Assembly (NCBI GenBank): GCA_977862235.1 | Contig: OZ374564.1 | Span: 2,604,001 to 2,668,000, forward strand | DNA length: 64,000 bases | From: Dudresnaya verticillata | Taxonomy: Eukaryota | Reading direction: 5' to 3' | Shown: piece by piece, positions 1-64,000 of the stretch | Position numbering within the stretch: the stretch's first letter is position 1 | How the letters are laid out: the number at the start of each line of letters is the position of its first letter | Position numbers and translations under genes: made by a program | Notes under the pieces: model-generated | The model's input: only the letters and a program-made list of their open reading frames with translations | What the model was told of the DNA's origin: nothing | Database searches by the model: none

Positions 1-73
1 AAAAGGTTTACCCCGTCAGGTTAGCAAGCAAGAACTCCTAGAGGCACAAGCACGGTATGAGTATTGCCAAAAG

Positions 74-1582
74 ATGGCTAACCAAGTTGGTATCGCTGGC
101 TCTCAATTCCAGTGGGACCATAATGGTTTTCTAATCCGCCAAGCGACACTCGACGGAGCACTTCAGATAGTGGTGCCAAAGTCCCTGCGTCCCCGTATCC
201 TATACTTGGCCCACTATCCTCTCCTTTCCGGACACCCTGGTGGTTCAAGAATGTATTATACCCTCCGGCGACAGTTTTATACGCCGTATATGGCTAATGA
301 CGCATATGCCGTTGTGGGTGACTGTACTAAGTGTGTCCAAAATCGGGGTACCTTACGGAAACATCAGAACTACCTTAAGTTATTTCCCGCCGCTGGGACA
401 CTGGAATTCCTTGCTATGGACCTCGCGGGGCCTTTTCCGAAAACAGAACACGGTAACCGTTTCGTCTTGGTTATTACCGATCGGTTTTCTAAGCTTACGC
501 GCGCCATACCTTTACGGAATACCAATGGCCGTACGGTTGCGCAAGCTTTTCTCGACCACTGGGTCTACCCTTGCGGTGTTCCGCTCTATGTGCTTTCCGA
601 TAATGGTCCCCAGTTCATGTCAAAGTTCTTTGCCACGATCTGCCAAACCCTGGGGTTACGTCAGCTATTTACAACCGCTTACCACCCCCAGACCAATGGT
701 CAGGTCGAACGGTTCAATAAGACCCTTGTCCAGCGGTTACGTCATTATGTCGCAGATTATCAGCGCGACTGGGACAGTTACCTACATCCGCTTACCTATG
801 CGTATAACCTCCAGGTTCACCGCTCTACGGGTAACTCGCCCTTCGATCTCGTCCTATCCCAGCAACCTTCGGTTATACCTCTACAGGGTTCTCCCACAAC
901 GGGCTTTACCAATCAATTGGATTCGCAACTCACTGCTGCTTCGGTTAAGCGTTTAACCATTCGGAAACTTCAACAGGCTATTGCTACCGCTAAGGTCACC
1001 ATTACGGCTACCCAACAACGTTACAAATCTGCCTTTGACACCTCCGTGGCACGGCCTTTCTCGGTTACTGTTGGTGATTGGGTTTACCTCGATCGCCCTA
1101 AGTTCACTAAACGCCAAGTTGGTGAACGACAGGCTTCCCTCGTCGACCCCGCCGAGGAGCAGAACCTTTCTAGGAAACTTTTGCCCAAAGCGACCGGACC
1201 CTTTCTGGTTACCGCCGTTCATGCCAACCATACGGTTACTATTAAGCAATATGGGCTTTTTAATACCACAATATCACAAGACCGCATTTCGGTTAACCCT
1301 CATCGTGGTCCCCGCACCACTATCGACGACCTGGAAATTACTCAGGATCCACCATCGGCTCCTCCGCCGCCTACGGCGACCACCCACTCGGATTACTATA
1401 CAGTTGACCATTTGGTTAAGCACCGTGTCACCGACAGTGGTTACCAATATAAGGTTCGCTGGTATGGTTATGCCCCTAACGACGATACTTGGGAGCCACC
1501 CGCGCACATCCCTCACAACTTTTTGTTACGCTACTGGCGCCGGCTTGACAAGACGCCACCGCCTGGGGCTGGGGGGGTGTAG
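74..1582 (+). CDS. Gypsy pol C-terminus: integrase with chromodomain (5' part outside window)
   Basis: HHCC zinc finger (HYPLLSGHPG...CTKC), DDE core (AMDLAGP, SDNGPQF, GQVERFN), GPF motif, chromodomain YTVDHLVKH...YKVRWYGY...DTWEP. Confidence 0.95.
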   Translation: MANQVGIAGSQFQWDHNGFLIRQATLDGALQIVVPKSLRPRILYLAHYPLLSGHPGGSRMYYTLRRQFYTPYMANDAYAVVGDCTKCVQNRGTLRKHQNYLKLFPAAGTLEFLAMDLAGPFPKTEHGNRFVLVITDRFSKLTRAIPLRNTNGRTVAQAFLDHWVYPCGVPLYVLSDNGPQFMSKFFATICQTLGLRQLFTTAYHPQTNGQVERFNKTLVQRLRHYVADYQRDWDSYLHPLTYAYNLQVHRSTGNSPFDLVLSQQPSVIPLQGSPTTGFTNQLDSQLTAASVKRLTIRKLQQAIATAKVTITATQQRYKSAFDTSVARPFSVTVGDWVYLDRPKFTKRQVGERQASLVDPAEEQNLSRKLLPKATGPFLVTAVHANHTVTIKQYGLFNTTISQDRISVNPHRGPRTTIDDLEITQDPPSAPPPPTATTHSDYYTVDHLVKHRVTDSGYQYKVRWYGYAPNDDTWEPPAHIPHNFLLRYWRRLDKTPPPGAGGV

Positions 1583-2114
1583 ACTTCGTGGATTTTCGCA
1601 GACTCCAAAGTATCTCGTGAAGCGTCACTCAGGGAGTTAGCGTCACCCAATCAACAGGTCTCGCGACGGCGTTATCTCATGGAGTCAAATGAATCGGCAC
1701 TAGGTCTTACCCCCTCTTCACCTTTTCTATTTATTCTACGCTACTTGCCTACAGTACACTGTACTCTTTTAGAAACCAAGACAAAGGACAGCCACACAGG
1801 GAGATACAACACAAGACAGAAGATATTTTATTGGGCACTCGTCAGGTCACCCTAGAGGCTCATCTAATTAGAGTGCCTACTGGTAACGGGAACGTTTCCC
1901 AACCGACTCCTCGAAGTCGCCCGAACGAGAAGACGCAAGGCGACGGGGTTGGAAAGGAGACGCCCTGCGAGTCTCCGCAGGGGTGGTAACTCTAGGAGTC
2001 GCTTCGGGCAGCGCCGCTCGGCTCCCTGTCTCCACGGAAGTAGCCACACTGGTAGTAACACCGCCAGGAAGAGGCTGCGTCACCTGATAGGTAGAGGAGC
2101 CAGCTGGAGTCTCC

Positions 2115-4106
2115 TTAGGCGCCCCCCCCCACAACCATCTTGGTAATATCTGATGGAGCAGCGGGTTGCCGCTCAGCTCCCTGAACGGGCCCCGGCGACG
2201 CCAGAGCCAAAGGGTCACCCGGTTGATAGTTCACCAGTTGGGTTAGCGAATCGGTCGCGCCACGAGCGGAAGTCTTCGGCTGAATATCGCTCTTGCGTAA
2301 GACCTCCCGGGTGAACTTGGTACAGGAGGTGACGAAACTCGTGGAGTTCTGCGGCATCGCCGCCGCCATGCTCGCAAGAGAAGCCCGGACGTTGGCCACT
2401 TCGGTTCCCAAACGGTCCATCGTTGCCATATGGTTACCCAGTTGGTTCACTTGAAAGTTCCCCATCTGGGCCACCTCCCGGAGTAACCAAGTCAGGAGGG
2501 CCTCCTTCGACACCCACTCCCGAGCGGCATCCAGAGCCTCCTCTACAGTTGCCGGAACCGGAACCTTTGCAGCGCGACACGCCTCTTGAAGTCGACCAAA
2601 TTTAAGGTGACCAGAGGTAGAAAGGGTCGTTCCAGCTGGGACCGTCGCTGAACAAGAGGGACCACTCGGTGAAGCCAATGGGTTGACTTGTCGAGCCGCT
2701 GCTTCGCGAGTGACCATCGGGTGTATGCCAGTGGAGGGTGCCCGTGCGGGTGTCGCCGGACGCGCCTCACGCATTTGCGTTACTGTCCCCGGTGCCGCTC
2801 GTGGCTTTGGAGTCCCCGGACGCTCCCCCAGACCCAGGCGCGCAGACCTCGCTGGAGTCACTGGCCCTGACGCTGCCCGCGCCCGGTCGGGGTAACCACC
2901 GTAGGTGGGCGTCTCATCATCGTCAACCACTTGGTTTCTCTCCGTGTTCGGCCCCATGTGACCCCAGCCACGACCCATGCCCTCTTCCTCCCCAAAGGAG
3001 TAGAGAGGCGGACCAGGACGGTTATCAACGTTATGTCGCCTACCAAATCGGTCCACCGCTTCGGCAACTTCGGGGTCATACGCAACCCAAACCTCGCCGG
3101 CGGCCCACTTGAAGGTCTCCGATGCGGTTAGTAGTCCCGCCAAGTCGTCACCCGCAAAGGTACTACCCCCACAGATGAGGTCAACCCCGAGGGTGCGAAT
3201 GGACTCGATGAGTGTCTTAGACAAGCGGAACAGACGACCATCCGGTAGACCATCTTGGGCATGATAACCAGCTTCGGTATAGGGCGTAGAGTCCCACATG
3301 CCAAAGTAGGCTGCCTGAAGAAAGGACAGCGCTACGTGGAGTACCTGCTCGGTTTTGGCGATTGACCACACTGGGTAATACCACTTCGCCGCCGAGTCAC
3401 GCGCATGGGCGCCGAAGTACGCCAACACTCCCGGAGTTAACGACGGCAAGGAGCGCGGACCTTCGATGGCGTGCCACCAGCTGGGTTTCTTCACATAGTA
3501 ATCACGACGCCGACCCATGGGGATATTCCACATTTCGACGTTGTGAAACCCCGCTAGGAGACCATCGGTACGGTTGCGGATGCGCGTCTCCGTCCAGATG
3601 TCCACGGCCCACCGCTCGGTCAACCACCACAGGTCGGGAAAAGGCTTCGACTCCAGGAGTGACTCAGGAAGTAACTTGATCTCGTTCACCCACTGGTTAC
3701 CCTCAAGGAAGCGGTAGAGAGAGGGGACGTAGTCTTCTTCGAACCCGACACGCAGCCACTTGAGGTCACTACCATAGTGGTTCGGAACGAGGACGCTCGG
3801 CGGACAGTGAAGCAGACGCGCAACCCACTGGTTCTCGCGCTTACCCTCGGGGATCGCCCGGAAGCGGTAGGTGTCCGGATGAGTGTCCACGAGGTAACCT
3901 TGGAGTGGAAACTGCTCCAGCACCTCCTGGTTGGAAAACGCCGACAAACCGCCGTGGCCACTCATGGGGGACGACTGGGCCATCGCGGCGTAGTAACCTC
4001 CGCGGCTTACGCAAGGCGTGACTGGAAAGACCACGTCGGGGTTGGAGAGACGACGACGACGGGGTGGTGAACGGCGTGGTGTTGGTTGCGGTTGACGTGG
4101 GACCAT
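2115..4106 (-). CDS. Antisense extra ORF of Gypsy element 1, unknown function (~660 aa; probably runs to 1877 across a C9 homopolymer frameshift)
   Basis: Open for 699 codons from 4214, first ATG at 4106. Trp/aromatic-rich globular core, P/A/R linker, helical C-terminal part. AATAAA on the minus strand at 1827-1832. Confidence 0.75.
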   Translation of the reverse strand: MVPRQPQPTPRRSPPRRRRLSNPDVVFPVTPCVSRGGYYAAMAQSSPMSGHGGLSAFSNQEVLEQFPLQGYLVDTHPDTYRFRAIPEGKRENQWVARLLHCPPSVLVPNHYGSDLKWLRVGFEEDYVPSLYRFLEGNQWVNEIKLLPESLLESKPFPDLWWLTERWAVDIWTETRIRNRTDGLLAGFHNVEMWNIPMGRRRDYYVKKPSWWHAIEGPRSLPSLTPGVLAYFGAHARDSAAKWYYPVWSIAKTEQVLHVALSFLQAAYFGMWDSTPYTEAGYHAQDGLPDGRLFRLSKTLIESIRTLGVDLICGGSTFAGDDLAGLLTASETFKWAAGEVWVAYDPEVAEAVDRFGRRHNVDNRPGPPLYSFGEEEGMGRGWGHMGPNTERNQVVDDDETPTYGGYPDRARAASGPVTPARSARLGLGERPGTPKPRAAPGTVTQMREARPATPARAPSTGIHPMVTREAAARQVNPLASPSGPSCSATVPAGTTLSTSGHLKFGRLQEACRAAKVPVPATVEEALDAAREWVSKEALLTWLLREVAQMGNFQVNQLGNHMATMDRLGTEVANVRASLASMAAAMPQNSTSFVTSCTKFTREVLRKSDIQPKTSARGATDSLTQLVNYQPGDPLALASPGPVQGAERQPAAPSDITKMVVGGGA

Positions 4107-4280
4107 GTTGGAAAAACCTTTGAGGTGATGCTGCTGCGGAATAGAAGTACTGCTGCACGCGGGATCGATTGCCGGCCGACGACGGTCATGGGCGTCGAGC
4201 CGTCTGGATACCAAACGGTTATGATTTCGCGCGAAACACGTGCAGGCTGCCCTGGCGTCCCGAGGACGGGCCGCAATCTC

Positions 4281-4289
4281 GGGGGGGAG
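4281..4289 (+). other. Polypurine tract of Gypsy element 1
   Basis: GGGGGGGAG a few nt before the LTR start TG; same form as the PPT at 63871. Confidence 0.85.
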
Positions 4290-4292
4290 CTC

Positions 4293-4811
4293 TGTAATAC
4301 AGTGAAGGGCTTACAGAAGTGGGCCCTCTGCCCCCGTCTATACGCGGAAATAGCGTTACCTGTAGGGCGCCAGCAGGGACAAGACGGGTAGCCTATGATT
4401 GGTCCAAGTGTCACTCTGCAGGTCAGTAGCTTAGTATCTGTGTATTTATTTTAGAAATTATAGCTTAGGATAGGGGGCGTGTATATAGCCCAGTATGAGG
4501 GTTGCTGCCTGACAGTCGGAGTACCATATAAGGGTATCTCCCGTAGCGGTCACTGAACAGTAAAGGCAAGCACCTTTCGGCCCCAACTACGTCTCCAAGC
4601 TATCGGCACCGCAGCGCACTTGTCACCCGTGCCCGGTTAACCGCCCGCCCAGTGAACTACCTTCAGTATCGTGCTTCCAATCAGGTTACGTGCCCTCGTC
4701 TACTCTCTGGGTTCCTCCCGCTCTACCACCGCTACCAGGCACCCGCTCTGTGGCTTTCTCATTGAGTGCACTCTTTGAGTTCACAAGAGACCTAAAAGGC
4801 ACTTCCTTACA
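4293..4811 (+). repeat. 3' LTR of Gypsy element 1 (~519 bp)
   Basis: Starts TGTAA after the PPT and ends TTACA; internal TATATA near 4482. Partner LTR is outside the window. Confidence 0.75.
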
Positions 4812-5114
4812 GCGGAACAGGTCATTGGCCAGGTTAAGTCTCGATTCGCTTCTATGAGAGAGCTGCGTGTTCAGATTGATACAGAGGAGGACATCCGCAG
4901 GGCAGGAGACTGGATAATATCTGCATTCGTGTTACACAACATTTGCCACCAGTACCGGGACTACGTCCCACCTATGAGCGAAAGCGCCTTCCGTTCCCCA
5001 TCCGTAAGCCCAGATTCTATACCTGGGGCAGAGGGGTCTTCTGCTTTTGTTAAACGCGAGGCGGTTAAGGACAAAGTTTTACAGCATATGGTAGAAAATG
5101 GCACTTACCTTTGA
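4812..5114 (+). pseudogene. C-terminal fragment of a PIF/Harbinger (HARBI1-like, DDE_Tnp_4) transposase, interrupted by Gypsy 1
   Basis: Frame right after the LTR reads AEQVIGQVKSRFASMRELRVQI...WIISAFVLHNIC, matching the Harbinger E..FG.LK.RF..L...LHN signature. Confidence 0.85.
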
Positions 5115-5254
5115 CGCTTCTGCTTGCCGTATGACATTTGTTGTGAGAGTGTGGAAGAGAAATTTCTTTAATGTGTACCGAGACATGCATGCCATTTATA
5201 TCTGACGTGGGAGAGTCCAGCGCACTGAGCATGAGAGAGTTAGGATAAGTTCAC

Positions 5255-6952
5255 TTAACAGTTTGCCAAGTGGTCTTGGACAAACTTTTCCAGCATGGCT
5301 TGAAAGCGCACGTTGCCTGGGTTGTTATCAACAAGCCGTTGAAGCGTGGCTATTCGTGTTGTTACCTTTCGTTCCTCGGCTTCTGCCTTTTGCATTTCCA
5401 AGCGTTGTTGTTCAATCTCGCCCTGACGCTTCGATGCACTTTGGACCACGTCTACAAATCTATCAACACCCGAGAGGTGCTCTTCAACCTTCGCGCGCTT
5501 TGAACGCCCGCTCGCCGCCCCTGACTTTGGCTTCGAATCCCATGCGATCGCATGAGGTTCCGCTTCGTCAAAGCAGAGCTGCTCTGCGGCACTGTAATCT
5601 CGTTTCTGCCCTACAACCACACCCTTCGGAGCATGCTGTTCACCGCCATTTGGACTCCCGTTGTCGTCCTTTGAGTCGCTATTCGCACTAGTGAGTCCCG
5701 CCACAATTTTTGCTTCTTGTTCATCACAAGAGACGTCTCTAGACGTCGCCGCTTCGTCAACATCGTAGGTACTGACCCTCTTTGGAGTCAGCTCCGCAGC
5801 AGCAGCGCTGTTGGCTGTACCACCATGCATGGGGTGGCATTCTTCTCCACAGGTATTGTCTGGAGGTCGCACTTTCGAAGTGCATTTGAGATGCTCTGAG
5901 TTAGACTCCCAACGTAACGCAGATGATCCAACCCCGATGGCGCCCTAAGAGCATTTGTAGCTCCCCATCTCTCCACAAACAAAATTCACATTCTCCATAT
6001 ATGTTTCATAAGCAGCCATGGACACATCTGTTGACTTGGTTGCTTGGCGGGCAATGGCAACGCGCCGGCGACGAATCGTCTCCGGGTCTTTAACAAATGC
6101 AGAGGGAGGCAACCCGTCGTTGTTCCATCTTGCAAGCTCCTGAGGGAGCTTGCGGAGAAATCGCTGCACTTTAGCTAGAGCAGCAGGTGATGTGCCCAAA
6201 ACTTGTTTGGCGTCAGGGTCACCTTGCAGCACCATTCGGCTTATTTCACTGACATTAAACCTCAGCTCACTTCCATGTTGCAAGTTACCTCGCACACGTT
6301 TGTCAATGACGAATCTAGTTAGACCAACAAGATACATCTTTGTGCTCATCGAGTACGCATTGTTCTTCCGGCAGTAGGGCAGACTAGGCAGTGCCGGTAG
6401 ACCAGTTGGTCTTGCTCTGGAACCTCGGGCAACCGTTGCTTCCATTTGCGCAACATTACTTGTCTCTTGCTCTAATGGCGGAGATGAAACGAGCTTTGTT
6501 TTTCCTGAGTGATCCTCGGATAGCTTCGTGGTTGTGGTCTCTTTTACAGCAGCAATATGACGCGGACCATCCTGTGTCGGGCATGCCTCATTGTATTTAC
6601 TGACAGAACTTCTGTTCCGTCCCTGTGGTTCCTCTTGTTCAACAACACTAGCCGACTGAATATAATCGTGTCCTACATTTGGTAGGTCTCGAATACCATC
6701 ATCATCGACTAAGTCAATCAGTCCCTCCTGCTCCCGCAACTCTTCAGCTTGTTCACCGCGCACTTCCTGCGCCATTGGTGCCACACATTGCATGGCTGTT
6801 GATCCCTGTGTCGGAGTCAGGGTCAGGGCCTCGATGTCCCGGTGACCATCTGGGATTTGGGCTGGTGGGGAGCACCTTGTCCTTTTCACCTCCTTTTTCT
6901 TTGTTCCTCTTCCTGCAGCCTCAACTGTCTTTGCGGCTTCCAGACCTCCCAT
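5255..6952 (-). pseudogene. Harbinger accessory (Myb/SANT-type ORF2-like) protein with one premature stop
   Basis: ORFs 5945-6952 and 5255-5872 are in one frame, separated only by TAG at 5945-5947. Convergent with the transposase; acidic low-complexity regions and a terminal coiled coil (EIEQQRLEMQKAEAEERK). Confidence 0.6.
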
Positions 6953-7973
6953 TCGCTGATTCCCATCGGCTCTACCGTTGGTTTCCCGAAGCCCGCCTCA
7001 ACAAAACGGAGAGCTCGAAATTGGCGTGGTATGTGTTTCTCGCAGCGCTCCTGCACGCGGTGTTGACAGTTTTCGCCTGGAAGGTTTTGACTGTCGCTTC
7101 GTTCTGCGTGGCGGGTTCCGTTTAGGGGCCATTTGCAGTTCCTAAAGATAGTGAGAAGTGTTCAGGTGTACTCTCAGGTCTGTTGAGGGATATTCACGGC
7201 AGGTCTGCAGTGATCTGTAGTCTTGAACACCACTTAAAGTGGTTCGGTTGTCAGGCGGATAGGTGGTAAGCCTGTAAACGATACACTTGTGTTAACGACG
7301 TCAAAAAGCTCTGTGTGCTCCTCGGTTTAGCACTAAGCAGAACTGTACCCTGTTCGGTGCACAGCTTGTGTTGATGGCATGTGGGATCGTGTGTCCGAAT
7401 GCGGACCAAGGCACGTCGTTGTGATCAGATGGCTGCAGCGCTGAAGAAATGCAGCGCCGGAGTGGATTGGGATTCTCGTGGTGAGAAACGGTTGGAAGAG
7501 CTTTGAGTGACAGGAGGATGGACACGAGGAGAGGGTGAACGAAAGACGGGGTTGAGAGCAGCTCGGTGAGGAGCGAGACGGCGGTTTTCACATGGACCAC
7601 TCGACGGCGCCAGCCGATGTGGAATTTTCTACTTTCCATTTCACGAGCTGTTGTGGCTCCTGATGGAGGAAACGCCAGGACTCCGTGAATAGCTGTTTTT
7701 GAGGTCATTTTAATCGCTTGCAGTGCGGGAATTGTGAAACCCCCAAGTAGTACCGGCTTCTTTTATTGTGTTTTCTTTCTCTCCACATCTTTTGCCCAAG
7801 TACTCATACTACAGTACTATATCTCTACATTTTGTGAAGCTTTGCTTTCCTTTCGTGCCCGGAGAGAGTCCCAAATATCGGGGAGTTCGGGAGGGTCCTA
7901 GAGAGCTGCCGTAGCATTTCATGGACCCATCTGACCATGACAGAGTACTATGTGTAGTCCCTCATAGTCATTA

Positions 7974-8900
7974 GTGATGATTCAATATTAATAGGTTGTT
8001 CCAGGTGGTCCTACGCGGGCGACACGGGCCCATCAGCAGGCACACCAACCCTGAGGGCCGAGTAGCGTTACTGGATATCGTTACAGAACACACCGCAGGG
8101 GATGTCACCGGGACGGGGAGTGGGAGGAGGAGAGCGAAGGGGACCAGGGATCTGGGAAAGCAGTCGCACCGAGATTGCTAATGGCACGGATAGTGGTCGA
8201 GACAGCAGCAATATCAACAGTGGTCGGGTTGTGCTTTGAAAACTTTCGCAGGGCCCTTGAGTTCGAGCGGAGGGTCTCGCGGTTTGATGGGCTTTGCGGT
8301 GGGATAGGGAAGGTGAAAAGTACCAACGGGTGGCAAGGAGCCGATTGTGGTAGTCGGGGAGGAGTAGCGCTTGAGAAAGGGCGTTTGGGCATGGCCCTGG
8401 TGACGAAATGTCAAGTCTTGTGACGTTGGTTTTAATTTGTGTTTATGTCCCCCGCTTTCATCCGCTGACCAGAATGCACTACTGTGCGGGCTTGGATAGA
8501 ACTCGTAAACAATTTTACGAAGGTTTGGGCCAAGTGATGGCAGGGGTTACCCCAGTAGCCATGTTGAGATGGTAGCACAGTGGCTACCAAGTCCGCGACG
8601 AGCGCGTTTTCCGCATAGTAGCGGAGGCCAGCTGGTGTAACCCACTGAGTCACTAGAACGAATAGAACTGAAGTTATAACAGAACTTGCAGGTAATAGAT
8701 GAATAGCGGTGTGGGCGGGTTGGGAATCAAAAATAAGTCTGCAGCCGCACGCGACTGAGTTGGCAGGACACTGGGAGAGTTTAGGGCGACACGAGCGACT
8801 TATGCGAACCAAAAGTCAGGTCTCTGGCTTGGTGATGGTTCAGGTCTGGCCCGGAGGGGAGGGGGCAGACCCGCGGATTGTTCCCGCATTTGCGTGCAAC
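7974..8900 (-). mobile_element. Degenerate LINE 3' remnant
   Basis: Encodes LSQALLLPDYHNRLLATRWYF, similar to LPLALQLPDHQGRKLATRWNL of the LINE at ~15200, and ends in the shared tail GTGCCTGCTGATGGGCCCGTGTCGCCCG..GGACCAC...ATCATCAC. Confidence 0.7.
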
Positions 8901-8905
8901 TGTTT

Positions 8906-9164
8906 GTGATGTTGTACTTTATTGAATCTTTAACGTGCGCGGTTGCGCGGGCGACTAGGGCCCATTTGCAGGCACACGCCCTACACTAGACGGGCTTACA
9001 CCCATAATCTGGAGGCAGTCCAGCCGGCTCCATGAGAAGAATGGGCAAACAACCCTGGTGGGGAAAAATCCTTGAGAAAATTGTAGAACCATTGGACCTG
9101 GCGGGAGTCGAACTCGGTTTCCCGGAATCAACGGCGCAGCCGTGAACCACTGCACCACCCGTCC
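8906..9164 (-). mobile_element. tRNA-derived SINE (~260 bp)
   Basis: Head 9164-9093 has box A TGGTGCAGTGG, box B GAGTTCGACTC and a partial acceptor stem GGAC/GTCC. Tail GTGCCTGCAAATGGGCCCTAGTCGCCCG...AATAAAGTACAACATCAC matches the local LINE tails. Confidence 0.75.
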
Positions 9165-9366
9165 GCCTCCGCGGGCGGGTGTATTCTCCACGATCGCCGC
9201 ACCGCCCCGAAACTTTTTCGAACCGGTGTCGAAAAGTTTTCAAACTTCGTGTTCGTCGCTCGCTGTCTCCAATCCGGATTAGCGCCTTGATCCACTTCCA
9301 GCCGCCTGTCGTTCAGCTCATCCCGCTATCGACATAAAACCATTTCCACGTGCCTCGAAACACACT

Positions 9367-9980
9367 TGTATAGCTAGCAATTCAGAATACAGAACGGCTT
9401 CCAACAGTACCTCCCAAACAGCACGGGAGCTGCCATCGATCCATCCCTAGACACCAAGGTGGAAACGGGTGAACATGTAGCCGTTTTGTTCTTGAAGAAG
9501 AATCTATTCGGGAAAAACCACTGCCGCATCTTGTTCATGCCTTTCTCCGCTCGCCTCCCGCCGCATTTCGTACCGATGAAGGCCGCAACAATAGAGATAG
9601 TCGAGGTCTGACACGCAACACGTCTTGTTGGAAAGCAGACATACGACTCGATGTATTCCCAGCATTGCTGCTCAGCCGATTCCTCTCTCGTCGATAATCT
9701 CGCACACTCGCTTTGCCAGCCGACCAAAAGGGCAGCCCCCAAAACCCCCCCACTGAGATTCTTTCCTGACAATAGTCAAAAAACGGCCTGCGATGCGTTG
9801 CTACACATGGGCTGTCCATGCATCACCACGCTTGGCAATGTACAGGGCAGTTTATATATTTTATTGCCTGCACGTCGTATACACTTCTTTTTCGGTTGCA
9901 GAAAGGTGGCAAGAGGGATTAAACTTGTTTAAGCTTTGCAAAAGCGCTCAAAGTGCAACTGCATGTATCAACCTGTGTTT
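9367..9980. repeat. Diverged copy of a ~600 bp non-coding repeat also at ~13325-13940, in each array unit, and at 41178-41536
   Basis: Direct similarity, e.g. TTCAGAATACAGAACGGCTTCCAA...CCATCCCTAGACACCAAGGTGGAAACGGG. Confidence 0.85.
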
Positions 9981-10199
9981 ATGTGTCGGAACACTATCCC
10001 ACATGCAGAGGTACATGCAGAGCTTTAGGCATGACACGCCGCTTGGGGAAGAGTGGTGTTCGAAGAGACGTGTACGGCTGCATACCATGTGCAGTGTAGT
10101 AGAAGACGCGACAGTCAAAGGGGATATGTTTTCTTTGTAGTCTCACTTTTTTCTGTTCTACCTTCGCAAAGGTGAAGGCAGAGCGGAATCGAGATTAGA

Positions 10200-10765
10200 A
10201 TACAGAGCCACTAAACCATTCCTGAAGGAAACCCGTCACTACCACTTCACCAACCCCTTCTGTAATGATAAGAAGGGCGCAGGACAGGGGCTCTGCAAAC
10301 AATAACGTTGCTTGCCGGTCGTGTCCAGTCCAACATCAGCAATACCTCCACTATTCACACCGACCATAATAAGAAAGCGTACCATCCTAGTCACGGCGGC
10401 CGAACTCTACACTTGATCAGAATCTGCAACATAATCTGCGAGCAACCTTCATACATTATCAACTTCACACAACCCCTCATCTTTTAACTTTCCTTTGCAA
10501 CAGCTGCCCCGTCTTGGAAACCCCAGTTCTACCAATCCGTGTGCATTTAATCTCTTACCGTTCTCCCTGCTTATCTGCAATGAAACCCCATTCCGAAAGC
10601 TTCCTGCTCCACTGCGCCCTTGTAATTAATACACAGCCAGACTAGTCCTAAAAGCCTAACAAGCCCACAATCCCATGCGTTTGAGAAGCACATTCTGCCT
10701 GCACATGGGCCTTTAAGTCGCCCGAGCGGGACCACCTAAAACAATCAATAAAAGTTTACCATCAC
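10200..10765 (+). mobile_element. Degenerate LINE 3' remnant ending in the shared tail (repeated, with a deletion in the tail, in later units)
   Basis: Tail TGCCTGCACATGGGCCTTTAAGTCGCCCGAGCGGGACCAC...AATAAAAG...ATCAC at 10696-10765. 10360-10475 is also found at 41530-41645, where it runs into LINE C-terminal-like codons. Confidence 0.5.
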
Positions 10766-11129
10766 ATTCCCATCAACTCGCTTTATTTCTACAGTTGTCG
10801 TAAACACAACCATGTTGTTGCAATCTTTTTCCTTTTGCTGCAATAGTATGCAAAAGTCCTGAAGACTTTGTTATAGTTTGATAGAGTCTACTTATACCGT
10901 CAACTGGGAAATTTCGTTGAGACCTTCAATGCAATGGGCTTAACAGCAGCATGAAGTATGAATTGGCATTCCCCAACTTTATTGAGAAATGGTGAACGGC
11001 GGGAAGGCACTAACAGCTTCCTCTCTCACTAACACTTGAAGGCCAGGAAGTATATGTTACAACGCCACTGAATCACATAAGCAGTATTTAGTTGCGAGCG
11101 GCCCCCTTCTAGCAGTGCGGAGGTAGGGC

Positions 11130-11513
11130 TTAAATGTATAAGCCCGTGATTGCTTCGCTGAAGCGTGCAGATCCCAAAGTCCAATTAATCTTCAAGGTGT
11201 GAATGTCAATTTGAACATACAAGCTATACTGGCTGTTGAACAGATAGATCGACCACTGATCGTAACGTTTGAAGTCAAAGTCGATTGGCGTCGGACCATT
11301 GAGGTGCCACGCCCATTTGGATCCGGAAACCTTCACGAATTTACCATGGCTATACTTAGCGGTGGTAACCTGGGTAGGGCTTATTTTGATGGCTGTGGAG
11401 AGATCGACCTTCTCGGCAGCATTCAGCTTTGTGGTGCTACTTTGTGGGGCAGCAGCAGTGAGTACGACCAGTATCAGGGACATGGCAACGAACAGTGGGG
11501 TAGAGGTCATCAT
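11130..11513 (-). CDS. Secreted protein A, copy 1 (127 aa, divergent variant)
   Basis: ATG at 11513; hydrophobic signal MMTSTPLFVAMSLILVVLTAAA; beta-rich aromatic mature domain (GKFVKVSGSKW...YDQWSIYLF...VQIDI); TATAAA upstream at 11669-11674. Confidence 0.8.
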   Translation of the reverse strand: MMTSTPLFVAMSLILVVLTAAAPQSSTTKLNAAEKVDLSTAIKISPTQVTTAKYSHGKFVKVSGSKWAWHLNGPTPIDFDFKRYDQWSIYLFNSQYSLYVQIDIHTLKINWTLGSARFSEAITGLYI

Positions 11514-14199
11514 TATTCTTAACTTCGTTGAGGGTAGGTAGGCCTTGGGAGAGGTTGCACTGCAAGCAGATAAGTTGTAGATGGAATCGAATTGCAAAGA
11601 AGCGGGTAAAAGTAGTAGTTTGTTGAGATGCGAAGGAAGCAGGGATGGTGTCCACATGGTACTCGGCCTTTATATGCGATTTGGAGAGGATGACTAAGTA
11701 ACTCTGTTTGTAGTAATAGGCTGGGCAACAATTCTGCACTGATTAATGAGAAGAGATGCAGTTTTCTGGCAGATTACAGACTGGTGCTTATAAGAGAAGG
11801 GCGAAGAAGGGACAATAAAGCTGTCATTGGAATAGTGATTGGAGCATCACTGCACTGCTCTTATGTGAGACTTGTGTGTGATCGCCAAAACGTTTAGACT
11901 ATGATCCAATAATGTTTCAGTGGTTCAAGTAGCACAGATGGATAGAGAAGGGGGTTTGCATAGTTCGGTGTGGTCTCAAAAAAGCATTGTTTACGGGCAG
12001 CAGACAGAGTGTTTTCTGAGAGGTACTGGTGTCGGCCCTACGTAGAACTAAGTAGAAAAGAGCAAAATAATGACGAGAGAATGGTACTCTTGCGACCGTT
12101 CCATGTCCAGGAGTCGAGCCCTAAAGAGGGTTCATCTCTACTTCTAGCCAGACGGAAGCATTCCAAAATCCTGCGACTTGAGTAACGCTTTCTTCACCCG
12201 GACAAGTGTACATAGCATGCAGTTCAACAATGTCCGATGGTCTCCGCATAGGTGCAAGTGCACAAGACTTGAAATTTGGTACAGGTGCCTTGCTATGTCA
12301 CGAAATGCCAAGTTGTGACGTTGGTTTTAAGTTGTGTTTAAGGCAGCCGTGCGGGGGCAGTATAAGGCCTATGGGTAGGTGGAATTCTAACGCGGGTTGG
12401 GCTGCTTCCTGCCTATCTGGTCGATGAGGGCAGGCCGATTTCCGTTCATACGTATAATATAGGTCATCCTGTAGGGTCCACATTTTCGCCTTGTGCGCAC
12501 GTGAATGAACTTGGATCATTATGAAGGAGACCGACCCTGATAGAAGAGTATCAAGCCGGTTCTTCCCGTTGCAAGATTCTCTGGTGGCGTTAGGTTATTT
12601 TCAGCACGTGACTCAGAATCTGCCGAAGCTGCTGAAGCTACGCAGAACAGATGTGTTCACGTGAGTTGTGAATGAACCGCATAATACACACGATATTGAT
12701 GGATGGAAATAATCAGCAGTGGAGTTGCGTCGGAATTCGTGGATCTCTGTACATAGCTACGCTGGATGGCCATACAGGTTTGAGGAGGCGTTTTGGTGTG
12801 CTCATTGCACACACATGCAGTACCATAACACTTGAGCACACCAAAACGCCTCCAGGTATGTCTTTGAGTCCCAAGTTGCTACTTTCGTCGCAAGACTTTG
12901 CGACTGATATTTTGCGATGTTTGCACGTGAAGAGCATGCAGTCACAGTTTTATGACTTGCTATTACCTTACGAGAGATTTAATTCATTCCCAGTCCAGAA
13001 ATGCTGCGGTCAGCTGCAGGGATGAGCACAGAGAAACTCTGAGATCATCCAAGGTACCCTGGAATGACGCCAATGACTCCGCAATCTCAATCCCACTATA
13101 CTCTATGGGTTATGCCATGCCCTGATCTAGAAACAGTACAGTTCCCCTATCACCTATCCAAAAGAAGACATTGTTGATGCTTGATGCGATTAGGGCGTTG
13201 ACAGTCGATACGACTAGACTGGTGCTTAGATTCTCAAACGTTCTTCGCAAACTGTCACAAACGGCGTACTGATTGTTAAAATACGGGTTGTCTGCTTGTG
13301 TTTAACAATTGTTCAATATTCCTTTGTATAGCTAAGAATTCAGAATACAGAACGGCTTCCAAGAGTACCTCCCAAACAGCACGGGAGCTGCCATCGATCC
13401 ATCCCTAGACACCAAGGTGGAAACGGGTGAACATGTAGCCGTTTTGTTCTTAAAGAATAATCTATTTGGGAAAATCCACTGCCGCATCTTGTTCATGCTT
13501 TTTTCCGCTCGCCTCCAACCGCATCTCGTACCGATGAAGGCCGCAACAATAGATATAGTCGAGGTCTGACACGCGACAGGTCTGGTTGGAAAGCAGACAA
13601 CGACTCGATGTATTCCCAGCATGGCTGCTCAGCCCATTCCTCTCTCGTCGATAATCTCGCACACTCGCTTTGCCAGCCGACCAAAAGGGCAGCCCCCAAA
13701 ACCTCCCCACTGAGACTCTTTCCTGACAATAGTCAAAAAACGGCCTGCGATGTGTTGCTACACATGGGCTGTCCATGCATCACCACGCTTGGCAATGTAC
13801 AGGGCAGTTTATATATTTTATTGCCTGGACGTCGAATAGGCTTCTTCTTCGATTGAAGAAAGATGGCAAGAGGGATTGAACTTGTTTAAACTTTACAAGA
13901 GCATTCTAAGTGCAACCGCATGTATAAAGCTGTGTCTATGTGCCGGCGCAGTATCCATGTTCTCTTTCCGGGGCTCAGAAGCTCGAGAAGCGAATGCCAG
14001 TACTTTGCTATTGCCGAAGTCGCGGCTCTAGTGTCTACTCTGAATCTTGCGATGAAAGGGATGCTTGCTAATATCAAGCCTCCGAGCATATTTGCATCCA
14101 GTGTCACCCCTCATCGTGAAGGGATGGACATATTTTCCATCAACGTAGACACCTACGCTTCTGTGGGACCTGGAGCTCATCACGTCACTCGCACTACTG

Positions 14200-15613
14200 G
14201 TTCCTCCGCTGTGTACGAATACCACGGTAGCAGCCCGTTTGATGAAAGTCGTGTGCGGAAAGCCCTGTTTATCGCTCACTTGCTTCGATATCCATCTTCA
14301 TCTTCTGCCATCAAGGGCCGTCGACTTTCCCTCTATCTCTAGGTACTGTTCCTTCCGGGCGTGAGCTGGTGTCCCTCCTCAGCTTCTACATGCACCGTTT
14401 GCACTCGAACCCTCCATGTCGCTTATTTGCTGATGATTGCCTCCACCATGGACCATCTCCGGCATTTATTCGCACAGCACTTCAGGTCTGCGATGAGTCG
14501 GCCCGAGACACAGGCATGTATTGGCCCGTCAAGAAATGCGCTATCGTCATGCCAGCCCGGAACCGAAGACACCCTAACAACTTCACCTTTACCCTTAACA
14601 ACGAGAGAATAGTGCATCAACAAAGTGCCCGGTACCTGAGAATCGACATCCCATCGTCAGGAATCGGAACCGCAACAAAAATAAAGCGCGTGAGAAAAGC
14701 CCAGAGTGCAATGGGCGAACTTGTGAGAATGGGCCACCTAAGCTGAGAAATGCCTGATTGTTCCCTCCGCCCGATACTTCTACTCGGTCTTCATATATCC
14801 GATAATTGAACACGGACCAGCACTCGTCCCGTTCACACGAGACCTAACGCAAGCTCTTGACAAGGACGATGCACAATTCTTCCGCCTGTGCATCTCCCAA
14901 GCACCACCAGTGGTTAGCGCACCTCGCTTACGCAAACTACGAGCCCTATGCAGACTTGAGTCCCCAAGATTGCGACAAAGATCCCTACAACACAAAATTG
15001 TTCACAGCCTGCGCCGCTTGACCCAGTGGCAGAACACTCTAGCCTCATGGCAGGAAAGTCGGACACTCACGGCATTATCAACCTTCCGACATCCAGGCAT
15101 CCAAGATATTCTACGCCAGGGTACGCCCCCTACAATACTCGCAATAAGAGAATGGACAATAGCGTTATCAGGAAGAAGGACGGCACCGGTTTACAGCCAT
15201 CACCGGCTACCGCTGGCTCTGCAACTCCCGGACCATCAAGGCAGGAAGTTAGCCACACGATGGAATCTAGGGACTTTCCCGATCCCACCCAGCTGTCCAG
15301 CCGCCCGCCTCGCGCTGCGACTGCACACACAGACCGATGTCACTTCTATCACTCCAAGACCCCGCGACCCATCCGCCCGCCGCCGCCCGCGTCTGCGACG
15401 CCCTGCGATCCATCCGTCGTATATGCCTCGAAGACTACCCCTCACCGCAGGCCACCCGGTGGATATGCCAACCCACTACCACATCTCCATTCTGTAGTGT
15501 ACAACCCCCCGCCCATCAATCCACCGAGTGCCAGAAAATGGGTCAAAGTCGCCCACGCAGGACCACGATAAACAACAAATAAAATACGACGACACATAAA
15601 CATGAATCATCAC
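14200..15613 (+). mobile_element. 5'-truncated, frameshifted LINE (RT C-terminal half, 3' UTR), unit 1
   Basis: LFADDC...ALQVCDE...GMYW.VKKCAIV...ARYL RT motifs; ends in shared tail GTGCCAGAAAATGGGTCAAAGTCGCCCACGCAGGACCAC...AATAAAA...ATCATCAC. Left boundary approximate. Confidence 0.8.
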
Positions 15614-16051
15614 ATAAAGGTTGTGCCCATTCACTAGTATTCGGCCACCTTTTTTTGCAGCTCGACGTATCCGCTCAATGGAAGTTAGAGTGGGTATAAA
15701 GAAGGTTCTATTTTCTAGAAGCTGCAACAGGTAAATGAAATTTGTTAGGAGACCGGGCAAGTTTTGTCACCACGCTCATCGAAAGACAATGAAGCCAGCT
15801 TGCGTTGCAACTTGTTTGAAAATTTTGAATCCCCAGTGCATCGCTGTCGCAACAATCGCATAGAAATGATCCTCTGTACTACTCAAGGTAAGCAACTAAG
15901 TGCATTAACTACATACTTATGTAGCTTTCTTGATTCCTATAATGCCAAGAGCAGCAGAAATGGCAGATATAACAAAACATTGAGATCTGAGAAGAACAAG
16001 ATGGAGATCGTATACTTTCTGGCTGCGTATAAATGCTACATAATCCGGCCG

Positions 16052-16555
16052 TTAGACAGACGCCGCATTCTGCTCAACAGCAATCCGCTCCCGAATCCCA
16101 ACACCCATTCTCGATATCGTGCAGAAGTTAATCCGCCTCGGTGCTGCCGGCGCTGGCTGTGCCAAAGCGTTAAGACCGTCAATAATTTGCTGCCTGATAT
16201 TGCCAATAACAGTCTCTACAGCATTTGTCCAGTGCGGGTGTGCATTTGGACCCTGCCCATGAACCCTGAAGAATTCGTTGCGATGGAATGCAGCTTCGAC
16301 ACGATTGGTGAAGTCCCTAACACGATTGAGAAGATCTTGAGTTGCAGTTCTCCCTCCCACTTGAACCCGAACGTACGTTTCCAATGCTCCCAACTCTTGG
16401 ACTAGGTTCTCCGGAGTGGTGTTGTCCCGAAGGATGTAGGTGCGGGTACCAGCTGTGACTTGTGCAACTACCCTTCCAACGGCTTGTGAGTCAGTACCTG
16501 GCAATGAAAGGATCATCAGAAGCGAGAGGGAGCACACCGTAGCGAACGTTTTCAT
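16052..16555 (-). CDS. Secreted protein B, copy 1 (167 aa, helical, unknown function)
   Basis: AAAATG start, signal MKTFATVCSLSLLMILSLPGTDS, amphipathic-helix-like mature region. Confidence 0.8.
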   Translation of the reverse strand: MKTFATVCSLSLLMILSLPGTDSQAVGRVVAQVTAGTRTYILRDNTTPENLVQELGALETYVRVQVGGRTATQDLLNRVRDFTNRVEAAFHRNEFFRVHGQGPNAHPHWTNAVETVIGNIRQQIIDGLNALAQPAPAAPRRINFCTISRMGVGIRERIAVEQNAASV

Positions 16556-18173
16556 TTTGCAAAAAGAAGTCTTGCCGTTCTTGTCTACTAAACTGTGTCG
16601 TTACAACTCAATCGAAATTCTGTTAGATCTTTGTGAACCTGAACTGCTGATCCGGCCCGAGAAACGTAATCTCAGAGGGAAACGAAATAAACTTACCAGC
16701 TGTCCTTATCGTTGCAAGTAGAGACGATAGTGAATATGAATATCGTAGGTTAGCTTGTGCGAACGGAAGATTGAAATTATTTGCTGGAGGACGTGTTGAT
16801 GGTCGGTGCATGAACAGAGTGTCGAGATGACCGCTACTCCTCTCTTATATCAAGTTCTGGCTGAGCTCACATTTAGCGTATTTATCGCTGGTCGGTTTTA
16901 TCCGATGAAAACACGAATTGCTTGTCGTTGCTCTCAATCATTGCCCGTCTCTCGCTGACCACACGACTGCAAACTGTTGCAGTGCCGTAGGCAACATATG
17001 ATGCCTCCTTTGTACAACAAGTTCGTATCATAATAGTTATTATTTCTATAAGTTTGAGCCCTCCTCTGTCTATTCTTGTCCTGTTCCGAGAACAATGCGG
17101 AATTGGTACAACAGTAGGACATGAGTCGCAGCTAGCAGATGATGGGCTATGTCATCATCTCGAATGGGAAAGCTGACATGCTGCAAATGGCTTAGCATCA
17201 GCAGTTGCCGGAACTACAGTACCAACATCACCGACAAAGAGATGAAACTGGCAACGCGACGTAGACACCACCTGTGCTCCGGGAACTAACTCACAAGAAA
17301 GGGTTGGGCGTTGAATTACGCAATTATGAGGGTGTCTGCATTGATGCCTGCGGTCGCCCAATGTGTTTTTGACACGACAAAAAATTAGTAACATTGCAAT
17401 TTTCTTGAATAAGCCCTCGCTGACGACGCTAGAATAACCTTCGAGGGTAGACAACAACCAGTTAGTTAGCAATCGCAAGTTCGCAGTGAAGTAGCTCGGC
17501 GAAACCGCCTACCGGAACAAAGTCTCAAAAATATTATCTGGCAGTATCCGTGAGGTAGTCCGCAGCAAACTCCAGAGGCTTGGCAGTGGAGTCTTGCTAG
17601 GAAGACCCACAGTTCATTCTATATCTGGAATGCATGGGGCTGAGCAACAATTCGACTCAATCCCTCCAGCGTCATCTCCTTAGCCGGGATGAGGGCATTG
17701 CAAAAATGGGAACAGTATGAGGAGTTGCTACGGTGGTGGGTCAACTAGAATCTGAAATACCTTCACGCCTGTCGGGCTTCGATTTCCCATTCGCCTGGGC
17801 TTATCGTCCTAACGTTTCTCTACCGCAACCAGGATGACCAGCTTACGTTGTTGTCGAATAGTTGGAATTTCTGGACAATACCAATATTGAACTACCCCTA
17901 CCATAGCTTCCGAATGCACAACTAGAGACAACGATACAAGCTGGGCTGCTCGGACCGATGCGGTATAAGAATCGGCGAGGAGAATTCTCTTTGCAATTAC
18001 CGTCTCCAGTATCCATCACACAAACAAACGAGCACTTCAAGTACTTCGCTTCCAATTCGCAGTGAACGGCGAGGACCTTAACCTCTTTTCAACTCTTCCG
18101 TCGTCCTTCCCCTCATCAGGTATCAACAGCATCAATACCCGCAGATTTGCGAACTCCTTCAACTTCAAGAGCC

Positions 18174-18608
18174 ATGAATCGTTTGGTTACTTTGACGATT
18201 TTGATGGTCCTTTCCGTGGCATCGGCAGCCGACGTTTCAAAACCGACGGGTTTCACGTTCGCAGACAAAGTCGTGGGGCATTGGAGTCCGGGAAATTGCT
18301 TTGGAAGGGCATCAGATTCCCGCTGCTGCGAGCACGAAGCTTACTGGTGCGGCAACCACAAGTCGGGGGCTCAGGCTCATTGCCAGTACTGCATCAATAA
18401 CTGTCTTGCAGTTCCAAATGCTGGGGCGGTGCAAGTCAGAGTGGGCGGGGCTTTCGAGACAAAGTACACCCAATCTGCTCTGGCTTGGGGGAAGCTGTGC
18501 AAACATGTTCATGACAATGTAGACTGCCCTACCCCGAGAGTCTGCCTACGTGATGCAAACTGCAGACACAAGGCTCTATCTCAGTCTATCCCCAGATGCA
18601 CAGCTTAA
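18174..18608 (+). CDS. Secreted cysteine-rich protein C, copy 1 (144 aa, 12 Cys)
   Basis: GCCATG start, signal MNRLVTLTILMVLSVASA, 12 cysteines including CC and CxxCxxxC. Confidence 0.85.
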   Translation: MNRLVTLTILMVLSVASAADVSKPTGFTFADKVVGHWSPGNCFGRASDSRCCEHEAYWCGNHKSGAQAHCQYCINNCLAVPNAGAVQVRVGGAFETKYTQSALAWGKLCKHVHDNVDCPTPRVCLRDANCRHKALSQSIPRCTA

Positions 18609-20408
18609 GTGCAAAATCGCACATGCCCCAAGCAGATCTCTGGCCGTGGAGAAGCGTTACGAAATCGGGTGCGTTTCAGATTGGAGGTCAACTGCGGGTC
18701 AGTGTTGTTGAAACTACTGGGTGGGGTGTACTTGACTTCATTTTGTCATTCAGTAACTGTGATATTATTGCACTGTTCCAAGTTGAGGTAAATTGAATTT
18801 GTTCCTGCTCTTGTGAGGTGGAAGTTATAGTTTGTTTCATACATACACTGTTAGCCGGAAAGAAAAGTGCCCTTATACTTCGACCTTCCTGAATAATTTA
18901 ACTTCCATCCGCAACCACCATGAGGCGTCGTCGTCACAACGCCAAGAAAAAGAAGCAGCTGCTTCTAGAGATGCCGTTCTCTCTGGATTCATCAGCTTTC
19001 AAAGAGATGAAAAATGACATAATTGGGGAGGGCATTGTTCCTCTTCTAGATGGTCTTTCAACTCATCTTCCTTTTTTGTTCACATCGGTAACTATGTACA
19101 GTGTTGGCATAAGACTCTCGGAATTTGGACACTAGCTATACAACCGAGCTTGTTTGTTAGCACGAAAGATATTTTCAAGAGCTTTGATACGGGGCCAGAA
19201 TGAAACTTGTGGTTCTCGATAAAAGCAAGCGATCTCTTGGGGATTGACGGTGGAATAAGTGCAGCAATAGATGCACAGCTTCTACTACATGCAGAGGTAC
19301 AGGCAGAGCTTTAGACATGACACGCCGCTTGGGGAAGAGTGGTGTTAAGAGACGTGTAATCTACTACACGGCTGCATACACTGTGCAGTGTAGGAGAAGA
19401 CGGGACAGTCAAAGGGGATACGTTTTTCTTTGTAGTCTCACTTTTTTCTGTTCTACCTTCGCAAAGGTGAAGGCAGTATGCAGAGCGGAATCGAGGTTAG
19501 AATACAGAGCCACTAAACCAAGCCTGAAGGAAACCCGTCACTACCTCTTCACCAACCCCTTTTGTAATGAAGAGCGCAGGACAGGGGCTCTGCAAACGAT
19601 AATGTTGCTTGCCGGTCGTGTCTAGTCCAACATCAGCAATACCTCCACTATTCACACCGACCAGAATGAGAAAGCGTACCATCCTAGTCACGGCGGCCGA
19701 ACTCTACACTTGATCAGAATCTGCAACATAATCTGCGAGCAACCTTCATACATTATCAACTTCACACAACCCCTCATCTTTTAACTTCCCTTTGCAACAG
19801 CTGCCCGTCTTGGAAAACCCAGTTCTACCAATCCGTGTGCATTTAATCTCCTACCGTTCTTCCTGCTTATCTGCAATGAAACCCCATTCCGAAAGCTTCC
19901 TGCTCCACTGCGCCCTTGTAAGTAATACACAGCCAGACTAGTCCTAAAATCCTAACAAGCCCACAATCCCATGCGTTTGAGAAGCACATTCTGCCTGCAC
20001 ATGGGCCTTCAGGTCGCCCGAGCGGGCGATAAAAGTGTACCATCACATTCCCATTAACTCGCTTTATTTCCACAGTTATCGTAAAAACAACCATGTTGTT
20101 GCAATATTTTTCTTTTGCTGCAATAGTATGCACAAGTCCTGAAGACTAGGTTCTAGTTTGATAGAGTCTACCTGTACTGTCAACTGGGAAATTTTGTTGA
20201 GACCTTCAATGCAATGGGCTTAACAGCGGCATGAAGTATGAATTGGCATCCCCCAACTTTATTGAGAAACGGTGAACGATGGGAAGGCACTAACAGCTTC
20301 CTCTCTCACTAATAATTGAAGGCCAGGAAGTATATGTTGGAACGCCACTGAATCACAAAGCAGCATTCAGTTGTGAGCGGCACCTTTCTAGCAGTGCGGA
20401 GGTAGGGC

Positions 20409-20792
20409 TTAGAGGTACAAGCCCGTGATTGCTTGGCTGAAGCGTGTAGATCCCGAAGTCCAATTAATCTTCAAGGTGTGAATGTCAATTTGAACATACA
20501 AGTTATACTGGCTGTTGAACAGATAGATCGACCACTGATCGTAATGTTTGAAGTCAAAGTCGATTGGCGTCGGAAAATGGAAGTGCCACGCCCATTTGGA
20601 TCCGGAAACCTTCACGAATTTACCATGTTTATACGTGGCGACGGTAACCTGGGTAGGGCTTATTTTGATGGCTGTGGAGAGATCGACCTTCTCGGCAGCA
20701 TTCAGCTTTGTGGTGCTACTTTGTGGGGCAGCAGCAGTGAATACGACCAGTACCAGGGACATGGCAACGAACAGTGGGGTAGAGGTCATCAT
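20409..20792 (-). CDS. Secreted protein A, copy 2
   Basis: Paralog of 11130-11513 with 12 mature-domain substitutions. Confidence 0.8.
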   Translation of the reverse strand: MMTSTPLFVAMSLVLVVFTAAAPQSSTTKLNAAEKVDLSTAIKISPTQVTVATYKHGKFVKVSGSKWAWHFHFPTPIDFDFKHYDQWSIYLFNSQYNLYVQIDIHTLKINWTSGSTRFSQAITGLYL

Positions 20793-23478
20793 TATTCTTA
20801 ACTTCGTTGAGGGTAGGTAGGCCTTGGGAGAGGTTGCACTGCAAGCAGATAAGTTGTAGATGGAATCGAATTGCAAAGAAGCGGGTAAAAGTAGTAGTTT
20901 GTTGAGATGCGAAGGAAGCAGGGATGGTGTCCACATGGTACTCGGCCTTTATATGCGATTTGGAGAGGATGACTAAGTAACTCTGTTTGTAGTAATAGGC
21001 TGGGCAACAATTCTGCACTGATTAATGAGAAGAGATGCAGTTTTCTGGCAGATTACAGACTGGTGCTTATAAGAGAAGGGCGAAGAAGGGACAATAAAGC
21101 TGTCATTGGAATAGTGATTGGAGCATCACTGCACTGCTCTTATGTGAAACTTGTGTGTGATCGCCAAAACGTTTAGACTATGATCCAATAATGTTTCAGT
21201 GGTTCAAGTAGCACAGATGGATAGAGAAGGGGGTTTGCATAGTTCGGTGTGGTCTCAAAAAAGCATTGTTTACGGGCAGCAGACAGAGTGTTTTCTGAGA
21301 GGTACTGGTGTCGGCCCTACGTAGAACTAAGTAGAAAAGAGCAAAATAATGACGAGAGAATGGTACTCTTGCGACCGTTCCATGTCCAGGAGTCGAGCCC
21401 TAAAGAGGGTTCATCTCTACTTCTAGCCAGACGGAAGCATTCCAAAATCCTGCGACTTGAGTAACGCTTTCTTCACCCGGACAAGTGTACATAGCATGCA
21501 GTTCAACAATGTCCGATGGTCTCCGCATAGGTGCAAGTGCACAAGACTTGAAATTTGGTACAGGTGCCTTGCTATGTCACGAAATGCCAAGTTGTGACGT
21601 TGGTTTTAAGTTGTGTTTAAGGCAGCCGTGCGGGGGCAGTATAAGGCCTATGGGTAGGTGGAATTCTAACGCGGGTTGGGCTGCTTCCTGCCTATCTGGT
21701 CGATGAGGGCAGGCCGATTTCCGTTCATACGTATAATATAGGTCATCCTGTAGGGTCCACATTTTCGCCTTGTGCGCACGTGAATGAACTTGGATCATTA
21801 TGAAGGAGACCGACCCTGATAGAAGAGTATCAAGCCGGTTCTTCCCGTTGCAAGATTCTCTGGTGGCGTTAGGTTATTTTCAGCACGTGACTCAGAATCT
21901 GCCGAAGCTGCTGAAGCTACGCAGAACAGATGTGTTCACGTGAGTTGTGAATGAACCGCATAATACACACGATATTGATGGATGGAAATAATCAGCAGTG
22001 GAGTTGCGTCGGAATTCGTGGATCTCTGTACATAGCTACGCTGGATGGCCATACAGGTTTGAGGAGGCGTTTTGGTGTGCTCATTGCACACACATGCAGT
22101 ACCATAACACTTGAGCACACCAAAACGCCTCCAGGTATGTCTTTGAGTCCCAAGTTGCTACTTTCGTCGCAAGACTTTGCGACTGATATTTTGCGATGTT
22201 TGCACGTGAAGAGCATGCAGTCACAGTTTTATGACTTGCTATTACCTTACGAGAGATTCAATTCATTCCCAGTCCAGAAATGCTGCGGTCAGCTGCAGGG
22301 ATGAGCACAGAGAAACTCTGAGATCATCCAAGGTACCCTGGAATGACGCCAATGACTCCGCAATCTCAATCCCACTATACTCTATGGGTTATGCCATGCC
22401 CTGATCTAGAAACAGTACAGTTCCCCTATCACCTATCCAAAAGAAGACATTGTTGATGCTTGATGCGATTAGGGCGTTGACAGTCGATACGACTAGACTG
22501 GTGCTTAGATTCTCAAACGTTCTTCGCAAACTGTCACAAACGGCGTACTGATTGTTAAAATACGGGTTGTCTGCTTGTGTTTAACAATTGTTCAATATTC
22601 CTTTGTATAGCTAAGAATTCAGAATACAGAACGGCTTCCAAGAGTACCTCCCAAACAGCACGGGAGCTGCCATCGATCCATCCCTAGACACCAAGGTGGA
22701 AACGGGTGAACATGTAGCCGTTTTGTTCTTAAAGAATAATCTATTTGGGAAAATCCACTGCCGCATCTTGTTCATGCTTTTTTCCGCTCGCCTCCAACCG
22801 CATCTCGTACCGATGAAGGCCGCAACAATAGATATAGTCGAGGTCTGACACGCGACAGGTCTGGTTGGAAAGCAGACAACGACTCGATGTATTCCCAGCA
22901 TGGCTGCTCAGCCCATTCCTCTCTCGTCGATAATCTCGCACACTCGCTTTGCCAGCCGACCAAAAGGGCAGCCCCCAAAACCTCCCCACTGAGACTCTTT
23001 CCTGACAATAGTCAAAAAACGGCCTGCGATGTGTTGCTACACATGGGCTGTCCATGCATCACCACGCTTGGCAATGTACAGGGCAGTTTATATATTTTAT
23101 TGCCTGGACGTCGAATAGGCTTCTTCTTCGATTGAAGAAAGATGGCAAGAGGGATTGAACTTGTTTAAACTTTACAAGAGCATTCTAAGTGCAACCGCAT
23201 GTATAAAGCTGTGTCTATGTGCCGGCGCAGTATCCATGTTCTCTTTCCGGGGCTCAGAAGCTCGAGAAGCGAATGCCAGTACTTTGCTATTGCCGAAGTC
23301 GCGGCTCTAGTGTCTACTCTGAATCTTGCGATGAAAGGGATGCTTGCTAATATCAAGCCTCCGAGCATATTTGCATCCAGTGTCACCCCTCATCGTGAAG
23401 GGATGGACATATTTTCCATCAACGTAGACACCTACGCTTCTGTGGGACCTGGAGCTCATCACGTCACTCGCACTACTG

Positions 23479-24892
23479 GTTCCTCCGCTGTGTACGAATA
23501 CCACGGTAGCAGCCCGTTTGATGAAAGTCGTGTGCGGAAAGCCCTGTTTATCGCTCACTTGCTTCGATATCCATCTTCATCTTCTGCCATCAAGGGCCGT
23601 CGACTTTCCCTCTATCTCTAGGTACTGTTCCTTCCGGGCGTGAGCTGGTGTCCCTCCTCAGCTTCTACATGCACCGTTTGCACTCGAACCCTCCATGTCG
23701 CTTATTTGCTGATGATTGCCTCCACCATGGACCATCTCCGGCATTTATTCGCACAGCACTTCAGGTCTGCGATGAGTCGGCCCGAGACACAGGCATGTAT
23801 TGGTCCGTCAAGAAATGCGCTATCGTCATGCCAGCCCGGAACCGAAGACACCCTAACAACTTCACCTTTACCCTTAACAACGAGAGAATAGTGCATCAAC
23901 AAAGTGCCCGGTACCTGAGAATCGACATCCCATCGTCAGGAATCGGAACCGCAACAAAAATAAAGCGCGTGAGAAAAGCCCAGAGTGCAATGGGCGAACT
24001 TGTGAGAATGGGCCACCTAAGCTGAGAAATGCCTGATTGTTCCCTCCGCCCGATACTTCTACTCGGTCTTCATATATCCGATAATTGAACACGGACCAGC
24101 ACTCGTCCCGTTCACACGAGACCTAACGCAAGCTCTTGACAAGGACGATGCACAATTCTTCCGCCTGTGCATCTCCCAAGCACCACCAGTGGTTAGCGCA
24201 CCTCGCTTACGCAAACTACGAGCCCTATGCAGACTTGAGTCCCCAAGATTGCGACAAAGATCCCTACAACACAAAATTGTTCACAGCCTGCGCCGCTTGA
24301 CCCAGTGGCAGAACACTCTAGCCTCATGGCAGGAAAGTCGGACACTCACGGCATTATCAACCTTCCGACATCCAGGCATCCAAGATATTCTACGCCAGGG
24401 TACGCCCCCTACAATACTCGCAATAAGAGAATGGACAATAGCGTTATCAGGAAGAAGGACGGCACCGGTTTACAGCCATCACCGGCTACCGCTGGCTCTG
24501 CAACTCCCGGACCATCAAGGCAGGAAGTTAGCCACACGATGGAATCTAGGGACTTTCCCGATCCCACCCAGCTGTCCAGCCGCCCGCCTCGCGCTGCGAC
24601 TGCACACACAGACCGATGTCACTTCTATCACTCCAAGACCCCGCGACCCATCCGCCCGCCGCCGCCCGCGTCTGCGACGCCCTGCGATCCATCCGTCGTA
24701 TATGCCTCGAAGACTACCCCTCACCGCAGGCCACCCGGTGGATATGCCAACCCACTACCACATCTCCATTCTGTAGTGTACAACCCCCCGCCCATCAATC
24801 CACCGAGTGCCAGAAAATGGGTCAAAGTCGCCCACGCAGGACCACGATAAACAACAAATAAAATACGACGACACATAAACATGAATCATCAC
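23479..24892 (+). mobile_element. Truncated LINE, unit 2
   Basis: Copy of 14200-15613 at +9279. Confidence 0.8.
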
Positions 24893-25330
24893 ATAAAGGT
24901 TGTGCCCATTCACTAGTATTCGGCCACCTTTTTTTGCAGCTCGACGTATCCGCTCAATGGAAGTTAGAGTGGGTATAAAGAAGGTTCTATTTTCTAGAAG
25001 CTGCAACAGGTAAATGAAATTTGTTAGGAGACCGGGCAAGTTTTGTCACCACGCTCATCGAAAGACAATGAAGCCAGCTTGCGTTGCAACTTGTTTGAAA
25101 ATTTTGAATCCCCAGTGCATCGCTGTCGCAACAATCGCATAGAAATGATCCTCTGTACTACTCAAGGTAAGCAACTAAGTGCATTAACTACATACTTATG
25201 TAGCTTTCTTGATTCCTATAATGCCAAGAGCAGCAGAAATGGCAGATATAACAAAACATTGAGATCTGAGAAGAACAAGATGGAGATCGTATACTTTCTG
25301 GCTGCGTATAAATGCTACATAATCCGGCCG

Positions 25331-25834
25331 TTAGACAGACGCCGCATTCTGCTCAACAGCAATCCGCTCCCGAATCCCAACACCCATTCTCGATATCGTG
25401 CAGAAGTTAATCCGCCTCGGTGCTGCCGGCGCTGGCTGTGCCAAAGCGTTAAGACCGTCAATAATTTGCTGCCTGATATTGCCAATAACAGTCTCTACAG
25501 CATTTGTCCAGTGCGGGTGTGCATTTGGACCCTGCCCATGAACCCTGAAGAATTCGTTGCGATGGAATGCAGCTTCGACACGATTGGTGAAGTCCCTAAC
25601 ACGATTGAGAAGATCTTGAGTTGCAGTTCTCCCTCCCACTTGAACCCGAACGTACGTTTCCAATGCTCCCAACTCTTGGACTAGGTTCTCCGGAGTGGTG
25701 TTGTCCCGAAGGATGTAGGTGCGGGTACCAGCTGTGACTTGTGCAACTACCCTTCCAACGGCTTGTGAGTCAGTACCTGGCAATGAAAGGATCATCAGAA
25801 GCGAGAGGGAGCACACCGTAGCGAACGTTTTCAT
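25331..25834 (-). CDS. Secreted protein B, copy 2
   Basis: Protein identical to copy 1. Confidence 0.8.
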   Translation of the reverse strand: MKTFATVCSLSLLMILSLPGTDSQAVGRVVAQVTAGTRTYILRDNTTPENLVQELGALETYVRVQVGGRTATQDLLNRVRDFTNRVEAAFHRNEFFRVHGQGPNAHPHWTNAVETVIGNIRQQIIDGLNALAQPAPAAPRRINFCTISRMGVGIRERIAVEQNAASV

Positions 25835-27452
25835 TTTGCAAAAAGAAGTCTTGCCGTTCTTGTCTACTAAACTGTGTCGTTACAACTCAATCGAAATTCT
25901 GTTAGATCTTTGTGAACCTGAACTGCTGATCCGGCCCGAGAAACGTAATCTCAGAGGGAAACGAAATAAACTTACCAGCTGTCCTTATCGTTGCAAGTAG
26001 AGACGATAGTGAATATGAATATCGTAGGTTAGCTTGTGCGAACGGAAGATTGAAATTATTTGCTGGAGGACGTGTTGATGGTCGGTGCATGAACAGAGTG
26101 TCGAGATGACCGCTACTCCTCTCTTATATCAAGTTCTGGCTGAGCTCACATTTAGCGTATTTATCGCTGGTCGGTTTTATCCGATGAAAACACGAATTGC
26201 TTGTCGTTGCTCTCAATCATTGCCCGTCTCTCGCTGACCACACGACTGCAAACTGTTGCAGTGCCGTAGGCAACATATGATGCCTCCTTTGTACAACAAG
26301 TTCGTATCATAATAGTTATTATTTCTATAAGTTTGAGCCCTCCTCTGTCTATTCTTGTCCTGTTCCGAGAACAATGCGGAATTGGTACAACAGTAGGACA
26401 TGAGTCGCAGCTAGCAGATGATGGGCTATGTCATCATCTCGAATGGGAAAGCTGACATGCTGCAAATGGCTTAGCATCAGCAGTTGCCGGAACTACAGTA
26501 CCAACATCACCGACAAAGAGATGAAACTGGCAACGCGACGTAGACACCACCTGTGCTCCGGGAACTAACTCACAAGAAAGGGTTGGGCGTTGAATTACGC
26601 AATTATGAGGGTGTCTGCATTGATGCCTGCGGTCGCCCAATGTGTTTTTGACACGACAAAAAATTAGTAACATTGCAATTTTCTTGAATAAGCCCTCGCT
26701 GACGACGCTAGAATAACCTTCGAGGGTAGACAACAACCAGTTAGTTAGCAATCGCAAGTTCGCAGTGAAGTAGCTCGGCGAAACCGCCTACCGGAACAAA
26801 GTCTCAAAAATATTATCTGGCAGTATCCGTGAGGTAGTCCGCAGCAAACTCCAGAGGCTTGGCAGTGGAGTCTTGCTAGGAAGACCCACAGTTCATTCTA
26901 TATCTGGAATGCATGGGGCTGAGCAACAATTCGACTCAATCCCTCCAGCGTCATCTCCTTAGCCGGGATGAGGGCATTGCAAAAATGGGAACAGTATGAG
27001 GAGTTGCTACGGTGGTGGGTCAACTAGAATCTGAAATACCTTCACGCCTGTCGGGCTTCGATTTCCCATTCGCCTGGGCTTATCGTCCTAACGTTTCTCT
27101 ACCGCAACCAGGATGACCAGCTTACGTTGTTGTCGAATAGTTGGAATTTCTGGACAATACCAATATTGAACTACCCCTACCATAGCTTCCGAATGCACAA
27201 CTAGAGACAACGATACAAGCTGGGCTGCTCGGACCGATGCGGTATAAGAATCGGCGAGGAGAATTCTCTTTGCAATTACCGTCTCCAGTATCCATCACAC
27301 AAACAAACGAGCACTTCAAGTACTTCGCTTCCAATTCGCAGTGAACGGCGAGGACCTTAACCTCTTTTCAACTCTTCCGTCGTCCTTCCCCTCATCAGGT
27401 ATCAACAGCATCAATACCCGCAGATTTGCGAACTCCTTCAACTTCAAGAGCC

Positions 27453-27887
27453 ATGAATCGTTTGGTTACTTTGACGATTTTGATGGTCCTTTCCGTGGCA
27501 TCGGCAGCCGACGTTTCAAAACCGACGGGTTTCACGTTCGCAGACAAAGTCGTGGGGCATTGGAGTCCGGGAAATTGCTTTGGAAGGGCATCAGATTCCC
27601 GCTGCTGCGAGCACGAAGCTTACTGGTGCGGCAACCACAAGTCGGGGGCTCAGGCTCATTGCCAGTACTGCATCAATAACTGTCTTGCAGTTCCAAATGC
27701 TGGGGCGGTGCAAGTCAGAGTGGGCGGGACTTTCGAGACAAAGTACACCCAATCTGCTCTGGCTTGGGGGAAGCTGTGCAAACATGTTCATGACAATGTA
27801 GACTGCCCTACCCCGAGAGTCTGCCTACGTGATGCAAACTGCAGACACAAGGCTCTATCTCAGTCTATCCCCAGATGCACAGCTTAA
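27453..27887 (+). CDS. Secreted cysteine-rich protein C, copy 2
   Basis: One A>T substitution (GGTFE vs GGAFE) relative to copies 1 and 3. Confidence 0.85.
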   Translation: MNRLVTLTILMVLSVASAADVSKPTGFTFADKVVGHWSPGNCFGRASDSRCCEHEAYWCGNHKSGAQAHCQYCINNCLAVPNAGAVQVRVGGTFETKYTQSALAWGKLCKHVHDNVDCPTPRVCLRDANCRHKALSQSIPRCTA

Positions 27888-29687
27888 GTGCAAAATCGCA
27901 CATGCCCCAAGCAGATCTCTGGCCGTGGAGAAGCGTTACGAAATCGGGTGCGTTTCAGATTGGAGGTCAACTGCGGGTCAGTGTTGTTGAAACTACTGGG
28001 TGGGGTGTACTTGACTTCATTTTGTCATTCAGTAACTGTGATATTATTGCACTGTTCCAAGTTGAGGTAAATTGAATTTGTTCCTGCTCTTGTGAGGTGG
28101 AAGTTATAGTTTGTTTCATACATACACTGTTAGCCGGAAAGAAAAGTGCCCTTATACTTCGACCTTCCTGAATAATTTAACTTCCATCCGCAACCACCAT
28201 GAGGCGTCGTCGTCACAACGCCAAGAAAAAGAAGCAGCTGCTTCTAGAGATGCCGTTCTCTCTGGATTCATCAGCTTTCAAAGAGATGAAAAATGACATA
28301 ATTGGGGAGGGCATTGTTCCTCTTCTAGATGGTCTTTCAACTCATCTTCCTTTTTTGTTCACATCGGTAACTATGTACAGTGTTGGCATAAGACTCTCGG
28401 AATTTGGACACTAGCTATACAACCGAGCTTGTTTGTTAGCACGAAAGATATTTTCAAGAGCTTTGATACGGGGCCAGAATGAAACTTGTGGTTCTCGATA
28501 AAAGCAAGCGATCTCTTGGGGATTGACGGTGGAATAAGTGCAGCAATAGATGCACAGCTTCTACTACATGCAGAGGTACAGGCAGAGCTTTAGACATGAC
28601 ACGCCGCTTGGGGAAGAGTGGTGTTAAGAGACGTGTAATCTACTACACGGCTGCATACACTGTGCAGTGTAGGAGAAGACGGGACAGTCAAAGGGGATAC
28701 GTTTTTCTTTGTAGTCTCACTTTTTTCTGTTCTACCTTCGCAAAGGTGAAGGCAGTATGCAGAGCGGAATCGAGGTTAGAATACAGAGCCACTAAACCAA
28801 GCCTGAAGGAAACCCGTCACTACCTCTTCACCAACCCCTTTTGTAATGAAGAGCGCAGGACAGGGGCTCTGCAAACGATAATGTTGCTTGCCGGTCGTGT
28901 CTAGTCCAACATCAGCAATACCTCCACTATTCACACCGACCAGAATGAGAAAGCGTACCATCCTAGTCACGGCGGCCGAACTCTACACTTGATCAGAATC
29001 TGCAACATAATCTGCGAGCAACCTTCATACATTATCAACTTCACACAACCCCTCATCTTTTAACTTCCCTTTGCAACAGCTGCCCGTCTTGGAAAACCCA
29101 GTTCTACCAATCCGTGTGCATTTAATCTCCTACCGTTCTTCCTGCTTATCTGCAATGAAACCCCATTCCGAAAGCTTCCTGCTCCACTGCGCCCTTGTAA
29201 GTAATACACAGCCAGACTAGTCCTAAAATCCTAACAAGCCCACAATCCCATGCGTTTGAGAAGCACATTCTGCCTGCACATGGGCCTTCAGGTCGCCCGA
29301 GCGGGCGATAAAAGTGTACCATCACATTCCCATTAACTCGCTTTATTTCCACAGTTATCGTAAAAACAACCATGTTGTTGCAATATTTTTCTTTTGCTGC
29401 AATAGTATGCACAAGTCCTGAAGACTAGGTTCTAGTTTGATAGAGTCTACCTGTACTGTCAACTGGGAAATTTTGTTGAGACCTTCAATGCAATGGGCTT
29501 AACAGCGGCATGAAGTATGAATTGGCATCCCCCAACTTTATTGAGAAACGGTGAACGATGGGAAGGCACTAACAGCTTCCTCTCTCACTAATAATTGAAG
29601 GCCAGGAAGTATATGTTGGAACGCCACTGAATCACAAAGCAGCATTCAGTTGTGAGCGGCACCTTTCTAGCAGTGCGGAGGTAGGGC

Positions 29688-30071
29688 TTAGAGGTACAAG
29701 CCCGTGATTGCTTGGCTGAAGCGTGTAGATCCCGAAGTCCAATTAATCTTCAAGGTGTGAATGTCAATTTGAACATACAAGTTATACTGGCTGTTGAACA
29801 GATAGATCGACCACTGATCGTAATGTTTGAAGTCAAAGTCGATTGGCGTCGGAAAATGGAAGTGCCACGCCCATTTGGATCCGGAAACCTTCACGAATTT
29901 ACCATGTTTATACGTGGCGACGGTAACCTGGGTAGGGCTTATTTTGATGGCTGTGGAGAGATCGACCTTCTCGGCAGCATTCAGCTTTGTGGTGCTACTT
30001 TGTGGGGCAGCAGCAGTGAGTACGACCAGTACCAGGGACATGGCAACGAACAGTGGGGTAGAGGTCATCAT
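29688..30071 (-). CDS. Secreted protein A, copy 3
   Basis: Mature domain identical to copy 2. Confidence 0.8.
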   Translation of the reverse strand: MMTSTPLFVAMSLVLVVLTAAAPQSSTTKLNAAEKVDLSTAIKISPTQVTVATYKHGKFVKVSGSKWAWHFHFPTPIDFDFKHYDQWSIYLFNSQYNLYVQIDIHTLKINWTSGSTRFSQAITGLYL

Positions 30072-32757
30072 TATTCTTAACTTCGTTGAGGGTAGGTAGG
30101 CCTTGGGAGAGGTTGCACTGCAAGCAGATAAGTTGTAGATGGAATCGAATTGCAAAGAAGCGGGTAAAAGTAGTAGTTTGTTGAGATGCGAAGGAAGCAG
30201 GGATGGTGTCCACATGGTACTCGGCCTTTATATGCGATTTGGAGAGGATGACTAAGTAACTCTGTTTGTAGTAATAGGCTGGGCAACAATTCTGCACTGA
30301 TTAATGAGAAGAGATGCAGTTTTCTGGCAGATTACAGACTGGTGCTTATAAGAGAAGGGCGAAGAAGGGACAATAAAGCTGTCATTGGAATAGTGATTGG
30401 AGCATCACTGCACTGCTCTTATGTGAGACTTGTGTGTGATCGCCAAAACGTTTAGACTATGATCCAATAATGTTTCAGTGGTTCAAGTAGCACAGATGGA
30501 TAGAGAAGGGGGTTTGCATAGTTCGGTGTGGTCTCAAAAAAGCATTGTTTACGGGCAGCAGACAGAGTGTTTTCTGAGAGGTACTGGTGTCGGCCCTACG
30601 TAGAACTAAGTAGAAAAGAGCAAAATAATGACGAGAGAATGGTACTCTTGCGACCGTTCCATGTCCAGGAGTCGAGCCCTAAAGAGGGTTCATCTCTACT
30701 TCTAGCCAGACGGAAGCATTCCAAAATCCTGCGACTTGAGTAACGCTTTCTTCACCCGGACAAGTGTACATAGCATGCAGTTCAACAATGTCCGATGGTC
30801 TCCGCATAGGTGCAAGTGCACAAGACTTGAAATTTGGTACAGGTGCCTTGCTATGTCACGAAATGCCAAGTTGTGACGTTGGTTTTAAGTTGTGTTTAAG
30901 GCAGCCGTGCGGGGGCAGTATAAGGCCTATGGGTAGGTGGAATTCTAACGCGGGTTGGGCTGCTTCCTGCCTATCTGGTCGATGAGGGCAGGCCGATTTC
31001 CGTTCATACGTATAATATAGGTCATCCTGTAGGGTCCACATTTTCGCCTTGTGCGCACGTGAATGAACTTGGATCATTATGAAGGAGACCGACCCTGATA
31101 GAAGAGTATCAAGCCGGTTCTTCCCGTTGCAAGATTCTCTGGTGGCGTTAGGTTATTTTCAGCACGTGACTCAGAATCTGCCGAAGCTGCTGAAGCTACG
31201 CAGAACAGATGTGTTCACGTGAGTTGTGAATGAACCGCATAATACACTCGATATTGATGGATGGAAATAATCAGCAGTGGAGTTGCGTCGGAATTCGTGG
31301 ATCTCTGTACATAGCTACGCTGGATGGCCATACAGGTTTGAGGAGGCGTTTTGGTGTGCTCATTGCACACACATGCAGTACCATAACACTTGAGCACACC
31401 AAAACGCCTCCAGGTATGTCTTTGAGTCCCAAGTTGCTACTTTCGTCGCAAGACTTTGCGACTGATATTTTGCGATGTTTGCACGTGAAGAGCATGCAGT
31501 CACAGTTTTATGACTTGCTATTACCTTACGAGAGATTCAATTCATTCCCAGTCCAGAAATGCTGCGGTCAGCTGCAGGGATGAGCACAGAGAAACTCTGA
31601 GATCATCCAAGGTACCCTGGAATGACGCCAATGACTCCGCAATCTCAATCCCACTATACTCTATGGGTTATGCCATGCCCTGATCTAGAAACAGTACAGT
31701 TCCCCTATCACCTATCCAAAAGAAGACATTGTTGATGCTTGATGCGATTAGGGCGTTGACAGTCGATACGACTAGACTGGTGCTTAGATTCTCAAACGTT
31801 CTTCGCAAACTGTCACAAACGGCGTACTGATTGTTAAAATACGGGTTGTCTGCTTGTGTTTAACAATTGTTCAATATTCCTTTGTATAGCTAAGAATTCA
31901 GAATACAGAACGGCTTCCAAGAGTACCTCCCAAACAGCACGGGAGCTGCCATCGATCCATCCCTAGACACCAAGGTGGAAACGGGTGAACATGTAGCCGT
32001 TTTGTTCTTAAAGAATAATCTATTTGGGAAAATCCACTGCCGCATCTTGTTCATGCTTTTTTCCGCTCGCCTCCAACCGCATCTCGTACCGATGAAGGCC
32101 GCAACAATAGATATAGTCGAGGTCTGACACGCGACAGGTCTGGTTGGAAAGCAGACAACGACTCGATGTATTCCCAGCATGGCTGCTCAGCCCATTCCTC
32201 TCTCGTCGATAATCTCGCACACTCGCTTTGCCAGCCGACCAAAAGGGCAGCCCCCAAAACCTCCCCACTGAGACTCTTTCCTGACAATAGTCAAAAAACG
32301 GCCTGCGATGTGTTGCTACACATGGGCTGTCCATGCATCACCACGCTTGGCAATGTACAGGGCAGTTTATATATTTTATTGCCTGGACGTCGAATAGGCT
32401 TCTTCTTCGATTGAAGAAAGATGACAAGAGGGATTGAACTTGTTTAAACTTTACAAGAGCATTCTAAGTGCAACCGCATGTATAAAGCTGTGTCTATGTG
32501 CCGGCGCAGTATCCATGTTCTCTTTCCGGGGCTCAGAAGCTCGAGAAGCGAATGCCAGTACTTTGCTATTGCCGAAGTCGCGGCTCTAGTGTCTACTCTG
32601 AATCTTGCGATGAAAGGGATGCTTGCTAATATCAAGCCTCCGAGCATATTTGCATCCAGTGTCACCCCTCATCGTGAAGGGATGGACATATTTTCCATCA
32701 ACGTAGACACCTACGCTTCTGTGGGACCTGGAGCTCATCACGTCACTCGCACTACTG

Positions 32758-34170
32758 GTTCCTCCGCTGTGTACGAATACCACGGTAGCAGCCCGTTTGA
32801 TGAAAGTCGTGTGCGGAAAGCCCTGTTTATCGCTCACTTGCTTCGATATCCATCTTCATCTTCTGCCATCAAGGGCCGTCGACTTTCCCTCTATCTCTAG
32901 GTACTGTTCCTTCCGGGCGTGAGCTGGTGTCCCTCCTCAGCTTCTACATGCACCGTTTGCACTCGAACCCTCCATGTCGCTTATTTGCTGATGATTGCCT
33001 CCACCATGGACCATCTCCGGCATTTATTCGCACAGCACTTCAGGTCTGCGATGAGTCGGCCCGAGACACAGGCATGTATTGGTCCGTCAAGAAATGCGCT
33101 ATCGTCATGCCAGCCCGGAACCGAAGACACCCTAACAACTTCACCTTTACCCTTAACAACGAGAGAATAGTGCATCAACAAAGTGCCCGGTACCTGAGAA
33201 TCGACATCCCATCGTCAGGAATCGGAACCGCAACAAAAATAAAGCGCGTGAGAAAGCCCAGAGTGCAATGGGCGAACTTGTGAGAATGGGCCACCTAAGC
33301 TGAGAAATGCCTGATTGTTCCCTCCGCCCGATACTTCTACTCGGTCTTCATATATCCGATAATTGAACACGGACCAGCACTCGTCCCGTTCACACGAGAC
33401 CTAACGCAAGCTCTTGACAAGGACGATGCACAATTCTTCCGCCTGTGCATCTCCCAAGCACCACCAGTGGTTAGCGCACCTCGCTTACGCAAACTACGAG
33501 CCCTATGCAGACTTGAGTCCCCAAGATTGCGACAAAGATCCCTACAACACAAAATTGTTCACAGCCTGCGCCGCTTGACCCAGTGGCAGAACACTCTAGC
33601 CTCATGGCAGGAAAGTCGGACACTCACGGCATTATCAACCTTCCGACATCCAGGCATCCAAGATATTCTACGCCAGGGTACGCCCCCTACAATACTCGCA
33701 ATAAGAGAATGGACAATAGCGTTATCAGGAAGAAGGACGGCACCGGTTTACAGCCATCACCGGCTACCGCTGGCTCTGCAACTCCCGGACCATCAAGGCA
33801 GGAAGTTAGCCACACGATGGAATCTAGGGACTTTCCCGATCCCACCCAGCTGTCCAGCCGCCCGCCTCGCGCTGCGACTGCACACACAGACCGATGTCAC
33901 TTCTATCACTCCAAGACCCCGCGACCCATCCGCCCGCCGCCGCCCGCGTCTGCGACGCCCTGCGATCCATCCGTCGTATATGCCTCGAAGACTACCCCTC
34001 ACCGCAGGCCACCCGGTGGATATGCCAACCCACTACCACATCTCCATTCTGTAGTGTACAACCCCCCGCCCATCAATCCACCGAGTGCCAGAAAATGGGT
34101 CAAAGTCGCCCACGCAGGACCACGATAAACAACAAATAAAATACGACGACACATAAACATGAATCATCAC
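32758..34170 (+). mobile_element. Truncated LINE, unit 3
   Basis: Copy of 14200-15613 with a 1-bp deletion near 33253. Confidence 0.8.
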
Positions 34171-34608
34171 ATAAAGGTTGTGCCCATTCACTAGTATTCG
34201 GCCACCTTTTTTTGCAGCTCGACGTATCCGCTCAATGGAAGTTAGAGTGGGTATAAAGAAGGTTCTATTTTCTAGAAGCTGCAACAGGTAAATGAAATTT
34301 GTTAGGAGACCGGGCAAGTTTTGTCACCACGCTCATCGAAAGACAATGAAGCCAGCTTGCGTTGCAACTTGTTTGAAATTTTTGAATCCCCAGTGCATCG
34401 CTGTCGCAACAATCGCATAGAAATGATCCTCTGTACTACTCAAGGTAAGCAACTAAGTGCATTAACTACATACTTATGTAGCTTTCTTGATTCCTATAAT
34501 GCCAAGAGCAGCAGAAATGGCAGATATAACAAAACATTGAGATCTGAGAAGAACAAGATGGAGATCGTATACTTTCTGGCTGCGTATAAATGCTACATAA
34601 TCCGGCCG

Positions 34609-35112
34609 TTAGACAGACGCCGCATTCTGCTCAACAGCAATCCGCTCCCGAATCCCAACACCCATTCTCGATATCGTGCAGAAGTTAATCCGCCTCGGTG
34701 CTGCCGGCGCTGGCTGTGCCAAAGCGTTAAGACCGTCAATAATTTGCTGCCTGATATTGCCAATAACAGTCTCTACAGCATTTGTCCAGTGCGGGTGTGC
34801 ATTTGGACCCTGCCCATGAACCCTGAAGAATTCGTTGCGATGGAATGCAGCTTCGACACGATTGGTGAAGTCCCTAACACGATTGAGAAGATCTTGAGTT
34901 GCAGTTCTCCCTCCCACTTGAACCCGAACGTACGTTTCCAATGCTCCCAACTCTTGGACTAGGTTCTCCGGAGTGGTGTTGTCCCGAAGGATGTAGGTGC
35001 GGGTACCAGCTGTGACTTGTGCAACTACCCTTCCAACGGCTTGTGAGTCAGTACCTGGCAATGAAAGGATCATCAGAAGCGAGAGGGAGCACACCGTAGC
35101 GAACGTTTTCAT
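34609..35112 (-). CDS. Secreted protein B, copy 3
   Basis: Protein identical to copy 1. Confidence 0.8.
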   Translation of the reverse strand: MKTFATVCSLSLLMILSLPGTDSQAVGRVVAQVTAGTRTYILRDNTTPENLVQELGALETYVRVQVGGRTATQDLLNRVRDFTNRVEAAFHRNEFFRVHGQGPNAHPHWTNAVETVIGNIRQQIIDGLNALAQPAPAAPRRINFCTISRMGVGIRERIAVEQNAASV

Positions 35113-36728
35113 TTTGCAAAAAGAAGTCTTGCCGTTCTTGTCTACTAAACTGTGTCGTTACAACTCAATCGAAATTCTGTTAGATCTTTGTGAACCTGAA
35201 CTGCTGATCCGGCCCGAGAAACGTAATCTCAGAGGGAAACGAAATAAACTTACCAGCTGTCCTTATCGTTGCAAGTAGAGACGATAGTGAATATGAATAT
35301 CGTAGGTTAGCTTGTGCGAACGGAAGATTGAAATTATTTGCTGGAGGACGTGTTGATGGTCGGTGCATGAACAGAGTGTCGAGATGACCGCTACTCCTCT
35401 CTTATATCAAGTTCTGGCTGAGCTCACATTTAGCGTATTTATCGCTGGTCGGTTTTATCCGATGAAAACACGAATTGCTTGTCGTTGCTCTCAATCATTG
35501 CCCGTCTCTCGCTGACCACACGACTGCAAACTGTTGCAGTGCCGTAGGCAACATATGATGCCTCCTTTGTACAACAAGTTCGTATCATAATAGTTATTAT
35601 TTCTATAAGTTTGAGCCCTCCTCTGTCTATTCTTGTCCTGTTCCGAGAACAATGCGGAATTGGTACAACAGTAGGACATGAGTCGCAGCTAGCAGATGAT
35701 GGGCTATGTCATCATCTCGAATGGGAAAGCTGACATGCTGCAAATGGCTTAGCATCAGCAGTTGCCGGAACTACAGTACCAACATCACCGACAAAGAGAT
35801 GAAACTGGCAACGCGACGTAGACACCACCTGTGCTCCGGGAACTAACTCACAAGAAAGGGTTGGGCGTTGAATTACGCAATTATGAGGGTGTCTGCATTG
35901 ATGCCTGCGGTCGCCCAATGTGTTTTTGACACGACAAAAAATTAGTAACATTGCAATTTTCTTGAATAAGCCCTCGCTGACGACGCTAGAATAACCTTCG
36001 AGGGTAGACAACAACCAGTTAGTTAGCAATCGCAAGTTCGCAGTGAAGTAGCTCGGCGAAACCGCCTACCGGAACAAAGTCTCAAAAATATTATCTGGCA
36101 GTATCCGTGAGGTAGTCCGCAGCAAACTCCAGAGGCTTGGCAGTGGAGTCTTGCTAGGAAGACCCACAGTTCATTCTATATCTGGAATGCATGGGGCTGA
36201 GCAACAATTCGACTCAATCTCCAGCGTCATCTCCTTAGCCGGGATGAGGGCATTGCAAAAATGGGAACAGTATGAGGAGTTGCTACGGTGGTGGGTCAAC
36301 TAGAATCTGAAATACCTTCACGCCTGTCGGGCTTCGATTTCCCATTCGCCTGGGCTTATCGTCCTAACGTTTCTCTACCGCAACCAGGATGACCAGCTTA
36401 CGTTGTTGTCGAATAGTTGGAATTTCTGGACAATACCAATATTGAACTACCCCTACCATAGCTTCCGAATGCACAACTAGAGACAACGATACAAGCTGGG
36501 CTGCTCGGACCGATGCGGTATAAGAATCGGCGAGGAGAATTCTCTTTGCAATTACCGTCTCCAGTATCCATCACACAAACAAACGAGCACTTCAAGTACT
36601 TCGCTTCCAATTCGCAGTGAACGGCGAGGACCTTAACCTCTTTTCAACTCTTCCGTCGTCCTTCCCCTCATCAGGTATCAACAGCATCAATACCCGCAGA
36701 TTTGCGAACTCCTTCAACTTCAAGAGCC

Positions 36729-37163
36729 ATGAATCGTTTGGTTACTTTGACGATTTTGATGGTCCTTTCCGTGGCATCGGCAGCCGACGTTTCAAAACCG
36801 ACGGGTTTCACGTTCGCAGACAAAGTCGTGGGGCATTGGAGTCCGGGAAATTGCTTTGGAAGGGCATCAGATTCCCGCTGCTGCGAGCACGAAGCTTACT
36901 GGTGCGGCAACCACAAGTCGGGGGCTCAGGCTCATTGCCAGTACTGCATCAATAACTGTCTTGCAGTTCCAAATGCTGGGGCGGTGCAAGTCAGAGTGGG
37001 CGGGGCTTTCGAGACAAAGTACACCCAATCTGCTCTGGCTTGGGGGAAGCTGTGCAAACATGTTCATGACAATGTAGACTGCCCTACCCCGAGAGTCTGC
37101 CTACGTGATGCAAACTGCAGACACAAGGCTCTATCTCAGTCTATCCCCAGATGCACAGCTTAA
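36729..37163 (+). CDS. Secreted cysteine-rich protein C, copy 3
   Basis: Protein identical to copy 1. Confidence 0.85.
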   Translation: MNRLVTLTILMVLSVASAADVSKPTGFTFADKVVGHWSPGNCFGRASDSRCCEHEAYWCGNHKSGAQAHCQYCINNCLAVPNAGAVQVRVGGAFETKYTQSALAWGKLCKHVHDNVDCPTPRVCLRDANCRHKALSQSIPRCTA

Positions 37164-38963
37164 GTGCAAAATCGCACATGCCCCAAGCAGATCTCTGGCC
37201 GTGGAGAAGCGTTACGAAATCGGGTGCGTTTCAGATTGGAGGTCAACTGCGGGTCAGTGTTGTTGAAACTACTGGGTGGGGTGTACTTGACTTCATTTTG
37301 TCATTCAGTAACTGTGATATTATTGCACTGTTCCAAGTTGAGGTAAATTGAATTTGTTCCTGCTCTTGTGAGGTGGAAGTTATAGTTTGTTTCATACATA
37401 CACTGTTAGCCGGAAAGAAAAGTGCCCTTATACTTCGACCTTCCTGAATAATTTAACTTCCATCCGCAACCACCATGCGGCGTCGTCGTCACAACGCCAA
37501 GAAAAAGAAGCAGCTGCTTCTAGAGATGCCGTTCTCTCTGGATTCATCAGCTTTCAAAGAGATGAAAAATGACATAATTGGGGAGGGCATTGTTCCTCTT
37601 CTAGATGGTCTTTCAACTCATCTTCCTTTTTTGTTCACATCGGTAACTATGTACAGTGTTGGCATAAGACTCTCGGAATTTGGACACTAGCTATACAACC
37701 GAGCTTGTTTGTTAGCACGAAAGATATTTTCAAGAGCTTTGATACGGGGCCAGAATGAAACTTGTGGTTCTCGATAAAAGCAAGCGATCTCTTGGGGATT
37801 GACGGTGGAATAAGTGCAGCAATAGATGCACAGCTTCTACTACATGCAGAGGTACAGGCAGAGCTTTAGACATGACACGCCACTTGGGGAAGAGTGGTGT
37901 TAAGAGACGTGTAATCTACTACACGGCTGCATACACTGTGCAGTGTAGGAGAAGACGGGACAGTCAAAGGGGATACGTTTTTCTTTGTAGTCTCACTTTT
38001 TTCTGTTCTACCTTCGCAAAGGTGAAGGCAGTATGCAGAGCGGAATCGAGGTTAGAATACAGAGCCACTAAACCAAGCCTGAAGGAAACCCGTCACTACC
38101 TCTTCACCAACCCCTTTTGTAATGAAGAGCGCAGGACAGGGGCTCTGCAAACGATAATGTTGCTTGCCGGTCGTGTCTAGTCCAACATCAGCAATACCTC
38201 CACTATTCACACCGACCAGAATGAGAAAGCGTACCATCCTAGTCACGGCGGCCGAACTCTACACTTGATCAGAATCTGCAACATAATCTGCGAGCAACCT
38301 TCATACATTATCAACTTCACACAACCCCTCATCTTTTAACTTCCCTTTGCAACAGCTGCCCGTCTTGGAAAACCCAGTTCTACCAATCCGTGTGCATTTA
38401 ATCTCTTACCGTTCTTCCTGCTTATCTGCAATGAAACCCCATTCCGAAAGCTTCCTGCTCCACTGCGCCCTTGTAAGTAATACACAGCCAGACTAGTCCT
38501 AAAATCCTAACAAGCCCACAATCCCATGCGTTTGAGAAGCACATTTTGCCTGCACATGGGCCTTCAGGTCGCCCGAGCGGGCGATAAAAGTGTACCATCA
38601 CATTCCCATTAACTCGCTTTATTTCCACAGTTATCGTAAAAACAACCATGTTGTTGCAATATTTTTCTTTTGCTGCAATAGTATGCACAAGTCCTGAAGA
38701 CTAGGTTCTAGTTTGATAGAGTCTACCTGTACTGTCAACTGGGAAATTTTGTTGAGACCTTCAATGCAATGGGCTTAACAGCGGCATGAAGTATGAATTG
38801 GCATCCCCCAACTTTATTGAGAAACGGTGAACGATGGGAAGGCACTAACAGCTTCCTCTCTCACTAATAATTGAAGGCCAGGAAGTATATGTTGGAACGC
38901 CACTGAATCACAAAGCAGCATTCAGTTGTGAGCGGCACCTTTCTAGCAGTGCGGAGGTAGGGC

Positions 38964-39347
38964 TTAGAGGTACAAGCCCGTGATTGCTTGGCTGAAGCGT
39001 GTAGATCCCGAAGTCCAATTAATCTTCAAGGTGTGAATGTCAATTTGAACATACAAGTTATACTGGCTGTTGAACAGATAGATCGACCACTGATCGTAAT
39101 GTTTGAAGTCAAAGTCGATTGGCGTCGGAAAATGGAAGTGCCACGCCCATTTGGATCCGGAAACCTTCACGAATTTACCATGTTTATACGTGGCGACGGT
39201 AACCTGGGTAGGGCTTATTTTGATGGCTGTGGAGAGATCGACCTTCTCGGCAGCATTCAGCTTTGTGGTGCTACTTTGTGGGGCAGCAGCAGTGAGTACG
39301 ACCAGTACCAGGGACATGGCAACGAACAGTGGGGTAGAGGTCATCAT
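38964..39347 (-). CDS. Secreted protein A, copy 4
   Basis: Protein identical to copy 3. Confidence 0.8.
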   Translation of the reverse strand: MMTSTPLFVAMSLVLVVLTAAAPQSSTTKLNAAEKVDLSTAIKISPTQVTVATYKHGKFVKVSGSKWAWHFHFPTPIDFDFKHYDQWSIYLFNSQYNLYVQIDIHTLKINWTSGSTRFSQAITGLYL

Positions 39348-41529
39348 TATTCTTAACTTCGTTGAGGGTAGGTAGGCCTTGGGAGAGGTTGCACTGCAAG
39401 CAGATAAGTTGTAGATGGAATCGAATTGCAAAGAAGCGGGTAAAAGTAGTAGTTTGTTGAGATGCGAAGGAAGCAGGGATGGTGTCCACATGGTACTCGG
39501 CCTTTATATGCGATTTGGAGAGGATGACTAAGTAACTCTGTTTGTAGTAATAGGCTGGGCAACAATTCTGCACTGATTAATGAGAAGAGATGCAGTTTTC
39601 TGGCAGATTACAGACTGGTGCTTATAAGAGAAGGGCGAAGAAGGGACAATAAAGCTGTCATTGGAATAGTGATTGGAGCATCACTGCACTGCTCTTATGT
39701 GAGACTTGTGTGTGATCGCCAAAACGTTTAGACTATGATCCAATAATGTTTCAGTGGTTCAAGTAGCACAGATGGATAGAGAAGGGGGTTTGCATAGTTC
39801 GGTGTGGTCTCAAAAAAGCATTGTTTACGGGCAGCAGACAGAGTGTTTTCTGAGAGGTACTGGTGTCGGCCCTACGTAGAACTAAGTAGAAAAGAGCAAA
39901 ATAATGACGAGAGAATGGTACTCTTGCGACCGTTCCATGTCCAGGAGTCGAGCCCTAAAGAGGGTTCATCTCTACTTCTAGCCAGACGGAAGCATTCCAA
40001 AATCCTGCGACTTGAGTAACGCTTTCTTCACCCGGACAAGTGTACATAGCATGCAGTTCAACAATGTCCGATGGTCTCCGCATAGGTGCAAGTGCACAAG
40101 ACTTGAAATTTGGTACAGGTGCCTTGCTATGTCACGAAATGCCAAGTTGTGACGTTGGTTTTAAGTTGTGTTTAAGGCAGCCGTGCGGGGGCAGTATAAG
40201 GCCTATGGGTAGGTGGAATTCTAACGCGGGTTGGGCTGCTTCCTGCCTATCTGGTCGATGAGGGCAGGCCGATTTCCGTTCATACGTATAATATAGGTCA
40301 TCCTGTAGGGTCCACATTTTCGCCTTGTGCGCACGTGAATGAACTTGGATCATTATGAAGGAGACCGACCCTGATAGAAGAGTATCAAGCCGGTTCTTCC
40401 CGTTGCAAGATTCTCTGGTGGCGTTAGGTTATTTTCAGCACGTGACTCAGAATCTGCCGAAGCTGCTGAAGCTACGCAGAACAGATGTGTTCACGTGAGT
40501 TGTGAATGAACCGCATAATACACTCGATATTGATGGATGGAAATAATCAGCAGTGGAGTTGCGTCGGAATTCGTGGATCTCTGTACATAGCTACGCTGGA
40601 TGGCCATACAGGTTTGAGGAGGCGTTTTGGTGTGCTCATTGCACACACATGCAGTACCATAACACTTTGAGACACGGGAGCACACCAAAACGCCTCCAGG
40701 TATGTCTTTGAGTCCCAAGTTGCTACTTTCGTCGCAACACTTTGCGACTGATATTTTGCGATGTTTGCACGTGAAGAGCATGCAGTATTTGCAGTCACAG
40801 TTTTATGACTTGCTATTACCTTACGAGAGATTCAATTCATTCCCAGTCCAGAAATGCTGCGGTCAGATGCAGGGATGAGGTCAGAGAAACCCTGAGATCA
40901 TCCCAGGTGCCCTGGAATGACGCCAACGACTCCGCAATCTCAATGCCACTATACTCTATGAGTTATGCCATGCCCTGATCTAGAAACAGTACAGTTCCCC
41001 TATCACCTATCCAAAAGAAGACATTGTTGATGCTTGATGCGATTAGGGCGTTGACAGTCGATACGACTAGACTGGTGCTTAGATTCTCAAACGTTCTTCG
41101 CAAACTGTCACAAACGGCGTACTGATTGTTAAAATACGGGTTGTATGCTTGTGTTTAACAATTGTTCAATATTCCTTTGTATAGCTAAGAATTCAGAATA
41201 CAGAACGGCTTCCAAGAGTACCTCCCAAACAGCACGGGAGCTGCCATCGATCCATCCCTAGACACCAAGGTGGAAACGGGTGAACATGTAGCCGTTTTGT
41301 TCTTAAAGAATAATCTATTTGGGAAAATCCACTGCCGCATCTTGTTGAAGCTTTTCCCCGCCCGCCTCCCGCCGCATTTCGTACCAATGAAGGCCGCAAC
41401 AATAGATATAGTCGAGGTCTGACACGCGACAGGTCTGGTTGGAAAGCAGACAACGACTCGATGTATTCCCAGCATTGCTGCTCAGCCCATTCCTCTCCCG
41501 TCGATAATCTCGCACACTCGCTTTGCCAG

Positions 41530-41904
41530 CCGACCATAATGAGAAAGCGTACCATCCTAGTCACGGCGGCCGAACTCTACACTTGATCAGAATCTGCAAC
41601 ATAATCTGCGGCAACCTTCATACATTATCAACTTCACACAACCCCACGGCCATCCACAGCTACTGACACTCGTCACCTTCGTACGGCGCTCTACCGCCTG
41701 TCCGACCCAAACCCTTCCACCCAAGCTCTCAACACCGTTAGCCTCGCCATCAACGCGATCCGCCGCATTGGCTACATTATGCCACACCCCCCGACGCCGG
41801 GTTAGCCATACAGACCTTCTAAAGTAGAACGTAGTGATGGTAACCTTTTAATAGTTGTTTTAAGTGGTCCCGCTCGGGCGACTTAAAGGCCCATGTGCAG
41901 GCAC
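41530..41904. mobile_element. Rearranged LINE remnant: plus-strand C-terminal coding piece, then the shared tail in inverted orientation (41834-41904)
   Basis: LYRLSDPNPSTQALNTVSLAINAIRRIGY resembles LLSLQDPATHPPAAARVCDALRSIRRICL (~15340-15430). 41834-41904 is close to the reverse complement of 10696-10765. Confidence 0.6.
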
Positions 41905-43821
41905 AGCAGGATCAGCTACAGTGGCAGAGGGCTGTCACTGTAGTGTACCCCGGGAAGGAGAAAAGGACAGCGGTGGTGTGTCTATGATTGGGTTTACTTT
42001 GTTGATGATGAATTTACTTTGTTGCTGACGTCGGAATAGCTCTTGTACTGAGTTTCACCCTCCACGCGAACGTGGAATTGAATGCAACTACTGACAATAT
42101 TCAGTGACAATTGACACTGCATTGCTACTCTATCTTGACCTCTCCGGCCAAGGCTGGGCCAGATTGACTTCGCTCGAAGTCCTCTGCACCTGCCCAAGTT
42201 GAGCGACAAGGAGAGATTACTTCACTCAGGAAAAGCAGGAATACTGAAAGGGAGCTTAAGGGCTGTCACTCAATACACTGGAGGACAGCTTGTGTTGATG
42301 AACGCAGATAGTTACCTATCTATAGCTAGCTATGTAGAGGCATTGGAGAAAAAGAGGCTCAAGACGAGTGGAAATTTGAAGCTATTCTGCAGAAGGGGGT
42401 ACTTTTCCTCACAGCCATGAAAGAAGTAATACTTTGGATTCCATGTTCGAATCCTGTCCCAAGACGACAATAGGTATCCATTACCATATGGTGGAAGTCC
42501 ATCCCAAGGTTGGAAATCCATCCCAAGGTAGGAAAGACTGCCACAAACCCTGAGATAGTGTGAGTGCTTCTGTCGTTCGCGAGAACAAGTAGCTTGAACA
42601 GAACTACAGCCCACGGGCCCAGTATTATAGTGAGGACTGATAAGAGAAACACCGAAGACTTGCAGACAATTGATACAGAGAGAGAGTCCGTGCCGTGTCA
42701 TTGGGTAGGTGAGGGTTGGGACCATACATGCAGCTGGCTTCTGCGGAATGCAGTGCGGCGATGGTTGCTATTCTTTGAGCGATGGTGCGGAGGATGGGTG
42801 GGGTAGTATCGGTTTGCAATAGGAGGGAGAGGAGCATCCCGGGAAGCAGTGCAAATTGTTGCATGGGCTGGTTCTGACGGGGACCAGGAACGCTCCCAAA
42901 TTCCAGCAAACCGCGAGGTGGCGTTAGGCGGGACATAGAATGCTGTTGTACCTGGGAAAGTTGGGAGAACTTCGGGACAGGGCCGGTCACCTGCCTTGAA
43001 GATCGACCCCCCTTTGGCGCAGATGCGAAGCATCATGATAGCTCCGGAGGCGGACTGCGGCGAAGAGACTGCACGGCGAAGGGATTTAGAAGGCGATCGA
43101 CTGAGCGCATATAAGGATGCACGGGCGGCCGGGGAAAATCGGGGGTCCCTGCAAAGTGCTCCAAGTATTGCAGCTGTGCAGCGCGATTTTAAACGTTTGG
43201 GCTTGGGATGCCCTTTTCTCTGGTGTTGTCCGAACCAGCGCGGTCTACGCCGAAATATAACGATTGCCGTGCTCATCCGCTCTCCGCGCATTCGGCCACT
43301 CTTCGACACGACGAGCATCACATAATGCTTCCCAAATGCGATCGGCGTTGTACAGTTACCGACAATTTCAAGGCGGTGTGATCAGCCGGCAATCACGTAA
43401 CTATTGTTCTATTGCCTCGTTCTCAGTGCATATTTCGGCCTTATTACTTTAGTATGAGGCCGAGAATAAGCCTGAACACATTGAGTATGAGCGCGCCAGG
43501 GCGCCCGCGACGCTCCGTTGAGCACATCTCACAGACTATAAAAGCCCACCTCAGACAACCGCAATCGAGGCCATCCGCCGAACGCCCCACCGCCCTCACC
43601 CTACGAACCACATCTGCTACCGCAGCGTACGACAGCCGCATTCTCGCGTCGTTTTTCTGCCAATAGGCCAAAGCCGCTGAGGCAGACCCACTCTAAACCA
43701 AGTGAGTAAACGTTTGTCAGCACCTCAGACACCCACAAGACAACCGGCATCCTACTTGATCTGCCCGTCAAGCTCCCCGTCCCCAAAGGGAACTTCCCCG
43801 CGCATCCAACATCGCTACAAA

Positions 43822-44981
43822 ATGGAAGGCTCTTTGCAACAACCGAAAGCGAGGAAGAAGAGGACCTATGCCACGAGGGAAATGACCTCTTTTATTATTC
43901 AATATTTGTCTTCCGCAATAACACCACCGACGTATTATCAACTGAGAATGGCCGTTGAGGAGAGGGCAGCTGAGACTGCCGCAAGGGAGGCCCTCGAGGC
44001 TGCTCCTTCGGTCCAGGCCGTCAACTATTTTCCAGAGTTGCCGGCATGTGATACCGAGATCTGTAATAGACCTCCGGACGTTCTCGACGAAATCGCTGGG
44101 CCTTCTGAGGGCGACCGGTTTGGACCTTATGATGACAATGCCTGGGCACGACTATTCTCGGAAATTAAGGAAGATCCGGCACCCGTCTTAGAGATGCCCG
44201 AAGAGCCCCCGGTTGACATGGTAACCCCAGTCTCGCCGGTCTTGGACGCCCACCATGATCCCGGAGCAAATCAAGAAGCTAGCGCTGAGCACCAGGAGGA
44301 ATTCGACCGCCGTTATGAGGAAGGTTTATCAATGCCGTCCAATGAAATCTTGCAAGGTTCCCTCATGAACCTACAGACACCAGATCTTGAGGAAGAGGAT
44401 AAAATTGCTATCGCAAGGAAAAAAAGATTACACTCATGAGAAGAAGAATGTACGACGTTCTGAACACCCTCACAGCCGCAAAGATTGTAATTCGACCTAC
44501 AACTAACAGTGAAATTCTATGGGCTGGGGCTGAATTTCGGTTACGAACACAGAGAAGTGAGCCCCATGGAGCACCAGCTCTGGTGTTGCCGGCTAGCCCG
44601 GAAGCGGCGGATGATAGAACGAGGAGAATAGAGTACGAAAAACTGGCTATCCGTGCCGCTAAAGAGCGCCAAAGCAGCATCTGTACAAGGTTGACAATTG
44701 AACGCAAGAAGCTTCTTTTATCGGATCTTGTGACTATCCAAGAGTGGAGGAGCAAAGAGCCCAACAGGAATTTGCATGGTAACGGAAGTAACAGCCAACC
44801 GATCAAAATGCAAATTCCGTGCCTTGCGGTTGAGGCTTCTGAGATGAAAGTCACAGTAGAGGAAGCAACGAGCGATCAAGGTGTTAATGAAACCCTCATT
44901 CTGGACCTAAAAGAATGCACATCTTTCTCTGCGGTGACGATCGTGAGCAAATTGTGCCGAAGGTTGCTGGGACGCATATGA
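43822..44981 (+). pseudogene. Divergent E2F/DP-family (DP-like) transcription factor, frameshifted at A7 (44419-44425); could be intact if the indel is a sequencing error
   Basis: RRRMYDVLNTLTAAKIV...EILWAG matches the DP DEF box (RRRVYDALNVL...EI.W.G). It is followed by a coiled coil and a QIPCLAVEA..VTVEE..LILDL segment like the DP dimerisation domain. Confidence 0.75.
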
Positions 44982-46524
44982 GCAAGCCAGGCAAACGGCT
45001 ACTTTCGAATGAAGGCATGGAAGGGCAGAGCGTGCTTGTGGAACATATCACAGAGGTGCGTTTGGTGAAATACTTTGTGGGCCGAGGCGTGCACAAGTCA
45101 AAACAAGACCTGTCGTCTATACAAAAACATTGAACTCGTACCCGGAAACCGTACCGTACGGTTTTTACCGGTTCCAACTCTGGAGGCCAGCAAACCAGCC
45201 TGCAGGTTGGGCAGTTAATAAGTGAATACGACATCTCAGCGATGACAAGGTTTGTTTCTGTACACAAACAGCTATCCGTGAGGCGAAAGTGACGAAGGAC
45301 ACATATATGTGGTTATCCCAACCACGAATTGTGAATAATGGTGGGGTATCATTATGTAACATGTAGGACACAGTTTGATGCTGATATGTTATCGTATCGA
45401 CTTCTTAGTTACACGTCGATTTATCTGAGTCATTGACAGTCCTTTGCTCAGTTTCCTGTTACTAACTGATGGAAATACCGCTTGCTTTCCTATATAAGCA
45501 TCCACTGTTCCTACTGAGATAGAGAGCGGAGAGCCACAGTTACCCGCTCATGTTTATCAGGTTCTTGCTTTACCTGTTGATTCATTACTGTTGTAAACTT
45601 TGCTATCAACAGTAACCCGCTGTTTTGTCTGTTCATTCTCTCAAATAATCATTCAAGGAATTAATATGCATAGCTCTTTGACATAATAAGGTTGAGGGTT
45701 TGAAAACTTCCCGGTGTTCTTCTCGGAGCAGCAGTTCGTGCTAACAGTGTTCAACAAGAATGAGAAGGATGGGAGCGCAGGCGGACAACGGGAAACGGAC
45801 ATTCCAGCCCTGTGGGCGAGAAGCACAAGCAGCGTTATCCATGAGGAGGACAAATCATAACGCAGAACGGTATGCGTACTGAGACTGTCATTGATCTATA
45901 GGACGAATATTGCAGGTCACAAAATCAAGACGAAGGTCGTCAGTACTCTGCGAAAAATCTTCAACGAGATTTCTGCCTGCAGTGACGAGGGATGAAGGCG
46001 TGGTAGAACAGTCTTGCTCCAGTAAGTCGTAGACTCTTGGCCCCACCACCGACGTTTGCTCTATTAAAAAACGGCAAGCACGTCAATCGGCACCACCAAC
46101 ACTGTCATCTTCACTTTCGGATACGCCTTTTCTGCACAACCTATTTGCTGATGCAAGCTTCCCAAAGTACACCGAAGACATCTCGCCCTGACTATGCTGT
46201 CCCTCCCTGTGCATTGCACTACTATCACTGAACTGTATTTGAAATCGTTCATGGCTTGAAGAACTACTTGTGATCGTTTTAGCTAGCACGACTATGTTTT
46301 GCACTCTAGTCGTTGCTAGTTTTACTGTTACCATTGAATTCTAATTGTTACTAGAACGACTGTACCGTTGATGATGATACTCGTTACTTTGTCATGGCGC
46401 AATGATTTTTCATGTTGTGTCAAAGATGCCGCTTTACAGGTATGAAAAGACTGGCCAAGAACAGCGAACTTCGCTGAGCGTCCCGAAGGGGTATCTAGGG
46501 TACTGTATATGGTCCACCGAATAG

Positions 46525-47379
46525 TTGTCACCAGGATTGACGCCGACTCAAGATGGTTCGCAAATGCAGGACGCTAATTTGGGTACAGTGCCGAAAATGG
46601 TGTCAACAACAGTGACTCCCAATACGACTCCCGGGCGATGCTCCGCAATGCCTTGTACGCTACTCTCGGGGACATCTAGGCTGTACTTAAGGGAGCCGGA
46701 AACTCTTCGTAGAGAGTTCCGCAAGTTCATCCTTTTCCAACAAGTTGGTAAAGGTGTCACGCTCATTTCCGAGTGGGAACGTCTCAGACCGATGACCGAG
46801 AACCAAGCCTTTCGAGAAAGCAACATCAAAGATGCCGAACCGGAGGAGTACAGCAAGGTTCTCAATCACCTCATGGCTAACAGTCTTGTTGGTCGTGCTC
46901 AGCTTTGGCCACGCAGCGAGTTTGTTCAACCGCATTATCCAAGCTCTTTCAAGCCCCAGTCCAATTTGTACCGCGACACCGTCAAGAAGGATCGCCGTAA
47001 TGGGAAACAGCTCGAATACATACACAGCTCCGGTACTTGGTTGGAACAGTTGCTTGCCGCCCTGGAACTATTCAAGTCTAGTTCGGATCCGCAAGAGCAG
47101 GGTCGCTTGCTCTTCATACTCGAAGAATCAATTCGTGCCAGTAAGGAAATCCTCGCGATGCGCACATCGCATTTCCACGCCATTCTCACGAAGGGTCCAG
47201 CACATGCACGCCTGCTTGCTGATCTTGTCGAGGGTAAGGTGGAAGCAAAGCACTTTCAAGTACCTTCCACACCCTACGCCGATGTCTATAATGAGCTCTC
47301 TGCCAAATACATCAACAAAGCTGCGAAAGGAATCGCTCGTAACGCTACCGCGCCCAAGGAGGGTGCGAGCGATCAATGA
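46525..47379 (+). CDS. Gag-like ORF1 of a DIRS-type retroelement
   Basis: 284-codon helical ORF whose stop overlaps the RT start (ATGA at 47376-47379). Assignment is positional. Confidence 0.55.
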   Translation: MSPGLTPTQDGSQMQDANLGTVPKMVSTTVTPNTTPGRCSAMPCTLLSGTSRLYLREPETLRREFRKFILFQQVGKGVTLISEWERLRPMTENQAFRESNIKDAEPEEYSKVLNHLMANSLVGRAQLWPRSEFVQPHYPSSFKPQSNLYRDTVKKDRRNGKQLEYIHSSGTWLEQLLAALELFKSSSDPQEQGRLLFILEESIRASKEILAMRTSHFHAILTKGPAHARLLADLVEGKVEAKHFQVPSTPYADVYNELSAKYINKAAKGIARNATAPKEGASDQ

Positions 47380-48221
47380 TGGCTCCCGCAGGACCATCAC
47401 GCCCGGAAACCTGGTCACAGGCGCGATGGGCATCCACCCAACGCCAGGCCAACGAGTGGGCCGGAATTGGGGCATCCTGTTTCGTGATTCGGATGTTAAC
47501 ATTTGGTATTTGGGACCCTCCCCAGCGACCCTTCACGGCTGGTGCTATCCTGCCTGCGGTGCCACAGTCAAAGGTGGATATACTTTTTGCCTAGTAGGAT
47601 CTGGAGGAAGGATGCAAAGTTGGTACATACCAACGCGTGTCCGAAGCGTACGCGAAGAAGAAGGTGCAGCAAGGCTGTTACGTGTCCTCCGCATTTGTGG
47701 AATGGAGTTCCAGCAAAGGTCGATTCGTTATCAACCTAAAACGCCAGTCATCGCATTGGGACAAGAAGTCTGTTATGATGGAATCGCTCAGCTCCTTTTC
47801 TTCCTGCCTTGTTCAAGGGGACCACATGCTTTCGTTCGACTGAAGGAGTGGATATCGACATTTCCGACTCCACTCACGCATGTGGGATTGGTTCTTGTTT
47901 CACTACGACGGCTGTTTCTACCGCTGCATTGCATTGCCTTTCGGTTGGACGAGGTCACCCTACTGGTTTTGCCATCTCCAAAGTCCGCTGACTCGGTATA
48001 TGCGCTCTGCATTGTATTCCCGCGTCCTCCAATGGATAGACGATTACCTCCTCGTTCCCGGAAACGGTTCTTCGCCCAGCACCTCAAAGGACTGCGAGGA
48101 TCTCTCTTCAGCTCTGGACGTCCTGTTCAACCGACTGCGATTATTGCGACACCCATCCAAAGGCGTCTGGGGATCCGGCGCCCCTACCTTGTCACATCTC
48201 GGAGTTACAATAGATACAGAA
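47376..48221 (+). pseudogene. DIRS-type reverse transcriptase with in-frame stops, truncated by an insertion at 48222
   Basis: One frame with stops at 47592-47597 and 47841: KGRFVINLK, MMESL, GDHMLSFD*RSGYRHFRL, ALPFGWTRSPYWF, WIDDYL, HPSKG, HLGVTIDTE. Confidence 0.85.
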
Positions 48222-48536
48222 CACTAATTTCGCCGGCTACAGAATTTCCAAAACAGAACAGAATTTTTTGAGGGTCCTTGAATCCCGGGGGTTCGATAGC
48301 GCGTTGGAAAGGGGGCGCTACCCTGAGAATAGTGGTGCAAACAGATCGGAGCAAACGCAAATAGTTTCGGAGTTATGCGCTCCGGCATATGGGGCCCCCC
48401 CGGGGTCGAAAGTTCCCGAAAGTTGTGATTTTTCCGAAAAGTTCCAATTAAAAATTCTCCAGAAATTGATTCTGGCCCGTCCCGCCGCCCGCGCGCCCGC
48501 CCCCCGACCGCACACCGCATTCTGGCGACTTCCCGC

Positions 48537-48683
48537 CGCATTCCGACGCGCTCGGACTTGGCTTCCCACCGCATTCCGACGCGCTCGGACTTGGCTTCCC
48601 ACCGCATTCCGACGCGCTCGGACTTGGCTTCCCACCGCATTCCGACGCGCTCGGACTTGGCTTCCCACCGCATTCCGACGCGC
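48537..48683 (+). repeat. 33-bp tandem repeat, ~4.4 copies
   Basis: Unit CGCATTCCGACGCGCTCGGACTTGGCTTCCCAC, head to tail, no spacers. Confidence 0.95.
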
Positions 48684-48904
48684 GCTCGGCCACCTCCCCA
48701 CGTCCGACAGCCACTCCCACCATCACCCTTCCTGGTGCTGCTACCGGCCCACGCATTCCGCATTCTGGCGCGTGCGCACGCGCTCTGCTTCTGCCTTGCG
48801 CGTAATGAGGCGCGCTTCCCCACCCCTCCCAGACCCGTAGTGCCGCTCCTCGCCCCAGTCCGGCCTGTGACCGCACTCTGTCTCACGCTCCCTGCCGTTC
48901 ACCG

Positions 48905-49275
48905 ACACCTCGCCGTCACCCTTCCCCGCGCTCCTGCGCACCGCGCCCGGCCGCATTCTGACACGTCCACATGAAGTTGCCGCATTCGGGCGCACGGTCA
49001 GCCCCTCGCAGCAGTCCCCCGACACGCCTCCCTCACCCTTCCCCGCGGTCCTGTGCACCGCCCCCGGCCGCATTCTGACACGTCCACAACAAGTTGCCGC
49101 ATTCGGGCGCATGGTCAGCCCTTCCCAGCAGTCCCCAGACACGCCTCTCTCACCCTTCCCCGCGGTCCTGCGCACCGCCCCCGGCCGCATTCTGACACGT
49201 CCTCATCAAGTGCCCGCATTCTGACGCATGTTCAGCCCCGCCCAGCAGTCCCCCGACACGCCTCCCTCACCCCTA
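48905..49275 (+). repeat. ~119-bp tandem repeat, ~3 diverged copies
   Basis: Recurring CACCCTTCCCCGCG..CCTG.GCACCGC.CCCGGCCGCATTCTGACACGTCC...GCAGTCCCC.GACACG. Confidence 0.9.
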
Positions 49276-49611
49276 CCCCGCTCCCGTGCGGCACGGCCAC
49301 CCGCTTCCTCACAACTGGGCCCACTACCCGTCCGACCTGGTACACTACCAGGTAGCTAAGCCACTTGCGCACCCGCGGTTCGGACTTAAATTGTGGCGTA
49401 GACTGACGCTACAGGCGTCGATTTCCCTTGCGGTTCTGCACAATGCCAGCCTGACCCCATTGCATTCTGTTGTCTGCGCCGCGTTTATTGCGCCGCAGCT
49501 GAGGACCATGCCATACTTCAATGGGGCACATCCCCGATTGTAGGCCGCCAAATGGAATGAAGCGCATTGCTGTGCTCATGGGAGAAGGCCACCACTTTAC
49601 TATCTCTAACG

Positions 49612-50133
49612 TTAGCAATCGCTGCTATCGTGTTTCCGCATATACAGCCCTTCACAACTAGACAGTTCATTGTTCAGGCTCCTCATGATGCACATCCTCA
49701 CCTCCGGTTTCATTGCGCGGCTGTTGGACATGTAGAATTTTGTGCAAAGCAGACGTGTGTAGCGGTCCAGTTGATACGCGTTCTCTCCGCCCCTGTGCAG
49801 CGTTTCGACGATCGCGAAGTCTATAGCATGGGCTGCACCGTGCACGTACTTGCCCCTTCCCACGAGAAAGATTTTCTTCAGCAACAACCTGTACAGCTTG
49901 TCCAAATCTTTCTGATGGTGGGAATGCTCCATCATCGTCTTGTCTGCGAAAAATTGCTGTGATGATTCCCAAGCCATTTGGGCACGATCCAGGTCATTGT
50001 GGTTGTCCAGAATGTCGTCGTCACTGCTAGGGCTTTGGTGCGTCCATTTTCGTGCCTCACGATGAAGATCTTCCTCCATCCGACGTTTAACGGCGTTGTA
50101 TAGCTTTCCCACATCCAGAATCAAGTCATCCAT
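49612..50133 (-). CDS. Hypothetical helical protein inside the CACTA-like element (173 aa)
   Basis: ATG-initiated with protein-like composition; no recognised motif. Confidence 0.5.
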   Translation of the reverse strand: MDDLILDVGKLYNAVKRRMEEDLHREARKWTHQSPSSDDDILDNHNDLDRAQMAWESSQQFFADKTMMEHSHHQKDLDKLYRLLLKKIFLVGRGKYVHGAAHAIDFAIVETLHRGGENAYQLDRYTRLLCTKFYMSNSRAMKPEVRMCIMRSLNNELSSCEGLYMRKHDSSDC

Positions 50134-50641
50134 GGTCTCAATACAGCGGTATTCTGGTCACAGCAGATTATGGTGATGAACGAACACTTTGTTTCATCTC
50201 AGCTCTCTTTCCGAAATGGCCGAGGCCTTTACCTACGACAGGATCACTGCGTGCCAGGGCAATACATGGTCCATCTTTCCACGAGCTGACGGGTGTCCAT
50301 TTCATATGCGTTGGAGACAGCCCTGGGCGCACTCCGGTATGTAGTCGATCAATCACTTACTGCCAATATGCCGCAACGTTTCCAACAGCTGCAGCAGTAC
50401 GGTACATGTGCCACACTCGCGACAGCCTTCCGTGACAGATTCTGTTTGGTGGACCAAATATAACCCCCGCGTTCATAGTACGGCACGTGGAAGCACTGGC
50501 GTTATTCGAGTAAATGGTGCCTGAACGACGTCGAATTCATGTACCATGGCGGAAGCAAGACGCAAAGACATGTTCAGAATACGGATGCTCGAGAAATGTT
50601 CAATTCGGCCTATGACAATAGTACTGTACTGACTATAATTC

Positions 50642-52539
50642 CTACCCAATCTTCTTCATGTTGTGCAAGTCCCACGAGAACAACAAACCGTTTAGGTCCT
50701 TGAGATTGGCAGGAGGGTCCTCTACTCCCTTGAATATATACGGATACGAACTTAGCTCATACTCCGCCATGACCTTCAAACTGTAGACTACCACAAGATG
50801 CTCCCCTGGTTTGGCAGATTCTGACAGATCGTGGCCGTGCAAGCGTTCATTCCAGTTCCCTCCTGGAGTCTTTTCAGGATGCAACACGGCCTCCCCCACT
50901 TCCTTATCATCTGCAAGAAGCGTGACTCTGTCTCCGGCCTTGGGCATTGCACTAGGTTCAGGTGTTTTCCTTCTCCTGCACTTTTCATTTTTCTCCACAC
51001 TTCCTACAACTTTGTCTTCACTCCTGCCGTGCTTCTCGATACTCTCTTCGGGGTCATCCAATACGTGCTCGGACGGTGTCGTCAGATGGGACATTTCAGG
51101 TCCCTTCCTCGTTACGGAATGGTTTGTTGGTGGAGCAGAATCTGTTTTGACAACACTACCTCTTGCTGCCTCACCGATACCATTCAGTTTGTCATGAGCA
51201 CTTGATTCCAAACGTTTACGACCTGTCTTCATTTCATATGCTTCCGTGGCAAGCCTACGCAAACGTTCAGCCCCCAGCTTGAATGTTTCGACCTGTGATT
51301 CGATTAGTGTACACCGACGATCTGTTCTGAGAGCTGCAATCCCAGTCGTCATGGTTCCGCTGTGCATATCCAGAACTGACCCGCCCTCCGGACAGAATGT
51401 TGTCATTATCTCCACAAGTACTTCGGGAGACTTCTCTTCGACCAGAACTGAGGACTTGGTGCCTGGGCATAGCAACTTGTGTTTCGGTGTTGGTAGAGAG
51501 GACATGCACGCGAATTTCCGCTTTTCTGGGGAGGGGATGCAGTGATACTCGCTCCTGAGGTCGAGCGAGAACCCTCCGCCATGCTGACCTGGGGCACGCG
51601 CCATGACGGCTATTTCCACACAGTTCTGGGGCATATCGCTCCCCCGATGTTCCTGTATGGTCTTGGGGTCTTTGGAGAATACGAATGGGTATGCTGGGCA
51701 CATGAATTGTGCCTTCTTCAGAGCATCGTGGAATACACTGAAGTTCAGGAATGACGTGAAAACAAACAACCACCCCCTGCTACAAGTACGCGCCTCGAGA
51801 ACTCAACTATCTTCTTAATGTCTTCCTCGCTGAGGTAATTATCGAATGACCTTCCCGACTTAGACTGCGATTTCGGTGTACCGTATGGTGGATCAGTGAG
51901 GATTAAATCGAATCGTTTGTCACCTTCCTTCCTTACGGTACTGTCGTAGCTCTGCCATGTCATCTGAAAGCATGTCAGTTTCATTTCCGCAAGATAATCT
52001 ATTGGAACAGAAAGCGATCCGTCCTCCACCGGCACAGCCTTAGTACCCATGTTGAGACGAACAAACTGCTTTGATGAAACAGTTGATACAGTGGGGTCTG
52101 TGGGACTCTTTTCCGGTACAGAAAGGTCTTTGGCTGCACATGCAGCTTTAGGGTCTGCGTTCTGGACGGGTGCCTGTCCAGATTCTGCTGGTTCGCGACC
52201 TTCTTCCCTTTTCGAATTGGTCGATGTTACTAAGTCTAAAACCTCTTCGTCGTTAGAGATTCCGGTAGCGTCCACCTGCGGTGACAACGTGCAGTCCAAA
52301 TTCTGTTGACCGTCAGAATCTTTTGCTCCACATTCGTTGGAACCCGGGCGGGCCATGACAGCGTCATCACGTCTGCCTTCTGTCGAATCCATCACAGTTT
52401 GCAGATCTTTGTACTTCTGCAACTTCACTGGGGCCTCTTCCGGACAACACTCTCTGTACATCTCAACTATTGTTTTCAATAGTGTACGGTCATTACCTCG
52501 ATTCATGATGACCTCGACGTCCAGCTTCGTAGTGTGTAA
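50642..52539 (-). pseudogene. Beta-class amino-DNA methyltransferase (N6_N4_Mtase type) fused to an En/Spm TnpA-like C-terminal domain; 1-nt frameshift at 51773-51777; 5' part cut off by Gypsy 2
   Basis: FDLILTDPPYG (DPPY at 51883-51894), SRRVLVAGG/WLFVF, then EEKSPEVLVEIMTTFCPEGGSVLDMHSGTMTTGIAALRTDRRCTLIE: catalytic motif before SAM-binding motif. Confidence 0.85.
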
Positions 52540-53188
52540 TGTGGTGCAACTCACCTGTGCTCATTTCCCTCAAATCGCGGATTCACCGCCAGCAACGTAC
52601 TTGGGGACTGCCCCTGTAAGGCGCCCGGCCTGACAGTGCCCGGCACCCTCTGCCAGCAAGGATGGCCCCGCAAGACGACAACGCGTACACGTGCACATGT
52701 GCGCCCCCTTGACGCACACCGTTCAGCCACACTACCACTAGGCTGACAGTTGATATTTTAGTAGATAATTATAGAATTGTGCGCGCCACGTAATGCCAAG
52801 TGGCGCGCCCCCTTCCCCTACCTTAATCCGCCACCAAGGCGCACCCACCTCCTACATAGTATATTAGGGCCCTGAGGTGCGCCCTCATACAGTAAACGGC
52901 CAAGCTTGGGCCCAGCGAGACGTACCCTCCTACCCTATCGACTCCCTCTCTAGGCTGGACTCCAGTACGTACGCTACCCTTCTTCATCGTACGGAATCCT
53001 GTTTTTCTCTTATTTTTCCCTCGGTTTCTCTTCCTTTCTAGGGTAACCCCCTTTCTCGGTCTTGTAGTGTTTTACAGTCGCACTACGGGGCTACTCCCCT
53101 GCTCTACCGCTACTACCTCACCTGCTACCGCCAGGCCCCCGAACCGCCTGAGGTGCATCCTCGATTCTACCGAGTGGATTGCACCACA
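52540..53188 (+). repeat. 5' LTR of Gypsy 2 (649 bp)
   Basis: 10-bp inverted ends TGTGGTGCAA...TTGCACCACA; candidate TSD TGTAA at 52535-52539. Confidence 0.93.
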
Positions 53189-53190
53189 TT

Positions 53191-53206
53191 TGGTCTCCCG
53201 ACCTAG
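53191..53206 (+). other. Primer binding site of Gypsy 2
   Basis: TGGTCTCCCGACCTAG 2 nt after the LTR, complementary to a tRNA end ...GGGAGACCA. Primer tRNA not identified. Confidence 0.75.
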
Positions 53207-53293
53207 AAGTTCGGAAATTTCGATTGGCTACGTTACCTACGTTACGGAACTCCCGTTCTTCTAGTTCAAACCTTTAAGTTGCAGTTATCTGCC

Positions 53294-55718
53294 ATGCCCA
53301 CCCGTCAACAGCCGTCTTCGGCAAGGTCTGTACCAACGCAGACTGCTGCCAATATGGTGACGCGTGCACGTGCGCAGGCAAGCCCTGCGGTCCAAGCCGC
53401 TTTTTCGGCAATAGCCAATGAGGGGGTTCCGCGCATTCCCCCCTCGGTGGAGATCGTACCTCCTGCCCCAGCCGGGACTCTCCCGACTGGGCAAGACCAA
53501 GGCGGGCAGCCGGCACCTCCGCCGCCGCTGCCCAATCCTCCGCCGCCGATTTCGGCATCACTTCCGCCTCCGGTGGAGTCACCCACAATCCAAGAGGAAG
53601 CACCTCGTGTTGCCTTCATACACGGGGCAACTATTCCCCGAAGTGCAATTCAAGAGGTTTGCGTCATGGCAGGCCAGGCTTTTGCCGCCCGGCTGTCGCG
53701 TCAGATAACGGACAGCCTGGCTTTGGTCAACCAACGTATCAACGAGGTTAGTACTCGAATTGACCTCGTCCTGGAGAATCCTCCACAGAACCACCCGGAC
53801 CTCGCCGTTGAGGTCCGCACACTTCGAGGAGACGTTAAACGCCTCCTCGAAACCTACGGGGCTACTCCCGCAAGGGGGTCCAGTCCGAATCCCCCAAGCC
53901 TACCCGCGGAGCTTCCGCTCGATGACCGCATTACGCGGATTGCCGACCGCTTGGAGCGACTAGAGGGCATATGCCTCAACGAGCGCGAATCGCCAGTACA
54001 TCCCGATGGCCGGGGCGCGAACCGACGACAAGTCGAATTCGACAATCGCCATCGACAAGGGGACACCTACCCTAAGGACAGTTGCCCGTACGGGTGTGCT
54101 GACCACCCGCATGATGACGATTATCGTCAAGAACGCCGAGAAGAACGGCGTCAAAGCCGGCATCGTGACACAACGCGGAATACCCGCAGTCGCCACCACC
54201 ATCGTCACGGCTACGGAAGTTCCTCCAGGTCGGCTTCCGACAATTCGGACTCAGACCGCTCCGATGGAGAAGTTTGGGGAAATCCCCGTCGCGACGATGG
54301 TACACGACGCAAGGGGCCGCGGTATAAGCTCCTCAAGGAGCTTAAACCAACGAACCCCTTGTATGACCAATTGCTGTCCTACAGGTACTACCGCCTACAG
54401 AATACGGAACAATCCCGTACAAGCCGACAGACCGGCAAGATCAAAGACCAGATCAAAAGACTGGAGTTAACCATGAAGGATTGTTCCTTTAACGGGGAAG
54501 ACCCGTGTTGATTTTGGAGTTTCTCTCCCGGTTAGTCGACGAAGCCGACACTCTCGACATGTCGGAAGCACAGGCGTTCATCGCCTTGCCCTACTTCTTA
54601 CGCGGAAATGCCGCTACTCAATTTCGCTCCGTCAAGGCCGCTCCGTCCCGTTCTAATGGAGGAGTATCCTCATGGCCCGAAGCTGTGCAGTATCTTCTGC
54701 GGACCTACGCGACACCGAGCGCGCTACGTGAGGCAATCCTCGAGCTCCGCGCTCTCCGGCAGAACGCGGGCGAATCGGAAACACGCTTCGGGATGCGACT
54801 CTCGAAAGCGTGTAACCGATGTGGCAACGTCCACAAGGCGTGGGAGAAGATGACGTACTTCATCGACGGCCTTGACCCGAGCATCCGCTCGCTGGTCGCC
54901 CGATATCGAGAGGAAACTCCTCGTCACGAATTTTCGTTTGAACGACTAGTGCATTACGCACAAGACGAAGGTGAAGCTCACCGTGGAAGAAGTCGCGCAC
55001 CACGCGCTGGACAAGACCAACTCGCGGGCCGCAACGCGACTTCAGGAGGACGTCGTCCAGGGCGCGGAAATTCCGCTATGATGGCCGAGTCGTCAGTTGA
55101 ATTCCGAGACGGAAGTGGAGTTCCACGTAGGCAGGTGGGCGAGCAGGATGCCGAGGTGCACCTCTTGTACCCAGACGCGGCACTGCTCTCGTCCGACCCA
55201 CCTACCGACTCACAAGTAGGATCCTACGGAAGCGAAGATAACGCGTTTCTTATGCGCTCTCGTCAAGTACCGGCCCCGCGCATCCCATACCAGGAGCATT
55301 CGCCTGGGATGACGCGCGCACGGCCGGGCTGGCAAGATAGGGGAAATCCCCAAAGGAACTTCGGCCCCAAGCAGACAGTCATCTGCCACATTTGCTACAA
55401 GCCTGGGCATGTTTCGCCCGAATGCTTCCTGGCATAATCCTCAGGTAGTCCTTCCTGGCATGGAAAGACTACCTGAGGATTATCCTCAATTATGAATCGC
55501 TCAGTGCGGTCGACCGCGAGCGTGTGCAGGCTACGTCCTACATGAAGGCGAAAGCACAGGCCCAATACGACGAGGCAAGGCCTCAAGGTCGACCGCAGGG
55601 ACCGCCCAACGTGGTACCCCACACTAGCGAACGCCACCCTCAGGCGTTCGCGCCCGCTGGACAGCCCCCTGCGAATGGACGCGACGGACGAGCGGACATC
55701 CGCAATGCGGAAAACTAG
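53294..55718 (+). pseudogene. gag of Gypsy 2 (disrupted near 54505 and 55437)
   Basis: FNGEDP, capsid-like helices, FIDGLDPSIR, CCHC knuckle CHICYKPGHVSPEC. Confidence 0.88.
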
Positions 55719-58700
55719 TCGGGGTCACACCCCCTTTGACTGGGGAGCTTCAACCGGAACCATCTCAGATCGAAGCTCAAGGGTCACGACCCGACAAGCA
55801 GGAGGATATAACTCCAAAGACTATACTGCAGAACCCTGCAAGGACTAGACGGACCTCGGCCTCGCCACCAATGGCAGGATTACGCAGGCCCTGGCACCGG
55901 TACCGTCCACCGCATGCACAAGGCGAATTGCTGATAGCGGCAAAGCGCAACTTTAAAGTATACGCAGATACGGGTTTACACCCAAGCTACCTATCGCGTA
56001 AACTTACTGTGCTAGATACCGGTGCCGGTCCCAACTTTATCAGAAAATCTGAACTACCACCTCAAGCGGAGTCCCACATTCGAGAAGGGGACATCCCCAC
56101 AATCAGCGACGCCAACAATCGGCCGTTGCAAACATCCGGCGTCATCGCCTTGGTCGTTCGGCTGGGCGACCGCATTGTCAAACTTGACTCTATTGTGTGC
56201 GAGAGACTCGCCGCCCCGGTCATCCTCGGATGTGACTTCTGCGACCGTTTCGTAGAAGCCATCTATCCGAGGAGCCGTGAAGTCGAACTCGACAATGGGA
56301 CTCGCGTGCCGATTACGCGGCGACCATTGAAGCGACCGCCCACGGCTCCGCCACTACCCGATGATCAGGAGTATGAGCCACTACGAGGCCACACCTCAAC
56401 GAAAATACGCGTAGCGGGACGAACCGTAATCCCAGTCCAAGCGCAAAAGTGGGTTTCGGTAACCACAGAACGCGCGGGGCTGATTTGCCTTCAGCCCTAC
56501 GACAAGCCGTACCACCGGCAGGGAATCATCGCAACGAATGGCATAGCCCATGTTGAACCAAAGCGGCCGTTCCGCATTCTAGTCGCGAGCTTCACCACGC
56601 ACGACCAAGTTCTTCCGAAGAACCAGGTCGTCGCTACCGCCCTCCCGCACCTCACCGCCGTGGTGCCCAGTCCCATCCGGCTGGCGGACGTACTTGGGTT
56701 GGCTGACTTAGCGGACGAAGCCGCAACAAAAACCCAACGATTGGGAAGACTTTCGAATACGACAAACAAAGGTGACGCTCACGCGAAGACCCTTGAAGCT
56801 GAAAACGAACCTCCACCTTCGGTGGACGACGTGGATTTATCCCACCTGACGGAGAATCACGCCGAGCGCGTGCGGGATTTACTTGGTAGGTTTTCTACAA
56901 TGTGGGATGGTTCACTAGGTGAAATCACCACTACGGAACATTACATCGATATGATTCCGGGTACGAGGCCGTTCTCGTGCCCACCCTATCGGGCGGGTCC
57001 GAAGCAACGCCAAGTGGAACAAGCGGAAGTTGACCGCATGCTACGAGCTGGTGTTATAGAACCGGCACAATCTCCCTGGGCGTCTCCAGTTGTTTTGGTG
57101 CCTAAAAAGGACGGTACCTTACGATTCTGTGTCGATTACCGACGTTTAAATGCCGCAACTGTTCGGGATACCTACCCGTTACCTCGCATCGATGAATGCA
57201 TCGATTCACTCGGCGAAGCGAACGTCTTCACTACGCTCGATTGCAACTCGGGGGATTGGCAAATCCCCATCAACGGTCGCGATCGTGACAAAACCACGTT
57301 TACTTGTCATGCGGGAACCTTCCGCTACAAGCGAATGCCATTTGGCCTTACCAATGCACCCGCTACCTTCCAGCGGACCCTGTATATCCTGCTCTCAGGT
57401 TTCAAGTGGCAGACATGCCTCGTTTACTTGGACGATGTAATCATCTACTCCAAGGACGTGGAATCCCACTTTAAACACGTCGAACAGATCCTGACTGCAT
57501 TGGACCAAGCTGGGGTTACCCTCAAACTCAAGAAATGTGACTTATTCACAAACACCGTCGACTACCTGGGCCATATCATCCGCCCCGGCGAACTGCGGAT
57601 CGACCCAACGGTCACTGCGGCCCTCCGCAAAGCAAAACACCCACGTACGCAAACGGAATTGAGGTCTTTCCTCGGATTGTGTAACGTATATAGGAGGTTT
57701 GTCCCCAATTACTCTCACGTGGCAGGACCACTGAACCGGCTCCTCAAAAAGGATCACCCGGACAATATTGAGTCGCTCGACGACAAGCAAGAGGCCGCGT
57801 TCCAGACGCTGATCAAAGCTGTCACGGAACCACCAATACTATCTCTGCCAAAACCTGGCTTGCCCTATTCTGTCGATACCGACGCGTCGAACTACCAGGT
57901 CGGCTGCGCCTTATTCCAAACGCACACCGACGGTACGAGGAAACCCCTCGGGTACTGGTCCCGTTCTCTGCAAGCCGCCGAAAAGAACTACTCGGTTTCC
58001 GAGAAGGAGTGTTTGGCATTGGTGTGGGCTGTTACCACTTTACGACCCTACCTACAAATGGAAAGGTTTACCATACACACCGATCACTCCTCTCTTCTTT
58101 GGCTAATGGAGATTAACGACCCCTCCGGGCGCCTTATGCGCTGGCGCTTACGTATGTCGGAATTCGACTTTGACGTCCGCTACAAGAAGGGACGCATTAA
58201 CACCCAAGCGGACGCCCTTTCGCGTCTTCAAACGCTTGGCGAAACCCAAGTCGATATCGACGACGACATTCCGTGTTTCCACGTTGAGACGGACGCCCCT
58301 TCAACCTGCGCCGTTTGCGATAATGAGGAATTCCTCGAATTGGACGACGAAGTCTCCGACCAACTCCTTCTGGCGAATCCGCCGTCCAACCAACCTGGGC
58401 TCTTGCGCCCAATCACGCCGGAAGAACTTCTTCAAACGCAATAAACAGATGCCTTCTGCACCTCGCTGCGTTCTCGTCTTAGCGGGGGGAGGGGATACCG
58501 TTCGCGCTGGACGAGACAGGAGTCCTCATTCGCACACGAGAGGCACTTCCTCAAATTGTGATACCCTTTACTCTTCGCGCACGTGTGCTACACCTGGCAC
58601 ACTTCCCGAAACTATCCGGACATCCCGGTGGTCGCAAGATGTATTACTCACGCCGTAGATCATTCTACTGGCCTTCCATGGCTGTGGACTGTTACGCCAC

Positions 58701-60909
58701 CGTAAGAAACTGCACAACGTGTGCACGCAATCGCGTTATGCTACGCCGTAATACAAAGCATATGAAGCTGTTTCCAGCAAAAGCACCCCTGGAGTTTGTC
58801 TCCATTGACATCTATGGCGAACTGATTCGCACGAAACGAGGCAATCGATTCCTCTTGGTCATCACAGACCGTTTCTCCAAACTCGTTCGGACAGTTCCGA
58901 TGAAGAAGATTACGGCTGCGAAAGTTGTCGAAGCGTTTATTACGCATTGGGTCTACGTCTACGGACCCCCGTTGTACCTACTATCGGATAATGGCGCACA
59001 ATTTGCCGCAAAGTTGTTTCAGTCGTTATGCGGAACTTTGGGGATCAAAAACCTCTTTACTACAACCTATCACCCCCAATGCAATGGGCAGGTTGAGCGG
59101 TTCAACCGCACAATGCGCGCCGCGCTACTGCACTACGTTGCGGACCATCCGCGTGAATGGGATCTATTCTCAGATGCCATCACCTACGCGTACAATACGC
59201 AAGTTCATTCTACCACGAACCTGGCCCCCTTCCAGCTGGTACTTTCCAGACCTCCACCCGCTCTAAGCGTCGAGGCACATCCCTCACTGGAACCAGTACC
59301 GAGTTCGGCTACATTCCACGCCAAGTGGCAGTCCTGGCTCACAGGACTACTGTCAACGGCCACAAAAGGCGTTGATCAGACACAAGCGCGATACAAACGC
59401 AATTTCGATAATAGGGTACGTTCCTCACGCGACGTCATCGGAGTAGACTCCTACGTCTACGTACGTAAGGAGTACTATGGGAAGGATACCCCAAAACACA
59501 AACTGGCGCCTATCGCCGATGGCCCCTATCGCGTGAGTGACGCAAATGATAAGACGGTCACCGTCGAGAAGGACGGACCCGAATATGAGCGGATTTCCCG
59601 CGACAGAGTCGTGTTGGCACCCGCCCCACCAAGGGACGCGACCAACCAAGCCGACGCCGAAGGGACGGCAGGCCCGACAGATGCGGATTTACTGCCAACA
59701 AACGATCTCAATAACGATCATACTCGAGTACAGTGCCCTGACGGAGCTACTGTGTCTCACGGGGAAAATGCCCCAATTACTTTTCACGCTGTGGCGCCAG
59801 CCATACAACCACGCAATGATCGCGGGTTGGCGGATTTACCGCCGCCCATAGTACCCGGACGCACCGCTGGCGTCCGCTTGCGGACTACCGCAATTCACTC
59901 ACCACCGGCCACACGCGCTGAAGCCTCTGTCTCCACTCCAACCCCTGCTCCCGCAAACCCGGAGCCGGGATCTGGGCCAGCGAACGACGCCCTCGCAGAT
60001 GGGCACTCCATTGCGGATCACCCGCACGCCGCTTCGGCAAGCACCAAGACCGTCAACGGTACAGCAAGAGAGGAAATACCTCGCCAGCAGCAACCTGCAC
60101 ACAATACAGGCACAGCCGCCGCCCCGGGGAATACTCCTCAAGCGGAGCCCCTCTCACAACCAACGAGAACTACCCTTGATAATGTGGATATTCCACAAGA
60201 ATCAACAAAGCCGGACATACTCCGCAAAGGTTCGCCTACTCGTCGAACAACCGAGAGCCCCGAGCCAGGGCCCCCTAGAAGGGCCGAAACCCGACGCGTT
60301 GATAGTAAGGATCACGCCCTCAAAAGCGCGACACGCGATGTGTCGCCAGGCGCATTGAGAACGCAAGACCATTCCAAGGAGAATTCTCCACGCCCATCAG
60401 GAAAGAGCGTCACATTTGACGACAGCATTAGGGAAATCCCTACGCGGCCTGTCGTGAGCCAGAACCTCGGAGCAGAAGCGGCAGACCGCAATCAAGGAGC
60501 AACCGCGACCATTGGCGCGCCAAGCCCCAGACGGAGTCGCCGTATAGCTACCGCCGCGCCACGCGCGTCACAGTTGGATACTCGGCAAGAGGACCCCCCT
60601 CAAGCACCGCCGCCTAATGACACCCTGTCATCAAGGCACCGACACAATGACGGCACTCCACCACGTGACGAGTATGTCATCGAAAAAGTGGTAAACCACA
60701 GTTATGATAATACAGAACTTCTGTTTGAAGTCAAATGGTACGGCTTCCGTCTTCGCAAAATACATGGGAGCCCATACAACATCTACCGCGGATTCAAGTT
60801 ATCTCCTATTGTAAGAGGAGACGTCTCGGCGTCCCCTCCACCATCACCAAAGCAATGGTGGGCTAGCCCCGAAACGGGACGCGCGGACGCGGCTACTAAG
60901 TCCAAATGA
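55715..60909 (+). pseudogene. pol of Gypsy 2 (PR-RT-RNase H-IN-chromodomain; stop at 58442-58444, frameshifts near 58490 and 60750)
   Basis: LDTGAG, LRFCVDYRRLN, MPFGL, YLDD, TDASN, KECLA, TDH, integrase HHCC and DDE, EYVIEKVVNH...FEVKWYG/TWEP. Confidence 0.95.
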
Positions 60910-63870
60910 AGTGGAGACACCACATTGAAGAATCGGGCTCAGGAGTCGAGGCCACAGTAGCTGCCGCAGACACAACGGGAGTACTGTACGCCACAATAGC
61001 GTATCTTATTGGTCGGACGAGATATTAATTATCATCGCACCACTCAGACGCTCCCTGCGCGCACCTACTCACCCTAACGTCGGCCGCAATTAATTACCTT
61101 CGTCTTTCCCAAAAGTCGAACACGGCTAAGTCAACAAACGCGATCGCCTTGAGCTCGAGCATGCACAAAACGGGATTCCGTAACGACTACCCCGACCCGA
61201 CGACGTCCTGGAGCAACCGTTCCCCCATGGGGTGGCGAACGCTTCGGCATAGGTCATAGGCAACACGCGGAATTCCGCAACTCAGTACGGGTCCTTCAAA
61301 GCTAAGCGCCACGCGCACGACCCCTCTGATATGGGGCCCCATAACGCCCCTTTTGGCTAACTACTGAGGCACACCTCTACACAGGCCGCCACAATTCGCA
61401 GCTGCGACTAGTCTCGCACTACCGCTGCCTACAAGTCGTCGCCGACTGACCCTACCTAAGCAGTTATGCACAAAACGGAACTCCCTAAGCCCTTAACCTA
61501 ACCATCAATGGTATTGCGTGCACACCGCCCCCTCCCTACGACGAGGGGATGCATTCGCATACATCGGCCCAATGCAGTGCTGCCTAAGTGGGAACTACCA
61601 CTACTTCCCTCATTACCGTGGCACTCCACACGATCGATCGCCCGCATCCTGGCCAATGCTATAGGCGGACACTACGCTACGCGGCATTCCGCTCTCCTCA
61701 CTACACTCCGTCCCACTTCGTCGAACTCGACTAGACACTTACGGACCTATTTGCGTTCGCCTCGCCGCTGCCGATACGGGCCCGCGTGCATCGTGGGCAA
61801 CCCCGCCCGGTAACAGGGGTCTGCCCACACAATTAATGTGGTGAGTCCACAGTAGATGACTAGCCCACTGTACACGCCGCAAGTCACGTGACGTAGGCCA
61901 TGCTGTCGCCCCTCCTTGGGCAGTGGCGGCACCAGGAGGTGCTGCCCCAATCAAATATAACAAGCATGCATACAACCCTCACCCAGCGGAAAACCGCAAG
62001 CAACCGCCGCCATCTTCCGCAAGGCGACTGCGACTAAGTCAGCAAAGGGCACTATGCACAAAACGGAATTCCGTAATGGCCCCCCCAAGCCACAAACGGC
62101 CTTGAGCATCTGCTCCCCCATCAACAGGGGAACGCCTTGGCTCAGGTCGTACACAAAAAGCGGACTTCCGCATCGCGGGGTACTCGCGTCAAAAACGCAA
62201 AGCAATGCTCGCGACTCCTCTGATATGGTGCTCCCCATAACGCCCCTTTTGGCCCAACTACTGAGGAACACCTCTACACCGACTGCGTCCAAGCGCAGTC
62301 ACGCGCTACTACCGCCACATTATTCGCATACGTGGTAGCCCCCACGACGGGCACCCGCGATCAAGCCCACCGGTATCAAGTCGCGTTGATATTTCGCGGC
62401 ATTTCCGCTCCCCTAAACTATGCCGTCCCGTCGACGTTGTCCCATCACACTACGTCGAACTCGACTAGGTCGTTGGACGGCCCACTTAGGGTCGTCTCCC
62501 CGCATAACTATGGTTGAGTCTACTCAGAGCAACGCTGGCGCGAATGGGTCAGTATGCCCAAAGTCAACCATGCCCGACAACAGCTGTCTGTACAGGCGCA
62601 CGATTAATGTGGCGGTACCACAGTACCGGACTGGGCTACTGTACTCCCTTCAGGTCACGTGCCTCAGGCCACGCTATGGATTTCCATTGGATAATAATGG
62701 TGCCGGCGTTTTCCGCACCAATCATCTGCGTGTGTCCACACAGAGGCCCACTCTAGCGGACGACCGCAAGTACACCTCATCCCCCAAGTCATGCACGACT
62801 AAGTTGCAATTGCGAGCTATGACCAAAACGGGATTCCGTATTCAACACCCCTGGCCGCCAACGGCCTTGAGCATTCGCAGCTCCAGCGACGGGGAAACCC
62901 CTACGTCCAAGTCGCTAACGAAATGTGGACTTCCACGCTGAGCGGCACGCGCCTCACTGGCGACATATCGCGGCCCGTCGCTCGCCGGCATATGCCTGTG
63001 CGAACCGATACGCATTACCACTCGCAAAAGGGGAACTCCTCTGCAGCGACGCGCCGCATTACGGCAATCAGGAAAACAAACGGGCAAACTTTTAATAAGT
63101 CCTGGTTATGGCGACGCTCTCCCTACTACAGTGCATGGGCTAGTCCCACAGGGTCGGTTGCCCCACACCACATGTCGACGATCGACTAGATATGAGCAGG
63201 CCCGCTTGGGCCCGCTCCATCCTCGCCATCCGGGTTATACCCCTTGTCCATAGCAGCCTCGAGGAGCTCCTCGTCGCTGCCGCGGATGGCAATCTCGGGA
63301 ATTCCCGTCCGACGCAGAAAGCCGATCACGGCAATACGCTGACTCAAACTCATCCGCACGCGACGTGGGCGAGGCTGGAACTTGTCGATTTTCGACTTAG
63401 TGCTCCGTTAGAGTGTGCAGTACTGCAAAAAGAGGAAATGTCTCATACACGGCCCATTTATGATACAAATTGGAAACGGCCGCAAGACACCGAGACAGGG
63501 GCCGCAGCGACCCCCTGAGTAGCCCTACGGTTACCGCGGTTACTGTAATGCACTTACAGTGGTCCGGACCGGACGGTCCACTAGAGGACCAATCGGCCCA
63601 TGAAGAGGACCAGTCGGTCCACTAACTGGACCGATGTGAGGAAAATGTGTGAGGATGGCGTACCACGTAAACATTGAACAGGTCGGTTCGGCTGTGGAGA
63701 CCGTCGGACACCTCGTACCGTCCACTGCCTTCCGGAATGAATGCAAAAGTCGGATTGCCACATATGGACCTATAACTATTGACTTTTGTGCTTTCTGAGA
63801 AGGGAGCGTAATCTTCAGTGGGATATCCACATCGTTCGTGGGTTGGGCTCGCAGGGGCTCACCTCTTAAC

Positions 63871-63880
63871 GGGGGGGAGA
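63871..63880 (+). other. Polypurine tract of Gypsy 2
   Basis: GGGGGGGAGA directly before the 3' LTR. Confidence 0.92.
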
Positions 63881-64000
63881 TGTGGTGCAACTCACCTGTG
63901 CTCATTTCCCTCAAATCGCGGATTCACCGCCAGCAACGTACTTGGGGACTGCCCCTGTAAGGCGCCCGGCCTGACAGTGCCCGGCGCCCTCTGCCAGCAA
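63881..64000 (+). repeat. 3' LTR of Gypsy 2 (partial)
   Basis: Matches 52540-52659 with one mismatch. Confidence 0.97.

Follow-up and report, generated by a model that had tools for sequence, protein, structure and literature searches.

A broken beta-class methyltransferase gene behind a CACTA end in Dudresnaya verticillata, likely part of a giant EnSpm/CACTA-type transposon

Introduction

Can a eukaryotic DNA transposon carry a bacterial-type DNA methyltransferase of its own, and might it use this enzyme to mark its own DNA? The question is raised by positions 48222–52539 of a 64,000-nt stretch of Dudresnaya verticillata DNA (contig OZ374564.1; the whole stretch is referred to as the window), which an earlier note had read as a CACTA-like element that had captured such an enzyme. 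On the basis of the analysis reported here, we consider it probable (about 0.7) that this stretch, in which a CACTA end and repeat arrays are followed by a broken gene for a beta-class methyltransferase, is one end of a giant EnSpm/CACTA-type transposon, in whose intact relatives a ParB-like-plus-methyltransferase protein would bind the element's own DNA and methylate it at N6-adenine.

Results

Insertion junction and subterminal repeats

The insertion lies within a reverse transcriptase (RT) frame which, from its motifs, we take to be of the DIRS type and which matches RVT_1 with an E-value of 1.5e-5 (one stop read as X), while Pfam search of the 284-aa ORF ahead of it gave no match. CACTA at 48222–48226 stands directly 3' of this frame, whose last residues read ...HLGVTIDTE, and the insertion junction is located inside the DIRS-like RT, as the earlier note had claimed. 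The position of CACTA at this break is in itself suggestive rather than proof, because the motif is frequent on the + strand of the window (73 occurrences in 64 kb, about 1 per 880 nt). The GAA preceding CACTA would be the 3-bp target duplication, and the expected far end of the element would read ...AATTAGTG, followed by GAA and the remainder of the RT. With up to 3 mismatches allowed, a search of the window for the 21 nt that open the terminus found no further copy, direct or inverted, and the terminal 299 nt folded no better than shuffles (z +1.3). A viral contig matching 18 nt of the terminus was treated as a chance hit, since the match was confined to those 18 nt.

The earlier note's claim of subterminal repeats held as well: the terminus is followed by a tandem array of 33-bp units (4.7 copies, 48529–48683), every full unit of which contains the hairpin TCCGA-N5-TCGGA, by a second array of 117-bp units (3.4 copies, 48888–49281), and by the 8-nt motif CCGCATTC, present in 13 same-strand copies in 48222–49500 where 2000 dinucleotide-Markov simulations averaged 0.11 copies and never exceeded 3. 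EnSpm elements are defined by CAC..GTG ends and a 3-bp target-site duplication (PMC12730594); the EnSpm/CACTA features found in the window are a CAC(TA) start at one end and subterminal repeats with a recurrent short motif. For the minus-strand frame adjoining the repeats, no homolog, family or fold was found (single-sequence model pLDDT 43), and a frame as long as its 181-aa ORF arose in 24 of 500 simulations. Pfam and family searches recognised no transposase, which in EnSpm/CACTA elements is a DDE enzyme of the CMC clade, in 48222–52539, and tRNA and Rfam searches of the window remained without a match. The 3' LTR of the nested Gypsy element begins at 63881, and the window stops 120 nt into it; over this length it differs from the 5' LTR at a single position (119 of 120 nt identical). 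The right-hand TGTAA copy of the Gypsy target site would lie beyond the window.

Table 1 Features of the window around the insertion (positions within the window; both PF01555 matches fall below the curated cut-off).
Position	Strand	Feature	Basis
46525..47379	+	Likely gag-like ORF1 of DIRS-like retroelement (target, outside the insertion)	284-aa ORF; gag assigned by position
47380..48221	+	DIRS-like RT frame with internal stops, truncated after ...GVTIDTE by the insertion	RVT_1, translation
48222..48242	.	CACTA-starting terminus of the inserted element	Sequence; single copy in window
48515..49281	.	Subterminal repeat block: 33-bp and 117-bp arrays, CCGCATTC copies	Repeat and motif counts
49612..50590	-	Possible second decayed gene (weak)	181-aa open frame 49612-50157; six stops in frame ahead of 49612-50157
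50642..50968	-	Predicted SH3-like barrel, the ~105-aa beta domain at the C-terminus of the methyltransferase protein	Relatives and AF2 model
50642..51775	-	Methyltransferase gene, C-terminal half, motif I VLDMHSGTMTTG (51376-51341)	PF01555 E 1.1e-4, below curated cut-off
51763..52539	-	Methyltransferase gene, middle part, catalytic motif IV DPPY (51883-51894)	PF01555 E 0.031, below curated cut-off
52535..52539	+	TGTAA, expected left target-site copy of Gypsy	Sequence
52540..64000	+	Nested Gypsy LTR retrotransposon: gag, RT, RNase H, integrase, weak chromo match	Pfam

The methyltransferase gene

DPPY precedes VLDMHSGTMTTG on the minus strand, and in the HMM search against N6_N4_Mtase proposed earlier both halves of the gene match PF01555, each below the curated cut-off. 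The gene with this motif order was confirmed, and its assignment to the beta-class amino-methyltransferases of prokaryotic type is supported by the Pfam matches together with those of the family profile described below. For the reading as one methylase gene, the motif order stood, while its damage had been under-stated: DPPY and VLDMHSGTMTTG lie in different frames, with the break at about 51763–51775, and Gypsy at 52540 truncates it at a point that corresponds to about residue 366 in a relative of 1003 aa. The C-terminal half is 38% identical to residues 607–998 of the full-length relative P0007 and the middle part 31% identical to its residues 366–610; the C-terminus, formed by the barrel domain, is complete, and the 5' part is missing. 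Judged from the frame break and the Gypsy cut, the window copy makes no intact protein as written. A sequencing-run search listed one DNA run (share 0.05) and no RNA run; the contigs of the DNA run contained short methylase and Gypsy pieces but covered neither the terminus nor the junctions nor the frame break.

A large family of relatives

The gene belongs to a large family, for which 1064 representatives were obtained at an E-value of 1e-3 or better and 127 at 1e-30 or better. In its full-length members (about 800–1100 aa) the beta-class methyltransferase follows a ParB-like N-terminus and often has an SH3-like tail behind it. It is in these relatives only that the three-part architecture of a conserved DGxHR-type N-terminus, a PF01555 domain and a C-terminal barrel was shown. 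PF01555 was matched by 48 of 50 long members (full-length P0007 at E 3e-10), while SET (PF00856) was found in 0 of 50 at E ≤ 0.01 and was absent from both window halves and, at E ≤ 10, from 21 proteins. The best matches of the family profile are beta-class adenine methyltransferases (5hek 1.9e-19, CcrM 1.5e-10, RsrI 4e-5), compared with 0.002 for the N4C enzyme PvuII. The capture of the methyltransferase looks ancient from the sequence comparisons and common to a large family, not particular to the window element.

Two partial matches, L001 and L002 (alignment A2; 42% and 44%), were set aside, since both form long branches that resemble prokaryotes or phages and fall outside the family. Scans of metagenome contigs with P0007, of genome contigs, and of viral contigs with alignment A6 found nothing, prokaryote genome and IMG/VR scans yielded no close relative, and the locus scans gave no eukaryotic relative with flanking DNA.

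The N-terminus is marked by a GVVDGxHR column block (D in 73, G in 79 and H in 52 of 81 sequences) and gave weak DndB matches (E 0.014 and 5e-4), and Atlas neighbours at 0.85–0.86 (<0.9) include phage ParB_N+N6_N4_Mtase clusters. Pfam ParB_N matched none of the 50 long relatives scanned, no ParB structure was matched by the family profile, and the N-terminal profile did not match the phage protein of L002; we regard the ParB call for this domain, made from sequence, as weak. Of the 172 proteins fetched, counted with near-duplicates, 39 carry the C-terminal beta domain, which AF2 modelled with a pLDDT of 92.5. In structural comparison it resembled KOW, Tudor, BAH and PWWP domains only weakly (Z at most 4.6), Foldseek gave no match at E ≤ 0.001 in PDB or BFVD, and the best Atlas neighbour (0.80) is unnamed. 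A presumed likeness of this domain to the tail of plant CACTA TnpA/ORF2 proteins (PF03017/DUF8039) was not confirmed, as neither the window domain nor 20 relatives gave a Pfam match at E ≤ 10.

Catalytic motifs

DPP[YF] is kept in 25 of 76 family domains and absent in 51, and the tree forces at least four changes of this label. The window gene falls into the starred clade of 8 (100/98), with DPPY in 8/8 and the closest member 53% identical. The textbook form of motif I is FxGxG; the column of its glycine contains glycine in 0 of 76 domains, and within this motif Tyr or Phe, found in 68 of 76, is replaced by His in the window gene and nowhere else. With DPP[YF] often lost and motif I altered, activity cannot be taken for granted in intact members either. 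When adenine methylases of another class, carried by retrotransposons, were tried in E. coli, 6mA did not increase (bioRxiv 10.64898/2026.05.21.726589).

Discussion

Terminus and gene probably form a single element, whose transposase would lie beyond the window. The host is likely to be an intron-poor alga, probably one of the florideophyte red algae. CACTA membership of the methylase gene is likely rather than shown, because the far end, the target duplication and the transposase fall beyond the window and the search for a homologous locus found none; since the locus scans gave no eukaryotic relative with flanks, it is the window locus alone that links the gene family to a CACTA end. That no locus joins the two elsewhere would also fit an arrangement in which the CACTA end and repeats are a separate non-autonomous insertion and the methylase gene sits in another nested element of the Mutator, Zisupton, Sola or Fanzor type, and the available descriptions do place related accessory genes on Mutator, Zisupton, Fanzor-encoding and Sola1 elements (bioRxiv 10.1101/2025.02.11.637652; PMC12477816). 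We consider such an arrangement improbable, as the terminus is without an inverted partner both in 48222–52539 and in the whole window, self-comparison of 48222–52539 revealed one 16-nt palindrome as its sole inverted match, and repeat arrays beside accessory genes are the layout described for red-algal Plavaka elements (bioRxiv 10.1101/2025.02.11.637652).

A different objection concerns the protein. The element may be real and its product mainly a DNA- or chromatin-binding scaffold, comparable to TnpA- or VANC-like anti-silencing or end-binding proteins, with the methyltransferase fold serving as a binding module that is often catalytically dead. The loss of DPP[YF] in two thirds of the domains with its repeated changes on the tree, the departure of motif I from FxGxG throughout, and a C-terminal domain whose predicted SH3-like barrel weakly resembles Tudor, BAH, PWWP and KOW domains all speak for this scaffold, which we nevertheless hold to be unlikely, given that the window subclade keeps DPPY in every member although the closest is only 53% identical, suggesting selection on the catalytic motif there. 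It is quite improbable that the enzyme produces N4-methylcytosine, or that it acts on RNA or single-stranded DNA, instead of writing 6mA on duplex DNA: PF01555 spans both activities, the phage matches include records named cytosine methyltransferase, and the best solved relatives are labelled DpnA-type, a group described with single-strand activity (PMC4738411, in the portion available), but motif IV starts with Asp and not with the Ser that the same source gives as typical of N4C enzymes, and adenine enzymes rank far above PvuII in the profile search.

For intact copies of a methyltransferase-bearing CACTA element, a mode of action can be proposed by analogy, to which we would give somewhat less than an even chance. 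The ParB-like N-terminal domain would load onto the element's own repeats as ParB does on parS, the methyltransferase would then write 6mA, rather than 4mC, at these repeats, and the mark might help the element to stay transcribed or transposable despite host silencing. A more far-reaching version, which appears rather doubtful at this stage, envisages a large algal transposon-borne family in which one protein joins a parS-type repeat binder and an SH3/Tudor-like reader to an active 6mA writer, acts as the functional ORF2 of SET-less giant CACTA elements, places a private adenine mark on element repeats, and has repeatedly switched to catalytically dead readers. The full-length DPPY relatives P0007, P0018, P0019 and P0172, together with the repeat motif, are candidates for testing self-methylation; if the activity were shown, a eukaryotic DNA transposon would be placing a mark of bacterial type on its own DNA.

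The earlier note knew of no standard CACTA family with such an enzyme. At the level of kind, however, the domain is already catalogued, as the published descriptions, in the parts available, report PF01555 cargo on red-algal EnSpm/Plavaka elements and a ParB-like plus methyltransferase protein on a brown-algal transposon, and the window gene likely belongs to this kind of algal transposon cargo. Sola1-1_Ec32, a 21.5-kb Ectocarpus transposon, encodes a 1104-aa accessory protein with ParB-like and N4/N6 DNA methyltransferase parts (PMC12477816). Its carrier is Sola1, whereas the window has a CACTA-type end, and its description, by which alone the proteins were compared, mentions no C-terminal barrel in the available portion, in contrast to the one predicted for the window protein. 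Nothing further on methylase cargo was contained in the available parts of PMC12633428, PMC11244446, PMC13519894 and PMC12695648.

The giant EnSpm/Plavaka elements of red algae share with the window a PF01555 methylase cargo on the EnSpm/CACTA superfamily, tandem arrays beside accessory genes and degenerate copies (bioRxiv 10.1101/2025.02.11.637652, as far as described). Their PF01555 gene PAG2 is, by that description, a methylase fused to SET, whereas none of the 50 long relatives of the window gene that were scanned has SET; ParB is found with a 2OG oxygenase on PAG3, a gene separate from the methylase, whereas the ParB-like motif of the window's relatives is on the methylase protein itself. 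With the PAGs known by description, no PAG3-like gene was recognised beside the window repeats. The giant EnSpm families of the red alga Chondrus crispus (16–20 kb, 4–5 ORFs; cited in PMC6431247) are multi-ORF CACTA elements, described there without gene content. Phage ParB_N + N6_N4_Mtase fusions and bacterial enzymes (5hek DpnA-type, CcrM, RsrI, MboIIA) likewise place motif IV before motif I and resemble the family in profile matches, in domain pairing and in 25–27% identity over the domain; unlike them, the family has an added helical region, a C-terminal barrel and an altered motif I.

Self-methylation by algal transposon cargo is itself a proposal of the published descriptions, in the parts available (bioRxiv 10.1101/2025.02.11.637652; PMC12477816), and for the Sola1 cargo methyltransferase self-modification was put forward as a hypothesis (PMC12477816). 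Beyond those descriptions, to the extent that they are available, the present analysis adds a form that lacks SET and stands behind a CACTA-type end, a barrel conserved at the C-terminus and predicted to be SH3-like, and the observation that two thirds of the family members sampled have lost the catalytic motif.

Structure of the probable CACTA-type element

The gene that the earlier note had described on the minus strand, with DPPY ahead of VLDMHSGTMTTG, was located with both motifs, and its two halves, which occupy different reading frames, each matched PF01555 (N6_N4_Mtase) below the curated cut-off. Two relatives of the C-half were found at 54% and 51% identity, and one cluster has 1003-residue members such as P0007, used here as full-length reference. 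Consecutive segments of P0007 align with the two halves (residues 366-610 with 52539-51763, residues 607-998 with 51775-50648), which are therefore parts of a single gene. The frame change coincides with a short run of G and may have arisen during assembly; the truncation by the nested Gypsy element, about 365 codons from the start, is genuine, and the window copy is inactive as written. The Gypsy LTR starts are identical at 119 of 120 nt. Its gag and pol are split across several frames despite these near-identical LTR starts, which hints at assembly indel errors, and such indels may explain the methyltransferase frame break as well.

The CACTA end said to break a reverse transcriptase, taken to be DIRS-like from its motifs, was seen directly after ...HLGVTIDTE of that frame. 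As CACTA occurs 73 times on the plus strand of the 64-kb window, its position at the break is only a suggestive coincidence. Subterminal repeats were recovered as well, as two tandem arrays that share CCGCATTC. One strand carries this motif 13 times, compared with an expectation of 0.11 and never more than 3 in 2000 simulations; full 33-bp units contain a 5-5-5 hairpin. A partner terminus is absent from the 64-kb window. The frame between repeats and methylase, matched in length in 24 of 500 simulations, may at most be the decayed remnant of a second gene. No eukaryotic locus emerged from the locus scans (six with protein queries, one with the terminus), and one sequencing run contained short similar pieces with the junctions not among them, so that the tie between gene and CACTA end rests on adjacency at a single locus and on the published element layout. 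Long ORFs without introns in the gene family, the mix of elements and published work suggest a red-algal host.

Features in and around the element (window positions)
Feature	Position	Strand	Remarks
DIRS-like RT frame		+	RVT_1 E 1.5e-5; one stop read as X
CACTA end	48222		
Tandem arrays behind CACTA end			33-bp x4.7 and 117-bp x3.4
Possible decayed second gene	49612-50590		
C-terminal ~105 residues	50645-50968		conserved in 39/172 fetched proteins
VLDMHSGTMTTG	51376-51341	-	
DPPY	51883-51894	-	
Gypsy	from 52540		gag, RT, RNase H, integrase; 3' LTR from 63881, runs past window end
Gypsy gag + pol	53207-60909		
9279-bp-unit ORF, 175 aa	11130-11657	-	
9279-bp-unit ORF, 167 aa	16052-16555	-	
9279-bp-unit ORF, 144 aa	18174-18608	+	Cys-rich

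Elsewhere, a tandem array (~9366-41645, period 9279 bp) comprises about three near-identical full units (99.6-100%) and diverged partial units (93-98%). Short ORFs in each unit, with hydrophobic N-termini resembling signal peptides, gave no real Pfam match and, for two tried, no PDB match; either recent amplification of genes for secreted proteins or duplication during assembly could account for the array. At ~4800-7000, a C-terminal transposase piece (DDE_Tnp_4 E 0.022) faces minus-strand ORFs 5255-5944 and 5945-6997, both without a real Pfam match, likely a Harbinger-type element, apparently interrupted near 4800 by another LTR element (integrase ORF 2-1579). A cellular gene resembling E2F/DP (43681-44981, E2F_TDP E 3.9e-4) spans two overlapping frames and is possibly intron-split or frameshifted.

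Protein family and domains

Searching with P0007 returned 1064 cluster representatives at E<=1e-3 (127 at <=1e-30), the best 150 of which were listed. PF01555 was present in 48 of 50 mostly long members scanned and SET in none. An 81-member profile ranked beta-class adenine methyltransferases best (5hek 1.9e-19, 8urk 1.6e-14, CcrM 1.5e-10), with PvuII at 0.002. Prokaryote genomes and viral contigs gave no close relative; the phage enzymes among the 15 matches listed are 25-27% identical.

The N-terminal part is absent from the window copy, and its conservation was read from relatives, which share a W-[YF]-G-[VI]-[VI]-D-G-x-H block (D 73/81, G 79/81, H 52/81, next R 38/81). In the Atlas, a protein-cluster comparison by similarity score, phage ParB_N+N6_N4_Mtase proteins scored 0.85-0.86 and two unnamed streptophyte clusters higher (0.91 and 0.89). 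DndB matches were weak, and the 81-member profile matched no ParB structure; the domain is termed ParB-like here with moderate confidence. The N-terminal profile did not match a ~600-residue protein of the phage-like contig L002 (L002:8441-10234), which combines a PF01555 domain carrying DPPW with an HGWHR motif in its N-terminal part that recalls ParB.

The C-terminal domain has a confidently predicted fold (pLDDT 92.5) with consistent but weak structure matches to KOW, Tudor, BAH and PWWP (best Z 4.6, rmsd 2.5, 52 aligned) and no Foldseek match at E<=0.001; the model points weakly to an SH3-like barrel. A check for the presumed likeness to the tails of plant CACTA TnpA proteins gave no confirmation.

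Catalytic state

Textbook motif I reads FxGxG. Its second glycine occurs in 0 of 76 near-complete domains (a subset of 155 sequences examined), and the window gene alone has His where 68 of the 76 have Tyr or Phe; both departures count against easy catalysis. Motif I of the L002 protein likewise lacks this glycine. DPP[YF] is kept in 25 of the 76 domains; in the tree (LG+C20, 237 columns, two distant outgroups) the window gene belongs to a starred clade of eight (support 100/98), all with DPPY, and the motif label changes at least four times across the tree. For intact copies, N6-adenine methylation of the own element, guided by the repeats, would be the most likely mechanism (probability about 0.45). 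A non-catalytic binding role of the intact protein is less likely than self-methylation. Replacement of DPPY (EPPx, DPFQ, xLPS, others) was observed in two thirds of sampled domains, within well-supported subclades of full-length proteins (relatives P0018-P0176), which suggests retained non-catalytic forms.

Comparison with published elements

A methylase-bearing CACTA element, of which the earlier note knew no standard family, is of a kind already published, as PF01555 is carried by red-algal Plavaka (EnSpm/CACTA) elements of 17-19 kb (bioRxiv 10.1101/2025.02.11.637652). According to that study, their cargo includes PAG2 (PF01555 + SET) and PAG3 (ParB + 2OG oxygenase), adjoins tandem inverted repeats, and is mobile among Plavaka, Mutator, Zisupton and Fanzor-encoding elements. 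Multi-ORF EnSpm families of 16-20 kb are described from Chondrus (PMC6431247), methyltransferase motif rules in PMC4738411, and retrotransposons with Dam-class cargo, negative in an E. coli test, in bioRxiv 10.64898/2026.05.21.726589. EnSpm ends are given as CAC..GTG with a 3-bp TSD and fungal Plavaka ends as TGT or CATCA (PMC12730594), so that the CACTA end agrees with EnSpm broadly defined. PF01555 is common to PAG2 and the family of the window gene, whereas SET, part of PAG2, was absent from all 50 family members scanned; lacking SET, the window gene is not PAG2 as defined. Ectocarpus Sola1-1 encodes a 1104-residue ParB-like + N4/N6 methyltransferase (PMC12477816), and the window gene, likened to named proteins by description, likely belongs to this kind; by analogy, it would work like the published accessory methylases of algal transposons.
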